64,000 bases of DNA from Patescibacteria group bacterium (lineage in GTDB: Bacteria; Patescibacteriota; Patescibacteriia; Patescibacteriales; UBA12465): NCBI GenBank assembly GCA_041664445.1, contig JBAYKT010000002.1, forward strand, positions 8,629-72,628, written 5' to 3'. The notes under the pieces were generated by a model. That model searched no databases, was not told the DNA's origin, and saw nothing but the letters and a program-made list of their open reading frames with translations. A program made the position numbers and the translations under genes. This document shows positions 1 to 64,000 of the stretch, in pieces (position 1 is the stretch's first letter; each line of letters opens with the position of its first letter).

Positions 1-25
1 TTTTTTATCATATTTTTATAATTTA

Positions 26-761
26 TCAACTGCGAACTTCACAAACTCCGGCAGCCTTCCGGCCGATGGCCGCGAATTCAGTCATCTCTTTATCGGTGTA
101 AGCAGCTTTTCCTTGAAAAGTACCATCAACTAAATCAGTATCGGATTTAAATTTTTGCAAATACCAATTATTGGCGCCCTTGATTAATTCGCCCATTACC
201 TGAAAATCATCTTTATCTAAAAGACCGGGGACAACTGTTGTTCGAAACTCATGCGGCAGGCCGCTCTCAATTATAATTTTAACACTTTTTTCGAGATTAT
301 CACAGGCGACCAGCGCGTTCACCGTATTTTCATACTTAGCCAGCGGCGCTTTGATGTCCATCGCAATATAATCAATTAATTTTTTAGCTATCAGATCCTT
401 AAGCATCTCGGGATTAGTCCCGTTAGAATCTAGTTTAACGTCATAACCGATAGCTTTGATCTTAGCAATAAAAGAAGGCAGGTCGGGATGCAAAGTCGGC
501 TCCCCGCCGGTAATGACTACGCCGTCTAAACGGCCATATCTTTCCTTTAAAAAAAGAAAAAGGTCTTCAGGGGAAAGCAGAGAAAGACCTTTTTCTTTTT
601 TATTTTTTTCATCCTCTCCCTCACGGGTCAGGACAAGCATAGGGTTTTAACAGAAGTGGCACCGGAAATTACATCCTTGGGTAAAGATAATGGCCGCTAG
701 ATGATCGGGATAGTCGAGAATTGATAATTTCTCCAAACCGCCGATAATCATAGGGCTTACT
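26..761 (-). pseudogene. nrdG: Anaerobic ribonucleotide reductase activating protein NrdG (radical SAM) split by one in-frame TAA. The N-terminal fragment (ATG 759-761) reads MIIGGLEKLSILDYPDHLAAIIFTQGCNFRCHFC, then TAA at 647-649, then in frame NPMLVLTREG...VVITGGEP... (26-646).
   Basis: CxxxCxxC radical-SAM motif (CNFRCHFC) lies upstream of the stop. The downstream part carries the GGEP and other NrdG/PflA-activase motifs. The stop sits where Tyr is expected (CYNP in E. coli NrdG), one base away from TAA. The gene lies directly downstream of nrdD. Confidence 0.7.
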
Positions 762-817
762 TATTCAGCACAAACTTTAAAAGTCTTACGGTCCTTATAC
801 TCGCTGGCTTTCCCAGG

Positions 818-845
818 ATTATAATTTTTAACTGGGGTCAACCAA
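818..845 (-). promoter_or_regulatory. Possible internal sigma70-like promoter for nrdG on the minus strand (TTGGTT-16-TATAAT) within the 246-nt nrdD-nrdG spacer
   Basis: Reverse complement of 840-845 is TTGGTT and of 818-823 is TATAAT, with a 16-nt spacer, about 55 nt upstream of the nrdG ATG. Confidence 0.3.
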
Positions 846-1007
846 CCGACAACGCGGCTGTAAACGATACATTCTTGTCTTTGAGTTTGTATAGGGCTCA
901 TATTTTTTATGTCTACCAACTGCCTCTGTTTTGAAACATTAGAAGCGGTAGGTATTTATATTATAAATTATAATTTTACAAATTACAATGGCTATTAAAT
1001 TAGGTTT

Positions 1008-3068
1008 TTATAGCTGATTCTGTTCGGCTAAACGAATATCCTCTACACTTTCTTTAAAACCCAATTCTTCGTCGCACTTCGGACAATATTTATGCTCACC
1101 GGATAAATAGCCATGTTTAGGACAAATGGAGAAAGTCGGGGTAATAGTAAAATAAGGAAGCTTATAATTATTGACAATCTTTTGGACTAGTTTCTTGGCC
1201 GCATCGCCGCTTGGCATTCTTTCTCCCAAATAACCATGTAAAACCGTGCCGCCAGTATATTTGGTCTGTAAATCGTCCTGTAAATCAAGGGCGGAAAAAA
1301 TATCATCAGTGTAATTTACGTGAAGGTGGGTAGAGTTAGTATAATAAGGATCAGCTTTAAATTTCTGAACTGCTTCGGTATTGGAACAAGTAATGCCCGG
1401 ATAAACTTGCTGGTCTTTTTTAGCAAAACGATAGGTACAACCTTCTCCGGGAGTCGCTTCTAAGTTATAAAGATTATTGGTTTCATTTTGAAAATCCATT
1501 AATTTTTCTCTCATGAAGTCCAAAATTTCCGCTGCAAACGCATGCCCTTCCGGAGTGGAAATATCTTTGCCCATTAAATTAAGGGCGGCTTCATTCATAC
1601 CGTTAATCCCGATAGTGGAAAAATGGTTGCGCCAGTAATCTCCGAAACGAGCTTTAATATTTTCTAAATAATACATGGAGTAAGGGTAAAGCCGGTCATC
1701 AGTAAACTTTTCAATAATTTTGCGCTTAATTTCCAAGCTTTCCTTGGCAATTTCCATCAAATTAACTAATTTTTTCTTAAACTCTTCTTTGGTTTTAGAC
1801 AGATAGCCCAATCGTGGCAAATTAATTGTAACCACTCCTAAAGAACCGGTAAGTGGATTGGCACCGAATAAACCGCCGCCGCGCTTTCGGAGTTCGCGAT
1901 TATCCAAACGTAAGCGACAGCACATAGAACGCGCGTCATCGCGATTCATATCAGAATTAACAAAATTGGAAAAGTAAGGGATACCATATTTGGCGGTCAT
2001 CTCCCAAGCTGGCTTCAAACATTCTCGGTCCCAGTCGAAATCTTTGTCGACATTATAAGTCGGGATCGGAAAACCAAAGACCCGTCCTGTGGAATCGCCG
2101 GCCAACATTACTTCCGCAAAAGCCTGGTTAAACATGTCCATCTCTTTTTGAAAGTCCTTATATTTCTCCGGCATAATTTTGCCGCCAATAATCACGTTTT
2201 CTTCACCAATCATCGGCGAGGGAGTAACATCTAAAGTAACGTTAGTGAATGGGGTTTGGAAGCCGACTCTAGTTGGGACATTAATATTAAACATGAACTC
2301 TTGCAGCCCTTGCTTAACTTCTTCATAGCTCAGATTATCGTAACGAATAAAGGGTGATAGATAGGTATCAAAGTTAGCAAAAGCTTGCGCGCCGGCCGCT
2401 TCTCCCTGAAGGGTATAAAAAAAGTTAACAATCTGACCGAGAGCACTCCGAAAATGTTTAGGGGCATTACTTTGAACTTTTTCACTTACCCCCTTAAAAC
2501 CCTTAATCAATAAATCTTTTAAATCCCAACCGCAGCAATAAGGCGCTAACAGTCCTAAATCGTGAATGTGGAGATCACCGCCCACATGCGCCTGTCTGAT
2601 ATTCTCCGGATACATTTTATTCAACCAGTACTTAGCGGAAATAGCGGAAGCAATATAGTTATTCAAACCCTGAACGGAAAAACTCATATTACTATTTTCC
2701 TTCAAACGCCAATCAGCCCGCCCTAAATAATCTTCCATTAATTTTTCATCCGCGGTGCTATCGTTAATATCGCGCAACTGACGATGTTGGTCGCGATATA
2801 GAATATAATTTTTAGCGACTTTAATCTGCTTATTTTCCAAGAGGACTTCTTCAACAACATCCTGGACTTCTTCGACGGCTGGGATGCTGTTCTTATGAAA
2901 CTTAGAATTAAGCTTCATGACTACCTGGTCAGTTAATTTTTTAGCCAGATGCTTATCGTCTAGGCCAGTGGCAAAAGCGGCCTTGTAAATCGCTTTGTTA
3001 ATTTTTTCTTGATTGAAATCCGCGATTTCTCCCGATCGCTTGATGATTTTGCTGATAGTCTCTGGCAT
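1008..3068 (-). CDS. nrdD: Anaerobic ribonucleoside-triphosphate reductase, class III (NrdD), with an N-terminal ATP-cone
   Basis: 686 aa with ATP-cone N-terminus, a GGGLFGANPLTGSLGVVTINLPRLGY-type core, and a C-terminal Cys-rich Zn-ribbon with a GY glycyl-radical-like motif. It is flanked by nrdR and nrdG. Confidence 0.9.
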   Translation of the reverse strand: MPETISKIIKRSGEIADFNQEKINKAIYKAAFATGLDDKHLAKKLTDQVVMKLNSKFHKNSIPAVEEVQDVVEEVLLENKQIKVAKNYILYRDQHRQLRDINDSTADEKLMEDYLGRADWRLKENSNMSFSVQGLNNYIASAISAKYWLNKMYPENIRQAHVGGDLHIHDLGLLAPYCCGWDLKDLLIKGFKGVSEKVQSNAPKHFRSALGQIVNFFYTLQGEAAGAQAFANFDTYLSPFIRYDNLSYEEVKQGLQEFMFNINVPTRVGFQTPFTNVTLDVTPSPMIGEENVIIGGKIMPEKYKDFQKEMDMFNQAFAEVMLAGDSTGRVFGFPIPTYNVDKDFDWDRECLKPAWEMTAKYGIPYFSNFVNSDMNRDDARSMCCRLRLDNRELRKRGGGLFGANPLTGSLGVVTINLPRLGYLSKTKEEFKKKLVNLMEIAKESLEIKRKIIEKFTDDRLYPYSMYYLENIKARFGDYWRNHFSTIGINGMNEAALNLMGKDISTPEGHAFAAEILDFMREKLMDFQNETNNLYNLEATPGEGCTYRFAKKDQQVYPGITCSNTEAVQKFKADPYYTNSTHLHVNYTDDIFSALDLQDDLQTKYTGGTVLHGYLGERMPSGDAAKKLVQKIVNNYKLPYFTITPTFSICPKHGYLSGEHKYCPKCDEELGFKESVEDIRLAEQNQL

Positions 3069-3097
3069 AGGAATTGAGATTGAAAATATGTGATTAA

Positions 3098-3556
3098 TTA
3101 TTTTTTTTCTTTAATGAGCTTATTAAGCTCCTTGCGAAATTCCTGAGCATCCTTGAAGGATTCATAAACCGAGGCATAACGAATATAGGCAACCGGGTCT
3201 AATTTTTTTAAATTTTTCATGACTGCTTGGCCAATCTGTTTGGAGGTTATTTCTGTCTTTTTCAATCTTTGCAAATCGCGTTCAGTTGAATGAACAAGTT
3301 TCTTAAACAAGTCTTCGGTAATCGGCCGCTTCTCACAAGATTTTTTTAAACCGCCAACGAGCTTCTCTCGACTATAGGATTCTCGCCGTCCGTCCCGCTT
3401 AACAATTACTAAATCCAAAAGTTCTATTTCTTCATAAGTGGAAAAACGGAAAGAACATTTTAAACATTCGCGCCGACGACGGATAGATAATCCATCGGAA
3501 GCCACCCGAGAATCTACTACCTTAGTATCAGGGTAGTAACAAATTGGGCATTTCAT
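3098..3556 (-). CDS. nrdR: Transcriptional repressor NrdR (Zn-ribbon plus ATP-cone)
   Basis: MKCPICYYPDTKVVDSR...CLKC Zn ribbon followed by an ATP-cone, 152 aa, immediately upstream of nrdD. Confidence 0.9.
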   Translation of the reverse strand: MKCPICYYPDTKVVDSRVASDGLSIRRRRECLKCSFRFSTYEEIELLDLVIVKRDGRRESYSREKLVGGLKKSCEKRPITEDLFKKLVHSTERDLQRLKKTEITSKQIGQAVMKNLKKLDPVAYIRYASVYESFKDAQEFRKELNKLIKEKK

Positions 3557-3582
3557 AAGGCTTATCGTTTAATTTGACTAAA

Positions 3583-3630
3583 AACCTATATTTTGTGGGG
3601 GTTTTTAAAGCGATACACTAAATCTTGTGT
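3583..3630 (-). promoter_or_regulatory. Tandem NrdR-box-like operators (aacctatattttgtgg at 3583-3598, acactaaatcttgtgt at 3615-3630), centres 32 bp apart, 27-74 nt upstream of the nrdR ATG
   Basis: Match the 16-bp NrdR palindrome consensus acaCwAtATaTwGtgt at 14/16 and 12/16. The spacing is typical of paired NrdR boxes. Position implies autoregulation of nrdR-nrdD(-nrdG). Confidence 0.45.
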
Positions 3631-3656
3631 CTGATGGTATTTTAGCAAATTTTAAA

Positions 3657-3683
3657 AGAGGGGTCAAAGCGACCCCTATTTTG
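3657..3683. terminator. Intrinsic terminator hairpin (aggggtc-aaagc-gacccct) flanked by A/T runs. It probably terminates copA on the minus strand.
   Basis: 7-bp GC-rich stem with 5-nt loop. T-run on the plus side (cctatttt) and on the minus side (cttttaaaattt). Confidence 0.5.
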
Positions 3684-3740
3684 CTAATTTTTAAATAATT
3701 ATAAAAATTATTTAAAGTTATCCACAATCATTTTTTAATT

Positions 3741-6503
3741 TTATTGAGGCTTTAGTTCAGAAGCATTGGTAATTTTAACCAAGGTGTTGCGATTAACAAA
3801 ATGATAATTATCTATTATGGTTCCGGTCGGCTCCAAAATACCAATAACCTTAACGCTTGGTAAGCCGAAGAAGTCTTTCAGGCTATCTCCCGGCCCTTGG
3901 ATAAGCTTTTCTTGTTTCATCATCGCGGCCTCATTATAACCAATAACCATTTCATTATCGCCTACAAACAAAGACCCCTCACTAAGTCTAAGCTCGCTCG
4001 GAAAAGCATCAATTCCTAGGAATAATTTTTGCTGACCATCTAGAAAATTAATTTTGGTTTCGTGTTTGGCAATAAAAACATTAAAATCAGCAGCTGCCTG
4101 TTTAGAAACCAATAAAACCGGCTGGCTACCCGCTTCCATATTGGAACTAAGCCTAGCAAACTCCCAAAAACCAAAACTAAAAACAATAATCATGAGCACT
4201 GGCGCAATTAGTGATAAGTAATTCCTCTTATTCGGCTTAAAATATCTCAAAAGTAAAGAATTGCCAACCACCGAAATAGAGCTGAAAGCCATTGCCAACC
4301 CTGCCAGCTCCGGTTTTAAGACTAGTCCGAAAGACATAAAGATCCGAGCGGCAATGGGAATACCAATTACATTATAAAACAGGGCAAAAAACATATTTTG
4401 CTTTATCTTACCCATAGTTTCGCGGGCTAACTGAAACGCAGTGACCACATCATTCAAGTCATTTTTCATAATAACAATTCCACCCGCTTCAAGCGCAACG
4501 TCTGTGCCAGAACCCATAGCAATGCCCAAATCAGCCTGTGCAAGCGCTGGAGCATCATTAATGCCATCTCCCACCATCGCTACCTTATAACCGCGCTCCT
4601 GGAGCTTTTTAACCTCATTGGCTTTATCCTCAGGAAGAACCTCAGCTAAGACATTATCAATTCCCACTTGAACGGCAATGGCTTTAGCCGTGCGTTCATT
4701 ATCGCCCGTTATCATATAAACAATGATGCCTAATTTCTTTAATTTAGCGATTGCTTCCGCCGAAGTAGCTTTAATAGCATCAGCGACCGCAATCACTCCC
4801 ACTACTTCATTTTTAGTGGCTAATAACATGACCGTTTTCCCTTGAGATTCCAGCTCCGTCAATTGATTATTGATGGCATCAACGGAATGCTCTAATTTCT
4901 CCGTTATTAAACGGCGATTGCCAAAGAAATATTCTATTCCCTTTATTTTTCCGCAAACCCCTAAACCGGGAATGGCTGAAAAATCTTTTATTTCTTTAAG
5001 GGCGATTGTTTGTTTGTTAGCAGAAGCATATATAGCTTCGGCGAGCGAGTGCTCGGATAATTTTTCTAAGCTGGCGGCTATCGCTAAAACCTCAGCGGAG
5101 TTAATATCTTGAAAAGCTAAAATATCGGTCACCTCCGCTTGCCCCTTGGTTAAGGTCCCAGTTTTATCAAATACCATGGCCGTGATTTGACAAGCGGCTT
5201 CTAATGGTTCGCCACCTTTAATTAAAACTCCATACTCCGCCCCCTTGCCCGTTCCCATCATTAAAGCGGTTGGCGTGGCCAAACCCAAAGCACAGGGACA
5301 GGCAATCACAATTACCGAGGTAAAGGCCATTAGCGCAAAAGATAAAGTTGCCCCCAAAACAAAATACCAAATACCAAAAGTCAAAATTGCTAAACCAATA
5401 ACCACTGGGACAAAAACAGCTGATATCCGATCAGCAAAACCTTGAATCGGCGCCTTAGAACCTTGGGCATCTTCAATTAAGTTAACTATCCGCGCCAACA
5501 CAGTTTCGTTGCCAATTTTTAATGCTTCAAATTCAAAGCTACCGGTTTTATTAATGGTACTGCCGATAACCGAATCACCGACTGTTTTCTCGACTGGCAA
5601 ACTCTCACCGCTAATCATTGATTCATCAACGGCTGACATTCCTTTAGTAATTTTCCCGTCTACCGGAATCTTTTCTCCCGGACGAACCAATACTAAATCG
5701 CCGCGAACAACTTCTTCCAAGGCAATATCTAACGTTTGACCCTGGCGAATCACGCGGGCGGTTTTAGCCCTGAGACCCATTAACTTTTTAATGGCTTCTC
5801 CGGTCTTGCCCTTAGTTTTAATTTCTAACCACTTGCCCAAAACAACAAAGGTAATTAAGTAGGCAGCGGTTTCAAAATATAATTCCGGGATCTTTCCTCC
5901 TAAACCAATAAGTGAGTCCGTCTTTATAAAGTAACTGATAAAATTAACTAAACTATAAACAAAAGCTGTAGAGGTGCCAATCGCCACCAAGCTATCCATA
6001 TTAAAGGTTTTCGTCTTTAAGCTTGACCAGAAGCCTTTATAAAAACCGGCGCCCACTACAAACTGGATGGGAATAGTTAGCAATAAAGAGATGATTCCCA
6101 CATAGGGCAACAAAGTGACCTTTCCAGGTATAGCAAAAAAATCCAAAAGCATAAAATACAGCATCGGCAAACTAAAAAAGAAACTAAACCAAAATTTTCG
6201 AGCATAAACTTTAATCTCTTTTTCTCGCTTGCGTCTTTCAAAATCGGCGTCTTGAGCGTCTATTTCCTCCGCCTTATACCCAGCCTTTTTAACAGCTTGG
6301 AGTAAAGATGAAATTTTTACTTCGGTACTATTGTAAAAAATACTCGCTTTCTCGGCGGCAAAATTAACGCTTGCCTGCTTTACGCCCGGAACTTTCTTCA
6401 AGGATTTTTCGATTAAATTAGCACACGAAGCGCAGTGCATTCCCGATAGCGCCAGATTAACCCGCTGGGCGGAAGTCTCTGTCGCCTTTTTATTATTTTC
6501 CAT
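3741..6503 (-). CDS. copA: Copper-translocating P1B-type ATPase (CopA-like) with an N-terminal HMA domain and an unusual C-terminal extension of about 185 aa (extra TM helix plus soluble domain)
   Basis: [24 protein letters not shown] motif, CPC in TM6 ([12 protein letters not shown]), [15 protein letters not shown]. The canonical ATPase ends near ...LLLRYFKP; an extra hydrophobic helix and a soluble domain of about 150 aa follow. Confidence 0.9.
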
Positions 6504-6538
6504 AAATTATTTATAAAACTTGTTTATTGCTTATTTTA

Positions 6539-6557
6539 ACACCTACCCCCCAGGTGT
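6539..6557. promoter_or_regulatory. Perfect inverted repeat ACACCT-n7-AGGTGT about 35-55 nt upstream of the copA start. Candidate metal-responsive operator.
   Basis: 6-bp arms with a 7-nt C-rich spacer in the copA 5' region, followed by an imperfect palindrome gtataagttaatgatac. Confidence 0.3.
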
Positions 6558-6607
6558 ATAAGTTAATGATACATCGGACAGAAAAAGGAGTCAATCCGTA
6601 AAATAAA

Positions 6608-6640
6608 AAAGAAGTGCCGATTCCGTGGCACCTCTTTTTA
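6608..6640 (-). terminator. Intrinsic terminator downstream of ftsZ (minus strand): hairpin gaagtgcc-gattccgt-ggcacctc followed by a T-run
   Basis: GC-rich stem with one mismatch. The minus-strand read gives ttcttttttatttt after the stem. Confidence 0.5.
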
Positions 6641-6655
6641 AATTTTTCTTATCTT

Positions 6656-7849
6656 TTACCCCATCTTCTTCCGGATAAAGGCCGGGACACTCAAGTCATC
6701 ATCTTCATTAACGGGTTTTTCTACTTTTTTCTCGGGAATCGTCGGCTTTAGCGGTAAATTTTTAAAGACAGAGGAAAATTTAGCTTTATTTCGGTCTTCC
6801 CTAGCGGCCAGATCTTCTTTCTCGGTTTCCTTTTCAGCAATAAAGGTGTTGGGAGTATAGGCAGACTTGGAAGTCTCGCCTTTTTGACTCTTACTGTGGC
6901 CGTCAAAACCAGTAGCCACAACGGTAATTTTTATTTGATCTTTTAATTTTTCATCAATTACGGCACCGAAGATAATCTTCGCCTCTTCATCGGCCGCTGA
7001 GGTAATAACCTTAGCCGCCTCACTCACTTCAGTCATGCTTAAGTCAGCGCCGCCAGTAATCGTAAAGACAATACCGCGGGCGCCATCGATGGACATATCC
7101 AACAAAGTGGAATTGATTGCTTGTTTAGCCGCTTCAACCGCCTTATTTTCACCCGAAGCAGTTCCAATGCCCATTAAGGCCGAACCGGCATTAGACATAA
7201 TTGCTTTTACATCGGCAAAGTCGGCGTTAATAATACCAGGAACAGTAATAATCTCGGCGATACCTTGAACACCTTGGCGCAAAACATCATCTGCAGTTTT
7301 AAAGGCCTCTAACAAAGAAGTTTTCTTATCAATTACTTGCAGCAACTTATCATTAGAAATAGTGATGATGGTATCAACCTTGTCCGCCAGCTCCGCATAG
7401 CCCCTGTCGGCAATATTCTTGCGCTGGCCGCCTTCAAACATAAAAGGTTTAGTAACTACCGCGACAGTTAAAGCTCCTTGCTCCTTGGCAATTTGAGCCA
7501 CTACCGGCGAAGCTCCAGTTCCAGTACCTCCACCCAGTCCGCAAGTAACAAAAACCATATCACAGCCCTTCAAAGATTCCTTAATTTCATTAGCCGATTC
7601 TTCAGCCGCTGATTTTCCAAGCTCTGGATTCATGCCGGCTCCCAAACCTCTGGTCACTGTTTTGCCAATATGAATTTTCTCGCTGGCCTTATTATAATGC
7701 AAAGCCTGAATATCAGTATTGATGGCGACAAAACCAACGCCCTTAATTCCACTGTCAACCATCCGGTTGATAGCGGAATTACCGCCGCCGCCGACACCGA
7801 CTACTTTTATTTTAGCAAATGTTTCTATTTCTGGTTTTACTTCAGCCAT
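6656..7849 (-). CDS. ftsZ: Cell division GTPase FtsZ
   Basis: Tubulin signature [15 protein letters not shown], 397 aa, adjacent to ftsA. Confidence 0.95.
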
Positions 7850-7869
7850 ACGATTATAGTTATTATACT

Positions 7870-9132
7870 TTATTTTGGCATTATTCTATTGAATAGACCC
7901 TTAGTCTTTTCCAATAAACCGCCCAAGTTATTTTTAAATTTGTTACTGGCGCTGATTCCTTCGCCTTCAGTATGACTGCCCCAGATAACTAAGCCGAGAG
8001 CTGTTAAAAACTCCGGGTTTTTTACCTTATCAATTACCACGTTAATATTCTTAGCTTGGCCTAAAGCGGCCGGAAGCCTTAACTTCTTTTTAGCAGATTC
8101 TACCAAACCGTCAAGTTCAGCGCCGCCGCCGACAAAGATGACTCCGGCAGGAAGCATCCCCGAACGATCAATCCGACGGAACTCCTGGTCTACTTTTTCA
8201 AAAATTTCTTCGGCCCGAGCGTTAATTATTTCCGAAACATATTTTCTAGAAACGGTATTAATATCATCATTTACTTCTTCTTCTCTGACTAACTCGGAAA
8301 TATCAATCTCATCACGCTCTCCTTCTTCTAAGGTAACCGCGCTGCCATATTCGCGTTTAATTCTTTCTGCCAAATTAATCGGGCATCTTAAACCAATGGC
8401 GACATCGGCAGTGATATGTTCGGAGCCGATTGGTAAAATGGCAGTATGAATCAAATTACGCTCCTCATAAACAGCCAACGAAGTAGTAGAGGAACCAAGA
8501 TTAATCAAGGCCACTCCCAGTTCTTTCTGTTTAGAGCTTAATACCGCCTCGGCGGCCGCAAGTGGCGCCAAAACTAAATCTTCTATTTCAAGACCAGTTC
8601 TATATATTGCTTTAGTTAAATTTTTAATCTGAGTGCTTAGCCCTTGAACAATCAAAGTTTCCACTTCTAATCTAATCCCGTTCATCCCAATCGGGTCTTT
8701 AACATCTGATTGATTATCGACGCTAAATTTTATCGGAATAACATGTAAGATTTCATAGTTAACGGGGACGGCTAAAGCCCGCGCCGCTTCAATCGCGCGA
8801 TTAACATCGTTTTCATTAATTTCGCCATCGCTACGACCCACCGCAACTACGCCCTTAGAACGTTCGCATTTAATATGGGGGTCATTAATACTAACCCAGA
8901 CACGGCTAATTGGAACGCCAACCAAGCGTTCTGCTTTTTCTAAGACGGCCGAGATAGAGGAAGTCGTCTCTTCAATGCTATTGACTATCCCACGACTAAC
9001 CCCTGCCGTTGGTCCAGAAACCGCGCCGATAATTTGTAATTCATCGCCAGCCACTCCGGGAATCTTTTGACCGATTACCAAGCGGATAGAAGTAGAACCA
9101 ATGTCTAGTCCGGCGACAATATTATCCTTCAT
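7870..9132 (-). CDS. ftsA: Cell division protein FtsA (actin-like ATPase)
   Basis: [21 protein letters not shown] actin-fold N-terminus, 420 aa, immediately upstream of ftsZ. Confidence 0.9.
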
Positions 9133-9241
9133 AGAATTAATATTAAATCGTTTAAATAAAAATACGGCAATATTTTAACAATATTTTCGTGCTCGCTATT
9201 TGCTGTTAATATTATACAAAATTTATCAGATTTTAACAATT

Positions 9242-10006
9242 CTAGAATAGCCCTAAATACCAGTTAATTATTCCTTGTCCATAAATTAAGGTAATAATAG
9301 CCCCAATCACTAAAAAGGGACCGAGCGCAATCTTAGATTTCCAGCCCTTGTTCTTAGAAACTAGCAAAATAATGCTAATAATTGAACCAATAAAATAAGC
9401 GCTAATTAGTGATAGTCCTAAATGACCCAGAACCGGAAAAGTAATTCCTAAAAGCAGGCCCAACCAAATATCGCCCTCGCCGATACCTCGTTTCTTGGTC
9501 AAAATATATTGCGCCCAAAAAAAGCCGCCGCCAACTAAGGCAGAAATCAGAAGAGCGAACACCGAAAATCCTAAAAATAAATTAAGAATCGCCACCAACG
9601 CAATGGTCGGCCAAACAACCATCATCGGCACCATTTGCCAGCGGAAATCATAAATGAAAATAATCATGAGACTAGAAATCAGAAACCAATCGCGAGCCAA
9701 CAACAGAGAAAAATTAGCAGAATCAGCGGCGTGCAAAAAAGTTAACACAAACAATAAAGAAGTAAAAAATTCCACTAGCGGATACTGCCAAGAAATCTTT
9801 AAATGGCAATGACGGCAGCGCCCGCGTAACCGCAAAAAGCTAAGCAAGGGGATGTTGTCATACCAAGCAATTGTCTGAGAACATGAGGGACAATAAGAGC
9901 GCCCTAAAATTGTATCTTCTTTATACAAACGCCAGACTAAACAGTTTAAAAAACTGCCAATCACTAAACCGATTGCGGCGGCGAAAACGCCAAAAATAAA
10001 TTCCAT
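9242..10006 (-). CDS. pilD: Prepilin peptidase (A24 family, PilD/TadV-like) with an N-terminal Cys4 Zn motif
   Basis: CPSCSQTIAWYDNIPLLSFLRLRGRCRHC motif, polytopic membrane protein, conserved Asp-containing loops. Confidence 0.85.
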   Translation of the reverse strand: MEFIFGVFAAAIGLVIGSFLNCLVWRLYKEDTILGRSYCPSCSQTIAWYDNIPLLSFLRLRGRCRHCHLKISWQYPLVEFFTSLLFVLTFLHAADSANFSLLLARDWFLISSLMIIFIYDFRWQMVPMMVVWPTIALVAILNLFLGFSVFALLISALVGGGFFWAQYILTKKRGIGEGDIWLGLLLGITFPVLGHLGLSLISAYFIGSIISIILLVSKNKGWKSKIALGPFLVIGAIITLIYGQGIINWYLGLF

Positions 10007-10009
10007 ATA

Positions 10010-12367
10010 TTATTTTTTATATTTTTCTTTTAATTCAATGAGCTCCAATTTATCCGGGGCTAATTTAATAGCCTCGTTAATACTATTTAAAGCCGCGTTT
10101 TTATCTCCTCTTTCAAAATATAAAGTCGCTAATGCCAACGGCCAATTATAATCACTGGGGCTTAAAACTGCACCATGAGCAACATAACGGATGGCTGTAT
10201 CCAAATCGCCGCGCAAATAAAAAGTATCAGCGATTTTTTTAAGCAATGAATAATCTTCAATCATGTTGCGATAAGCGGCCTTAAAAAATTTTTCAGCATT
10301 TGCATAATTACCCTGAGAAACATAGGCTCGCCCTAAATCGGTATACATCATATAGCGATAAGACTCAGCAACTTTTTTATGACGAGGATTAATGAGCACG
10401 CTATTAACATCCGGGAGCTTAGTATCGACTAAGCGATAAAAATTCTCGGCCTCCGCCAGCCGCCCCTGCCTCATATAATCACGCCCTCGTTCCAAATAAG
10501 CTAAGGGCCAATTAGGCGTTAATTGCAAAACAACGGCAAAATATTTATCCGCCAGTTCATAATTTTCCAGCTGACTATACAATTGAGCTTTCAATAAAAA
10601 ATTTTGATAACCGCGATCCGGTAAAGATTGGGCAATGGCCGCTAAACGTCTTTTAATCATCGTCTTCGTAGCTAAATCCGATGCTTGTTCCAAATGAACG
10701 CCCAAATTATCCCCCAAAAAATGAGCAACAAAATTTTGCTGGACCGAATTAACTTTTAATCTAAGAATATCGTCATGAATAACGAGCGCCGTCAGCGCTT
10801 CGCCGCGGCTTAAAGAGATATAAATATTATTGAAATAAGCATCAGCAATCAGTGAGCGGCCATTAAGAATTATTTGCCAAGCAGCCAGAATTAAAACACT
10901 AATTAACAAACTGACCCGCCACCAAAATTTAAAACTATATTTTTTTAATAACCAAGAAAAATTATTTACAGACATCGGACGCTCAAAATGGATAGCCGCT
11001 AAAATAGCAAACAGTAGCCAGAAATAAACTTCGGCGGCCACAATCGCAAAACTGAACATTAAGGAAATAAGATAACCCGCCGCGGCAGCAGCAATAGCCA
11101 AAGACAAATATTTATATTTTTCCGCCTGATAATTTTGCCAAGCCAACTTAAAAAAAGAATAATACCATAAAGAAAACAATAGTAGGCCAAAAAATCCAAC
11201 GTTAAGTAAAGTATCCAAAATTAAATTATGTGCCCGATCAGTATTAGCGCTCACGTCGGCATAAATACCCCAATCATTTTCATAATATTTTATAAACACT
11301 TCCCCGGCATTTTCTAAACCATAGCCAAAAGCCGGTTTCTGCAAAATCGCATCGGCGGAGGCATGAAAAAAATTAACTCGTGCGGCAAAACTACCGGCGC
11401 CAATATTAAAAGACTCCTGCAGGCGTCCCGGAGTAAAAATTTCTAAAGCACCAATTCCCAAAATAAAAATTAAAAACGCGCCCGCCGCTATTAAAACCTT
11501 GACCCGGGCTGTAAATTTAGAAGCCAATAAAAGATAGGCGACAAACAAAAAACCGATTAACACTAAAGCTAATAATCCGCCGCGACTCGCGGTCGAAAAT
11601 AATCCTAAAATCTGAAAAACAGCCGCAAAACTGAAAAAAGTTTTAACCCAAAAATTTTTAGATGAATAAGCTAAATAAAAAGCCAAAGGAATCGTTAATA
11701 GCAAAAAGGAGGCAAAAAAATTAGGTTGGCCGAAGGTGGACAGGGCGCGCCCAGTTAAATAAGGTTCATCTGGCCAAGTCAAAAAATCAATATTTAAAAT
11801 TTGCAAAACACCATAAAGCCCTACCAACGTGGCCGAAAGATTGGCGCTTATTAAAATACGGCGGATCTTGGCTTTCAGTGACCAGACCTGAGAGCCAATG
11901 TTTCTCCAGGTAACCAAATTAAAAAATAAAATTAAGGACCATAAAAAATAAAAGAACAGGCTGGAAATTCCTTCTTGCCGCTCGTAAGAACCAAAAAAAC
12001 TAATGCGCCAATCTAAGGAGAATGGCAAAATGGCTACCAAACCGACGAGGAGCAAGGCGGGAATCAAAAAATATTTTTTAAAAACCAGCCACGCTGTTCT
12101 TCGACCAATTTCGGAAACAAGGCTCGGAGACGGAAAAAACAACGCCCGCGCCACAGTCAACACCAACAAGCTCCAAAGTAAAATTCGAAACAAAATAATT
12201 TTATCCAATTCAAAGATGTTAAAACCGGAATAAAAAGCGGCAAACCACAGGGGCACTAAAAAAATAATTGCCAAATAATTGACTTCTATAAAAAATCCTA
12301 AAAATTCGGAGCTAGAAATTCCCTGCGCCCAAGCCTTAAGACGAGAAATTAAAAAATTAATTTTCAT
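10010..12367 (-). CDS. Wzy_C (O-antigen ligase/PglL-like) polytopic membrane protein fused to a C-terminal TPR domain of about 350 aa. Candidate protein O-oligosaccharyltransferase.
   Basis: Multi-TM region with the SRGG motif typical of the Wzy_C/O-antigen-ligase domain, then TPR-like repeats (AYLERGRDYMRQGRLAEAENFY...). The track start at 12406 is a TTG inside the secDF terminator hairpin; the ATG at 12365-12367 (MKINFLISRL...) is more likely. Confidence 0.6.
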   Translation of the reverse strand: MKINFLISRLKAWAQGISSSEFLGFFIEVNYLAIIFLVPLWFAAFYSGFNIFELDKIILFRILLWSLLVLTVARALFFPSPSLVSEIGRRTAWLVFKKYFLIPALLLVGLVAILPFSLDWRISFFGSYERQEGISSLFFYFLWSLILFFNLVTWRNIGSQVWSLKAKIRRILISANLSATLVGLYGVLQILNIDFLTWPDEPYLTGRALSTFGQPNFFASFLLLTIPLAFYLAYSSKNFWVKTFFSFAAVFQILGLFSTASRGGLLALVLIGFLFVAYLLLASKFTARVKVLIAAGAFLIFILGIGALEIFTPGRLQESFNIGAGSFAARVNFFHASADAILQKPAFGYGLENAGEVFIKYYENDWGIYADVSANTDRAHNLILDTLLNVGFFGLLLFSLWYYSFFKLAWQNYQAEKYKYLSLAIAAAAAGYLISLMFSFAIVAAEVYFWLLFAILAAIHFERPMSVNNFSWLLKKYSFKFWWRVSLLISVLILAAWQIILNGRSLIADAYFNNIYISLSRGEALTALVIHDDILRLKVNSVQQNFVAHFLGDNLGVHLEQASDLATKTMIKRRLAAIAQSLPDRGYQNFLLKAQLYSQLENYELADKYFAVVLQLTPNWPLAYLERGRDYMRQGRLAEAENFYRLVDTKLPDVNSVLINPRHKKVAESYRYMMYTDLGRAYVSQGNYANAEKFFKAAYRNMIEDYSLLKKIADTFYLRGDLDTAIRYVAHGAVLSPSDYNWPLALATLYFERGDKNAALNSINEAIKLAPDKLELIELKEKYKK

Positions 12368-12383
12368 GGTTTTATTATAGCAA

Positions 12384-12416
12384 TAAAAAAGGGGCTTGAA
12401 AATCAAGCCCCTTTAA
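12384..12416 (-). terminator. Strong intrinsic terminator after secF: perfect stem ggggcttga/tcaagcccc followed by T7 on the minus strand
   Basis: 9-bp GC-rich perfect stem with a 3-nt loop. The minus-strand read gives tttttttattgc after the stem. Confidence 0.6.
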
Positions 12417-12432
12417 AAATCACTAAGAATAT

Positions 12433-13353
12433 TTAAGCCTTTTTAGCCGCTTTATGCATCTTGTTATTCCAGATTACTAAAATCGGGCTGGCAATAAAGA
12501 TAGAGCTGTAAGTGCCAACAAAAATACCGATGAGCAGGGCGAGAGCAAAGTCTTTAATGGTGCTGCCGCCGAATAATAAAATAGCGAGCAGTGCTAATAT
12601 AGCTGAAAAAGAGGTATTGATAGAACGGGAAATAGTTTGATTGATGCTGGAATTAATCGTATTTTCAAAGTTATCGTTGCTCTTAGGCAAGGTTTCCCGA
12701 ATACGATCAAAGACGACAATGGTATCGCTGACGCTGTAGCCTAAAACCGTTAAAATAGCGGCGATAAATGGCGTGTTAACTTCAATCTGGTAAAAATGAC
12801 CCATAACCGCAAAGGCTCCCAGGGTAATAATAACGTCATGGGCCAGCGCAATAATCGCGGCTACCCCGTACTTCCAAGAAGAAATTGGACGAGAAACACG
12901 CTTAAATGCTAAGGAAATATATAGAATAATCATTATCAAAACAATAATGGAGGCGTTAAACGATTTGCTCTTTAATTCTTGACCAATAGAGGGGCCGACA
13001 AAATCAAAGCGCAACTCTTTAAAGGCGGCACCATCATGCCCGCTAGTTAGGGTTTCTAATTTAGTTAGAATATTTTGGTGCGTGTCTTCGCTCACCTCCT
13101 TGAAACGCAGAATAAAAGTATTGTCATTTGTTGGTTGGATGGTTAAACCTTTAATGTCCTCATCTTTTAAGGCGTCCTGAATCTCAGTAATTGATGGTTG
13201 ATAATTAGAATATTCGGCTTCCAAAAAACTGCCGCCGGTAAAATCAACTCCAAAGTTAAGTCCCCAAGTAATAAGCGCGGCGATAGAAGCGGCGATAAAC
13301 AGCCCGGAAATAGTTAAGAAAATATTTCTTTTTTGAATTATCCGATAAGTCAT
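12433..13353 (-). CDS. secF: Protein translocase subunit SecF
   Basis: 306 aa with SecD/SecF 6-TM architecture, immediately downstream of secD. Confidence 0.85.
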   Translation of the reverse strand: MTYRIIQKRNIFLTISGLFIAASIAALITWGLNFGVDFTGGSFLEAEYSNYQPSITEIQDALKDEDIKGLTIQPTNDNTFILRFKEVSEDTHQNILTKLETLTSGHDGAAFKELRFDFVGPSIGQELKSKSFNASIIVLIMIILYISLAFKRVSRPISSWKYGVAAIIALAHDVIITLGAFAVMGHFYQIEVNTPFIAAILTVLGYSVSDTIVVFDRIRETLPKSNDNFENTINSSINQTISRSINTSFSAILALLAILLFGGSTIKDFALALLIGIFVGTYSSIFIASPILVIWNNKMHKAAKKA

Positions 13354-13390
13354 ATTGTTATTTTTATCTTTAATGATATTTAAGTTCCGC

Positions 13391-14947
13391 TTATTCAGCT
13401 TTAATTTTCTTAATCCCCAAAAGGCACTTTCTTTTTTCTAACCATTCACCTAGAACCAAAACCGACAGAACTCTAGTAATCACAATGGCGCTAAATAAAG
13501 AAACAGAGATGCCGATAAACAAAGTTGTTCCAAACCCTTGAACGGAAGAGGTGCCGAAGAACATTAAAATCAGACAGGTAATTAAAGAAGAAATGTTGCC
13601 ATCGCGAATTGAAGGCCAAGCGCGCTTAAAACCATCAGTCACTGATTGCGGGACCGACTTTCCGGCCTTAAGCTCCTCTTTGGTACGAGCAAAAATAAGG
13701 ATATTGGCATCAACGGCCATACCGACCGATAAGATTAAGCCGGCGATTCCGGATAAAGACAGGGTGACCGGTTTCAAAGCATAGAAAAATAGTAAAATAC
13801 CAATAACCGTGAAAAACAACGCTAAAGTACTATCGAAAATTTTAATTTCATTAAAGGTATAAAAAATAAGAGCAATCATGACAAAAATTAAGGGCAAGGC
13901 AATAGCCACTGGGATTGCTTTAAAAATCGCCAGCATTGTTAAACCATAAACAAAAAGTGATAATACTGATAATACCCCCGGCAGACGGTACATAATAATC
14001 ATGAAGATGGAGACCAAAAGTAATCCCAGAAGACCGGCTTGCAAACTATTATTAATCGACTTAGCACCTAAACTCGCTTCCACAGTTTTTTGAGAAACCA
14101 AAGATACGGGAACCGGCAAAGCACCGGAATTTAAACGCTTAACCAATAACTTAGCTTCATCAACATTAAACTGTCCAGAAATAACGGCTTTACCGCCGGT
14201 AATTTTTTCATTAACTGTAGGGGCGCTAATTACGTAGCCGTCTAGAAAAATAGCCACTGGCTTGCTGACATTGCGCGCGGTAATATCTTCAAACATTTGG
14301 GCGCCCTCGGTATTAAACTCTAAAGAAACTTCCGGTGTACCATCTTGGGCAAATTCTAGAATCGCTCTTTTTAAATATTTTCCGGTCAGCTCGGTATTTT
14401 TCCAAAGACTGTCAGTATTAATATTAATTTCAGTACTACTAGCATCGCCAGTCGGTGTCAGCGTAGTTGAACCTTCCGTATCCTGTTCTTTAAATTCCAA
14501 AATTGGCGTTTCGCCAATCATTTTAATTGCTTCTTTCACGTCTTTAATCCCGGCTAACTCCGCAATAATGCGATACTCCCCATTGCTACCCTTATTAACT
14601 TGGACAACCGGCTCGCTAACGCCAAAAGTATTAACGCGGCGTTCAATCACATCGCGCGCCGACTCCATGGCATCCGCCCGATCAGCTTCCGGTATATTAG
14701 TCACATCCGCCTCATAAACTAACTGAGTGCCTCCCTGAAGATCAAGCCCTAAACTAAAAGGCAATTCTTTAACTTGTGGCAACACAATTATGTTGTTAGT
14801 TTTAGCAGCCGCAAAACGAGCAAACTGATTGTAATAATTGCCACCGGCAATCAGTCCGACCGAGAGGGCAAACAGGATAATTAGACCTAAAATCCAGCGA
14901 GTCTTAGCCTTAAAAGACAGTTTGGAAATTTTTTGCATAAATGACAT
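13391..14947 (-). CDS. secD: Protein translocase subunit SecD
   Basis: 518 aa with a large periplasmic domain and a C-terminal SecDF TM bundle (FARTKEELKAGKSV region). Confidence 0.85.
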   Translation of the reverse strand: MSFMQKISKLSFKAKTRWILGLIILFALSVGLIAGGNYYNQFARFAAAKTNNIIVLPQVKELPFSLGLDLQGGTQLVYEADVTNIPEADRADAMESARDVIERRVNTFGVSEPVVQVNKGSNGEYRIIAELAGIKDVKEAIKMIGETPILEFKEQDTEGSTTLTPTGDASSTEININTDSLWKNTELTGKYLKRAILEFAQDGTPEVSLEFNTEGAQMFEDITARNVSKPVAIFLDGYVISAPTVNEKITGGKAVISGQFNVDEAKLLVKRLNSGALPVPVSLVSQKTVEASLGAKSINNSLQAGLLGLLLVSIFMIIMYRLPGVLSVLSLFVYGLTMLAIFKAIPVAIALPLIFVMIALIFYTFNEIKIFDSTLALFFTVIGILLFFYALKPVTLSLSGIAGLILSVGMAVDANILIFARTKEELKAGKSVPQSVTDGFKRAWPSIRDGNISSLITCLILMFFGTSSVQGFGTTLFIGISVSLFSAIVITRVLSVLVLGEWLEKRKCLLGIKKIKAE

Positions 14948-15013
14948 ATAGGATTAAAGACTAGAGCCGGGCGTGAAACCGGCAAATATTAGTAAATTAA
15001 CTCAAACTTTCCT

Positions 15014-15027
15014 TTATCTTAAGATAA
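15014..15027. promoter_or_regulatory. 14-bp perfect palindrome TTATCTTAAGATAA in the divergent secD/clpP promoter region. Possible operator.
   Basis: Perfect inverted repeat about 40 nt upstream of the clpP -35. Confidence 0.25.
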
Positions 15028-15053
15028 GTAGAAATAAAAATCAAGTCTTGGTC

Positions 15054-15082
15054 TTTACAAAAAAGCCAATTTTATTTATAAT
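15054..15082 (+). promoter_or_regulatory. Near-consensus sigma70-type promoter for clpP (TTTACA-17-TATAAT)
   Basis: -35 at 15054-15059 and -10 at 15077-15082, about 35 nt upstream of the clpP ATG. Confidence 0.45.
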
Positions 15083-15116
15083 AAGTCTATTATAATTCAA
15101 TAAAAAGCTTAAAAAT

Positions 15117-15707
15117 ATGCCATTAATACCCACTGTCATTGAAAAAGAAGGACAAATTGAGCGCGCTTATGATATTTACTCCCGCCTCTTAAAAGACCGC
15201 ATTATTTTCTTGGGCGAACAAATAGATGACCACACCGCCAACATTGTCATTGCTCAATTATTATTTCTGGACGCTCAAAATAAAGACCAAGATATTAAAT
15301 TCTATATCAATTCCCCTGGAGGCTCGGTCAGCGCCGGTCTAGCTATTTATGATACTATGCAACTTATCAAGTCTGACGTTTCAACAATCTGTGTCGGCTT
15401 GGCCGCTTCCATGGCTTCAGTGCTGCTAGCCGCGGGAACTCCCGGAAAAAGGTTTGCTCTTCCTAATAGTGAAATTATGATTCACCAAGTAATGGGCGGC
15501 GCTGAAGGGCAGGCTTCAGATATTAAAATTAGGGCTGAACACATTTTAAAAATAAAATCTAAAATGAATAAGATTTTAGCCTTCCATACTAAACAAAAAG
15601 AAGCCAAAGTTGAGGCTGACAGTGACCGCGATAATTTCATGAGCGCGGAAGAGGCCCAAAAATACGGGATTATTGATAAAATAATCGGCCCCAAAAATAA
15701 AATTTAA
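15117..15707 (+). CDS. clpP: ATP-dependent Clp protease proteolytic subunit ClpP
   Basis: 196 aa with the [15 protein letters not shown] signature and Ser/His catalytic residues in place. Confidence 0.95.
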
Positions 15708-15726
15708 AGATCACGACTAAATAAAA

Positions 15727-15753
15727 ACTCCGCACGTGGCGGAGTTTTTTTAT
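15727..15753. terminator. Bidirectional intrinsic terminator between clpP (+) and the convergent surface-protein genes (-)
   Basis: actccgc-acgtg-gcggagt hairpin flanked by an A-run upstream and T7 downstream. Confidence 0.6.
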
Positions 15754-15772
15754 TTTAGTAAATTTAATTTAT

Positions 15773-16831
15773 TTATTGATACTGAGCTAAATTATAATTT
15801 TTCTGGAAAGAATTAATAATCATTTTAAAAATATTAGGATAAGCCAGGCGATCGCTTAACGCCGGAATATAAGAAATGATATAAATATTTTCACGATCAT
15901 TATCCGTCAGATAAAAGTTCAAACCATCTTCACCCATAATTCCTTCCCAGGTAATTCCTTTTTGTAGACGATTACTATCAACGGTTTCCGAAGGAAAAGT
16001 GACGCTATACCAATCGCTGATACTCTGAATTTTTGGATTTCCCTGAACGGAAATCTGCATTAGAGAATTATCGGGAGCGGAAATAATCGTCGCGTAATCA
16101 TTGTTTAAAGATTTAAGCGTCCAAGCGGTCGGATAATAAATTTCATATTTACCAGTTTGATTTTGATATTTGCTTAAGTAAGTACTGGCGGTGAGCTTAT
16201 CCTTGCCTGTAGGATTATAGCCTTTCCCTAATTCTGATAAATCACCATAATTATCGCCATCACTATCAGGAAGCATGGCATCCGTTCCTAAGGCCAGTTC
16301 TTCATCATCACTCAAGCCATCAACATCGGTATCTAAAAGCGGCGGAGTTTCAATGGTTAACGGTATTTCTTCAATAGTCGTGGAGGCCGTGGAAGTTGAT
16401 TCTATAGTCTCAGGATTAATCATTTCAATAACGCTGGGAGCTATCTCAACAACCGCCGTACTGGAAGCCGTGGAAGTTGAAACTAGAGGTGTTGTTTTTT
16501 CAGGTACGATAGGTGCCGAGGAAACAATCGGCGCGGCGGAAATTGGTTCTTGAGCGGCTGGCTTGATTATAAAGCGATAACTTAAATAAACTAGAACACC
16601 GACAAAAACTAGGCCTAGGCCGATAATCACGATGCCAACTGTTTGGTGCTTATTTTTATTATCAGACACCGCTAAAAATTGCGAACCGGAACCGGAATTG
16701 GCCGTTTTAATATTACCACTGACAAATGAGCGGGTAGGGACAGTGGGCATGTTATGGACAATCAATTCTTGATTAACCCGGACCGCCGTCGCATCGTCGA
16801 TATTTGTTTTTTTATTATTTTTTCCTAACAT
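15773..16831 (-). CDS. Type-II membrane-anchored surface protein. It has a cytoplasmic N-terminus, a single TM, a Ser/Thr/Pro-rich stalk, two thrombospondin-type-3-like Ca-binding repeats and a C-terminal globular domain of about 150 aa.
   Basis: TM helix VGIVIIGLGLVFVGVLVYL, repeats DTDVDGLSDDEE and DSDGDNYGDLSE (DxDxDGxxDxxE). Confidence 0.6.
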   Translation of the reverse strand: MLGKNNKKTNIDDATAVRVNQELIVHNMPTVPTRSFVSGNIKTANSGSGSQFLAVSDNKNKHQTVGIVIIGLGLVFVGVLVYLSYRFIIKPAAQEPISAAPIVSSAPIVPEKTTPLVSTSTASSTAVVEIAPSVIEMINPETIESTSTASTTIEEIPLTIETPPLLDTDVDGLSDDEELALGTDAMLPDSDGDNYGDLSELGKGYNPTGKDKLTASTYLSKYQNQTGKYEIYYPTAWTLKSLNNDYATIISAPDNSLMQISVQGNPKIQSISDWYSVTFPSETVDSNRLQKGITWEGIMGEDGLNFYLTDNDRENIYIISYIPALSDRLAYPNIFKMIINSFQKNYNLAQYQ

Positions 16832-16833
16832 AT

Positions 16834-17040
16834 CTAATTAAGCACCAAAAAAATAATCACCGCGAATAACATTAAAATTACTCCGCCTAAAATAAACCAG
16901 AGCTTAAGATTACCGGCACTCGTTTTGGGCATTGAATGGACTCCAATCGCTAAACGCGAAGGACGAATTTGAGGAGCCGCTTTACTGAGAGTAGCAGGCG
17001 CCGGATTTTTTTCTGGTGTCAGGTTAGCGCCATTAGTCAT
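16834..17040 (-). CDS. Small (68 aa) C-terminally membrane-anchored protein, hypothetical
   Basis: ATG start, single C-terminal TM (LWFILGGVILMLFAVIIFLV), packed between two surface-protein genes with a 2-nt gap. Confidence 0.35.
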   Translation of the reverse strand: MTNGANLTPEKNPAPATLSKAAPQIRPSRLAIGVHSMPKTSAGNLKLWFILGGVILMLFAVIIFLVLN

Positions 17041-17045
17041 AAAAA

Positions 17046-17801
17046 TTATTTGATTACATTACCTGGCATTTTGGCTCCGACAGCGTTAGGATCATATCCG
17101 CCTCTAACTTCCTGACCATCCGGATAAGTATCGCCATCAGTGTCAGCTTTTAAGGGATTGGTTTTGTAGATTTTTACTTCTTCATAATCACTTAGACCGT
17201 CGTTATCAGTATCAATTAAATTAATATTAGTACCGGCAACTAATTCTTCGGAATCAGTTAAGCCATCGCTATCAGAATCAACGGGAGCAGCATTAACAGG
17301 AACGGTTGCTGTCTCCTCAATATTAATTTCCGTCGTGGTGGTGGCACTTGGCGAAATCGCTTCTGCAGTTGTAGTATCAACGCTAGGAATTTCAGTCACA
17401 AAAGTTGAGCTGCTAGTTGTTTCGGTATTAGTTTCTACAACATTATTATCTTGATTAGCAGAAGTTGAAGTCGCTACCGGTGTTCTGACTACTGGCACAG
17501 AGCTAGTATCAATCGGCTCTGCTTTAAAAAATTTATTATAAGCCAAAAATCCCAACAAACCTAAAATAACTACCACCATCAAAATAACGGCGATTTTAAA
17601 ACCAGAACCGCCTCTTTTAGGCTCCGATCTTAGAGACTCGGCAGAAAGTCCGCTCGGAGCTGTTAAGCCGACACGTTGAGTCATAATTTCGGCCGGCGCT
17701 TGCGGTCTTTGATTGTTATTGGACACGTTATCGGTTTCGGCGAAAATATCGTCAACCGGCTGATGTCCTGATTGGTTAGCGTTGTCGAGGTTGTCAAACA
17801 T
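17046..17801 (-). CDS. Membrane-anchored surface protein with a Ser/Thr-rich stalk and three thrombospondin-type-3-like Ca-binding repeats
   Basis: TM IAVILMVVVILGLLGFLAY, then repeats DSDSDGLTDSEE, DTDNDGLSDYEE and DTDGDTYPDGQE. Paralog-like of 15773-16831. Confidence 0.6.
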   Translation of the reverse strand: MFDNLDNANQSGHQPVDDIFAETDNVSNNNQRPQAPAEIMTQRVGLTAPSGLSAESLRSEPKRGGSGFKIAVILMVVVILGLLGFLAYNKFFKAEPIDTSSVPVVRTPVATSTSANQDNNVVETNTETTSSSTFVTEIPSVDTTTAEAISPSATTTTEINIEETATVPVNAAPVDSDSDGLTDSEELVAGTNINLIDTDNDGLSDYEEVKIYKTNPLKADTDGDTYPDGQEVRGGYDPNAVGAKMPGNVIK

Positions 17802-17872
17802 ATTTTTGTATAAGTAACTTGATTATCTTTAAAGTATAGCCAATAAGAAAACTTTTGGCTAATAATTTATTT

Positions 17873-18229
17873 TTATTGTTGCACTGATTGGGTGGCCGGC
17901 CGCATCATATCGGGATCAGCAATGCGACTAGGGTCTAAAATAATATCGGCGTCTTTACGAATAACGCGATAAACTTCGGTTTTACCAGATTCATCAGTTT
18001 TTAAAACTTGAATTTTAGAATCAGCTGGCAAGTTAAGACTAGACTTTTCCTCAGCACTCATAAACTCCGGGGCCGGTAGTGGGTTAATTGCTCCGGATTG
18101 AGAAAGATTGTCGGCGTTCAATTTATTATTACGGATTAAAATAAAAACCAAGATACCAATGATAACGATTACAGTTATCAAACCGATTATAATAATTTTT
18201 TTATTCTTATTTAACATATTATGCAACAT
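17873..18229 (-). CDS. Small N-terminally anchored membrane protein (118 aa), hypothetical
   Basis: N-terminal TM KIIIIGLITVIVIIGILVFILI, located immediately upstream of the giant secreted protein. Confidence 0.45.
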   Translation of the reverse strand: MLHNMLNKNKKIIIIGLITVIVIIGILVFILIRNNKLNADNLSQSGAINPLPAPEFMSAEEKSSLNLPADSKIQVLKTDESGKTEVYRVIRKDADIILDPSRIADPDMMRPATQSVQQ

Positions 18230-18250
18230 ATTTTTTAACTACGGTTCTCC

Positions 18251-21200
18251 TTAATTGCAAGACTCGTTAGTAATTAATACTTCTCCGTCCATGCAATTGG
18301 CGGTAGCGGTACACGTATTAGGCCCGGCAACTTTAGTTACTGTTTGTGTGCTGTTCGGACCGCCGCTTTCTAAAACGCCATGATTATAATCATCAACTGT
18401 TCCGGCAATACAATTAGCTAAACAGACATTATAATAACCAAAAGTTGATAGATACCAATTGCCACTGGTACAGCGATAACCGGGGTTAGCGATGGGGCCA
18501 GTTGTTCCCGTATTTGTTACAGCTCCATTAATACTACAAGTAATGATGGTGCTGTAATACCCGCCTTCCGGATGAAAAGCGACATTAGTTTTAACTTCAT
18601 AGTTAGAACCATATTTAATGGCCGGATAAGAATAGCCGTCGATAACTCCCTGGGGGCAAGTTGGAATCAAAGTACATTGATTATTAGTGCAAGTATAATC
18701 GGTAGTATTAGCACAGGCACAAGTGCCATCGCAACCATCGGTGCCGCAATAATTAGCCGGGCAGGAAGGGGTACAGGTATTAGCATCGGCAACACAAACC
18801 CCCTGTTGGTCAAGGACCCAATCACAGCCACCAGGAACATTGGCTCCCGGACAAGAATAGTCGTCATATTGAGCACACTCAGCGCCATAGTTGCCGGTTT
18901 GACCACTTTCCATAGATTCACAATGGCCGTAAGCACCTTCACAATGCTGACCCGTGGGGCAAGTACTGTTCCAAGTACTGTCGCAGGTAGCTCCCGGTGG
19001 CGGAGTAAAGACTGGCTTCTTAACACAAAGCCCATTTTCGTTCATTGTACCATCTAAAACGGTGCTGCCCGTGGTTCGACAATCATCTTGATAACAACGA
19101 TTGGCTGCAAAATCTCCAGTACAAGTCCATTGAATCCGAGTTCTCCAACCTCCTAAATCGGTCCAGACTTGCTTGCACTGACCGGAAGAACGGTAGCTTA
19201 GAGGAGTTAACTTATTTTGAAAACCAATCGGACAATAGGTGAACTTGGCAGAAGCAGCGCTAATGGCGCTAGAAGCATCAGAAGCCCACTTACTAATACA
19301 TCTGGTGTTATCTAACTTAACAATACTGCAATCGCTTAAAGGATCGGGGGTTTTGACTCCTTCATTGGAATTATAGCAAAGCCTAGTTCCTTCAGAATAA
19401 TTATTATTTATTTGGGCGCTAGTAAAATTAAATAATGGCTGTTTATGAGGATCAACCCAAGTTTGATAATTTTTATTAGCTAAAACCGCATCGCCTTCAG
19501 CAACAGATACGACTCGCGCGTCTTTCTCTACAATCGGCCAGCATTTTTTCTGACAAACACCAGAGCTAGTACATTCATATCCCAGGTCGCAATACAAACC
19601 ATTATTACAATCCAGCGGCACTTCTTCCCCTTCGCTTAAAGTTTGGTCGGCGCCAAAATAATTAGGATCACAATCAAAGGGGCAGTTATCAATGTTTTCA
19701 TATAAAGTGTTATTGATTTTAAGCTGACAATAAGTGTCGCCACAGAAACCGCCACCGTCTAGCGGGGATTTAAAAATACAATAATTACTGCCAGTAATCG
19801 GATAAGGAGTAGAGGCGATTGAAGTCGTGTTGCAAGCGTACTGAACATTTTTATTGCTACCAGCCACACTAGTCGCAACATTACTGCTGCCATCGCAAGC
19901 TTCTTGACCATCATTCCTAACGCCGCCGCGACCTTCGGTATTAGGCTTTTCAATTACTCCGTCGCCGCAATAAGTATTAACGTCTAAAATAAAACTTTTT
20001 TCCGTAGCCGTGCCATATTCGTTAACCGCCTTAATTCTTACTTCTTGGTCAACTCTAGCCACAACCGTGTTTCCTTCCAAATAAACGGCGTTTTGATTGT
20101 TAGCACTAGCGGAAAGATTAAGCCCGGCGGGCATCGGTGAAGTAACCGAATAAGTTAAAGTATGGTTACCCTGAACGGTTGATCCTAAACTGCATTTATA
20201 TGCATAATTTAGACGCGACTGATTGGCGCAATTAAAATCTAGCACCGGCTTATCGACAATTATTTTAATGATAAAGTCATCAGTCACTGGGTTTCCAGCA
20301 GCATTAGTCACTTGAACGCGATAACGGCTTTCAACATCATCAGTAAATTTCTGAGCAGTTGAGATAACGCCTTGATAATTTACTTTTTGACGATTAAGAC
20401 CCTCAGTACTGGAAGTTCTGGTTATTCCCGGCATTTGTAAAATATTCGGACCGCTTACTAAAATAATGGCGAATGAAGGTGCGTTACCACCACCGGAAAC
20501 ATAAAAATTATAATTAAAGGGCACGGTTGGATCTAGATGATAAGTATAATCTTCGGCTTGAGCAGCTGAAGACAGAGAACTAATTTCAATACGTGTGGTT
20601 GTTGAAACGGAAGCGCCATTGCTATCTGTGATGGTGATACCGACGGGATACAAACCGGCACTACCGGCGCGAGTAGCAAAAATCTTTTTTTGATTAATAT
20701 CACTAGTATCTTTAATAATTGGCGGTGCTCCCTGCCAACCAGGCCAAGAACCGGCTAACGGCTGCAAGCTCCAAGTGAGAGAATCGCCGTCAGGGTCGAC
20801 GGCCTGCACAAAACCATTATATTCATTTCCAGAAATACCTTTTAGGGCTAGACTGGTAATTACCGGGGCAGAGTTAGAAGCATTCCCCGAAGCTGAAATA
20901 CCAGTTTCGGTAACACAGGAACTAGCAGTCGGATCATTAGGAGAAAAAGTATAATTAGGACCGGCGTGAGTTTCTAGCACTGCACATAAATTATAATCGG
21001 AGCCGGTGTCGTTAGTTCCATAGACCAGAGCATAACTATCTTTGGGTAATTTTAAATAAGCTCCCACCGGATCATAAACAAATTTTTTGTTACTATCGTC
21101 CCAACAAGTTTTAGAATTGAATCCCGGGCAAGCCCCCAAGCGATTAATCGGATCGACTAGCGCCTGCTTAATGGCCAGCGTCGGAATCAAAATATCACTC

Positions 21201-21913
21201 CAGCTCGGCCACAAAGAAACGCTTTTACCAGACAAATAAGTACCAGCACTAAGCAGTGGATAGCGACCATTAACCTTTTTATAACTAGCCAAAGCTTCTT
21301 TAATCTCTTCTAATTTTCCGATTCTTTTTAAATCACGAATTATCTTAGCCTTCAAGCTGCCGCAGAAAAAACTGGCCGGGCAATCTTCGTCAACCGTGCA
21401 ATTTTTAGGCTCCTTAAGAGCACAAGTATCATTATTAGAACAAAATTGATTAGAGGCGCAATCAGAATCTTGCTCGCATTTCAAAGAGGAAATGGAACAA
21501 GTAGAAGTTTCTAATGGCAAATTATCATTAAATTTCCAGTGGGAAATTAACTGCCCCAAAATATCAACGGTTTTAACATTATAATCCTGATTATAAGAAA
21601 TTAGATAAATATTGGTGTAGATAACCTTAGCATAAGTGTCCGCATTAGCAGCATTAACATAAACGGTGCGGCCATCACGCAAGGCCTCATAACCGTCAAC
21701 GGTTAAAGACTGTGGGGAGCCGGAAAAACCCTGGCTCTCGTACCAACGATAGATACTATAGTGATTGGGATTAGGAACAATTCTGACGCCAATGGCGTCG
21801 CTATTTTGTTCTTGAGCAGAAACTTTAAATACTGCCCCCGCTAAAAGATAAACAAAAACAACCCCAAGCACAAACAGTGAGCTGCTAGTTCTTACAATCT
21901 GGCTGTTTTTCAT
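18251..21913 (-). CDS. Giant (1220 aa) secreted Cys-rich extracellular protein with a signal peptide and a cadherin-like/VCBS-type repeat
   Basis: Signal peptide ...GAVFKVSAQEQ. Very many Cys throughout. DPDGDSLTWS cadherin-like motif. Uninterrupted 3.7 kb ORF. Confidence 0.8.
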   Translation of the reverse strand: MKNSQIVRTSSSLFVLGVVFVYLLAGAVFKVSAQEQNSDAIGVRIVPNPNHYSIYRWYESQGFSGSPQSLTVDGYEALRDGRTVYVNAANADTYAKVIYTNIYLISYNQDYNVKTVDILGQLISHWKFNDNLPLETSTCSISSLKCEQDSDCASNQFCSNNDTCALKEPKNCTVDEDCPASFFCGSLKAKIIRDLKRIGKLEEIKEALASYKKVNGRYPLLSAGTYLSGKSVSLWPSWSDILIPTLAIKQALVDPINRLGACPGFNSKTCWDDSNKKFVYDPVGAYLKLPKDSYALVYGTNDTGSDYNLCAVLETHAGPNYTFSPNDPTASSCVTETGISASGNASNSAPVITSLALKGISGNEYNGFVQAVDPDGDSLTWSLQPLAGSWPGWQGAPPIIKDTSDINQKKIFATRAGSAGLYPVGITITDSNGASVSTTTRIEISSLSSAAQAEDYTYHLDPTVPFNYNFYVSGGGNAPSFAIILVSGPNILQMPGITRTSSTEGLNRQKVNYQGVISTAQKFTDDVESRYRVQVTNAAGNPVTDDFIIKIIVDKPVLDFNCANQSRLNYAYKCSLGSTVQGNHTLTYSVTSPMPAGLNLSASANNQNAVYLEGNTVVARVDQEVRIKAVNEYGTATEKSFILDVNTYCGDGVIEKPNTEGRGGVRNDGQEACDGSSNVATSVAGSNKNVQYACNTTSIASTPYPITGSNYCIFKSPLDGGGFCGDTYCQLKINNTLYENIDNCPFDCDPNYFGADQTLSEGEEVPLDCNNGLYCDLGYECTSSGVCQKKCWPIVEKDARVVSVAEGDAVLANKNYQTWVDPHKQPLFNFTSAQINNNYSEGTRLCYNSNEGVKTPDPLSDCSIVKLDNTRCISKWASDASSAISAASAKFTYCPIGFQNKLTPLSYRSSGQCKQVWTDLGGWRTRIQWTCTGDFAANRCYQDDCRTTGSTVLDGTMNENGLCVKKPVFTPPPGATCDSTWNSTCPTGQHCEGAYGHCESMESGQTGNYGAECAQYDDYSCPGANVPGGCDWVLDQQGVCVADANTCTPSCPANYCGTDGCDGTCACANTTDYTCTNNQCTLIPTCPQGVIDGYSYPAIKYGSNYEVKTNVAFHPEGGYYSTIITCSINGAVTNTGTTGPIANPGYRCTSGNWYLSTFGYYNVCLANCIAGTVDDYNHGVLESGGPNSTQTVTKVAGPNTCTATANCMDGEVLITNESCN

Positions 21914-21948
21914 AATATTATCATTTAGTATTATTCCCTAAATTTATA

Positions 21949-24900
21949 TTATTTAAAAAATATTATTTCCGCCGACTTAGTGCTTTCATTACCATTGCTA
22001 TCTAAAGCGGAAATCGCAAAATAATTATTACCGGTACTAAGTTTGGCTTTGTCCCAAGATAATGAAGAGGCGTTATTGACGGAATCGTATGATTCGCCAT
22101 AAAGATTACTCTTTACGCCCCGATAAACTCGATAGAACAAGGCATTATTAGTTTGCCAAGTAAATTTAATAGTATCCCCCTTATCTTCAACATTTAATCC
22201 AATCGGGGCTTGCGGCGGCGCCTGATCGGTTGGGGTCATGGTAGCAGCATCGCTCATTGTACTTTCCACCCTATTAGCCGAGATGCCCGTTAAGCGAAAA
22301 TCATAAGCTTGTCCATTTTTTAGAGAAGAAATATGCGCCGTACATTTGTAAACCGAGGAGAACGGCACGCAATAATCTTGCAACTTAAATTCTTGGGATT
22401 TAGTCAGCGCCTTACCGCTCTCACCATAATATATTTTGTAAGATACTGTCGGCGCATTAGCCGCAAACCAGGTAAAGGTAACATCCCCGCCAGTACCAGT
22501 ATCGGTTACGGTCTCAAACGCGGCTTCGCCAATTCCTGCTTCACGGAAAAAATATGATTCCTTCAAAACATTCCAAATACAGATACCATCTAAATGGCCA
22601 TCGCCATTTTGATCGGCACCGCAAGCAGAATTTAAACCGGCGCAAGTTGAGCTATCAGAGCTACAAATCAAAGTCGCACTCTGCCCTCTAATCACCGCCC
22701 TATCCGTAATCGCCGGCAAATCATCAATCGTTCCCGGAGCGCCAGCATCACGGCAATAATAAAACTTATAATTAAAATTGTTACAAGTTCCCCCGATAGA
22801 ACCGGTGCAGTTATCGCTCCAAGGATACCAAGTGCCGTTAGTATTTACTGGCGGCCAAGGATTATTACAAATGAAGACATAGAGATTAGCATTCCCACTT
22901 AAGTTATCGCCGGCTGAAAAAGCGTTGCGACAATTACTGGAACAAACATCGTCTGTACAAGCACAGCCAGAATTAACGGAAGAATTACTATCTAAGAACC
23001 TTACCATATCAATCGTCGCGGATAATTTAGTTTCCCCGTCAGTAATTCCATCTTTGGCTGCTAGCAAAACTTTATCAGGTCCAATACTGGCTATTGAGGC
23101 TACGCTCGCATCGCTCAAATTAAATTTCCAATCCCAGAAATAACCGGTAATCGGCTGAATAACTTGGCCGTCGGCGCTATAAGCTGAGGCCTTGAAAACT
23201 TTATCCTTATCACGCTTAGTATCAAAAGTCTTATCTTGAAAATTAGCGTCATTCTCGTCTAGACTGTTTTCGGTAGTATTGAATAAGTAGGATTCAGGGG
23301 CAATTTTAACCTGGCTAATGGCGCAAACTCCAGAATTAGCGCCCTTATCGGACAGGGTTTTAAATTGAACAATATAAGAATTTTTATAATTTTTATTATT
23401 AAAGCTTAAGGCGGCACCCTCAACACCCTCGATTCCTTCGCCATTTAAACCAATGCCGCTTAAACTGATAACTCCCGATTGGCTATTTAAATCTTCATCA
23501 CCCTTAACAATTAAGAAATACTTGGCCTCCGGAGTTAATAATTTATTAGGCGTAAAATTTAAAACTGTCTCATCACCGGAATACTCGCCGGAAATACTGC
23601 CCTGAAAGGAGCAATATAATTTATTTTGATCTGGCAGGTCAGCCAAAGCTTGATTGCCAAAAAGCTGGCTAATATACGATTTAAGCTTGCCAAAGATATT
23701 AGTAAACCAAGTTTGATTAACGGCCGCAAAATTACCGTCGCCTTCGTAGGCAAAGGTCCCGCTCGGACAAACCGCACCGCCATAATTCATTTCTTCCATT
23801 AATAGCGTATTAGCACTAAAGGAAGCGATATCCATTTGTTTATTAAAGGTAACTTTAATAACTGAGTTGCGACAAACATTAGTAGTCCCACTCGCTGGAA
23901 CTGAACCAGTTACAGCTGGACGGGAATCGCAACAAGTATCAATTCCGCAACCGACTGTAGCGGCATTACCGCAATCGCCATCATTCCTACAGCCACAACA
24001 TAATCCTCGATCAGCGCCGCTGCAATTTCCTTTGTCCGGTTGGCAATACAAATCAGGCGCTTCCGTAGTTTGACAAGCAGTCGGGTCAGCTGGGTTACAA
24101 CAACAGGCGCCGCAATCAGAAATATCAGTAGCGGTCGTCCCGGATTCAGTTAAACAAGAATGCCCCGGAAAATTACAAATTCCAAAATTACAAGTAGCCG
24201 TAGCTGAAGAAGAAACGCAATCTTGGCCAACACCGCCTTCGGCATTACCACAACGAGTAGAGCAAGTACTTAAATTATTAAAATCACCGGAAGTTTTAGG
24301 ATTTTGATCACAAGTACTATTACCGCTGGCATCAGTCTGACAATCATAATAAGCGCAGTAGCCTAAATCAGCGCCACTCGTAATTTGTGAACCACTTTTA
24401 CAAGTAGCTGTTGCTTGATCAAAACAACAGGAAGGGGCTAGGGTGCATTCATCTTTTTGACCATTGAAAAGTGAACAAAAATCTTGTCCAGGATTGGCCG
24501 CACAACCATCAACACAAGCTGGCGTATCTTTATAAGTACCAATTTTTACCGGAGTAGAGGAGGCGCAGGTAGCTGGATCGCCAATTGGCGGTGTCGTCGC
24601 GCTAAAACAATTATAATAACCGCAATAACCAAAATTAGGATCAGCAGGATTAGCGGAAATACTGGTTCCAGAACCGCCGCGACAAGAATCATCACCGGTG
24701 GCTGCGGTGCGATTAGCATCAAAACAGCAAGCAGCATTATGTTCGGAACAAGAACTTAGGCCAGCCAAACCGCTACAATCGGTACAAATTCCTCCTGGAT
24801 TTTGAGCGGTAATACTACAATACTGACCGCCATGCCCCGCACAATTACAAGCGGCATCGTGTTCAGCGACAGTTGTGCCCACATTAGCGCAACCAGAACA

Positions 24901-27663
24901 ACTGCCGAATCCCGCGCCATCATCAGTTGTATCCTGACCGCAGGTTCCCTTGCATTCCAAAGGCGCGCAACAATCTTGAGCGCTATTTTCTATACGGCAA
25001 CAACAATCACAGCTAGCCCCCTCGACGGAGACACAAGAATCAGGCTGAGAAATATCCGGATTACTTTCGCAAACAGAACCAGCGGGACAAATGGTATCGG
25101 AAACGCAACGGCCGCCAGAGCCCAATTGTGCGCAACTTAAACCAATAGCACAAATATCACAAGCTGAAGCCGTATCAACGCAAATATTATTAGAGCCTCT
25201 AACCCAAGCATCTGGACAAGAGGTATTAGTTTTTGTTTCCCACTTACCACCGGAATTACAAGTTAAGGACAAAGAAACATCCTGATTATTAATTCTGAAA
25301 GTTTGAGTTTTTGGCATACTGCAAACACCAGCACTACCATCTTTAACACATTTATTAAGCGTATCGTCATAAGTACAAGGAGCACCAAAAACTCCACAGC
25401 CAGTTACCGAAGCGCAGGAAAAATCACAAGTAGCGACTGTGGTTTTAGTGCCACCGGCATAAGGCGAGCAGGCTCCAGGAACATTAGGACAAGTAGCATT
25501 GACCTGACAAGCACCATAATAATCGGCCAAGGTAGCACAACTTTCCGTAGGATCGCTAGGATTGACAACAAATCCCGTATTAAAGTTCCATTCAAAAACG
25601 GAAGTCGGAATATCAATTAAACAAGCGGCTAAGTTAGCAACACAAGTTCCTTTCTTATAGGTATTACCCGGACAACAAACCTGGCCAGGACATTCAAGGT
25701 CTGAAGAACAAGCACTGATTTCGAAGTTTAATTCATTTCCCCATTCACCATTCTTTACTACTTTAACCGGACCAGTGATGGATTCGGCGGGAACATCCAC
25801 GGGAACGATATCAGCACCATTGTCTTGAGAAATAACACCATAAACTTGCTTGGCAGGATTAAACTGAACTAAAGAGTCATGCCCTACCTGACCTAAATAT
25901 TCGCCATAAACTTTGACTGGAGTAGATACACCTCCCTGTCTAGGTTCTAATTTACAAAGACTTGTTTTTAAAGATAAGGCATCATCAACTCTAAAAATAT
26001 TAGGATTTAATTGTTGACTATCGATAGTCTTACTATTGACTGTCATCCTAATCAAATAACTACCATTGGCTAGACCGTCCGGCACCTTAACTACCACCTG
26101 CTTATCGCTCCAGACCGAACTGGCGCAAACCGGCGGAAAACTATAATTAGCTTCGGCGCTAGCAAAATAAACATGGGAGCTTCCCTGCGCGCCGCCAAAA
26201 CCGCTGCCGGTAATCGTTACATATTGCCCGGCTACTCCTTGAGCCGGCGAGAAAGAAATAATGAAAGGACCATCATTTGGGTCAGCTTCTTTAACAAATT
26301 TTAAATAATTGCTACGCTCTTGGTTGCCGCTGATGTTATTAACCACAAAACTACCGGATTCTCCGGAACGAATATTGGGCGTAGCCGCCGTTCCCGATAA
26401 GCCGCTAGGGTGACTGAAATTAGAATCTAAACCCTGAACATTACTTTGGTAATTACCAAAATAAGCTTGGCCGGAATAAAGATTAATTCCTTGATAGGAA
26501 ACCGAAGAACTTAAAGCGCCTTTATCAGGACTAATTAAGCATAATCCCGGACGAGAAATACTATTAGCGATAAAATCTGGAATGATAGGACCATACTCAT
26601 CATTGGTAATATCTTCCGAGCCGTCTTTAGTAAGCACCTTGATAGCACCGCTTACAACTCCGGTTGGAACCGCAATAATTATTTGGTCATCTTGCCAAAA
26701 ATTAACACAAACCGGATTTATTTCCGAAGGATTACGTCCATTTAAAGAGCTACCCATGAAAACAACTTGGCTTTGGCCAGCAACATATTCGCCAAAATTC
26801 TTTCCCGAAATAGTCAGAAAATTATTAGCCGCGCCATTGGGTGTATCTAAATTACAACTAGTGGCACAATCGGTGTCGGTATCGCAAGCCTGATTGTTAT
26901 TTTCATTACAGAATCCGCCTAAAGGACTGACGGCAGTAATTACTGGCGGCCCAAAACAAGTACAAGTGGCGGCATCACAAGATAAATACTGCGCGCACAT
27001 ATTATTGTCAGCGTCGCAAGTCGCATTACTGACATCGGCATCGCAAGATTCGCCAGCTCCTGCTTTTGGCTGACAGGCACAATTACTGTCACAATAATCC
27101 GAAGGGGCACACATGTTATTTTCCATTTGACAGCCGGGATTAGGACTGGCATCACAACTTGTTTGATGAGGATTAATACTACAATCGGAACCAACACAGC
27201 CACCCCAAGAACCGTCTACACAGGCCATTGACCCGCCGCAACCGCAAGAAGAAACTTGTCCGTTAGTACATAAATTGGGGCCGCCATTACCGCTGATTGC
27301 TCCATATAATTTATTGATAACAAAGGTGGCAATCGCCCAAGAAGCTAAGATAACCGCCAAACCGATACTAGCGCTTACCAAGATTTTTTTAGCTTGGCTG
27401 ATTTTATCTTCTTCACCATTAGAAGTCATCCATAAAAAGCCGGCATAGATTATTAGGCCCAGAGCAATTACTCCCAAGAAACCAAGCGCAATATTAATAA
27501 TTCGACCAACCATTTCGCGTGGATCGCCATCGGCTAAAGCGCCGTTCAAACCATTATTTACCGCCTCAGTGCCAAAGTCTTGGGCAAATACTAAACGCCA
27601 AGCAAAAATACCAATGACTAGCACTATTAATGAAACAAGCTTTTTGCTTAATTTTGTTTTCAC
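21949..27663 (-). CDS. Giant (1904 aa) surface protein. The N-terminus is a signal peptide plus a VirB2/TrbC-like two-helix membrane hairpin of about 125 aa. It is followed by a huge Cys-rich extracellular region with C-terminal FN3-like domains.
   Basis: N-term ...LVFAQDFG|TEAVNN...DPREMVGRIINIALGFLGVIALGLIIYAGFLWMTSNGEEDKISQAKKILVSASIGLAVILASWAIATFVINKLYGAISGNGG. FN3-like PPQAPIGLNVEDKGDTIKFTWQ... at the C-terminus. Uninterrupted 5.7 kb ORF. Confidence 0.8.
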   Translation of the reverse strand: MKTKLSKKLVSLIVLVIGIFAWRLVFAQDFGTEAVNNGLNGALADGDPREMVGRIINIALGFLGVIALGLIIYAGFLWMTSNGEEDKISQAKKILVSASIGLAVILASWAIATFVINKLYGAISGNGGPNLCTNGQVSSCGCGGSMACVDGSWGGCVGSDCSINPHQTSCDASPNPGCQMENNMCAPSDYCDSNCACQPKAGAGESCDADVSNATCDADNNMCAQYLSCDAATCTCFGPPVITAVSPLGGFCNENNNQACDTDTDCATSCNLDTPNGAANNFLTISGKNFGEYVAGQSQVVFMGSSLNGRNPSEINPVCVNFWQDDQIIIAVPTGVVSGAIKVLTKDGSEDITNDEYGPIIPDFIANSISRPGLCLISPDKGALSSSVSYQGINLYSGQAYFGNYQSNVQGLDSNFSHPSGLSGTAATPNIRSGESGSFVVNNISGNQERSNYLKFVKEADPNDGPFIISFSPAQGVAGQYVTITGSGFGGAQGSSHVYFASAEANYSFPPVCASSVWSDKQVVVKVPDGLANGSYLIRMTVNSKTIDSQQLNPNIFRVDDALSLKTSLCKLEPRQGGVSTPVKVYGEYLGQVGHDSLVQFNPAKQVYGVISQDNGADIVPVDVPAESITGPVKVVKNGEWGNELNFEISACSSDLECPGQVCCPGNTYKKGTCVANLAACLIDIPTSVFEWNFNTGFVVNPSDPTESCATLADYYGACQVNATCPNVPGACSPYAGGTKTTVATCDFSCASVTGCGVFGAPCTYDDTLNKCVKDGSAGVCSMPKTQTFRINNQDVSLSLTCNSGGKWETKTNTSCPDAWVRGSNNICVDTASACDICAIGLSCAQLGSGGRCVSDTICPAGSVCESNPDISQPDSCVSVEGASCDCCCRIENSAQDCCAPLECKGTCGQDTTDDGAGFGSCSGCANVGTTVAEHDAACNCAGHGGQYCSITAQNPGGICTDCSGLAGLSSCSEHNAACCFDANRTAATGDDSCRGGSGTSISANPADPNFGYCGYYNCFSATTPPIGDPATCASSTPVKIGTYKDTPACVDGCAANPGQDFCSLFNGQKDECTLAPSCCFDQATATCKSGSQITSGADLGYCAYYDCQTDASGNSTCDQNPKTSGDFNNLSTCSTRCGNAEGGVGQDCVSSSATATCNFGICNFPGHSCLTESGTTATDISDCGACCCNPADPTACQTTEAPDLYCQPDKGNCSGADRGLCCGCRNDGDCGNAATVGCGIDTCCDSRPAVTGSVPASGTTNVCRNSVIKVTFNKQMDIASFSANTLLMEEMNYGGAVCPSGTFAYEGDGNFAAVNQTWFTNIFGKLKSYISQLFGNQALADLPDQNKLYCSFQGSISGEYSGDETVLNFTPNKLLTPEAKYFLIVKGDEDLNSQSGVISLSGIGLNGEGIEGVEGAALSFNNKNYKNSYIVQFKTLSDKGANSGVCAISQVKIAPESYLFNTTENSLDENDANFQDKTFDTKRDKDKVFKASAYSADGQVIQPITGYFWDWKFNLSDASVASIASIGPDKVLLAAKDGITDGETKLSATIDMVRFLDSNSSVNSGCACTDDVCSSNCRNAFSAGDNLSGNANLYVFICNNPWPPVNTNGTWYPWSDNCTGSIGGTCNNFNYKFYYCRDAGAPGTIDDLPAITDRAVIRGQSATLICSSDSSTCAGLNSACGADQNGDGHLDGICIWNVLKESYFFREAGIGEAAFETVTDTGTGGDVTFTWFAANAPTVSYKIYYGESGKALTKSQEFKLQDYCVPFSSVYKCTAHISSLKNGQAYDFRLTGISANRVESTMSDAATMTPTDQAPPQAPIGLNVEDKGDTIKFTWQTNNALFYRVYRGVKSNLYGESYDSVNNASSLSWDKAKLSTGNNYFAISALDSNGNESTKSAEIIFFK
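27280..27663 (-). repeat. Copy 1 of a roughly 380-bp nucleotide-level repeat encoding the shared N-terminal membrane module of the two giant paralogs
   Basis: Compare 27421-27500 (gaagtcatccataaaaagccggcatagattattaggcc...ccaaccat) with 30124-30205 (gaagtcatccataaaaatccagcgtagattattaaacc...ccaaccat). Protein identity over the module is very high. Confidence 0.6.
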
Positions 27664-27680
27664 AAATTTATGTTTTTAGA

Positions 27681-27711
27681 TAACCAAAAATGGCAATTAT
27701 TGACAATTGCC
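27681..27711 (-). terminator. Hairpin ggcaatt-attgac-aattgcc overlapping the stop of the 887-aa gene, followed on the minus strand by atttttggtt. Possible weak terminator or attenuator between the two giant genes.
   Basis: 7-bp stem with a short U-run. Weaker than the other terminators in the window. Confidence 0.35.
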
Positions 27712-30360
27712 GTTAACTAGCGAACTGGTGGCCACTCCGAAACAACATGAAGGACTCTGAGGAGTCGCCGCACAGCCCGGACCGGAGCTGGGTTTAAAGC
27801 AATTTTGAAAAATATTTTTTACACCAGAACCAATTTGCGAGTCATAAGTTATTGACTCTAAAAATGGAGAATGCTTTATTTTTGCAATAGTAATATCCGC
27901 AATTCCGTCCAATGGCAAGGAATCGACATCGGAATTATCCAACCAAAATCCCAGCGGTGTTGGCTCTGAACTCTTTAAATTTATAAATCTATGCAAAACC
28001 GGACTAGTTCCACTATCAACTATTTCGCCGCCGGAACGTAAAGTGCTGGACATCATTAAATTATTAAAAGTAATTTCTATCGGATCAGTTGGCGGAATAT
28101 CATTTTGGCCATTAGCAGGATTAATACTGGTAATCTCGGGTGGTGTAGTTTCTATTTTGTCATTTATAAAGAAGGCGTTACGATAGCTATCGCGATTGCT
28201 TCTGTTGCTAGGGAAATTATCGCTGAAAAAGCTAATTGGACCCTCAACAATTGTGTCCCGATTACCATCCAAAGAGTTAAGCGCCGCGTCAATAATACCA
28301 TCTAACTGGAGCGGGTTCGCGCTAGGATAGTTGCGACCGTTAACGTCTTGACAGGAACGATAGCCTAATTGATTTAAGGCGCAGGTTTTGAAAGGGCTAT
28401 AAGCGGCGCAATCAGCGTCACTGGCACAAACTTTCATATTGGCGGCCTTAAGCTCAACCGATAAATTACTATTAGCCGGCAAGCAGTATATTTTTTCACC
28501 GCAACCGTTAATTCCGCACTCATTATCAGAAATAAATTCTACAGTCCTATAGCTACCGCTAACATTAAAGCGTCCACTGACATAATTTCCGCGACAAACA
28601 TAGGCATCACATCGATAAGAGCGGCAATCAGCATTACTGGCGCAAACTGATCCGTCTACTTTACTGGTTGAAGAGGCGTTAACAACTTGGATATAATTAG
28701 CGACTTCAGAGGCAGTCCCGGATAATGTTAGCGGATTCATCGCCTCGTTAAAGTTAACTTTAATTATAGAATTCATTGGTGAGTCTGGACCACCTTTAAC
28801 CTGGCTGGCGAGTTGTCGATCAACCCCGCCCGTAAAGGCGCTGAGACTCAAGGCATTAGTATTACTGGTATTTAAACTTAAATTGTTGCCAGCTGCGCCA
28901 GCAACTTTGGCGGTTAGCAAAACTCGATTACCGGACCGATTAACAATAATAGCCGAGTTGCCACTTAATTGCGCTTGAATATTGGCCGCCTGGATACCGA
29001 TGTCGCAAGTTCCCGGAACAACAATATTATTATTTCCGCCGCTAGTCGCAAAAACATAAACTTCATTGCCGACGCTTAAGGTGTCAGCTAATTTTTCAGG
29101 ACTAATAGTTATCTCCCAAGAATCTCCGGCCGCATGACCAGTAGTTTTAAGACTAAAGTAACCATCAAAAACTACCGTATTTTGACCATCAAAGTCAGAC
29201 ACTCCCAACAAGGCGTTAGTATTACCATTAAATATTTGTGCCTTATCCGGAGTCGCCGCTGGGACAATCACCTTAAACTTGTTAATCAAACCATGATAAT
29301 CAAGCACGACTTCCGCATTAGGCAAAACGCTGATAACACTAGCTGGAGCATAAGTCTGAGGACAACTATTTACAAAAATATCAGCGCTGGCATTTAGAGC
29401 CGGAGTATCGATATTCAATAAATCGCGTTCATTATCCGGACGCGGATAAAGAGAATTAAACATTACTTGGGGTGGCGTTAAATCCAAATTAGTGCTGACT
29501 TCAAATCCCCATTGGAAGCCATTATTGCTACAAGTGCTGAACATGGATGTTCCGTCGTCCTTCTTGAAATCATTAGTTAATTTGATGTCATATTCAGTAT
29601 TGGCACTCTCTGAACCTAAATAACTTAAGGGGGATAACACTAAAGTTAGCTTATCAGCCGAGACGGCCACTGAAACATCAGTTACATTAGTATTTGGAGT
29701 TGGGCAAGAATTAGTACAAGCATCACCCAAACTGCTTTTAAAAATCCGTATAGCCTGAGGGTTAATCAGGGAGCAGGCGGCATTATCGCAAGCGCAGGCC
29801 GCACCGCTAGCATTTACGCACACTGAATCAAGCCCGATAACTTCTTTAAAGCTAATAATAATTGCGGAATTACGAGCGACATTATTCTGGCTATTTTCTG
29901 GGTAAACCATATCAACGGAACAGGCGCCCATTGCCCCAAATCCAGAGTTAGCTAAATTATTGCCGGAGTTCTGAATAGGATTACCTTCAACTCCAGAAAT
30001 TGCTCCCGCTAAGCGTGAGATAATAAAAGTGGTAATTGCCCAAGCAGATAAAGTAACGGCTAAACCGATGGTGGCATTCTTAAGAATTGTTTTTGCCCGG
30101 CTAATCTTATCTTCTTCACCACCCGAAGTCATCCATAAAAATCCAGCGTAGATTATTAAACCTAAAACAATCACCCCCAAGAAACTGAGGATGATTTGAA
30201 TAATACGGCCAACCATCGCACGCGGGTCACCGCCGGCAAGGGCGATAGAATTATTAACGGCGTTAATTCCGAAATCCGCTTGAGCAGACACGAAAGCGAC
30301 CGGCAAAAGAGCGGCGATAGTTACGAAAAGACCGTAAATTATTTTATTTTTTTTCAACAT
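27697..30360 (-). CDS. Giant (887 aa) surface protein, paralog of 21949-27663. It has the same VirB2/TrbC-like N-terminal hairpin and a Cys-rich extracellular region.
   Basis: N-term ...FVSAQADFG|INAVNN...DPRAMVGRIIQIILSFLGVIVLGLIIYAGFLWMTSGGEEDKISRAKTILKNATIGLAVTLSAWAITTFIISRLAGAISGVEG. Many Cys. Confidence 0.8.
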   Translation of the reverse strand: MLKKNKIIYGLFVTIAALLPVAFVSAQADFGINAVNNSIALAGGDPRAMVGRIIQIILSFLGVIVLGLIIYAGFLWMTSGGEEDKISRAKTILKNATIGLAVTLSAWAITTFIISRLAGAISGVEGNPIQNSGNNLANSGFGAMGACSVDMVYPENSQNNVARNSAIIISFKEVIGLDSVCVNASGAACACDNAACSLINPQAIRIFKSSLGDACTNSCPTPNTNVTDVSVAVSADKLTLVLSPLSYLGSESANTEYDIKLTNDFKKDDGTSMFSTCSNNGFQWGFEVSTNLDLTPPQVMFNSLYPRPDNERDLLNIDTPALNASADIFVNSCPQTYAPASVISVLPNAEVVLDYHGLINKFKVIVPAATPDKAQIFNGNTNALLGVSDFDGQNTVVFDGYFSLKTTGHAAGDSWEITISPEKLADTLSVGNEVYVFATSGGNNNIVVPGTCDIGIQAANIQAQLSGNSAIIVNRSGNRVLLTAKVAGAAGNNLSLNTSNTNALSLSAFTGGVDRQLASQVKGGPDSPMNSIIKVNFNEAMNPLTLSGTASEVANYIQVVNASSTSKVDGSVCASNADCRSYRCDAYVCRGNYVSGRFNVSGSYRTVEFISDNECGINGCGEKIYCLPANSNLSVELKAANMKVCASDADCAAYSPFKTCALNQLGYRSCQDVNGRNYPSANPLQLDGIIDAALNSLDGNRDTIVEGPISFFSDNFPSNRSNRDSYRNAFFINDKIETTPPEITSINPANGQNDIPPTDPIEITFNNLMMSSTLRSGGEIVDSGTSPVLHRFINLKSSEPTPLGFWLDNSDVDSLPLDGIADITIAKIKHSPFLESITYDSQIGSGVKNIFQNCFKPSSGPGCAATPQSPSCCFGVATSSLVNGNCQ
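29975..30360 (-). repeat. Copy 2 of the roughly 380-bp repeat encoding the shared N-terminal module
   Basis: See copy 1 at 27280-27663. Confidence 0.6.
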
Positions 30361-30376
30361 TTTGAAAATAAAAAAC

Positions 30377-30405
30377 TTTTAAATTGTCCAGCTTGCTGGT
30401 ATAAT
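30377..30405 (+). promoter_or_regulatory. Extended -10 promoter (TGgTATAAT) for the Rel/SpoT gene
   Basis: TG at 30397-30398 and TATAAT at 30400-30405, about 48 nt upstream of the ATG at 30454. The -35 (ttttaa) is weak. Confidence 0.4.
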
Positions 30406-30453
30406 CAATGTTAGTCTTATTATAGCATAAATCAGATAAATGAAAAACTTTTT

Positions 30454-31920
30454 ATGACGATTGAAAGGATTATAAAAAAATTCTCCGACAACAATCCCGG
30501 AACCGACGCCAGTATTCTAGATAAGGCTTTTATTTTTGCCGATAATGCTCATGCTGGACAACTTAGAAAAAATGGCGAACCATATATCCAACACCCCTTG
30601 CATACCGCCTATATTCTGGCCGAGATCCGGGCTGATTTGCCGACAGTGGTCGCCGGGATTCTTCATGATGTCCCCGAAGATACGGAACGCACGATTGAAG
30701 AAATCGAACAAGAATTCGGTTCTGAAATTGCGTCCTTGGTAAGCGGCGTTACTAAACTTAGTAAAATAAAATACCGCGGCATTGAGAGATATCGAGAAAA
30801 TTTAAAAAAAATGTTTTTGGCGATGACTAGCGACCTCCGCGTTATTTTTATTAAGTTTTGCGACCGCTTAAATAATCTCCGAACTCTAGAAAGTCTGCCG
30901 CCGGAAAAAAAACGACGCATCGCTGAAGAAACTTTAGAGATATATGCTCCGATTGCCGGTCTTTTAGGAATCGGTCGCTTAAAATGGCAGATGGAAGATT
31001 TGTGCTTTAAATATCTATATCCAGAAAAATTTAATGAACTGGAATATGAATATGAAGTTGAAAAAAAAGTTGAACGTCAACGTTTTTTCCATAAAGTAAA
31101 AAGTATTCTGGTTCCTAAACTAGAAGAAGCAAACATTAAAAATTACGAAATTGAAGCTCGCTTCAAACATCTCTATAGTATCTATAAAAAGATGCAAGAA
31201 AAAGACCGTAAATTCAATGAGATTTATGATGTTTTTGCTTTACGCTTAATAGTGCCGACCATTGATGATTGCTATAAAGTTCTGGGAGTAATCCATACCC
31301 TTTGGCGCCCCAAAACCAATCGCTTTAAGGATTATATTGCCGTCCCTAAACCTAACGGCTACCGTTCCCTGCACACCACTATTTTTGGCCCCGAAGGCAA
31401 ACCAACTGAATTTCAAATTCGCACTCGGGAAATGCACGAAGAATCAATTTACGGGATTGCCGCCCACTGGTATTACAAGTCTAAAAGTGAACGTAATTAT
31501 CAACAACCGAAATGGGTTAATGAAATTATTGATATTCAAAAAGAAATCACCACCACTTCCGAATTCGTTAAAAATATCAAAATGGATATTTTTCGCGACC
31601 GTATTTTTGTCTTTTCACCACGCGGCGATGTCTTTGAACTTCCAGAAAAAGCTACCCCGATTGATTTTGCGTATGCCGTTCACGGCAATATCGGCAACAA
31701 AGCTGCCGGCGTCATTATTAATGATAAGCTTGGCAAATTAGACCAAGAACTAAAAAATGGCGACCTAGTAGAAATTATCGTCGAAAAAAACCGCCAATAT
31801 CCTAACAAAGACTGGCTAAAATTTGTAAAAACCAAGCGCGCGCGCGACCAAATAAAAGCTCATGCCAAAAAATCAACTCTAGACAAAATGAAGCGCTTTA
31901 TTCCGGGTATCAATAAATAA
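30454..31920 (+). CDS. Short bifunctional RelA/SpoT-family (p)ppGpp synthetase/hydrolase with HD, synthetase and TGS domains and no ACT domain
   Basis: HD motif HPLHTAYILAEIR...GILHDVPED, synthetase core DVFALRLIV...YRSLHTTI, TGS RIFVFSPRGDVFELPEKATPIDFAYAVH. 488 aa. Confidence 0.85.
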   Translation: MTIERIIKKFSDNNPGTDASILDKAFIFADNAHAGQLRKNGEPYIQHPLHTAYILAEIRADLPTVVAGILHDVPEDTERTIEEIEQEFGSEIASLVSGVTKLSKIKYRGIERYRENLKKMFLAMTSDLRVIFIKFCDRLNNLRTLESLPPEKKRRIAEETLEIYAPIAGLLGIGRLKWQMEDLCFKYLYPEKFNELEYEYEVEKKVERQRFFHKVKSILVPKLEEANIKNYEIEARFKHLYSIYKKMQEKDRKFNEIYDVFALRLIVPTIDDCYKVLGVIHTLWRPKTNRFKDYIAVPKPNGYRSLHTTIFGPEGKPTEFQIRTREMHEESIYGIAAHWYYKSKSERNYQQPKWVNEIIDIQKEITTTSEFVKNIKMDIFRDRIFVFSPRGDVFELPEKATPIDFAYAVHGNIGNKAAGVIINDKLGKLDQELKNGDLVEIIVEKNRQYPNKDWLKFVKTKRARDQIKAHAKKSTLDKMKRFIPGINK

Positions 31921-31943
31921 TCTTTAGAAAAAATAACAAAAAA

Positions 31944-31968
31944 ACACCCCCTAATGAGGGTGTTTTTA
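31944..31968. terminator. Bidirectional terminator between convergent Rel/SpoT (+) and rpsU (-): acaccc-loop-gggtgt plus T5
   Basis: 6-bp GC stem flanked by an A-run and a T-run. Confidence 0.5.
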
Positions 31969-31992
31969 AAAAATATACCTTTTAAGCAAGTC

Positions 31993-32232
31993 TTATCTTC
32001 TGGTGGTTTCCGGAAGTTTTCCTGTTTTTCTTAAAAATTCATTTTTCTTACTCAATGCTAAACCGGATAAAGCTCTTTTCTTAAAGAGACGTTTTGTTTG
32101 TTTTGGTTCTAGATGTTTCTTAGATCTAGCTTTTTCCAAACGCTTGCTATTCTTTAAGCCTTTCTTAAATTTTCTTAAGAAACTTTCAAAGCTTTCGCCT
32201 GGTTTTCTTTTAAAGTCAGCCATAAAATGCAC
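31993..32232 (-). CDS. rpsU: 30S ribosomal protein S21
   Basis: Very basic protein of 79 aa or less. GESFESFLRKFKK / HLEPKQTKRLFKKRALSGLALSKK match the S21 pattern (E. coli NEPFDVALRRFKR / [22 protein letters not shown]). The true start may be the internal Met (MADFKRK). Confidence 0.55.
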   Translation of the reverse strand: MHFMADFKRKPGESFESFLRKFKKGLKNSKRLEKARSKKHLEPKQTKRLFKKRALSGLALSKKNEFLRKTGKLPETTRR

Positions 32233-33622
32233 CTTCCTTTCTATTATTAACTTTTTTTATTGGTTTATCTTTACGCTCCAAACGCTCTCTAACCTTCTTA
32301 AAAACTAAGGTTTCTTGCGTTCCTGAGTCCATATCACGCATTAGGATGGTTCCGTCCATTATCTCTTTTTTTCCTAAAATAAGGCTAGTTTTAGCCTTAA
32401 TAACCACCGCCTCTTCCAATTGAAATTTCAAACTATCAGAAGCAAATGATTGTCTAACGTTAAATCCAGCCTTCCTTAAATCCTCAAATAATTGTAAAGC
32501 TTTAAGTTTGGCTTGATCGCCTAATTGCGCAATAAATACTATATCCTCTTCTGTTTTATTTGTCAAAGCCACTTTATCTTTAATTTTAGCGATTGTTCGT
32601 TCAATTCCAATTGCTAAGCCAGCAGCCGGAGTGGATACGCCGCCCAAAGATTCAATTAAACTATCATAACGACCGCCGCCGCCTAAAGCCAACTTACCAA
32701 CCGTGCCGTCATCATTAATCGGCCAAAACTCAAAAACAATATCATTATAATAATTTAAACCGCGAACAAGATAGGGATTAAAGTTATAGCTAATATTTAG
32801 TTCATCTAAAAATTCTAAAGTTTTAGTTAAATATTCACGACTTTCATCTGATAAAAAATCGGCTAACTGCGGAGCCTCTTCTCGCAATTTCATGCAAGAC
32901 TCATCTTTACAATCCAAAAGGCTTAAACAATTTTTATTTAAACCATTTTTACAAGTGGTGCATAGTTTAGATTTACGACCTCTTTCCTTATAAAAATTTA
33001 ATAATTTAGTACAATATTCTTTTCGGCATTCGCTACCGCCCAAACTATTAACTTGGACTTGAACTTTTACGCCCAACTCTTCAAAGAAGTTATTAGCCAC
33101 AGTAATTAACAAAGCTTCCGCCATCGGCTTGCGTTCACCAATAAGCTCTAAATTGAATTGAGTAGATTCACGATAGCGACCACTTTGTAGTTTTTCCCTT
33201 CTAAAAACCGGACCGAAAGAAAATAGACGCGCTAATTTTTGACCGGAGAGTTCACTGGTTTCTAAATAGGAACGCAGAACGCCCTGGGTTATTTCCGGTC
33301 TTAAAGTCATTTTTTCACTCTTCTCACCATCTACAAAATAAACCTCTTTATCATTATTATGACGACTAGTCTTTTTATACAAATCAAAACTTTCTAAAAT
33401 TGGCGTCTTAATCGGAGAAAAACTATACATCTTGGCTAAATAGCTAGCTTTCTCATAAGCCAAATCAAAACAAGCCTGTTCTAGACCGGTAAAATCTTTC
33501 ATTCCTAATAAACGATTAGGGGTTTTGTCATTCTTCTTTTCCGCTTTAGTCATTTCTGCTTCCACTGAACCCTTTTTTCTTCGAGGCATAAACTTTTGAT
33601 TTAATTTTAATATTGCGGCCAA
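32216..33622 (-). CDS. hisS: Histidine--tRNA ligase. The real start is probably the internal Met at about 33553 (MTKAEKK...RLLGMKDF).
   Basis: Class II aaRS motifs and an anticodon-binding C-terminus. The track start creates a 16-nt overlap with lepB and a non-canonical N-terminal extension. Confidence 0.85.
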   Translation of the reverse strand: MAAILKLNQKFMPRRKKGSVEAEMTKAEKKNDKTPNRLLGMKDFTGLEQACFDLAYEKASYLAKMYSFSPIKTPILESFDLYKKTSRHNNDKEVYFVDGEKSEKMTLRPEITQGVLRSYLETSELSGQKLARLFSFGPVFRREKLQSGRYRESTQFNLELIGERKPMAEALLITVANNFFEELGVKVQVQVNSLGGSECRKEYCTKLLNFYKERGRKSKLCTTCKNGLNKNCLSLLDCKDESCMKLREEAPQLADFLSDESREYLTKTLEFLDELNISYNFNPYLVRGLNYYNDIVFEFWPINDDGTVGKLALGGGGRYDSLIESLGGVSTPAAGLAIGIERTIAKIKDKVALTNKTEEDIVFIAQLGDQAKLKALQLFEDLRKAGFNVRQSFASDSLKFQLEEAVVIKAKTSLILGKKEIMDGTILMRDMDSGTQETLVFKKVRERLERKDKPIKKVNNRKEGAFYG

Positions 33623-34191
33623 GCGGCGGCGTTAAATAAAGCTATTTTATCCAAGGGCCAACCACGAAAAAGAACCTTGCCAGTAATAAAGCTTTTATCC
33701 ACGGCGCCAAAACTGCGAGAGTCCTTAGAATTGTTGCGATTATCTCCCAAAACAAAATATTCGTTGTCGCTTAATTTTAACTTTGCGCCGGTATTATCCA
33801 TAGTCTCCAAACCTGGAGACAAATAAGCTTCATTTAAAGTGAAGCCCGAGGGATTAGAATCATTATAAATAACAATTTTGCCATCCTTAATTTGCACTTC
33901 TTCTCCGGGTAAAGCAATAATTCTCTTAATGAAATATTCTTGGGGGTCTTTTGGATAACGGAAAACAATTACTTGACCGCGGGTCGGCGCGTCAAAACGA
34001 TAGCTAATTTCATCAATTATTAAATATTCATGATCGTGAAAATTTGGCTCCATAGAAGCGCCTTTAACATAAAAGGGCTGAATCAAAAAATAGCGAACAG
34101 GTAAAATGATCGCGAGTGAAATACTCGCGACTTTAACTATCTCCCAAACAAATAAAAAAAATTTACGCATAAATAAAAGTCTAATAATCAA
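33607..34191 (-). CDS. lepB: Signal peptidase I (S26)
   Basis: GASMEPNF (catalytic Ser), KRIIALPGE (catalytic Lys), GDNRNNSKDSR box. Confidence 0.85.
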   Translation of the reverse strand: MIIRLLFMRKFFLFVWEIVKVASISLAIILPVRYFLIQPFYVKGASMEPNFHDHEYLIIDEISYRFDAPTRGQVIVFRYPKDPQEYFIKRIIALPGEEVQIKDGKIVIYNDSNPSGFTLNEAYLSPGLETMDNTGAKLKLSDNEYFVLGDNRNNSKDSRSFGAVDKSFITGKVLFRGWPLDKIALFNAAAWPQY

Positions 34192-34241
34192 GCTTTATAT
34201 TAACAAAAAATTAAAAAAAAATCAAATCTAAATAAAGCCCC

Positions 34242-35294
34242 CTAATTTATGAACATGGCGTCGCCATAACTGAAAAATCGGTATTTTTGCGCCACTGCTT
34301 CTTGATACGCGCGGTCCAGATTTTTCTTTCCGCCGAGAGCGCTCACGAGCATCATTAAAGTTGATGCCGGCAAATGAAAATTAGTAATCAAAGCATCAAC
34401 TACTTGAAATTTAAAACCAGGATAAATAAAAATATCGGTCCAAAAAGATTGTTCTTGCAAAGCCGCTGGTTTTATTTTTTCCCAAACTAAAGATTCCAGA
34501 GTGCGACAACTAGTCGTCCCAACAGCGATGACGCGGCCGCCGCGCTGCTTCGTTTCCAAGATTGATTTTATGGTTTCCTTGCTTATCAACGCAAATTCAC
34601 TGTGCATTTTATGATCGGTTATTTTTTCCACTTTAATCGGCGCAAAAGTGCCGAGACCCACATGAAGCGTCACATATTTTATTTGCACACCTTTAGCTTT
34701 AATTTTTTTCAACAAACTTTTGGTAAAGTGCAGTCCGGCTGTCGGCGCGGCCGCAGAACCAACCTGATGTTTGTCAGCAAAAACTGTTTGATAATTATTC
34801 CTGTCGCTCGCCAGTTGCTGAGAACGCTTAATATAAGGAGGTAAAGGGACTTGCCCAATTTTATTGATTTCCGTAAAAAATTTATTATCGCTCAAATTAA
34901 ATTTAAGCTGCCAAGTGCCGTCGTTGTTATCCTTTATTATTTCCGCTTTTAAGCGCGGCGATAAAATAATAATTAATCCGACTTTAACACGACCACCAAT
35001 TAAACATTCCCAGATATCACGCGCCTCTTTCTTATGCAAAAAAACTTCTACTCGTCCCTGAGTAGCTTCTTTCTTACCAATTAATCTTGCCGGGAATACT
35101 TTAGAATTATTAAGGACCAATAAATCTCCGGGGTTTAAGTAGTTAATAATATCGTAAAAATGTTGATGTTGATAAGCACCGGTTTTTTTATCTAAAACTA
35201 AAAGCCGCGAGTGGTCTCGCGGTCGCAATGGTTTTTGCGCAATCAATTCTGGTGGCAAATTATAAAAAAAATCTGAGGTTTTCCAATTCTTCAT
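34242..35294 (-). CDS. queA: S-adenosylmethionine:tRNA ribosyltransferase-isomerase QueA
   Basis: N-terminal FFYNLPPELIAQKPLRPRDHSRLLVL and overall 350-aa QueA layout. Confidence 0.9.
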   Translation of the reverse strand: MKNWKTSDFFYNLPPELIAQKPLRPRDHSRLLVLDKKTGAYQHQHFYDIINYLNPGDLLVLNNSKVFPARLIGKKEATQGRVEVFLHKKEARDIWECLIGGRVKVGLIIILSPRLKAEIIKDNNDGTWQLKFNLSDNKFFTEINKIGQVPLPPYIKRSQQLASDRNNYQTVFADKHQVGSAAAPTAGLHFTKSLLKKIKAKGVQIKYVTLHVGLGTFAPIKVEKITDHKMHSEFALISKETIKSILETKQRGGRVIAVGTTSCRTLESLVWEKIKPAALQEQSFWTDIFIYPGFKFQVVDALITNFHLPASTLMMLVSALGGKKNLDRAYQEAVAQKYRFFSYGDAMFIN

Positions 35295-35300
35295 ATTATG

Positions 35301-35897
35301 TTAATCCGTTATTTTGCTGAGAGCTTTACGGCGCGCTAACATCATAATGGTAAAACTACTATTTGATAAAATAAGATATATTGGATATAACAACGTGGTC
35401 GCGTTATAAGCATCTAAAGCAAATAGAACAAATATAAATTTAACGGAAGATATCAGCCACGTAAATAGTGTTTCCTCGTAAGGTTTATAATAAGTTTTTC
35501 TAAAAGTAGGAATAAAGGCCAGCGCGTCAGAAATAGTAATTAAAATAACTGCCAATAAAGGATTGGAAGTTAAAATCCAAGCAATCAAGCCCAAAAGTGA
35601 GCCCCCAAAAGCAATCCAATCGGTAATGGTGATTTTCTTTTCCCCCTGGAAGGCGGCTAAAATAGTAATCAAAATACTAATCACAACAGCGACTCCCATC
35701 ACCCAAGCTCCCGGACCGGCGCCTTTTACTATTTGCGCCGCAAAAACTATACCCGCCCCCAAACTCCACATTAACCAGGAAAAGACATGAGGTTTAGTCT
35801 TTTTTTTCAAAATATCTCTCAGATAAGGAATATAGCCAATAACGCTTATCACTGAAGCAAAAATTCCAATAATTACTTTATAATTTTCCATAAGCAT
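35301..35897 (-). CDS. Integral membrane protein (about 198 aa) with an internal two-fold repeat. Resembles a duplicated PQ-loop/SemiSWEET-like 3-TM unit.
   Basis: Repeat 1 is YIPYLRDILKKKTKPHVFSWLMW and repeat 2 is FIPTFRKTYYKPYEETLFTWLIS. It is the tandem paralog of the next gene. Confidence 0.5.
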   Translation of the reverse strand: MLMENYKVIIGIFASVISVIGYIPYLRDILKKKTKPHVFSWLMWSLGAGIVFAAQIVKGAGPGAWVMGVAVVISILITILAAFQGEKKITITDWIAFGGSLLGLIAWILTSNPLLAVILITISDALAFIPTFRKTYYKPYEETLFTWLISSVKFIFVLFALDAYNATTLLYPIYLILSNSSFTIMMLARRKALSKITD

Positions 35898-36492
35898 TAT
35901 TTATAATTCTTCTTCTAATAATAAGCATGGCGATAAAAATACTATTTGAAAAAACAAGAACGGCCGGATAAAGCCAGGTTGTCGGACTATAGGCTTCAAG
36001 GGCAAGCAAACTGATGACGATACCAACAGTGGTGGTTATAAAAGCGGGCAGGGTTTCTTCAAAGGGCTTACCGTAAGCTTTTCTAAAGGTAGGCACGTAA
36101 GCCAAAGTATCAATGACGCAGGCTAAAATAACGGCCGCTAAAGGATTGTTAGTTAAGGCCCAAAGAATTAAAGCTAAAATTGCTCCGCTGAAAGATAATT
36201 TATCAGTTAAAGTAATTCGTTTCTCTCCGCGAGTAATAGATAAAACGGCAATGATTAAACAAATTAAAGCAGTTAGTCCGTTTGCCCAAGAGCCTGCTCC
36301 GGCTCCTTTTATAATCTGCGCCGCATAAGTAATCCCGCCTAATAAGCCCCAGATAAACCAAGAAAAAATATGCGGTTTCGTTTTGCCCCTAAAAATATCT
36401 CGAAAATATGGCACATAAGCGACAACCGCAATTACTGAGGAAATTATTCCTAGAAATATTTTATGACTTTCAATAAAATCTAATAAGAACAT
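35878..36492 (-). CDS. Integral membrane protein (204 aa), paralog of 35301-35897, with the same internal PQ-loop-like repeat
   Basis: AYVPYFRDIFRGKTKPHIFSWFIW and AYVPTFRKAYGKPFEETLPAFI. 20-nt overlap with the downstream paralog. Confidence 0.5.
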   Translation of the reverse strand: MFLLDFIESHKIFLGIISSVIAVVAYVPYFRDIFRGKTKPHIFSWFIWGLLGGITYAAQIIKGAGAGSWANGLTALICLIIAVLSITRGEKRITLTDKLSFSGAILALILWALTNNPLAAVILACVIDTLAYVPTFRKAYGKPFEETLPAFITTTVGIVISLLALEAYSPTTWLYPAVLVFSNSIFIAMLIIRRRIINNAYGKL

Positions 36493-36494
36493 AA

Positions 36495-37514
36495 TTAAAC
36501 CAGCTTATCCTGCCCTGCCGGCTTAAGTCCTAAATGCTCATAGCCCAAGGCGGTAACAATTCGACCGCGTGGCGAACGGTCTAAAAAACCAAGCTGCATT
36601 AAATATGGTTCATACATATTTTCAATCGTATCCGCTTCCTCTCCGGTAGCGGCGGCTAGCGTGTTTAAACCGACCGGTCCGCCTTTAAATTTATGAATAA
36701 TCGTTTCTAAAATACGGCGATCAATAAAATCCAAGCCTAAACTATCAACTTCCAACATTTCCATTGCTTCCAAACAATGTTCTAAAGTAATTCGGCCGTC
36801 GCCTTTCACTTCACAGTAATCGCGAACTCGTTTCAATAGGCGATTAGCAATACGCGGCGTTCTCCGGCTACGATTTGCAATTTCTTTCTTGGCCTCATCG
36901 TTAATTTCAATACTCAAAATCCGCGCGCTGCGGGAAATGATTTGCTCAATATCATCAGGCTCATAAAAATTTAAATGGTGGGTAATTCCAAAACGATCGC
37001 GCAGTGGTGCCGACAATAAACTAGCGAGCGTGGTTGCGCCGATGATGGTAAACTTGGGTAAATCCAATCTTAAAGTTCTGGCACTTGGCCCTTTGCCCAT
37101 CACAATGTCTAAAGCATAATCTTCCATCGCCGGATAAAGGATTTCTTCCACTGTTTTAGACAGGCGATGAATCTCATCAATAAATAAAATATCCCCTTCC
37201 TCTAAATTTGTTAAAATAGCTGCTAAATCGCCAGTTTTTTCAATGACCGGCCCCGAGGTGACTCGAATATTTGCCCCAGTTTCATTGGCGATGACATGCG
37301 CTAAGGTCGTTTTGCCGAGCCCAGGAGCGCCATAAAGCAAAATGTGTTCAATCGGCTCTGTTCTTTTTTTAGCAGCCGCAATCGTAATTTCCAAATTCTG
37401 TTTTACTTTCTCCTGACCAATATACTCCGCCAAAAACTTAGGGCGCAAAGACAAATCTAAGGCGTCTTCCCCTTTTTTTCCGATTGGACTAATTAAGCGT
37501 TCTTCTGTTGGCAT
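36495..37514 (-). CDS. ruvB: Holliday junction branch-migration helicase RuvB
   Basis: AAA+ Walker [10 protein letters not shown], Walker [11 protein letters not shown], 339 aa. Confidence 0.95.
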
Positions 37515-37529
37515 ATAATTATAGTCTAA

Positions 37530-40500
37530 CTAAACCTGTCTAAATTCGCAAATCGTTCTAAAATCACAAAATTCACACATCGGTGACGGCGATGGCGTAA
37601 AATCACGCCTTTTAATAGCGGCGATTTCGGCCATCACGCCCGTTTTTAACTTTTCAATATCTTTCTCGGTGGCATTAAAAGAAAACTTTTCACCGCTTTC
37701 CAAATAATAATAACTTAGCTGACTCACTTTTTCGCCTAAAAATTCTTCCAAAAATATTTTGTATAAAATAAGCTGGCGCTTATCTTTAAATTCCAATTTG
37801 GTTTTGCTTTTGCCGGTCTTATAATCAATAATTTCCAAGCTGCCATCGGCTAAGCGGTCGACTCTATCCATCGTCCCCTTGATAACATCGCTGCCAATTT
37901 TGAAAGAAAACTTTTTTTCCAAAAAGATGATTTCAGACGGCGGATTATTTTGATAATCAGTCAAAAAACGATTTAAAGCCAAGCGCCCTTTCTCCAGATA
38001 AGCGGCGCGCTCCTCCTTATCTTTGTAGCCGTCCGGCTGCCAAAATTCTTGATAAAGCGTAGCTAATCTTTTAGCAGTTATTAGGTCTTCTATTTTTAGC
38101 GGTACTTTTTCATCAGCAAATAAACTGGCTTGGATTTTTTTAGTCTCGCTTAAAATCGGCAGTAAAAAATTATATAAAGTATTATGCAGGACACGTCCGA
38201 AAATAAGCGATGCCTTGTCGGAAGCGGCAGGAATTTTTAAAATGAAGGCAAATTTATACTGCAAGGGGCAAGTGGCAAAGGCCGCTAACTGCGAAAAAGA
38301 AAATTTTTCCGGCAACGGGTACAGCTCTTCCGGATTCTTTGACCTGAGCGGTGCCGGTTCTTTAACGTTCAATAAATGAATATCTTTTAGGAACTCATTA
38401 CGGCGGCTTAACTGCACTTGATCCGAAATTTCCGGTTCAATTCCCATCTCCAAAATAAAACGAGATGGCTTCTTTTCTCTAAGCAAACCATAATCTTTGG
38501 CGCTAGTCAGATAAAGTTCTTCCTTGGCTCTAGTGGCGGCGACGTAAAACAAGCGGCGTTCTTCCTCTAAATGTGCTTCCGGCCCCGGAACATTTTTTTC
38601 TTTGATAAGCGCTTCTGGAATAGAAATTTTCTCGCTGCGTGAAATGGTGGGGAATTTTTTATCAACTAAATTAACAATAAAGACATATTTAAATTCCAAA
38701 CCTTTAGCGCCGTGGACGGTCATAATTTTCACCGTTTCATTATCCGCAAAATCTAGTTTTAAAGAACCGGTTTCTCCTGCTTCCAATTCTAAATTAATGA
38801 CTTCCAAAAAATCTTTTAATTTTACGTCGGCATTATTATCTTCCACAGCTTTCATTTTTTGATAAAGCTGATTAAGGTAAGAAAATAATTCCAAATCTCT
38901 GTCTTTGTCCATCTTTTCCAGCAAACCGGAATCATAAGCAAAATGCAAAAATATTTTTGTCGGCTTATTATTGGCCACTAAAACTGAATGCGTCTCCACT
39001 AACTTCAACAATTTTTTAATATTGGAAACACTGGTCGAGCTAATGCCTTGAATCAAATCAATATTTTTTAGAGCTTCATAAAGCGACCAAACTTTGCGGG
39101 CAGCAATTTTATTAATCGCGACCAAATCAAGATGCGCCACTTTGAAAGCCTCCATATTCAAAACGCGAAACAACGCCGCTGATTCATGATAATTATCCAA
39201 TAAACGGAAGTAAGCAAGAATATCCAGCACGAGCGGCTTATAATACAGACCGCGCCAAGACATAAACTGGTTGGGAATATCCAAGCGTCCCAACTCTTTA
39301 ACATAGGCATCAGCCGTATCATTGGCTCTGACTAAAATTGCAAAATCAAGCCAGCTAATCTCTTCACCTTGAGCAATTTTTTCTTCATAAATATTTTTAA
39401 TGCAGTTAGCAACAAAAGAAACTTCTTCGTCCTGCGTATCAAAATTAAAAAACTTAAGGGCCGGCTCATTTTTTTTGCCTTTGTTAACCGCTCCTTTAGC
39501 CAAAAGGTGTTTGTCTATTTTTAATTTTACCTCCAAACGATTGGGGTCATTATGACTGATAAACTTATGCGCGCGGTCAAGAATTTCCTGGCGTGAACGA
39601 TAGTTCTCGGTTAAGACTATTTCTTGAGCCTGTGGGTAATCTTCTTTAAACTGCATGATATTGGAAATAGAGGCGCCACGAAATTTATAAATCGCCTGAT
39701 CATCGTCGCCAACTACCAATAGATTATTATGCGGGGCGGCCAAAAGACGGACTAATTTATATTGCGCCAGATTGGTATCTTGAAATTCATCAACCATAAT
39801 ATACTTAAATTTCTGACGATAGTATTTTAACAAGTTGGGGCGTTCGATAAATAATTTAATGGCATAAAAAATCAAAGCGCCGAAATCAAGATAATTGTTT
39901 TCTAATAGTAATTGGTTATAGACATGATAAGCATCAGCTAATTCTTTAAGTCGGGTTATTTCCAATTCTTCACCTGATTCATCGTCACTATCCGCCTCTA
40001 TAATTTTAACTTTAGTTTTTTTAGACAATTTTTTCCCGCTTAAACACTCATCCTGATTAGACTCCAGGTCCTCAACATATTTCAGATATTCTTCCGGGCT
40101 GATATTTTCATCTTTCAACCGGGAAAAATGCTTTAAAAGCTCCGAGATAAACTTGGTCGGATTACCGAGAGGACGATAATAATCCAACTGGAATCGGGAT
40201 AAATTTTTCTTAATTAAAACCCACTGGTCAGTTTCATTCAAAAGTTTGAAGCCGGGATTCAAGCCGATTTCTAAGGCGTGATCGCGCAAAATTCGTTCAC
40301 AAAAGCCATGAAAAGTATTAATCCATAAATCGACATAACCATAAGGCATAATTTTATCAGCCCGTTCTTCCATTTCTCCGGCCGCTTTTTCGGTAAAGGT
40401 CAACAATAAAATTTCATCGGTAGAAATTTTCCGGTTAATAATTAAATGGGCCAAGCGATTAATTAAAACCGTAGTTTTTCCAGTACCGGCGCCGGCCACA

Positions 40501-40574
40501 ATCAAAAGTGGGCCATCTTCATGCAAAACCGCCGCTTGCTGCGCTTGATTCAATTTTTTAAAATCTGCCAACAT
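37530..40574 (-). CDS. UvrD/PcrA-family SF1 helicase fused to a C-terminal PD-(D/E)xK nuclease with a Cas4/AddB-like 4-Cys (Fe-S) motif. AddA-like helicase-nuclease.
   Basis: N-terminal LNQAQQAAVL...AGAGTGKTT Walker A. C-terminal ATCPLQYKF...IIDYKTGKS...MCEFCDFRTIC. 1014 aa. Confidence 0.8.
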   Translation of the reverse strand: MLADFKKLNQAQQAAVLHEDGPLLIVAGAGTGKTTVLINRLAHLIINRKISTDEILLLTFTEKAAGEMEERADKIMPYGYVDLWINTFHGFCERILRDHALEIGLNPGFKLLNETDQWVLIKKNLSRFQLDYYRPLGNPTKFISELLKHFSRLKDENISPEEYLKYVEDLESNQDECLSGKKLSKKTKVKIIEADSDDESGEELEITRLKELADAYHVYNQLLLENNYLDFGALIFYAIKLFIERPNLLKYYRQKFKYIMVDEFQDTNLAQYKLVRLLAAPHNNLLVVGDDDQAIYKFRGASISNIMQFKEDYPQAQEIVLTENYRSRQEILDRAHKFISHNDPNRLEVKLKIDKHLLAKGAVNKGKKNEPALKFFNFDTQDEEVSFVANCIKNIYEEKIAQGEEISWLDFAILVRANDTADAYVKELGRLDIPNQFMSWRGLYYKPLVLDILAYFRLLDNYHESAALFRVLNMEAFKVAHLDLVAINKIAARKVWSLYEALKNIDLIQGISSTSVSNIKKLLKLVETHSVLVANNKPTKIFLHFAYDSGLLEKMDKDRDLELFSYLNQLYQKMKAVEDNNADVKLKDFLEVINLELEAGETGSLKLDFADNETVKIMTVHGAKGLEFKYVFIVNLVDKKFPTISRSEKISIPEALIKEKNVPGPEAHLEEERRLFYVAATRAKEELYLTSAKDYGLLREKKPSRFILEMGIEPEISDQVQLSRRNEFLKDIHLLNVKEPAPLRSKNPEELYPLPEKFSFSQLAAFATCPLQYKFAFILKIPAASDKASLIFGRVLHNTLYNFLLPILSETKKIQASLFADEKVPLKIEDLITAKRLATLYQEFWQPDGYKDKEERAAYLEKGRLALNRFLTDYQNNPPSEIIFLEKKFSFKIGSDVIKGTMDRVDRLADGSLEIIDYKTGKSKTKLEFKDKRQLILYKIFLEEFLGEKVSQLSYYYLESGEKFSFNATEKDIEKLKTGVMAEIAAIKRRDFTPSPSPMCEFCDFRTICEFRQV

Positions 40575-40581
40575 ATATTTA

Positions 40582-41706
40582 TTAATTAGGGTTTCTTGTT
40601 AAATCAAGACGACCAGATTTAATATCCGTTTCTAAATCAGAATCGACTTGCGACCAACTACTAAATTTATCTAGAAATTTTGTTTTTTCAGCCGCCGTCA
40701 TTAAACGCGGTGCTGCCTTTTCCGATTTTAGAGGGTAAAGAAAAATAGTAGTAGTCGAGGAGCCAATATTTAAGCCAATGCTCAAACCTTCTTGCGTATC
40801 TTCCGAAAAATACTGATCAAAAATAAAATTTCCTAGAGAATAAAAAATCGGCTTCCCTTGATAAAGCTCCATTCCTTGAACGACATGCGGATGATGACCA
40901 ATAATCGCATCGGCGCCAGCCGCAACTAAGGCTCGCCCGATATTTTGCTGATGTTCACTAAACTGATGCTGATATTCAGCGCCCCAATGAATATTAACAA
41001 TTACTAAATCGGTTTCTAGGCTAGCTGTTTCAATTAATTTTTCCGCCGCCTCTAAATCAAAGTTATTATAAACCATTGATAGGCCAATCAGCGCTATTTT
41101 TTGGTTTGAAACAATAACATCTTTTCGAGAATATTCATCAATTTTAGCATCAGTTGAACCACTATAATTAAAGCCGAGCTCACTTAAATTTTTTCTGGTC
41201 TCTTCAACTCCTATTTGTCCCTGATCGCTAAAATGATTATTAGCCGAAGTAAAATAATTAAATCCATACGCCTTAAGTTCGGCAATTCTCTCCGGCGCAA
41301 AAGCAAAATCATAAGCATTTTGCGGCGCATAATGCCTTCCTTCGTCAGTAACGGCGCCTTCTAAATTAGCGCCAACAATATCCGCTCCCTCCCAAAACTT
41401 ATTATCGCCATCAAGGCCAGATAATAAATAGGAAAGCGGTTGGCCCGCTAAACGTTCGCCGACGTGCCGGTCTAACATCAAATCACCGAAAAAATAAAAA
41501 CGCAAATTATTATTAGCCGTGGCATTATTTGGAAGATGCCACTGCGTTTGCGCACTGAGAATAGCTTGGTGATTATTTAAAATTTCAGAACCATATTGTT
41601 GGAAATCATCGGCCAAATATCGGTAGCGGCTGATTATAAAAAAGCTGCCCAAAAAAATAAAGGCGACAATTAATATTTCCGCTTTTTGGAATTTTATTTT
41701 CCACAT
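40582..41706 (-). CDS. capA: CapA/PgsA-family metallophosphatase-like protein, N-terminally membrane anchored
   Basis: Motifs GANLEGAVTD, NNHFSDQG, IHWGAEYQHQ, GADAIIGHHPHVVQG. Confidence 0.8.
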   Translation of the reverse strand: MWKIKFQKAEILIVAFIFLGSFFIISRYRYLADDFQQYGSEILNNHQAILSAQTQWHLPNNATANNNLRFYFFGDLMLDRHVGERLAGQPLSYLLSGLDGDNKFWEGADIVGANLEGAVTDEGRHYAPQNAYDFAFAPERIAELKAYGFNYFTSANNHFSDQGQIGVEETRKNLSELGFNYSGSTDAKIDEYSRKDVIVSNQKIALIGLSMVYNNFDLEAAEKLIETASLETDLVIVNIHWGAEYQHQFSEHQQNIGRALVAAGADAIIGHHPHVVQGMELYQGKPIFYSLGNFIFDQYFSEDTQEGLSIGLNIGSSTTTIFLYPLKSEKAAPRLMTAAEKTKFLDKFSSWSQVDSDLETDIKSGRLDLTRNPN

Positions 41707-41723
41707 AAGCGATACACAATAAA

Positions 41724-42989
41724 TTAAAATCTTAAAACCTTATTAAAATCACCATCTTTTACCCGTCCAATAACCGCTAAGTTCAAACCAGAATCAACAA
41801 ATATTTTTTTAGCGGTTTTTTGCAAGCTAAGCGGAGTAATCGCGGCAATTTTTTTCATAAACTCAGCCGGGGTCATAATTTGCCGACGCAAAATTGATTG
41901 GCGCGCATACCAATTAGCGACATTATCCGTCGCCTCCATCTGCAAAAGCAGGCGTCCACGCAGTAAATCTTTAGCGCGATTCAATTCCTTAAGCGGTATC
42001 GGCTCGGTAATTAAGCGACGATACTCATTAATGATAATTTCTACCGCCTGCTGTGTTTTCTCAGTCGGTACGCCGGCTTGGGTGGTCAAATATCCGGAAT
42101 CAGAATAAAGTTCCGTATCAGTTTTAACATAATAAGCTAAGCCGTTGCGTTCACGAAGATTAATAAATAAACGTGAACTCATGGCTCCGCCTAGAATTAT
42201 AGATAAAAGCTTAACATTAAATTCTTCAGCATGGCCCAAGGCAAACGTTCTGACCGCTAATGAAAGATTGGCCTGATCAATGTCCTTGAAAGAGGTCTTA
42301 ACTCTTGGTTTTATTTGTTGAACTTTGGTCTTGGTTTGCGCTTGCCATTTATTAGGCTTAAGGGCGCTAAAAATTGCTTTAGCTTTATTAATATCTTTGT
42401 CTTTAACGCCACCTGCCAAAATCAAACACGCGCTGTTGGCGCCATATTGGGCCTCAAGGTAAGATATAAAGTCTTGACGCGTGAAACGTTTGATATTTTC
42501 TTTAGTGCCAACAGTTTCCCAACCGGCCGGGGTATCCCCATAAATACAGGCTTCGAGCACATCCTCAATATGCATCATTGGATTCTCTTCATACATATTA
42601 AGCTCTTCAATGATAACCCCTTTTTCGCGCTGAATTTCCGTCTCTTCCATTTTAGAATGCAAAATCATTTCTCCTAAAATTTCTAAAGCTTGTCCCAGCT
42701 TGTTTTCCGTTGCTTTAATCCAATAGCCGGTATATTCTTTGGAGGTAAAGGCATTAAATTCGCAACCCAAAGAATCTAACTCGCTCGCCAAAGCCAAGGT
42801 ATTAGGATATTTAGCCGTCCCTTTAAAAAATAAATGCTCTAAAAAATGAGAAATGCCATTATTTTTCCTGTTTTCATAACGAGAGCCAGTCTTAAAAATC
42901 AAGAGAGCGGTAGCAGTTTTTGCCCCCGGTAAGGCAATTTTGATAATGGGCGTCTTATTTGACAATATTATCTTTTTATATTTATCCAT
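41724..42989 (-). CDS. M16-family (pitrilysin/insulinase-type) zinc peptidase
   Basis: Inverted zincin motif HFLEHLFFKGT (HxxEH), 421 aa. Confidence 0.85.
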   Translation of the reverse strand: MDKYKKIILSNKTPIIKIALPGAKTATALLIFKTGSRYENRKNNGISHFLEHLFFKGTAKYPNTLALASELDSLGCEFNAFTSKEYTGYWIKATENKLGQALEILGEMILHSKMEETEIQREKGVIIEELNMYEENPMMHIEDVLEACIYGDTPAGWETVGTKENIKRFTRQDFISYLEAQYGANSACLILAGGVKDKDINKAKAIFSALKPNKWQAQTKTKVQQIKPRVKTSFKDIDQANLSLAVRTFALGHAEEFNVKLLSIILGGAMSSRLFINLRERNGLAYYVKTDTELYSDSGYLTTQAGVPTEKTQQAVEIIINEYRRLITEPIPLKELNRAKDLLRGRLLLQMEATDNVANWYARQSILRRQIMTPAEFMKKIAAITPLSLQKTAKKIFVDSGLNLAVIGRVKDGDFNKVLRF

Positions 42990-43092
42990 AGCTATTTAAA
43001 GTTATTTTATTAAATCTTATTTTAAATTTAGCACATATTTGCTATAATTTAAAGCGAAGAATAAATTTAATTTCAATTAAAATCCTTCTCTT

Positions 43093-43809
43093 ATGAGCTA
43101 CAAAATTAATGATCGCAACACCATTTTAAATAGCGGCCGCCAATATAAGATAACCCGGGTCAAGGATATGCCGGATGAAGAAAAGCCGCGCGAAAAAATG
43201 TTAGAAAATGGACCCGGAGCCTTAAGCGCTGCCGAATTATTAGCGGTTGTTCTGGGCACCGGCACCAAAAAAGAAGAAGTGTTTTCCATGTCTTCACGCT
43301 TATTGCGCGAATACGGCGAAAAAGGAATTGCTTATCAAAAAAATCCAGCCGTGATTGAAAAAGACTTGGGCATCCCTCAAGTAAAAGCTTGCCAGATAGT
43401 CGCTTGCTTTGAGCTCGGTCGCCGTTTCTACCAAAAAAAACCGGGTGGCTCAATTACTATTAGAACTGCCAAGCAGGCTTATGAATATCTGAAAGATATG
43501 GGCAATTTAAATAAAGAACAATTTAGAGGTTTATATCTAAACACCCATTATCAGCTTATCCATGATGAAGTAATTTCTATCGGCACGCTTGATGCGGCCA
43601 TCGTTCAGCCGCGCGAAGTCTTCCGGCCAGCCTTGGAATATTCGGCCGCCGCGATGATTATTGCCCACAACCATCCCTCCGGCGTTTTAAAGGCCACCAA
43701 GGCGGATGTCGAAATTACTGATAAATTAATTGCTGCCGGAAAAATTTTAGATATTGAAATTTTGGATCATCTGATAATCGGCAAAAACAAATTTAATAGT
43801 ATTATTTAG
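43093..43809 (+). CDS. radC: RadC-family JAB/MPN-domain protein (UPF0758)
   Basis: HhH N-terminal region and JAMM motif HNHPSG. Confidence 0.9.
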   Translation: MSYKINDRNTILNSGRQYKITRVKDMPDEEKPREKMLENGPGALSAAELLAVVLGTGTKKEEVFSMSSRLLREYGEKGIAYQKNPAVIEKDLGIPQVKACQIVACFELGRRFYQKKPGGSITIRTAKQAYEYLKDMGNLNKEQFRGLYLNTHYQLIHDEVISIGTLDAAIVQPREVFRPALEYSAAAMIIAHNHPSGVLKATKADVEITDKLIAAGKILDIEILDHLIIGKNKFNSII

Positions 43810-43810
43810 C

Positions 43811-44092
43811 ATGTCTGCCAAATATCTAATAAAACCTGGTGTCTGGTTGCTAAAAGATGAAGCCAGTACCAAGTTTCATCTTTCTCAAGACGATTATTTT
43901 GGTACCATTGCCACAATTTTGAGTCTTTGGCGCCAAAATATTGAAAAAAATCCGGACCTTATTAATCCGGATTTTTATCAAACTTTAAATGAAGTAGAAA
44001 AAGATTTAATCTGGCTACAAAAAAACTATCAAATCAAGCCAAGGATTAAAAAGAAAAATAAAATCCCAAAGGGTAAAGAAATTAGCCAATGA
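43811..44092 (+). CDS. Hypothetical 93-aa protein, translationally coupled to radC
   Basis: The ATG lies 1 nt after the radC stop. No recognisable motifs. Confidence 0.4.
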   Translation: MSAKYLIKPGVWLLKDEASTKFHLSQDDYFGTIATILSLWRQNIEKNPDLINPDFYQTLNEVEKDLIWLQKNYQIKPRIKKKNKIPKGKEISQ

Positions 44093-45315
44093 TCGAGCAT
44101 CATCATAATCACCAGTGCTACAATAATCGAAAAGGCAAAATTTTGACGGCGCGGACTAAGCGCCAAAAAAATTAAAAATAAAATTACTGCCAAAAAAGCG
44201 AAGACGCCATTTTCCGCAAAAACCAAGAGAAAGGCATTATGAACTGGTTGATAATAATTAAAATTACTGACTGACGAATTTTTTTCTAAATATTTTACAT
44301 AATTAGCATTACCCACTCCAAACCAGGGGTGGTTTTTTATTATTTTCCCGGACTGAACAGCATAATCTTCACGCTCTGAAATAGATATTTGTTCCAAGCG
44401 TGAAGTGGCCGTAAAACGAGTTAAAGCCAACTCACGATAAGGCAAAGCGGCAATAACCAAGAGTGCCACGGAAAAGAAAATTAATGCTAAAAATCGTTTT
44501 GCTACCCAACGATCTTCCCGCTTATAAATAACCCAGGCTAAAATCAACATGCCGACGGCATAGGCCAACCAAGCGGCCCGCGAGAAAGAGAAAAACATGG
44601 CAATCAGCGCAAAAAAATAACTGAAAAACAACATAATCAAGCCCCAAATCTGAATATTGGAATTAATTATTTTTTTACGGGCCAATAAATAAGCTGATAA
44701 AATCAAAGAAATGGCTAGCACCCCGCCTAAAACATTAGGGTGATCAAGGCCGCCATAAGCTCGCAGCCAACGACCGGAAGCTGTTTCAATAACCGCGGTT
44801 CCAACTACTTCCGGATCATGAGCGGCCAAACCTAAATATTTGAAGGCAAAAGATTTTTGACTGAGAAATTGATAAATCCCTAAAGAGGCTTGAAAAAAAG
44901 TGCTGGTCAAAAAAACATAGATAATTCTCGTTCTATTTAAACAGCTATCTTCATAAGCGGCGCGATTAATTCCTTCTCTAACCAGATAAAATAGGCCTAA
45001 ACCTCCCAAAAATAATAAGTAATGAAAAGTGGCTAAAAGTTTATCGGGCGCATAGAAAAAAGAAACTACCATCACAATTTCCAGTACCCCCAAAAAATAC
45101 CAAAGCAGAGGTGTTTTACGACCAGAATCTCTAGTCCAGATTTTATATATAAAAAAACAGATTAAGGCTAGTAGCAAAACTAAATGACTGACATACAAAC
45201 TAATGTCGTTAAAATTATTAAGCGCCGGCCGAAGAATTAGCTTGGTTTGCCAAGGCAAAATAAAAACAAAAACTAACAAAAAAAATTCAGTTAATCTTTT
45301 GAAGAAGTTCATCAT
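44029..45315 (-). CDS. Wzy_C/O-antigen-ligase-family polytopic membrane protein. Second copy in the window; this one lacks TPR.
   Basis: About 12 TM helices with a periplasmic loop containing an RAAW-type motif. The track start at 45339 is TTG; the double ATG at 45310-45315 (MMNFFKRL) is more likely. Confidence 0.6.
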   Translation of the reverse strand: MMNFFKRLTEFFLLVFVFILPWQTKLILRPALNNFNDISLYVSHLVLLLALICFFIYKIWTRDSGRKTPLLWYFLGVLEIVMVVSFFYAPDKLLATFHYLLFLGGLGLFYLVREGINRAAYEDSCLNRTRIIYVFLTSTFFQASLGIYQFLSQKSFAFKYLGLAAHDPEVVGTAVIETASGRWLRAYGGLDHPNVLGGVLAISLILSAYLLARKKIINSNIQIWGLIMLFFSYFFALIAMFFSFSRAAWLAYAVGMLILAWVIYKREDRWVAKRFLALIFFSVALLVIAALPYRELALTRFTATSRLEQISISEREDYAVQSGKIIKNHPWFGVGNANYVKYLEKNSSVSNFNYYQPVHNAFLLVFAENGVFAFLAVILFLIFLALSPRRQNFAFSIIVALVIMMMLDHWLISLPFGILFFFLILGLI

Positions 45316-46168
45316 ACTTAGACTTAAATTTTTCAGCAAATAGACGCCGTCTATCGCCGAGATATAATTTTAAAACACTATCGGAAATAACCACCCCGTC
45401 TGAATTATTCACAGCTCTTTTTAAATCTGGAGACATAATTCTTAATTGCCAACTTTTAGCAATTTTTTCCAAAATATCCAGCCAAGAAAACCTAGCGGCG
45501 GCGGAGTCAATAATATTTTCAGTACTTAATTGGTTCGCTGTTAAAAACCGCTGATAAAAATTACGGGAATTATAAATTGGTAATAAGCCGCGCAACCAAT
45601 AATAAAAATAAGGATCGTCATGACCTAAAGCTAAATCGCGAATGTCTAAATGCTCCTCGGAAATATAAAAACTTAAACAAATCTTATCACGCTTATTGGC
45701 CGTAGTCGGACGACTATTCAGCAACTTAGCCAGCCCTGCACAGAATAAACGACTTAACCAAATCCGCCTGGCGCTCGTGATAATAAAAAAATCGATATCA
45801 CCTTCTTGGCGCAAATTATGATCGCCAATAAAATTAGCAACCGCGATAGTTTTAACAAAAGGCAAAAGCGCAAAAGCGCGCGCAAATCTTCGAGCGATTT
45901 TTACTTTATGACAAGAATAATTATATCGTATTTTTCTGATTTCGACGATATTTTCTCGGCCGTTTAGAAAATAAAAGCCATTTTTTTGACTGATAATTTC
46001 CGAGGCGGCATTTTCTAAAGTTAACTTAAGAGCCGCCAACGAGCCGCGCCGCCCTAAATAATGCCAAATTTCATAAGCCGTCAACGGGAAATCGAACAAA
46101 TCCAAAAAAACTAGGGGCTTTAAAACGTCCCGTACGGATATTTCTTGATTGTCGGAAACGCTAAACAT
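45287..46168 (-). CDS. Hypothetical protein with a Pol-beta-like nucleotidyltransferase-type motif (GDHNLRQEGDIDFFII)
   Basis: G[DS]x(7-9)DxD pattern. 293 aa. No other clear homology from sequence alone. Confidence 0.4.
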   Translation of the reverse strand: MFSVSDNQEISVRDVLKPLVFLDLFDFPLTAYEIWHYLGRRGSLAALKLTLENAASEIISQKNGFYFLNGRENIVEIRKIRYNYSCHKVKIARRFARAFALLPFVKTIAVANFIGDHNLRQEGDIDFFIITSARRIWLSRLFCAGLAKLLNSRPTTANKRDKICLSFYISEEHLDIRDLALGHDDPYFYYWLRGLLPIYNSRNFYQRFLTANQLSTENIIDSAAARFSWLDILEKIAKSWQLRIMSPDLKRAVNNSDGVVISDSVLKLYLGDRRRLFAEKFKSKYDELLQKIN

Positions 46169-47276
46169 TTTTTGGTCTTTCTATTTTCAAAGGTTCAATG
46201 GCGCTCTGTTCACCGGTAATTTTTAAAACATCCTTATCCATTTTTTTAAATTCCAAAGAGGCATTATTATAATGATTGACGGTCGTAGACAAGCTAATGC
46301 CTAATTTTTTCAAAAAGTCGTCATACGCCAGCATGTGCTTGCCCAACTTTTCAATATTAATTTTTATTTCTTTAGCCTTTTCTTCAATTTGCATCGCCTT
46401 TAAGCCCTGAAGAACAGTTTGTAAATAAGCTAAAAATGAAGTTGGAGACACAATAATTACTTTCTTGTCGCGAAAAGCATACTCTATCAAATCGCGAGTA
46501 TTAACTTTAACTGCGCCCACCTTGTTGACTAATAAATCATAATAAATAGCTTCTGATGGAATAAACATAAAAGCAAATTCCATTGTCCCTCTATCCGGAA
46601 GAACATACTTGGAGGTTTCGTCAATTCTGTTTTTTAAATCTTGCTTAAACTGCTGTTCCATTTTTTCGCGCGTCTCTTTATCGGTCGCATTTAAAATGCG
46701 CTCATAATTTTCCAAAGAAAATTTAGCGTCAATCGGAATAATTTTATCTTTCACAAATACCACCGCATCCACGATTAAATCTTTACCCGTTTTGTCAGCC
46801 TTACCGAGCTTGTATTGCATTTCGTAAGAACCTGGCGGCAAAACATTTTTCAAAGTTTCTTCCAAAAAATATTCCCCCAAGACACCGCGCTGTTTAGGAT
46901 TTTTCAAAATATCCTGTAAGTTCTGCAACTGGGAAGAAAAATTAACTACCTGTTTATTGGTCTCATCCAACTTAGCCAGCTTTTCAGTTACATCGGCAAT
47001 TAATTTTGCTGATTGATTAGTAATATTCTGGACGATTTTAGTCGTTTGCCCATATTGCTCCTGATTAGAACGATGGGTTTCGGATAATTTGCGATCCAAT
47101 TCTTGGCGAAGTTCGGTATTTTGTTGCGAGAGTTGAGTTAATTTCTCTGATTGCTGAGCCATCCTCTCCATGAGCGGCAACATCTTATCGGTCCCTTCGT
47201 CTTTCTTTTTAAGTAGAAGATAGATAATAATCCCTAAGCCGCCCAAAACTATTAAAAAAATAGGCCAATTGTCCAT
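46161..47276 (-). CDS. rmuC: DNA recombination protein RmuC
   Basis: N-terminal TM, long coiled coil, C-terminal RmuC nuclease-like domain (...AFMFIPSEAIYYDL...VSPTSFLAYLQTV). Confidence 0.8.
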   Translation of the reverse strand: MDNWPIFLIVLGGLGIIIYLLLKKKDEGTDKMLPLMERMAQQSEKLTQLSQQNTELRQELDRKLSETHRSNQEQYGQTTKIVQNITNQSAKLIADVTEKLAKLDETNKQVVNFSSQLQNLQDILKNPKQRGVLGEYFLEETLKNVLPPGSYEMQYKLGKADKTGKDLIVDAVVFVKDKIIPIDAKFSLENYERILNATDKETREKMEQQFKQDLKNRIDETSKYVLPDRGTMEFAFMFIPSEAIYYDLLVNKVGAVKVNTRDLIEYAFRDKKVIIVSPTSFLAYLQTVLQGLKAMQIEEKAKEIKINIEKLGKHMLAYDDFLKKLGISLSTTVNHYNNASLEFKKMDKDVLKITGEQSAIEPLKIERPKNV

Positions 47277-47354
47277 AAAATTTAAAAATTAATATTTTCT
47301 CTTTCTATTATATAACTTTTAGCAAAATTTTGGCATCTTGACGGATAGGCGCAA

Positions 47355-47392
47355 AATAAGAAAACAAAAACCGGATAAAATACCCGGTTTTT
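47355..47392 (-). terminator. Intrinsic terminator downstream of the 47415-47945 gene (minus strand): aaaccgg-loop-ccggttt followed by a T-rich run
   Basis: 7-bp stem. The minus-strand read gives tttttgttttcttatttt after the stem. Confidence 0.45.
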
Positions 47393-47414
47393 AAAAAATA
47401 CTGATTTTATAAAA

Positions 47415-47945
47415 TTAAACCTGTTCCGGATGTTCAACATTATTTTCATCCGCTGATGAATATTCTCTAAATGTTTTTTTATCAGCTTTTTTGGATTTTA
47501 TAAATTCAATAATTCCAGAGATAGCAACACTGGAAACGGCTAAAGCGACCAGGGTTCCCGCTAACTTTTTAATATCTCCAGTTTCAAAAGCGTTAGACAA
47601 AGATCCTCCGCCCAGACCAGTTATAATAGTGACTGCTACGGCAACTCCTGGTACTCGTTCTAAAATTCTACTAGCAATGCTAGGATTTTCTTGCAGCGCG
47701 GCTTCTATTTCCTCTTGGTTTCCCAAACTCTTTATTTCTGCCTGTAATTTATCAATATTTTCTTTAAATTCTTGAGCCTCAATATTTATTTCTTCTTCAG
47801 TATTATTTTCATTAGATTTTTCTGCTTCTGGAGCCGAACCAACAGCCAGGGATTCTTTTTTGTGTGGTAAAAATTTTTCGAAAAATTTGTTCATATGTTT
47901 TTTATTAAATAAATTTACACCCAGCCTACATCTCAGCACGAACAT
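47415..47945 (-). CDS. Hypothetical coiled-coil protein with a C-terminal hydrophobic segment. It likely starts at the internal Met at about 47894 (MNKFFEKF).
   Basis: 176-aa ORF with an acidic coiled-coil middle and Gly-rich hydrophobic VAVAVTIITGLGGG. Confidence 0.45.
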   Translation of the reverse strand: MFVLRCRLGVNLFNKKHMNKFFEKFLPHKKESLAVGSAPEAEKSNENNTEEEINIEAQEFKENIDKLQAEIKSLGNQEEIEAALQENPSIASRILERVPGVAVAVTIITGLGGGSLSNAFETGDIKKLAGTLVALAVSSVAISGIIEFIKSKKADKKTFREYSSADENNVEHPEQV

Positions 47946-48099
47946 TTTTTAGCTCTTGACTAGCTTTTAGGGCGGCCACATCTTGGCGTAAATCAGCTAC
48001 TGCCTGATTGGCATTTTTAAAAAATAACAATTTTTCTTCCGGCGTCGCTTGTCCGGCAGAAATTTTTTCGCCTAACTTTTTCGCCTCTTCAATTGTCAT
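47926..48099 (-). CDS. Unannotated 57-aa ORF (MTIEEAKKLGEKISAGQATPEEKLLFFKNANQAVADLRQDVAALKASQELKNVRAEM) between mscL and the downstream gene
   Basis: Below the 60-aa track cutoff. ATG start 25 nt after the mscL stop, same strand, fills an otherwise empty gap. No SD. Confidence 0.25.
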   Translation of the reverse strand: MTIEEAKKLGEKISAGQATPEEKLLFFKNANQAVADLRQDVAALKASQELKNVRAEM

Positions 48100-48123
48100 A
48101 ATCGTTTTAATTAATAAATTAAT

Positions 48124-48573
48124 TTATTCATTTTTATTTTTCAATAAATCTCGAATTTCGGCTAATAATTCTTGGTCCTTAGTTAATGGCGCCGGCTTTT
48201 CATCTTTTTTCTTATCTTCTTCTTCCTCGTTGACTAGTCGGTTCTTAATTTTAGTCAGCACTTTGACCATAAAGAATATGGAAAGGGCGATAATTAAGAA
48301 ATCAAAAATATTTTGCACAAAAACACCAATATTCATGGTTACCGCCGGGGCGCTAATTGCACCCGCAGTATCTTGAACTGCTTGTTTTAATACTATCTTC
48401 CAGCTGGTAAAATCCAGCCCACCAGCAACTACACCGATAAGCGGCATAACTACATCCGAAACTAGTGAAGAAACAATTTTTCCAAAGGCGCCACCGATAA
48501 TTACCGCAACCGCTAAATCAACGACATTCCCTTTAACGGCGAAAGCTTTAAATTCTTTAAAATATTTTTTCAT
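48124..48573 (-). CDS. mscL: Large-conductance mechanosensitive channel MscL
   Basis: N-terminal FKEFKAFAVKGNVVDLAVAVIIGGAFGKIV signature, two TM, 149 aa. Confidence 0.9.
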   Translation of the reverse strand: MKKYFKEFKAFAVKGNVVDLAVAVIIGGAFGKIVSSLVSDVVMPLIGVVAGGLDFTSWKIVLKQAVQDTAGAISAPAVTMNIGVFVQNIFDFLIIALSIFFMVKVLTKIKNRLVNEEEEDKKKDEKPAPLTKDQELLAEIRDLLKNKNE

Positions 48574-48601
48574 ATTTTTGATTTAATCCGCCTATAAATA
48601 A

Positions 48602-51133
48602 TTAAACCCAAGTTACACCGGCAACATGATCGCTATCTTCCTTGAAGCGCATGATTCTGACTCCCTGAGTATCGCGTCCCAAAACATTAACCGATTTAAA
48701 CGGCGTTCTGATTACTTGACCATGATCGGAAATGATAATTAAATCCTTGTCCTCCATCGAATCAGCGTTAACCAAGAAAGCATTGGTAATCTTTCCGGTC
48801 TTGTCGGTTACTTTAGCTGTCTTAATGCCGCTGCCGCCGCGACCCTGAATTTTATAAGCACCAAATTCCGTTCGCTTACCGAAACCATTGGACATGATGG
48901 TTAAAATTTGATAATTTCGTTTTCGTTCTTTATCGGTTTTGGCGACTCCCATGCCAATTAGAGCATCATCTTTATGCAGTCTGATACCAAGAACACCGGC
49001 CGCGCCGCGCCCCATATCACGCACATCACTTTCTTTAAATCTAATTGCTTGTCCTTGAGAGGTTATCAACTGAATGTGGTCGGAGCCGGAAGTCGGCTTA
49101 ACCCAGATTAATTTATCATCATCCTTAATTTTAATCGCAATTAATCCGGAGCGTCGGACATTTTTAAAAGCTTCTAATTCCACCTTCTTGACCAAACCTT
49201 TTTGGGTAGCAAAGAATAAATATTTACTGAAGACTGCTTTATCTAGAGGCAGAATTGAGGATATTTGTTCGCCGCCAATAAGCTGTAAAAAATTAACTAC
49301 CGGCGTGCCTTTGGCAATTCGGGAAGCTTGAGGAATTTCATAAACTTTCAATTGAAATGCGCGTCCTTTAGTTGTAAAGAATAGAACATCATTATGGGTT
49401 AAACTAGTGAACATGAACTCAACCGTATCCTCTTCTTTGGTTGTCAGTCCCATTACCCCCTTGCCTCCGCGAGCCTGGACTTTGAAGGTGTCCGGTTCCA
49501 AGCGTTTAATATAGCCATCGCGGGTCATCATCACCACTGTTTCTTCATTAGGAACTAAATCTTCCATACTGAATTCGCCAACCGCATGAGGGACAACGGC
49601 AGTTTTGCGTTCATCACCATATTTTTCCGTCAGCTCTTTAAGCTCAGTGTTAACGATGCTTCTAATTTTAGCAACTGATTTCAAAATGCTTTCCAATTCT
49701 TTAATCAATTTTAATTTTTCTTTAAGCTCATTCTCAATCCGTTGCTGTTCCAAGTTGGCCAAACTTTGCAAACGCATCTCTAAAATAGCAATTGCTTGTC
49801 TTTCGGATAATTTGAATTTCTTAATCAAACTAAGCTTAGCAACTTCTTTGTCCTTGGAAGCTTTAATAGTTTTAATAACTTCATCAATATTTTTTAAGGC
49901 AATCATCAAGCCTTCTAAAATATGAGCTCTGTCCAACGCTTTATTCAAATCAAATTGTGTGCGGCGACGGACAACCTCTTCACGATGTTTAATATATTCT
50001 TCCAAAATCATTTTCAAAGTCAAAACTTTCGGCTGAATACCATCAACTAGCGCCAGCATATTGAAGTGGAAAGTTGTTTGCAAGCTGGTATGCTTGTATA
50101 AGGTATTTAAAATCTTTTTTGGATAAGAGTCTTTCTTGAGTTCAATAACTACGCGGACGCCATCTTTATCAGACTCATCGCGCAAAGCTTTAATCCCCTC
50201 AATTTTCTTGTCTCTTACTAAATCGGCAATCTTTTCTACTAAGTCAGCCTTATTAACTTGGTAAGGGACTTCACTAATAATAATTTGAAAACCGCCGCTT
50301 TTCATTTCCTCAATCTCCGCCTTACCACGCAAAACGACGCCGCCTTTTCCGGTCGCGTAAGCGTTTAAAATATCTTGTTTATTATAAATAATGCCGCCAG
50401 TTGGGAAATCCGGACCCTTAACAAACTGCGCCAACTCTTCAATACTGGCCTCTGGGTTAGCAATTAAATGTTCAATCGCCGCGGATAACTCTCTTAAATT
50501 ATGCGGAGGAATATTAGTGGCCATACCGACCGCGATACCCATAGTTCCATTCAACAATAGATTAGGGAGTTTAGCGGGCAAAACTTGTGGCTCTTTATGG
50601 CTACCATCAAAATTAGGTAAAAAATTAACCGTTTCCTTTTCAATATCAAACATCATTTCCTCAGAAATGGCCGATAACTTAGCCTCCGTATAACGCATCG
50701 CCGCCGCATTATCACCATCCATGGAACCGAAGTTTCCTTGACCACGAACGAGCGGATAACGCATCGCAAAATCTTGAGCCATTCTGACCATTGAATCATA
50801 AACCGCCGAATCGCCATGAGGATGATATTTACCTAAAACTTCACCGACAACAGTCGCGGACTTACGAAACTTCCCGCCCGCTCTTAAACCAATGCTCCAC
50901 ATCGCATACAAAATACGGCGATGTACCGGTTTTAAACCGTCACGAACATCAGGTAAGGCACGCGAAACAATAACGCTCATCGCGTAATCCAAATAAGACT
51001 TGCTCATTTCTTCAACAATTGGTTGTTCTTCTACCCAACCATATTCGGTTTTTTTGCGGACGTTGGTATTTTCTGGATCTGAATTATTTTCCAAGCGCTC
51101 TTCGTCTTGTGGTTCAAGCTCTTTTTTAGGCAT
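48602..51133 (-). CDS. gyrA: DNA gyrase subunit A
   Basis: [14 protein letters not shown], active-site Tyr region, C-terminal beta-pinwheel repeats, 843 aa. Confidence 0.95.
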
Positions 51134-51143
51134 AAAGATAAAA

Positions 51144-51650
51144 CTAATAAGCTATTTGCGTAATTCCTTCGCAACCTGCCGGAATTTGGCAAGGCTTTGA
51201 TTCGCCGATAGTCGGCATACAATCTATATAAGATGGGCAATTATTATTGACTCTGTTTGGCGGGGTAGGTAAAACGGTTTCGTTAGTCGGTGAGCTCGTC
51301 GCCATCGTACTGGAAGCGTTATTAAACATTTCGGTAGACGTGGCTTCGCTTGAAGAAGAATTTTTATTAACCTCTTCCATTACGCCGTTCAAAAGCCCAT
51401 TAACGTCTTCTTTTAACTTGGCTTGTTGCTCCTGATCTTTGATTTTTTCAGTAGCTTCGCTCAGGGAGTCGCCGATTTCTTTTTTAAGTTCATTTAGTTT
51501 AGCGACATCAGGACTTTTTTCGGCGCGCAGTTTATTCATCTCAAAAACATTCTTCAAATTTAGAAACCAAAATAAAAAAATAACAACCGCTAACGAAGCG
51601 ACTAAAATTTTTGTTAACATGAGTTTTTTCCGGCGCTCCTCTTCCGTCAT
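51144..51650 (-). CDS. Hypothetical N-terminally anchored protein with a coiled coil and a C-terminal Cys-rich tail ([25 protein letters not shown])
   Basis: [18 protein letters not shown]. No recognisable family. Confidence 0.45.
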
Positions 51651-51660
51651 ATTATTTAAA

Positions 51661-52263
51661 CTATTCTTTAATGCCGTCTAAATTGACATCATACAAAATC
51701 TTCTCGGCAATCAAAGTATATTTCAATATCTCTTCTTCACTAAACCAAAGCGGGATTTCTCTCGCTGCGTCTTCAACCGGATCGGAACAATGGACTAAAT
51801 TGCGAACGGCTCTTTCATCTAAACTCGCGAGTTCATAAGAATCTAAAGTGTAGTCACCGCGAATTGTTCCGCCATCAGAAGATAACGGTTCGGTCGCGCC
51901 CACAATTTTCTTAACAATACCGACAGCTTGGTTTCCCTCCCAAATCATCGGGACAATCGGACCGCAGCTCATAAATTTAACCAAGGCACGAATAATATCT
52001 TTACCATACTCAATGGCCTCTTTTTCAATCGGCATTCCAGCTGCTTTTCTTTCTTCAACTGTTCTTTCGCCTTTCTTTAAAAACCAGGCATCATCTTTAG
52101 CATAATGCTTCCATAGCTGGTCTTCAGTCGCCATAACCATCTTCATGGCCACTAACTTTAAACCAGTATTTTCTATTCTCTTAATAGTTTCTCCAATCAA
52201 CCCGCGTTGAACAGCGTCCGGTTTTAGAATAACAAATGTTCTTTCTTTTTTAGGATTAATCAT
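51661..52263 (-). CDS. ndk: Nucleoside diphosphate kinase with an insertion of about 50 aa
   Basis: ERTFVILKPDAVQRGLIGETIKRIE, with the active-site His in NLVHCSDP. 200 aa, versus about 140-150 aa in typical Ndk. Confidence 0.8.
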   Translation of the reverse strand: MINPKKERTFVILKPDAVQRGLIGETIKRIENTGLKLVAMKMVMATEDQLWKHYAKDDAWFLKKGERTVEERKAAGMPIEKEAIEYGKDIIRALVKFMSCGPIVPMIWEGNQAVGIVKKIVGATEPLSSDGGTIRGDYTLDSYELASLDERAVRNLVHCSDPVEDAAREIPLWFSEEEILKYTLIAEKILYDVNLDGIKE

Positions 52264-52297
52264 AAATTTTGTTTCCCTTTATCTTCGGGATTTGGTA

Positions 52298-52942
52298 TTA
52301 AATACTTAATATTACTAGCTCCATATCTTCTTGCGGAAGATCTTTTTTAGAAATTTTTAATTTTTCTTCATAGGTCGGCTTGAGACCTAATTCTTTAATA
52401 AATTTATCAACCGGATCAATATCCATTTTTAAATCCGGAGTTTTATAATGCATCGGAATTACAATTCGCGGTTCAATTTGCGAAATCACTTCAACGGCCG
52501 CTTTGGCATCCAGTGTATATTTCCCGCCAACCGGAATTAATAAAATATCGGTGCCCACTAATTTTTCGAGCTGAGTGCTATCTAATGGTCCGCCCAAATC
52601 TCCCAAATGAGCAATGGAAACATCGTCCACTTCCATTCTATATATAATGTTGCCGCCGCGCTCGGAGCCTTTCTTGTCATCATGAAAAGAATCAATTCCT
52701 TCTACTAGAACGCCCTTAAAATCATATTCACCGGCACAATCTATTACAAATGGGTTGCCGCGCAAGGCGCTGGCATTGTTATGGTCATCGTGATCATGAG
52801 AAATAGTTATAATATCGGCTTCAAAGTTAGGGACTTTCAAGCCAGTATTTTTGCCATAGGGATCGGTCACAACTGTTACGCCCTCGGGTCCAATTTTATC
52901 TTGAATTTTAAAGCAGGAATGTCCTTGCCAAGTGATAATCAT
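52298..52942 (-). CDS. UPF0173-family metal-dependent hydrolase (MBL fold)
   Basis: MIITWQGHSCFKIQ start and HxHxDH-type motif ISHDHDDHNN. Confidence 0.8.
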   Translation of the reverse strand: MIITWQGHSCFKIQDKIGPEGVTVVTDPYGKNTGLKVPNFEADIITISHDHDDHNNASALRGNPFVIDCAGEYDFKGVLVEGIDSFHDDKKGSERGGNIIYRMEVDDVSIAHLGDLGGPLDSTQLEKLVGTDILLIPVGGKYTLDAKAAVEVISQIEPRIVIPMHYKTPDLKMDIDPVDKFIKELGLKPTYEEKLKISKKDLPQEDMELVILSI

Positions 52943-53065
52943 ATAGGTATTACAATAAAAACGGGCTTATAACCCTAAAATTATTATAGCAAACGGAATG
53001 TCCGCGGTCAACCGCCGATAATAGCCGTCAAGCAATAAATATGGCTAATTATTAACCAATTTGGC

Positions 53066-53102
53066 AATAAAAAAGAAGCCCCATCTTTTGCAAGAGGGGC
53101 CT
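53066..53102 (-). terminator. Intrinsic terminator downstream of the secreted-protein gene (minus strand): gcccctctt/aagaggggc-type hairpin plus a T-run
   Basis: The minus-strand read gives ttcttttttattgcc after the stem. Confidence 0.45.
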
Positions 53103-53131
53103 CAAAACTCATTATCTACTTAGGAGTAGAA

Positions 53132-54127
53132 TTACCTGGAGCTTGGACGCTTAAAATCCATAATTGTGATATCATTTCGACTAATCGAAATGTTTTGCTC
53201 TTTGGACTTGCTTCCAGTCATCAGCGGTTTGTTGGAATCATCTACCAACAAGATTAGGATGGCTTGGACAGGTAAACCGTCCGGACCCTTGTATTGGATT
53301 GGGAGAATATTCCAACCAACATATAAGTCGAGACGAGTCGGAACATTATCCGACACAACTTTGCCTAAAGAAGCACCTTCAGCAATAATAAACGGAAATC
53401 CTAATTTGGAAACGATGACCTTTTTGGTCAGTTTGCCGTCATTGGCTTTCATGATGTTTTCTGGTTTGATTTCCAAAATGTCTTGTCCTTCGACAATAAT
53501 TTTGTCGACAATTGCCCAGGTATAATTTATACCATTTTTAGTGGAAGCATCTTCCTTTTCTTCCATTAAGAGGGCGGGAAACATTATTTCCCCAGTTTTG
53601 AGAGTCGCACTACGGCTCGATTGTTGACCAGAAGCCAGGGCTAAACCACGGAAAGGTTCCGAGGGAACAAAAAGGCTTTGTCCTTTTAATCCATTTTTTG
53701 GCTTAACAGTGGCATAACTCCACCAGTCATCAGGACTTTGGGCCTGATTACCGGAAATAGCAGTGCCGCCAAAATCAGCGGTAGCGCCTTTTGTTTGAGA
53801 TATTTCCTCATCTGCGACAGAAGCGTCGGGCTGGTCGTTGTTAGCTGGATCAAAATCCTTCAAAACGATTCTGCCTTTAGTCACCCGGCGAGCAAGATTA
53901 ACTGATTCCTTCAAAACCAGTCCATCATAATATGCCAGTGTAAACTGACCAACACCACCTTTTACGGTAATAGAGAGCTCTTTGGAAGCACGAGCGTTAA
54001 TAATCTGGTCGTCGACCAAGATTTTTTTAGCGGTCGCATTGGCAACCAAAACATTTTGTTTTTGAGCCCACGAGCTCATCGGGAATAAAATTCCTAACAA
54101 CAAGAAAAACAAGATACTTTTTTTCAT
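53132..54127 (-). CDS. Secreted hypothetical protein (331 aa) with a signal peptide
   Basis: MKKSILFFLLLGILFPMSSWAQ signal peptide. No confident family assignment from sequence; a SAF-like beta-rich N-domain is possible. Confidence 0.55.
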   Translation of the reverse strand: MKKSILFFLLLGILFPMSSWAQKQNVLVANATAKKILVDDQIINARASKELSITVKGGVGQFTLAYYDGLVLKESVNLARRVTKGRIVLKDFDPANNDQPDASVADEEISQTKGATADFGGTAISGNQAQSPDDWWSYATVKPKNGLKGQSLFVPSEPFRGLALASGQQSSRSATLKTGEIMFPALLMEEKEDASTKNGINYTWAIVDKIIVEGQDILEIKPENIMKANDGKLTKKVIVSKLGFPFIIAEGASLGKVVSDNVPTRLDLYVGWNILPIQYKGPDGLPVQAILILLVDDSNKPLMTGSKSKEQNISISRNDITIMDFKRPSSR

Positions 54128-54247
54128 GATTTCTACTATTTTAAGGTTAAAAAATTTTTAATGAACTATAAAGTTTGAGCCAAAATAAAAACATTTTGAC
54201 CCCTAACTATATCATTCTTATCTAATTTTGTCAATATTTTATAAATA

Positions 54248-55117
54248 CTACCTAATTTCAGCCAAAATATCTATCGTGTCATTAATATCGGTGCGCTGAA
54301 CCTCAATCCCCATAATTTCCGCTCTATCTAGAACCTCTTGATTGGGATGTCCAAAACGATTATCTTTTCCCACCGAAATTATCATTTTTTGGGGTCTAAC
54401 TGCCTTCAAAAAAGCCTCTGTATTAGAAGTTTTGGAGCCATGATGCGAAGCTTTAAAAATATCCGCACGTAAATCAAAACTACTTTTTATTAACGCACTT
54501 TCTGCTGCCGCTTCATTATCACCAGCAAATAAAAATTCATGGTCAGCGCAATCCAATTTGGCCGTCAAGGAATTATTTTCGTTATCTTTAATATTCAAAC
54601 TAGTAGGATTTATAAAAAACAAACGGCAATAGCCATCCAAACGCAAAGTACCGGTTGTTTTTATATTTATTAGCGGCAAATTTAATTTTTTAATTTCTTC
54701 TTGAAGCGCCATAACTGCCGGCGAAGAAATTTCTGAAGATACAAAAATAATTTTAGCAACCTGATAACGTTTTAAAACTTCAACTAATCCTATTATGTGG
54801 TCATCGTGAAAATGACTAATGATAATATAATCTAAGCGGCGAATATAAAAAGGCAGCACTTCTCCCAAGCGATGCAGAATTAAATTATCCGGTCCGCCAT
54901 CAATTAAAATATTTTTATTGCTTGGCGTTCTAATTAAAATGGCGTCTCCTTGGCCGACATTAAAAAAATAAACATGTAGAAGATTTCTCCTTACTGAAAA
55001 AATAAATAAAAAAATGCCGAACAATAAAATAAATCCGATAATAATTAAAAAATATTTATTTTTTCGGCAACGCGCTATTGTTTTATCTTTTTTAAACATA
55101 TATTCCATTATAAACAA
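54248..55117 (-). CDS. Stand-alone ComEC/Rec2-type metallo-beta-lactamase domain protein with an N-terminal TM anchor
   Basis: YFFNVGQGDAILIRTPSNKNILIDGG and ISHFHDDHIIGL motifs. 289 aa, lacking the competence channel domain. Confidence 0.75.
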   Translation of the reverse strand: MFIMEYMFKKDKTIARCRKNKYFLIIIGFILLFGIFLFIFSVRRNLLHVYFFNVGQGDAILIRTPSNKNILIDGGPDNLILHRLGEVLPFYIRRLDYIIISHFHDDHIIGLVEVLKRYQVAKIIFVSSEISSPAVMALQEEIKKLNLPLINIKTTGTLRLDGYCRLFFINPTSLNIKDNENNSLTAKLDCADHEFLFAGDNEAAAESALIKSSFDLRADIFKASHHGSKTSNTEAFLKAVRPQKMIISVGKDNRFGHPNQEVLDRAEIMGIEVQRTDINDTIDILAEIR

Positions 55118-55132
55118 TAGCGCCTAAACGCG

Positions 55133-55169
55133 CCCTAAAAACAAAAACCATCCTGATTCCGCAGGACGG
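55133..55169 (-). terminator. Intrinsic terminator for the Lys-rich small gene (minus strand): ccgtcctg-cggaat-caggatgg followed by tttttgttttt
   Basis: 8-bp stem with one mismatch, followed by a strong T-run. Confidence 0.5.
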
Positions 55170-55225
55170 CCTTTGTATAATTTTTAAATTGATAAAATCT
55201 ATTAAAAAGTAATAAATTTTAAAAA

Positions 55226-55381
55226 TTATTTTTTCTTGGCGGTTTTCTTCTTAGGAGCAGCCTTTTTAACAGCTTTTTTTACAACCTTCTTAGCCGGTTT
55301 CTTAGCAACCTTCTTAACGGCTTTCTTGGCTGGCTTCTTAGCAGCAACCTTCTTCACAACCTTTTTTGCTTTCTTTTTCAT
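55226..55381 (-). CDS. Unannotated 51-aa Lys/Ala-rich histone-H1-like DNA-binding protein MKKKAKKVVKKVAAKKPAKKAVKKVAKKPAKKVVKKAVKKAAPKKKTAKKK
   Basis: ATG at 55379-55381 is preceded on the minus strand by GGGGGTGAG, a rare strong SD-like site in this window. It has its own terminator at 55133-55169 and an AT-rich promoter region upstream. The plus-strand ORF 55236-55457 (FLAGFLATF repeats) is its antisense shadow. Confidence 0.55.
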   Translation of the reverse strand: MKKKAKKVVKKVAAKKPAKKAVKKVAKKPAKKVVKKAVKKAAPKKKTAKKK

Positions 55382-55518
55382 AATTCTCACCCCCTTTCTT
55401 AAAAAAATTTTTTGTTTTTTTTCTTTTGATCAAAAAAAAATTTTTTATTTTTTATAATATACTTAAATTATACAACTAATAAAAATAACTAGCAATAGTT
55501 TTTTACTTTTTTGTAAAA

Positions 55519-55545
55519 AAAATCTCCGGCGCCGGTAGCGCCGAA
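55519..55545 (-). terminator. Intrinsic terminator downstream of glyQS (minus strand): cggcgc-cggta-gcgccg plus T8
   Basis: The minus-strand read gives gagattttttttacaa after the stem. Confidence 0.5.
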
Positions 55546-55600
55546 GAAATTTTTATCTGCCAAACTATTTTTTAAAATATTTTTTCTGGGATTTAAACGT

Positions 55601-56989
55601 TTAAATTTTTTCTTGAAAAAATTTTCTTAAATCATTTATTTTTATTCTTTCTTGTTTCATGGTATCGCGATCGCGCACCGTCACTTCTTCATTTTCCAAA
55701 GTATCAAAATCTACTGTTAAACAATAAGGGGTACCAATTTCATCTTGACGACGATATCTTTTACCGATGTTACCGTTATCATCAAACTCCGAACGCCAAT
55801 CTTTTTTTAAATCATCAAAAATTTCTCTGGCTTTAGCCACTAATTCTGGTTTATTTTTTAATAACGGGAAAACAGCAATTTTAACTGGGGCTAACTTCGG
55901 TGCTAAGCGCAAAACAGTTCTCATTTCTTCTCCCACCGCTTCTTCTTGATAAGCTTCGCAAAATACGGCCAAAAAAGTTCTACCGACGCCAGCTGAAGTT
56001 TCCACTACATGCGGAATAAATTTTTCATTGGTGGTCGGATCCAAATAATTTAAATCTTGTCCAGAAAATTTACTATGTTGGGTTAAATCATAATCGCCGC
56101 GAGCATGGACTCCTTCTAATTCCTTAAAGCCAAAAGGAAAGTTATATTCAATGTCATAAGCTTCCTGGGCATAAAAAACTAAATTTTCATGCTTATGCCA
56201 CTTTAAATTTTCGGGGGCAATGCCTAAATCAAGATAAAAATTGAAACGGGTCTCGCGCCATTTTTCAAAATAGACCATATCATCTCCCGGCTTTACGAAA
56301 TATTGCATTTCCATCTGCTCAAACTCCCGCGTTCTAAAAACAAATTGACGAGCAGTGATTTCATTGCGAAAAGCTTTGCCGATTTGCGCAATTCCGAAAG
56401 GAATTTTAACTCTGGCGGTATCAACTACATTTTTAAAATTAACATATATACCCTGACAGGTTTCGCCACGCAAATAAGTCGGCTCTTTAGACCAATCACC
56501 GGTAAAGTTCCCTAAATTTGATTGCACTAATAAATTAAATTTCTTTCCAGGAGTAAAATCTTGCGCCCCGCAACTCGGACATTTTATTTTTTGCTTATTG
56601 TCTTCAAAAATTTGGTTAATTTCGTCTTCGGTCATTTTTTCATCAGCAAAAATTCCTGCCTCCTCTAATAAAGAGTCTAAGCGCAAGCGACTATGGCATT
56701 TGCGGCATTCAGTGAGCGGATCGGAAAATCCCTTAACATGGCCGGAAGCTTCCCAAATTTTCGGATTCATAAAAATAGCAGAATCCAAACCTACAACATC
56801 ATCACGTAATTGAGTCATTGCCCGCCACCATTCCTTCTTAATATTGTTAGCGAGTTCCACGCCATAAGGACCAAAATCATAAACCGCTGGAAAGCCGCCA
56901 TAAATTTCCGAGGATGGAAAAACAAATCCGCGGCGTTTAGCGAGAGAGACTATTTTTTCTAAATTATTCTGGGCTTCACTTTTCTTCAT
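55601..56989 (-). CDS. glyQS: Glycine--tRNA ligase (dimeric alpha2 type)
   Basis: N-terminal LAKRRGFVFPSSEIYGG and class II motifs. 462 aa. Confidence 0.9.
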   Translation of the reverse strand: MKKSEAQNNLEKIVSLAKRRGFVFPSSEIYGGFPAVYDFGPYGVELANNIKKEWWRAMTQLRDDVVGLDSAIFMNPKIWEASGHVKGFSDPLTECRKCHSRLRLDSLLEEAGIFADEKMTEDEINQIFEDNKQKIKCPSCGAQDFTPGKKFNLLVQSNLGNFTGDWSKEPTYLRGETCQGIYVNFKNVVDTARVKIPFGIAQIGKAFRNEITARQFVFRTREFEQMEMQYFVKPGDDMVYFEKWRETRFNFYLDLGIAPENLKWHKHENLVFYAQEAYDIEYNFPFGFKELEGVHARGDYDLTQHSKFSGQDLNYLDPTTNEKFIPHVVETSAGVGRTFLAVFCEAYQEEAVGEEMRTVLRLAPKLAPVKIAVFPLLKNKPELVAKAREIFDDLKKDWRSEFDDNGNIGKRYRRQDEIGTPYCLTVDFDTLENEEVTVRDRDTMKQERIKINDLRKFFQEKI

Positions 56990-57002
56990 ATATTTTTTAT
57001 TT

Positions 57003-58700
57003 TTACATTTCGTCTAAGGTGTCTAAACCGATAACATCCAAACCATTTTTTAAAACTTGCGACACGGCTTTAATTAGGGCTAAACGTACTTTTTTAATTT
57101 TTTTATCAGCTTTTAAAATATTGACGGCATGATAATAATCATTGGACAGCTGGGCAAGTTCAAAAAGATACTTGGTTAATTCACTCGGATTGCGCTTAAC
57201 GCTAGCTAAAATTATTATTTCCGGATATTTGGCGATCTTTATCAAGAGTTCCGCTTCTTTTTTCTCTAAGAGCAAAGAGAAATCAATTTTACCAAGCAAA
57301 GAAACGCCTGATTCTTTACGGAGAATGCTCTGAAGACGCGCATAGCTATACTCTAAATAACAAGCGGTATAACCATCGAACTTTAAGGACTCTTCAATAT
57401 TAAAGGTGATAATCTTATCGGCGCTGACTTTAAGCATCTCAAATTTAATAATACCGATTGTTAAAACATCGGCCACCCGAGTCACCTGTTCATCACTCCA
57501 ATCTTCATGTTTGCTTCGAGTTTCCTTAAGTAATCGCGCCCTAAGTTTAGTTTTTAGCTCTTCATAAGTAATAACGTTACCGGTACGCGAAGACATCATT
57601 CCTCCCGGCAAAGTCACGAAGTCATAAGGTAAATGAGTTAAACGTTGTTGATAACCCAAAAGCTCCAATACTTTAAATAATTGCTTAAAGTGAAGACTTT
57701 GACGAACATCAACGACATAAATAGACTCTACTAAATTATATAGGCTGAACTTATTAACCGCGAGTGCTAAATCGGCCACTGGGTACAGAGCCGTGCCATC
57801 GGATCTGATAATCGGCAATACGCCTAAATCATATTTTTCTAAATTAGCAATAATCGCCCCCTCGCTTTTAATTAAAATATTTTTAGCCAACATGGTATTA
57901 ACCATTTCCAGACCTTCGGCAATCACCTCGCTCTCATAAAAGGTTTTTTCAAATTTAACATCCAACTCTTTATATATAGAGGCAAAATAATCAATGCTCC
58001 AGCCTCTCGTTTCTTTCCAAAGAGTATAATTATCCCCGCTCCGGCTTTCAATTTCCTGCATTATTTTAGCTACTTCCAATTTATACTCCGGCCTATCAGT
58101 TAATTTTTGGCTAGCTTCAGCATAACATTTCCCCAATAACCAGCCCTTGGCTTCATTTTGATTGGTATATTCCGGATTCTTTTTTAAGTTCCAAATAGTT
58201 TTAGCGACATGAATACCAAAATCATTAATATAAGAGACGGGTATTGATTTAAAACCGTTGGCGCTTAATAGGCGATTAATGGCGTCGCCGTAAGCGATAT
58301 TGCGCAAATGCCCGACATGATATTCTTTATGAGTATTACCATTAGAATACTCAATCATAATTTGTTGCTGCCGGCCATTATTATTGCGGCCATAATTATC
58401 TTTTCCTTTTTTAATTTGCGCAATCACTTCAGTCGCTAATAATTTAGGAATGATAAAAAAATTAAGATAAGGGCCGACTGGTCTAACTTCTGAAAAGTAA
58501 ACGGCTAATTCCTGATTTTGCTTAATTGTTTCGGCCCATTTCTTGGCTAGTTCCACCGGACTAATATTTTCTTTTTTTGCTGGTTCAAAGCAAGCCAGAC
58601 TCAAATCGCCTAAATCAGAGCTAGGCGGATAAGAAAAAACAAGCGCGGAAGCGCTAAGTTGAGAAGTTATTTTATTTTTTAGACTTTCCAGAAAAGTCAT
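57003..58700 (-). CDS. argS: Arginine--tRNA ligase
   Basis: HIGH-region variant HVGHLRN, DALK-type anticodon-binding C-terminus, 565 aa. Confidence 0.9.
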   Translation of the reverse strand: MTFLESLKNKITSQLSASALVFSYPPSSDLGDLSLACFEPAKKENISPVELAKKWAETIKQNQELAVYFSEVRPVGPYLNFFIIPKLLATEVIAQIKKGKDNYGRNNNGRQQQIMIEYSNGNTHKEYHVGHLRNIAYGDAINRLLSANGFKSIPVSYINDFGIHVAKTIWNLKKNPEYTNQNEAKGWLLGKCYAEASQKLTDRPEYKLEVAKIMQEIESRSGDNYTLWKETRGWSIDYFASIYKELDVKFEKTFYESEVIAEGLEMVNTMLAKNILIKSEGAIIANLEKYDLGVLPIIRSDGTALYPVADLALAVNKFSLYNLVESIYVVDVRQSLHFKQLFKVLELLGYQQRLTHLPYDFVTLPGGMMSSRTGNVITYEELKTKLRARLLKETRSKHEDWSDEQVTRVADVLTIGIIKFEMLKVSADKIITFNIEESLKFDGYTACYLEYSYARLQSILRKESGVSLLGKIDFSLLLEKKEAELLIKIAKYPEIIILASVKRNPSELTKYLFELAQLSNDYYHAVNILKADKKIKKVRLALIKAVSQVLKNGLDVIGLDTLDEM

Positions 58701-58734
58701 AATTTTATTTAGCCTTTTTTAAGGCCATAAATAC

Positions 58735-58764
58735 TTGGTAATAATCTTAGAATTATGTTATAAT
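58735..58764 (+). promoter_or_regulatory. Sigma70-like promoter with an extended -10 (TTGGTA-18-TGtTATAAT) for the plus-strand operon 58840-63917
   Basis: -35 at 58735-58740 and TGn-TATAAT at 58756-58764, about 75 nt upstream of the first ATG. Confidence 0.45.
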
Positions 58765-58839
58765 ACTATCAGACTTTATTAAGTTTTTCAATCCGGCGCT
58801 TGCCGCCTGGTTTGGACTACAAAGCTAGCTTTTAATTTT

Positions 58840-59820
58840 ATGTTTTCTTATCGCTCAATCTTAAAACAATCTTGGAACATCGCCTGGAAGAACAAATATC
58901 TCTGGCTATTCGGACTTTTTGCTTCCATCGCGGCCGCCAGCGGTTCTTTTGAATATCAAGTCTTGGCCAATGGCTTACAATCAAGTGCTTTAGAAAATTC
59001 TTATTCCCATATTAACGGTTTAGTGCTTGTTCTAAGCGCCTTTGGCTCTTTCTGCGCCGGTTTTTGGAATTTATTTTCCTACGATATTTTTACAATCATT
59101 AACACTTTAACGGTTTTAATTATTACTCTGACTTTAATTGTGACTTTTGTCTGGCTATCCATCTCCTCGCAGGCCGCCCTGGTAGTCAGCGCTAAAAAAT
59201 TAATAGTGGCCAAGAAAAAAACACCAATTTTAAATATTAGAGAAAATCTAGCTAAAGGGCATCTTCATTTCTGGCCAGTGCTCGGACTAAACATTCTAAT
59301 TAAAGTTTTGGTTGGTCTAGCCCTCTTTATAATGTCCGTTCCTTTATTATTTTTAGCCGTGAATGGTTCCGCCTATTTAGCCGGAGTTTATGTTTTATCT
59401 TTTATAATTTTTACTCCGATTGCGGTTTCTCTGTCCTTAATAATTAAATACGCAATTGCTTACAACGTTTTAAATGATGAATCTTTCTGCGCATCTTTAA
59501 AAAAATCAATTAAACTATTTGGCAATAATTGGCTAATGAGCGTCGAAATGGGAATTATTCTCTTTATTATCAGCTTCCTGGCCGGTTTTCTATTGCTGGT
59601 TATTATTTCAATTTTTATTTTCCCATACCTCGTTTTTGCCGCCAACTACGGTTTAGCCTGGTTACTGGTTTTCTTGATGTTTATCGTTCTCGCTCTGATT
59701 CTATTTACCGGAGCGATTCTGACAACTTTTCAAGTATCCGCCTGGACTGATTTATTTTTAGAGCTGGAGGAAGGCCGCGGCGAAGCTAAACTGGAAAGAA
59801 TGTTCAAGAAAAAAGCTTAA
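58840..59820 (+). CDS. Polytopic integral membrane protein (about 9 TM), hypothetical. First gene of the PilB operon.
   Basis: Hydrophobic throughout. 4-nt gap to the pilB fusion. No homology recognised. Confidence 0.6.
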   Translation: MFSYRSILKQSWNIAWKNKYLWLFGLFASIAAASGSFEYQVLANGLQSSALENSYSHINGLVLVLSAFGSFCAGFWNLFSYDIFTIINTLTVLIITLTLIVTFVWLSISSQAALVVSAKKLIVAKKKTPILNIRENLAKGHLHFWPVLGLNILIKVLVGLALFIMSVPLLFLAVNGSAYLAGVYVLSFIIFTPIAVSLSLIIKYAIAYNVLNDESFCASLKKSIKLFGNNWLMSVEMGIILFIISFLAGFLLLVIISIFIFPYLVFAANYGLAWLLVFLMFIVLALILFTGAILTTFQVSAWTDLFLELEEGRGEAKLERMFKKKA

Positions 59821-59823
59821 ACT

Positions 59824-62800
59824 ATGGGAAAGGTGGACTCAATCGAAAATTTATTAAATCCGACAGGCGACGAAGAAAGCGTCGCCGGTCTTTTTGCGAG
59901 GAAACAGGAAGAAATAAAACTTAAAGAACTAGAACATAAAACGCAAAGAGACGCCGAAGAGCTTGGTCTGGATTATGTTAATCTCTATGGCTTCCCGATT
60001 AGTCCTGAGGCCTTAGTCTTAATTCAAGAAGAACGCGCCCAAGAACTAAAGGCGATTTGTTTTTTTTATGATGGTAAAAATATCAGAGTCGGTTGTTTAA
60101 ACCCTAGCGCCGAAGTTTTGGAAGAGATGAAACGATTAAGCGAGCAGTATTTTGCTGATGCTAAACTATATCTTGTTTCTTCCAATAGCTTAAAGGCCGC
60201 TTTAGAGGCCTACCGCTCGCTGCCAAAAGTTAAAAAATATGAAAGCGGCGTGGAAATTAGCTCTGAGCAACTAGAAAAATTTAAAAATGACATTTCCAGT
60301 TATAAAAATCTAAACGATAAAATAAATGACGTTAATATTACCGACGTCATTACTTTAATTTTAGCGACCGCCATTAAAGTCGGCGCCAGCGATGTTCATA
60401 TTGAAGCTGAGGATACTGGGGTTGTTATTCGGGTAAGATTGGATGGTGTTTTGCAAGAGGCGGCCGTTATCAGCCGCGAAAAATGGCATAAGATTATTTC
60501 CCGTTTAAAAATTCTGGCGCGCGTTAAAATTAATATTGAAAATAAACCGCAAGACGGACGTTATACAATTTATTTAGAGAAACGCCGAGTTGATGTTCGC
60601 TGCTCTTTCTTGCCGACGGCTTATGGAGAGAGCGTGGTTATGCGCCTTTTAGATTCCGCCATGACGTCTTTGGACATTGAAAACCTGGGTGTCAGACCGG
60701 AAGTCTTGCCGATTTTAAGAAGAGAAATTGCTAAACCAAATGGACTAATTTTAACCACCGGACCAACCGGCAGCGGTAAAACCACAACCCTATACGCTGT
60801 TATCAATAAACTTAATCAATCAGGCACCAAAATAATTACCTTGGAAGATCCAATTGAATACCAGCTATCGGGTATCAACCAAAGCCAAGTGGACAGCAAG
60901 CATGGTTTCAGTTTTTCTGAGGGTTTAAGGTCTATCTTACGCCAAGACCCTAATGTAGTAATGGTCGGGGAAATTAGAGATTTAGAAACCGCGGAAATTT
61001 CCATTCAAGCCTCTCTTACTGGTCATATTGTTTTATCAACTCTGCATACTAACGACGCCGCCGGAGTAATCCCCCGCTTAATTGATATCGGCGTAAAACC
61101 CTATTTTCTAGCACCTTCAATTAACGCCGTCATCGGCCAACGTTTAGTTAGGCGCCTATGTGTTCATTGCCGCCAAGAAAAAACTCTCAGCGCTGATGAA
61201 GAAGAATTGGTTCATAAAATATTAGCAGTCATTTCTCCCAAAACTGGTATTAATATCCCTTCTAAACTACCAAATGTTTTTCAAGCTGGTGCCGGTTGCG
61301 AACAATGCAACTTTACCGGCTATAAAGGCCGTTCCGGTATTTTTGAAATTTTTACACTGGACGACAAAATTCGCCAATTAACAGTAGAGCAAGCACCTTC
61401 TTTTAAAATTCTTCAGCAAGCGATTGAAAATGGCATGATTACCATGCTTCAAGACGGAGTTTTAAAAGCTTTGAATGGCGAAACTAGTTTAGAAGAAGTT
61501 TATCGCGTTATTGGTAATTTTGATTATGTTAACGAACTTTACGATATTGTAATTTCACAAACCATCGGGCGCGGCGTTAAAATAAGCGCCCAGCAAGTAG
61601 AAGACGCCAAGGAATTAAGTAAAAATATTTTAGAAATTAGTGAAAAAGCTAAAGAAGTGCCAACGTCTGATTTAATCAGACTGACAATGACCCTGGCCGT
61701 CTTACGCGAGGCGGGCGATGTTCATATCGAACCGACGGCCGATGAAGTTAAGATTCGTTTCCGCATTGATGGCATCTTGCATGATATTTTTTCCTTGCCA
61801 AAAACCAGTTATTTGCCATTACTATCGGAAGTAAAAATTCTAGCCGGCACTCCGACTAATATTAAGCGTGCCACTTTTGACGGCCGCTTCAGTGTTTATT
61901 TACCCGATCATAAAATTGATTGTCGTCTATCAATTATTTCCGGCGGTTACGGCGAAACTATCGTCGTGCGCTTATTAACAACTGAGGCCGCTAACTTGGA
62001 TATGGTAAAATTGGGAATTACCGGGACAACTTTAACTTCTTTAGAAGCGGCGATGAAAAAAAATAAAGGTATTATTATCACCACCGGACCAACCGGTAGC
62101 GGTAAGACCACCACCTTATACAGCGCCCTCAACCAACTCAACAAACCGGATGTTAAAATTATTACGGTTGAAGATCCAATTGAATACCAATTACCGGGCG
62201 TAATGCAAACCCAAATTGATGAAGCGAGCGGCTATACTTTTGTCTCGGCCATGAAATCCTTATTGCGCCAAAATCCTAATATCATGATGATTGGCGAAAT
62301 CCGAGACTCGGAAACAGCCAAGATTTCTATTGAAGCGGCAATGACCGGCCATTTAGTTTTATCAACTATCCATGCCAACAGCGCCGCCGGGGCCATCTCC
62401 CGCTTTGTCGGACTCGGCGTTGAACGCCAAGCGCTAGCCAACTCCATAGAATATACCATCGGTCAGCGTCTAGCTCGCCGAATCTGTCCTTACTGCAAAC
62501 AAGAAGCTATCGTCAGCTCGGAAGATTTAGAAAAAGTAAAAAATATTTTAAGCAGTATTAATAATCCAGCAGTTACGATTCCCGAAAAATTAACTTTTTA
62601 TAAAGGCACCGGCTGTGAAAAATGCGGTCAAATCGGTTATAAAGGAAGAATCGGCCTTTACGAAGCGATAACCATGACCCCCGGCATTCAAACTATAATT
62701 CAAAATGAAAGAGTCACTGACTTTGAAATTGAACAAGAAGCTATTAAAAACGGCATGGTAACCATGCTTCAGGATGGCGTCCTAAAAGCGCTAAACGGAG

Positions 62801-62835
62801 AAACAACTCTAGAAGAAGTATTCCGCGTAATTTAA
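59824..62835 (+). CDS. pilB: Tandem-fused double type IV pilus assembly ATPase (PilB/GspE family) with architecture N1-N2-CTD-N2-CTD and two complete ATPase cores
   Basis: Two Walker A (LILTTGPTGSGKTTTLYA and IIITTGPTGSGKTTTLYS). Two Asp/Glu boxes (ITLEDPIEYQL and ITVEDPIEYQL). Two Walker B (VMVGEIRD and MMIGEIRD). Two His boxes (TGHIVLSTLHT and TGHLVLSTIHA). Two tetra-Cys motifs. The C-terminal end sequence MxTMLQDGVLKALNGETxLEEVxRVI is repeated. 1003 aa. Confidence 0.85.
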   Translation: MGKVDSIENLLNPTGDEESVAGLFARKQEEIKLKELEHKTQRDAEELGLDYVNLYGFPISPEALVLIQEERAQELKAICFFYDGKNIRVGCLNPSAEVLEEMKRLSEQYFADAKLYLVSSNSLKAALEAYRSLPKVKKYESGVEISSEQLEKFKNDISSYKNLNDKINDVNITDVITLILATAIKVGASDVHIEAEDTGVVIRVRLDGVLQEAAVISREKWHKIISRLKILARVKINIENKPQDGRYTIYLEKRRVDVRCSFLPTAYGESVVMRLLDSAMTSLDIENLGVRPEVLPILRREIAKPNGLILTTGPTGSGKTTTLYAVINKLNQSGTKIITLEDPIEYQLSGINQSQVDSKHGFSFSEGLRSILRQDPNVVMVGEIRDLETAEISIQASLTGHIVLSTLHTNDAAGVIPRLIDIGVKPYFLAPSINAVIGQRLVRRLCVHCRQEKTLSADEEELVHKILAVISPKTGINIPSKLPNVFQAGAGCEQCNFTGYKGRSGIFEIFTLDDKIRQLTVEQAPSFKILQQAIENGMITMLQDGVLKALNGETSLEEVYRVIGNFDYVNELYDIVISQTIGRGVKISAQQVEDAKELSKNILEISEKAKEVPTSDLIRLTMTLAVLREAGDVHIEPTADEVKIRFRIDGILHDIFSLPKTSYLPLLSEVKILAGTPTNIKRATFDGRFSVYLPDHKIDCRLSIISGGYGETIVVRLLTTEAANLDMVKLGITGTTLTSLEAAMKKNKGIIITTGPTGSGKTTTLYSALNQLNKPDVKIITVEDPIEYQLPGVMQTQIDEASGYTFVSAMKSLLRQNPNIMMIGEIRDSETAKISIEAAMTGHLVLSTIHANSAAGAISRFVGLGVERQALANSIEYTIGQRLARRICPYCKQEAIVSSEDLEKVKNILSSINNPAVTIPEKLTFYKGTGCEKCGQIGYKGRIGLYEAITMTPGIQTIIQNERVTDFEIEQEAIKNGMVTMLQDGVLKALNGETTLEEVFRVI

Positions 62836-62839
62836 ATAT

Positions 62840-63415
62840 ATGATAAATAAAAAATTCTTAGACGATTTAAAAAAAGACTATCAAGCTAACGAAAGTGAAC
62901 GCCGACAAATTATCAGCGCCTCTAACGGCATTCTTTTTGAAGCTAAAAAAACTATTTTTTCCTTACAGCGCCAGGATTTTAAAACTGCCGAAACTAAAAT
63001 AACCGAAATGGAAAAAGCGCTGGCCAACTTAGAAAAACGCTTCGGGGCTGATAGACTAAAAAAAGAAGGCGCTTACAAAGCAGCCGCTGAAGAATATTTG
63101 GAAGGCAAAACTTTTTATTTAATAATCAAAAAGAAAGAGATTAATTCCAGCGCTGGCCTAAGTCTTGATTATGAATCATATTTAGGCGGTATTTGCGATT
63201 TAATCGGCGAACTAGTGCGTTATGCTACTAATCAAGCCGCTAAAGGCAAATTTGCCGAAGTCGCAAAAATAAAAAAAGCCGCCGAAGATATTATGGCGCA
63301 GTTGATTGATTTTGATATGACTGGATATCTGAGAACTAAATATGATCAAGCGCGCGGACACTTAAGAAAATTGGAACAAATGGCTTACGAGATTAAAATG
63401 CGAATCGGCAAATAA
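62840..63415 (+). CDS. Translin/TRAX-family protein (C3PO-like) retaining both TRAX-type catalytic motifs
   Basis: YLGGICDLIGELVRYA compared with human translin/TRAX YLLGVADLTGELMRLA. C-terminal LRTKYDQARGHLRKLEQMAYEIKMRIG compared with LRKRYDGLKYDVKKVEEVVYDLSIRG. An ExxE motif (EEYLE) plus DxxxE (DLIGE). 191 aa. Confidence 0.7.
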   Translation: MINKKFLDDLKKDYQANESERRQIISASNGILFEAKKTIFSLQRQDFKTAETKITEMEKALANLEKRFGADRLKKEGAYKAAAEEYLEGKTFYLIIKKKEINSSAGLSLDYESYLGGICDLIGELVRYATNQAAKGKFAEVAKIKKAAEDIMAQLIDFDMTGYLRTKYDQARGHLRKLEQMAYEIKMRIGK

Positions 63416-63419
63416 AAAT

Positions 63420-63917
63420 ATGTTAGTGGCGATTATTTCTGATATCCATGACAACCTTTTAAATTTGGCTAAATGCCTGGACTGGTGCAAAAATCATAAA
63501 ATAGAAAAAATGATTTGTTGCGGCGATGTCTGTGATGCCGATACCTTAAAATTTTTGGCAAAAAACTTTAAGGGGAAAATTTCTTTAGTCGAGGGAAACG
63601 GTGAAACTTTTATTGAATCGGATTTAAAAACCTTAAAAAATATTAAATACCACGGTTTGGCCGGAGTTGAAAAGATAGGCGGACTAAATCTGGGATTTTG
63701 CCATCAAAATAAAGACATCAACCAAGTGACTGAACTTAGCTCGCAAACTTTAGACTTTATTTTTCTTGGCCACAGCCATAAACCTTGGCTGGAAAAGAAG
63801 GAGCAAACTTTTATCGCTAACCCCGGAAATGTTTCTGGCACTTTTTATCAAGCCACCTTCGCCGTTTTGAACACGGACAATAAAAAGCTTGATTTGAAAA
63901 TATTGGCGCATCTTTAA
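63420..63917 (+). CDS. YfcE/MJ0936-type metallophosphoesterase (phosphodiesterase)
   Basis: MLVAIISDIHDN, GDVCD, GNGE and GHSHKPW metal-binding motifs. 165 aa. Confidence 0.8.
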   Translation: MLVAIISDIHDNLLNLAKCLDWCKNHKIEKMICCGDVCDADTLKFLAKNFKGKISLVEGNGETFIESDLKTLKNIKYHGLAGVEKIGGLNLGFCHQNKDINQVTELSSQTLDFIFLGHSHKPWLEKKEQTFIANPGNVSGTFYQATFAVLNTDNKKLDLKILAHL

Positions 63918-63935
63918 AATAATTTTCCATAAAAA

Positions 63936-63963
63936 ATCCCCGTAAAACACGGGGATTTTTTTA
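63936..63963 (+). terminator. Intrinsic terminator at the operon end: atccccg-taaaaca-cggggat plus T7
   Basis: 7-bp GC-rich stem followed by ttttttt. Confidence 0.6.
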
Positions 63964-64000
63964 TTGAAGAAACTAATATTTATAGCGTCCTGTTCTTTAA

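What the first reader, a model, noticed from the sequence alone, without database searches (positions are those of the whole stretch)
59824..62835. Covalently tandem-fused type IV pilus assembly ATPase (two complete PilB/GspE cores in one 1003-aa polypeptide)
Both halves retain Walker A, Asp box, Walker B, His box, tetra-Cys Zn motif and the same C-terminal tail. They are only about 55% identical, so this is an old fusion and not an assembly duplication. The second half lacks the N1 domain, giving N1-N2-CTD-N2-CTD. PilB/GspE hexamers work with alternating conformations and C2 symmetry. A fused dimer would hard-wire a trimer-of-dimers and allow the two sites to specialise.
Basis: seen in the sequence. 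Interest (0 to 1): 0.65.

Follow-up and report, generated by a model that had tools for sequence, protein, structure and literature searches.

The report
Tandem-duplicated pilus motor ATPase in Patescibacteria
This gene really does encode two complete copies of the type IV pilus assembly motor (PilB) joined in one protein; the same design is conserved across hundreds of ultrasmall Patescibacteria but appears never to have been described, so it offers a natural "covalent dimer" for testing how these six-membered ring motors work.

Summary
Positions 59824-62835 (+) hold one uninterrupted 1003-aa ORF with the layout N1(MshEN) followed by two N2-CTD cores. Both cores keep Walker A, the Asp box, Walker B (GEIRD), the His box and the tetra-Cys motif.

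The cores are 47-49% identical, not about 55%. The fusion is not an assembly artefact:
- At least 80 GTDB species genomes carry the full-length gene at 63-99% identity, in conserved synteny.
- Both cores are under strong purifying selection (dN/dS about 0.04-0.05).

The design is lineage-wide rather than rare. At least 235 protein clusters at 90% identity show it (Falkowbacteria, Moranbacteria, Parcubacteria/Paceibacterota, Minisyncoccia). All are annotated simply as "GspE/PulE family protein".

At one orthologous locus (TsaE-DHH-PilB), different lineages carry a single-core, a double-core or a triple-core gene. The gene is never next to pilC, pilM or pilin genes in the loci examined. A prepilin peptidase lies elsewhere in the window.

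No paper describing tandem PilB was found in six full-text searches.

The catalytic sites have not specialised. Only N2-domain surfaces differ between the halves. A ring of three chains, possibly matching the predicted PilC trimer, is the best model but is untested (AF2 monomer pTM 0.49).

Verdict: a new variant of a known kind, of moderate interest.

The parts
58735..58764 (+). Best promoter-like site (TTGGTA, 18 nt, TATAAT with an upstream TG). It lies in the divergent intergenic region upstream of the 326-aa membrane-protein gene and is the likely start of the operon.
   Evidence: 10 of 12 matches; sequence. The total number of promoter-like sites in the region is no higher than in shuffles, so only its position supports it.
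58840..59820 (+). 326-aa all-helical multi-pass membrane protein ('TM326'). It ends 3 nt before the ATPase start codon. Function unknown; not PilC-like.
   Evidence: ORF. No Pfam or NCBIfam hit. Directly upstream on the same strand in 82/82 loci. 299 homologues; every source name shown among the 120 listed is 'hypothetical protein', from Patescibacteria or Falkowbacteria records. AF2 pLDDT 81.7, pTM 0.76. No significant PDB fold match. Absent next to the fused gene in other clades.
59824..62835 (+). Tandem-duplicated PilB/GspE-family ATPase gene, 1003 aa: N1, then core A, linker and core B.
59962..60219 (+). N1 domain (MshEN / T2SSE_N), aa 47-132. Present only once, at the N-terminus.
   Evidence: Pfam PF05157, 28 bits against a cutoff of 23.1, one stretch.
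60331..61512 (+). Core A (N2 domain plus C-terminal ATPase domain), aa 170-563. Walker A at 60760-60783, GEIRD at 60967-60981, tetra-Cys at 61159-61308.
   Evidence: dN/dS 0.038. Foldseek: TM-score normalised to the target up to 0.93 to G. metallireducens PilB 5tsh and T. thermophilus PilF 5oiu, about 40-44% identity; the table does not say which core was aligned.
61513..61653 (+). Junction, aa 564-610. It has a conserved helix (aa 568-580, family consensus RVxGxxxYxxELYxxxxSQTLxRGxKI) followed by a copy of the N1-N2 linker. The helix is the duplicated last helix of N1, so the repeat unit is about aa 124/128-563 = 564/571-1003.
   Evidence: Conservation. AF2 helix 568-580. hhalign of aa 128-180 against aa 571-622, E = 2.7e-6. 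dN/dS 0.095.
61654..62832 (+). Core B (second N2 domain plus ATPase domain), aa 611-1003. Walker A at 62086-62109, GEIRD at 62293-62307, tetra-Cys at 62485-62625.
   Evidence: dN/dS 0.046. 111 of 393 columns invariant among 81 orthologues, against 120 of 394 for core A.
62840..63415 (+). Translin-family protein, 191 aa, 4 nt downstream. Probably co-transcribed.
   Evidence: Pfam PF01997, E = 1.3e-20. Found in 79/82 loci, immediately downstream in most of them.
63420..63917 (+). YfcE-like metallophosphoesterase, 165 aa. Last gene of the conserved block.
   Evidence: Pfam PF12850, E = 7.8e-24. Present in 77/82 loci.
9242..10006 (-). Prepilin peptidase (PilD, peptidase A24). It shows that this genome has a type IV filament system for the ATPase to serve.
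   Evidence: Pfam PF06750, E = 1.2e-30, and PF01478.

Best explanation
The gene encodes a functional PilB-type (extension/assembly) ATPase of the type IV filament machinery of a Falkowbacteria-like Patescibacterium. An ancient internal duplication of about 440 residues (the last N1 helix, the linker, N2 and the CTD) put two complete, catalytically competent motor cores on one chain behind a single N1 domain.

Shown here:
- The fusion is real.
- It is conserved across a large part of Patescibacteria.
- Both cores and the junction are under purifying selection.
- All nucleotide-binding, catalytic, arginine-finger and zinc motifs are kept in both cores.

Inferred:
- Three chains assemble into one planar pseudo-hexameric ring in which A and B cores alternate. 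The ring therefore carries three N1 domains instead of six.
- It has two non-equivalent N2/CTD interfaces, one within a chain and one between chains. This would explain why the half-specific conserved residues sit in the N2 domains.
- All six sites still fire in turn, as in the C2-type rotary cycle of solved PilB hexamers.
- Each two-core chain could pair one-to-one with one chain of the predicted PilC trimer. PilC is itself an internal duplication with two cytoplasmic domains per chain.

The gene is an 'orphan' motor, encoded away from any pilC, pilM or pilin genes within the ±10 kb examined. In this lineage it sits in a conserved block: membrane protein, ATPase, Translin, phosphoesterase.
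For: Reality and age:
- Intact ORF.
- The halves are 47% identical, E = 2e-135, and only patchily similar at DNA level.
- 120 of 120 top clusters are 1003-1027 aa with 100% coverage.
- 80 GTDB species loci cover essentially the whole query (from aa 1-6 to aa 1002-1003) at 63-99% identity.
- Synteny is conserved in 82/82 loci.
- A second search from a 44%-identical member again returns only double-core proteins, 114 with two cores and 1 with three.

Function of both cores:
- dN/dS is 0.038 and 0.046, with pN 0.08-0.09 against pS 0.70.
- Walker A, Asp box, GE(I/V)R(D/S/N), TGH..H and the Arg loops are kept in both halves of all 13 Patescibacterial cluster representatives; P0129 lacks the tetra-Cys in core B.
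- 78 paired columns are conserved with the same residue in both halves.

Family:
- Pfam T2SSE twice, plus MshEN.
- Best solved relatives are PilB and GspE chains.
- A prepilin peptidase lies in the window.

Ring-of-three idea:
- Single-, double- and triple-core genes occur at the same TsaE-DHH locus. One, two and three are all divisors of six.
- The junction is conserved.
- Half-specific conserved residues are mainly in N2D.
- The PilC/PulF trimer and the C2 working state of PilB are described in PMC11656802.
- Sister halves in P0127, P0131 and P0134 point to recurrent duplication or gene conversion.
Against: - The AF2 monomer model has good domains (pLDDT 84.8) but pTM 0.49, so it gives no defined arrangement of the two cores. 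No multimer prediction could be run.
- Tandem P-loop ATPases in other families (KaiC, p97, ClpB, EssC; my own knowledge) usually stack their copies in separate rings. A 47-residue linker would permit that as well.
- No pilC, pilM, pilT or pilin gene lies within ±10 kb in any of 82 loci or in the distant relatives' loci. No prepilin-motif ORF was found in the 64-kb window.
- It is unknown whether the genome also has a conventional single-core PilB in a pilus operon.
- Both halves score below the NCBIfam equivalog cutoffs for PilB and GspE.
- The single origin of the main family rests on an NJ tree with weak support (bootstrap 41) plus the shared linker motif.
Confidence: 0.6

Rival explanations
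1. Stacked double ring. Six chains form a dodecameric assembly in which the A cores make one hexameric ring and the B cores make a second ring stacked on it, as in KaiC, p97/NSF/ClpB or EssC. One ring would engage the platform protein and the other would act as a booster or regulator.
For: This is the usual solution for tandem P-loop ATPases (my own knowledge of those families). The 47-residue linker with a helix is long enough. AF2 gives no preferred side-by-side packing of the two cores (pTM 0.49). The triple-core relative P0291 could equally form three stacked rings.
Against: In PilB-type rings the N2 domain of one protomer packs on the CTD of its neighbour, and the sites lie at protomer interfaces (PMC11656802). 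A side-by-side tandem therefore fits naturally. Both cores keep the same conserved surface and catalytic residues, and neither shows relaxed selection. A 'spare' ring often degenerates. Not tested directly.
Confidence: 0.2
2. A motor with a role other than extending the main pilus. The orphan tandem ATPase would serve DNA uptake or nucleic-acid handling, for example a competence pseudopilus or another translocation task, together with its conserved neighbours. A separate single-core PilB elsewhere would drive the adhesive pili.
For: The gene is never found with pilC, pilM or pilins. Neighbours in different clades are repeatedly nucleic-acid enzymes: Translin plus a phosphoesterase here; a DHH phosphoesterase, TsaE and PolA; RuvB, RuvC and YebC; and PolX. 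Competence genes and type IV pili are widespread in CPR bacteria and work together (PMC10633639). A. baylyi uses two distinct extension motors for one pilus (PMC8213720).
Against: Patescibacterial genomes are tiny and rich in information-processing genes, so such neighbours are expected often by chance. The neighbours differ between clades. The sequence is closest to PilB and GspE, and ComGA scores lower and below its cutoff. No co-occurrence test with ComEC or a second PilB could be run.
Confidence: 0.15
3. Artefact. Two adjacent pilB paralogues were merged by a sequencing or assembly error that removed a stop codon or introduced a frameshift, or the region is an assembly duplication.
For: None was found. 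Reads were not available.
Against: The same reading frame, a length of 1003-1007 aa (one entry of 1027 aa) and the junction motif recur in independent assemblies from NCBI, JGI, ENA and Logan, including closed chromosomes CP066698.1 and OW818634.1. The junction is under purifying selection (dN/dS 0.095). The halves are only 47% identical.
Confidence: 0.01

Closest known systems
Type IVa pilus extension ATPase PilB (G. metallireducens 5TSH/6OLJ, M. xanthus 3JC8) and T. thermophilus PilF
   Same: The domain order N1, N2, CTD is the same. Walker A, Asp box, Walker B, His box and the tetra-Cys zinc motif are all present. Sequence identity is 40-44% and the TM-score normalised to the target is up to 0.93.
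   Different: The known proteins have one N2-CTD core per chain and form homohexamers. This protein has two cores per chain with a conserved junction. It scores below the TIGR02538 equivalog cutoff. It is not encoded next to pilC. PilF has extra N-terminal GSPII domains, not a second ATPase core.
Type II secretion ATPase GspE/EpsE (V. cholerae 1P9R, 4KSR; V. vulnificus 4PHT)
   Same: This is the best sequence match among solved structures (E = 1.9e-103) and the top NCBIfam model (TIGR02533). It has the same motifs, including the zinc site.
   Different: The score is below the equivalog cutoff (490 against 630). No T2SS genes were found in the window or the loci examined. From my own knowledge, Patescibacteria are thought to lack an outer membrane and therefore a T2SS. 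GspE has a single core.
Two-motor extension systems (PilB plus TfpB in Acinetobacter baylyi)
   Same: Two diverged PilB-type extension ATPases are needed together for one pilus (PMC8213720). This is the nearest functional analogue of having two diverged cores.
   Different: There the two motors are separate genes and separate polypeptides, and are proposed to act at different steps. Here the two cores are covalently joined and apparently equivalent catalytically.
Internally duplicated platform protein PilC/PulF (two T2SSF domains per chain, predicted trimer)
   Same: It follows the same 'three chains times two repeats = pseudo-sixfold' logic proposed for the partner of the ATPase ring (PMC11656802).
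   Different: It is a membrane protein of an unrelated fold. No pairing with the tandem ATPase has been shown.
Tandem P-loop ATPases such as KaiC, p97/ClpB and EssC, and the alternating alpha3-beta3 ring of F1-ATPase (my own knowledge)
   Same: They are duplicated or paralogous ATPase modules that build six-fold assemblies.
   Different: KaiC, p97 and EssC stack their copies in separate rings. In F1 the alternating non-catalytic subunit has lost catalysis. Here both copies keep all catalytic residues and no ring arrangement has been determined.

Membership tests
T2SSE / PilT-VirB11-like secretion ATPase superfamily (Pfam PF00437) | A match to the T2SSE profile above the gathering score | tested here: met
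   752 bits against a cutoff of 24.9, in two full-length stretches.
T2SSE / PilT-VirB11-like secretion ATPase superfamily (Pfam PF00437) | Walker A, Asp box, Walker B (catalytic Glu) and His box | tested here: met
   Present in both cores of the query. Also present in both cores of all 13 Patescibacterial cluster representatives. Most are invariant in the 101-sequence alignment.
T2SSE / PilT-VirB11-like secretion ATPase superfamily (Pfam PF00437) | Hexameric ring with active sites at protomer interfaces; ATP hydrolysis | not testable with these tools
   Only a monomer model was possible (pTM 0.49). No multimer prediction or biochemistry was available.
Extension-type subfamily (PilB/GspE/MshE/ComGA-like, as opposed to PilT) | Tetra-cysteine zinc motif in the CTD | tested here: met
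   CxxC pairs at 446/492 and 888/931. C446, C449, C492, C495, C888, C891, C931 and C934 are invariant in 101 sequences.
Extension-type subfamily (PilB/GspE/MshE/ComGA-like, as opposed to PilT) | N-terminal N1 (T2SSE_N/MshEN) domain | tested here: met
   PF05157 at aa 47-132, once only. The second core has only the duplicated last helix.
Type IV-A pilus assembly ATPase PilB (NCBIfam TIGR02538 equivalog) | Score at or above the curated equivalog cutoff | tested here: not met
   479 bits (half A) and 401 bits (half B) against a cutoff of 675.65.
Type IV-A pilus assembly ATPase PilB (NCBIfam TIGR02538 equivalog) | Encoded with, or functionally linked to, pilC and the pilMNO/pilin genes | tested here: not met
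   In 82 loci (±10 kb) no second T2SSE ORF was found, and the conserved neighbours on both sides are GlyRS, ArgRS, TM326, Translin and the phosphoesterase. The precomputed Pfam tables list no T2SSF, PilM or pilin family among neighbours in L001/L002 or in six distant loci. A prepilin peptidase is in the window, 50 kb away. The rest of the genome could not be inspected.
Type II secretion ATPase GspE (NCBIfam TIGR02533 equivalog) | Score at or above the curated equivalog cutoff | tested here: not met
   490.5 and 421.9 bits against a cutoff of 630.25.
Competence pilus ATPase ComGA (NCBIfam NF041000) | Score at or above the curated equivalog cutoff | tested here: not met
   245 and 233 bits against a cutoff of 300.
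c-di-GMP-binding MshE-type ATPases | Tandem c-di-GMP-binding motifs in the MshEN domain | not tested
   Only the Pfam domain hit was obtained. The motif was not scored.

The most novel reading that the evidence does not exclude
The tandem PilB is the sole extension motor of these Patescibacteria. It works as a ring of three chains docked one-to-one on a PilC trimer. Cores A and B contact the two different cytoplasmic domains of each PilC chain, giving a motor-platform complex with true three-fold symmetry. The single-, double- and triple-core genes at one locus would then be natural 'stoichiometry variants' (6x1, 3x2, 2x3) of the same ring. Their existence constrains which symmetry the rotary mechanism really needs.
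Probability: 0.3. Interest if true: 0.7.

Novelty: new variant of a known kind. Interest (0 to 1): 0.55.

Why it matters
PilB/GspE motors drive pilus assembly, protein secretion and DNA uptake. How six identical sites are coordinated, and how the ring couples to the platform protein PilC, is still argued from C2, C3 and C6 structures.

A natural covalent dimer, and a rarer covalent trimer, conserved across hundreds of species would allow three things:
- One site in two, or one in three, can be mutated without engineering linked subunits.
- The register of the ring relative to PilC is fixed.
- It shows that a ring with three N1 domains is sufficient.

It also marks a lineage-wide peculiarity of the pilus apparatus in Patescibacteria. 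Type IV pili are essential in the cultivated Saccharibacterium studied by Tn-seq (PMC10633639).

Practically, annotation pipelines label these proteins 'GspE/PulE family protein' without noting the doubled architecture.

Tried and rejected
- **Assembly artefact, frameshift or merged genes.** Rejected on conservation, synteny and selection.
- **A nearby pilus operon.** The 1014-aa ORF at 37530-40574 looked like a possible second tandem ATPase. It is an AddA/UvrD-PD-(D/E)XK helicase-nuclease followed by RuvB.
- **The upstream 326-aa membrane protein as a PilC-like platform.** Rejected. It has no T2SSF or other family hit and no significant fold match. It is absent beside the fused gene in other clades.
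- **Degenerate, non-catalytic second site.** A strict Walker A regex seemed to miss core B in several relatives. The alignment showed these are conservative GP(T/S)(G/S)(A/S/C)GKTT variants with the Lys kept. Only the non-Patescibacterial P0134 has lost the Lys, in its first core.
- **Two different paralogues joined together.** Not favoured. A single-core orthologue sits at the same locus. The repeat boundaries match an internal duplication. The deep NJ nodes are weak, however.
- **Prepilin-motif ORFs in the window.** None found.
- **Whole-genome inventory of other T2SSE, T2SSF and PilM genes.** Not possible.
- **P0183, a 558-aa protein 62% identical to the first half of P0128.** It could be a fission product, but it lies at the end of a 2.6-kb contig and is uninformative.
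Full report

Yes. The ORF listing returns one ATG-to-stop ORF at 59824..62835 (+) of 1003 aa. Its translation has no internal stop. Pfam finds one MshEN (N1) domain at aa 47-132 and two full-length T2SSE stretches, 752 bits in total.

Each motif occurs twice:
- Walker A GPTGSGKT at aa 313 and 755
- GEIRD at aa 382 and 824
- TGH at aa 399 and 841
- CxxC pairs at aa 446/492 and 888/931

BLASTP of aa 142-563 against aa 583-1003 gives 47% identity over 423 aa (E = 2e-135). Both halves end ...NGET(S/T)LEEV(Y/F)RVI. Over the cores alone the identity is 48.6%. At DNA level only two short patches align, at 70-75% identity. The junction reads through in frame without long homopolymers.

**2. Is it an artefact?**

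No.
- The exact protein is recorded in NCBI, JGI and ENA on a 181-kb contig. The 120 best clusters (72-100% identity) are almost all 1003-1007 aa (one is 1027 aa), with 100% coverage. They are named "GspE/PulE family protein" from Patescibacteria or Candidatus Falkowbacteria.
- A scan of one genome per GTDB species found 263 stretches encoding a relative. The best 80 cover essentially the whole query (from aa 1-6 to aa 1002-1003) at 63-99% identity, including closed chromosomes CP066698.1 and OW818634.1.
- In all 82 loci held at that point, the gene sits directly behind the same 326-aa membrane-protein gene. The Translin-family gene is found in 79 of them, immediately downstream in most, and the metallophosphoesterase gene in 77.
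- Nei-Gojobori estimates on 104 orthologue pairs give dN/dS of 0.038 for core A, 0.046 for core B, 0.077 for N1 and 0.095 for the junction. dS is near saturation, but pN is 0.08-0.09 against pS of 0.70.

Both cores and the junction are therefore maintained by selection.

**3. How widespread is it?**

- In a library of 1.84 billion representatives at 50% identity, only about 14 are double-core proteins (P0121-P0134, 978-1047 aa, 37-62% identical). This compares with 15,879 T2SSE relatives at E < 1e-30.
- Those few clusters are populous. A second homologue search, started from the 44%-identical P0125, again returned only tandem proteins: 114 of 115 new ones have two cores and one has three.
- Their source names are Candidatus Moranbacteria, Parcubacteria group, Paceibacterota and Minisyncoccia. 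One further cluster is named Paceibacterota.

The doubled architecture is thus the normal state of this gene over a wide part of Patescibacteria.

No description of it turned up. Six full-text searches with varied terms found nothing. Three reviews or surveys were checked as well:
- The TFF-superfamily survey discusses only separate paralogues such as PilB/PilT/PilU.
- The archaeal T4P census mentions no ATPase tandem.
- The 2024 review of PilB contains none of the words tandem, fused or duplicat.

No solved chain or PDB fold match spans more than one core.

**4. Anatomy.**

- Profile-profile comparison of alignment segments shows that aa 128-180 are homologous to aa 571-622 (E = 2.7e-6). The conserved "linker helix" (AF2 helix 568-580) is therefore the duplicated last helix of N1. 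The repeat unit is about 440 residues (aa 124/128-563 = 564/571-1003).
- The junction has a family-wide consensus, RVxGxxxYxxELYxxxxSQTLxRGxKI.
- Across 101 double-core sequences, 78 paired columns are at least 90% conserved with the same residue in both halves.
- One pair is conserved but different (D375/N817).
- Twelve positions are conserved only in A (R227, K235, N237, Q243, P264 and others).
- Seven positions are conserved only in B (G675, I704, G707, G708, Y709 and others). Most half-specific positions lie in the N2 domains around the arginine-finger loops.
- All 13 Patescibacterial cluster representatives keep canonical Walker A, Asp box, Walker B and His box in both halves; P0129 lacks the tetra-Cys in its second core.
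- AF2 with this alignment gives confident domains (mean pLDDT 84.8) but pTM 0.49. The relative position of the cores is not defined.
- Foldseek places a core on G. metallireducens PilB and T. thermophilus PilF (TM-score normalised to the target up to 0.93, about 40-44% identity). The table does not say which core was aligned.
- NCBIfam ranks GspE and PilB equivalogs first for both halves, but below their cutoffs.

**5. Origin.**

A genuine single-core gene occurs in the context TsaE(-), DHH(+), PilB(+). It is P0142 (560 aa, MshEN plus one T2SSE, seen on 21 contigs). It is followed by a GC-rich hairpin and T-run resembling a terminator (my reading of the sequence) and has no remnant of a second core.

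The double-core P0122 lies in the same context (PolA, TsaE, DHH). The triple-core P0291 (1460 aa) lies there too. Its three cores are 46-59% identical to each other, and both of its junctions carry the family motif. P0131 has PolA and TsaE upstream. P0125, P0127 and P0128 sit beside RuvB or RuvC.

The fused gene therefore arose by internal duplication inside an "orphan" PilB orthologue group.

In an NJ tree, the B cores of the main family form one clade, but bootstrap support is only 41. The two cores of P0127 (57% identical), P0131 (74%) and P0134 are each other's sisters (bootstrap 91, 100 and 100). This indicates either independent duplications or intragenic gene conversion.

**6. Context and function.**

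- None of the examined loci has pilC, pilM, pilT or pilin genes next to the ATPase. No second T2SSE ORF lies within ±10 kb in 82 loci.
- The window does hold a prepilin peptidase (9242..10006), so a type IV filament system exists in this genome. No ORF with a classical prepilin motif was found in the 64 kb.
- The upstream membrane protein is lineage-specific. It has no family or fold match and is not PilC-like.
- Neighbours across clades are often nucleic-acid enzymes: Translin plus a phosphoesterase, a DHH protein, PolA or PolX, and RuvB or RuvC. This keeps open a role in DNA uptake or processing. Such genes are common in these small genomes, and the neighbours differ between clades.

**7. 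Mechanism.**

Shown: this is a real, selected protein with two fully equipped PilB cores and one N1 domain.

Inferred: three chains form one pseudo-hexameric ring with alternating A and B cores.
- Such a ring can have C3 symmetry but not C2, because every A core faces a B core across the ring.
- Solved PilB rings work through C2 states with four closed and two open sites (PMC11656802). Both kinds of site would then have to pass through every state.
- That fits the complete retention of catalytic residues and the equal selective constraint.
- The divergence confined to N2 surfaces fits two non-equivalent N2/CTD interfaces, one within a chain and one between chains.
- The review also reports that PilC/PulF is predicted to be a trimer presenting two cytoplasmic domains per chain to the six ATPase protomers. 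A three-chain, two-core motor would mirror this exactly.
- Genes with one, two and three cores at one locus are what a six-membered ring would tolerate.

The main rival is stacked rings, as in KaiC, p97 or EssC. It cannot be excluded with the tools available.

**8. Verdict.**

The rarity assumption is wrong, because the architecture is lineage-wide in Patescibacteria. The mechanistic reading is only partly supported.

It is a new variant of a known kind: a tandem-duplicated PilB. It is present but unremarked in public databases, and I found no description of it. Interest is moderate (0.55). It is not categorically new biology. It is, however, a natural covalent dimer (and, rarely, trimer) of a much-studied motor, and it bears directly on the open question of ring symmetry and motor-platform stoichiometry.

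Noticed in passing
L096:8001-12383 (JGI 3300022698, 77-kb contig): P0291 is a triple-core PilB of 1460 aa: N1 plus three N2-CTD cores, each with Walker A, GEIRD and TGH. The cores are 46-59% identical to each other. Both junctions carry the family linker motif. It sits in the same TsaE(-)-DHH(+) context as single- and double-core relatives. Only one contig is on record.
   Followed up: partly
L094:8001-11144 (GCA_964384625.1) and L095: P0134 (1047 aa) joins a partial T2SSF (PilC-type) domain (aa 118-203) to two T2SSE cores. The first core has lost the Walker A lysine (GSGTTT). The context is not Patescibacterial (ECF sigma and anti-sigma factors, sulfatase, MoxR/BatA). It is an independent platform-plus-double-ATPase fusion.
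   Followed up: partly
window 62840-63415 (+): A Translin-family protein lies 4 nt downstream of the ATPase and is found in 79/82 related loci, immediately downstream in most. From my own knowledge this family is mainly eukaryotic and archaeal. A YfcE-like metallophosphoesterase follows at 63420-63917. NCBIfam calls its relatives 'haloacid dehalogenase superfamily protein', which looks like a misnomer.
   Followed up: partly
window 58840-59820 (+): A 326-aa multi-pass membrane protein is always directly upstream of the tandem ATPase in this clade (82/82 loci). It evolves much faster than the ATPase (31-99% identity against 63-99%). It has no Pfam or NCBIfam family. The AF2 model is confident (pTM 0.76) but has no significant PDB fold match; the best is choline-transporter-like CTL1, E = 0.03.
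   Followed up: yes
window 9242-12406 (-): The prepilin peptidase PilD (9242-10006) lies immediately next to a 798-aa protein with an O-antigen-ligase (Wzy_C) domain and TPR repeats (10010-12406). This may be a pilin or surface glycosylation enzyme. A second Wzy_C protein is at 44029-45339.
   Followed up: no
window 18251-30360 (-): Three consecutive giant ORFs of 1220, 1904 and 887 aa. The last two have N-terminal T4SS_pilin (VirB2/TrbC-like) domains followed by Ig-like Big_5 and TIG domains. The 1220-aa ORF has no Pfam match.
   Followed up: no
L088:8001-9683 (and 20 other contigs): P0142, a single-core 560-aa PilB (MshEN plus one T2SSE), occupies the same TsaE-DHH locus as the fused genes. 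It is followed by a terminator-like hairpin and has no remnant of a second core. It is the single-core orthologue of the tandem family.
   Followed up: yes
L005, L062 and many TPA loci among L008-L082: The record titles of contigs carrying this Patescibacteria-type gene block say 'uncultured Gammaproteobacteria', 'Planctomycetota' or 'Saccharimonadales'. These are probably placeholder names or mis-binned contigs, not evidence of a wider taxonomic range.
   Followed up: no
window 26-3556 (-) and 30454-31920 (+): An anaerobic ribonucleotide reductase NrdD with an activase-like radical-SAM protein and NrdR, and a RelA/SpoT-type (p)ppGpp enzyme. These are ordinary housekeeping content, noted only for context.
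   Followed up: no
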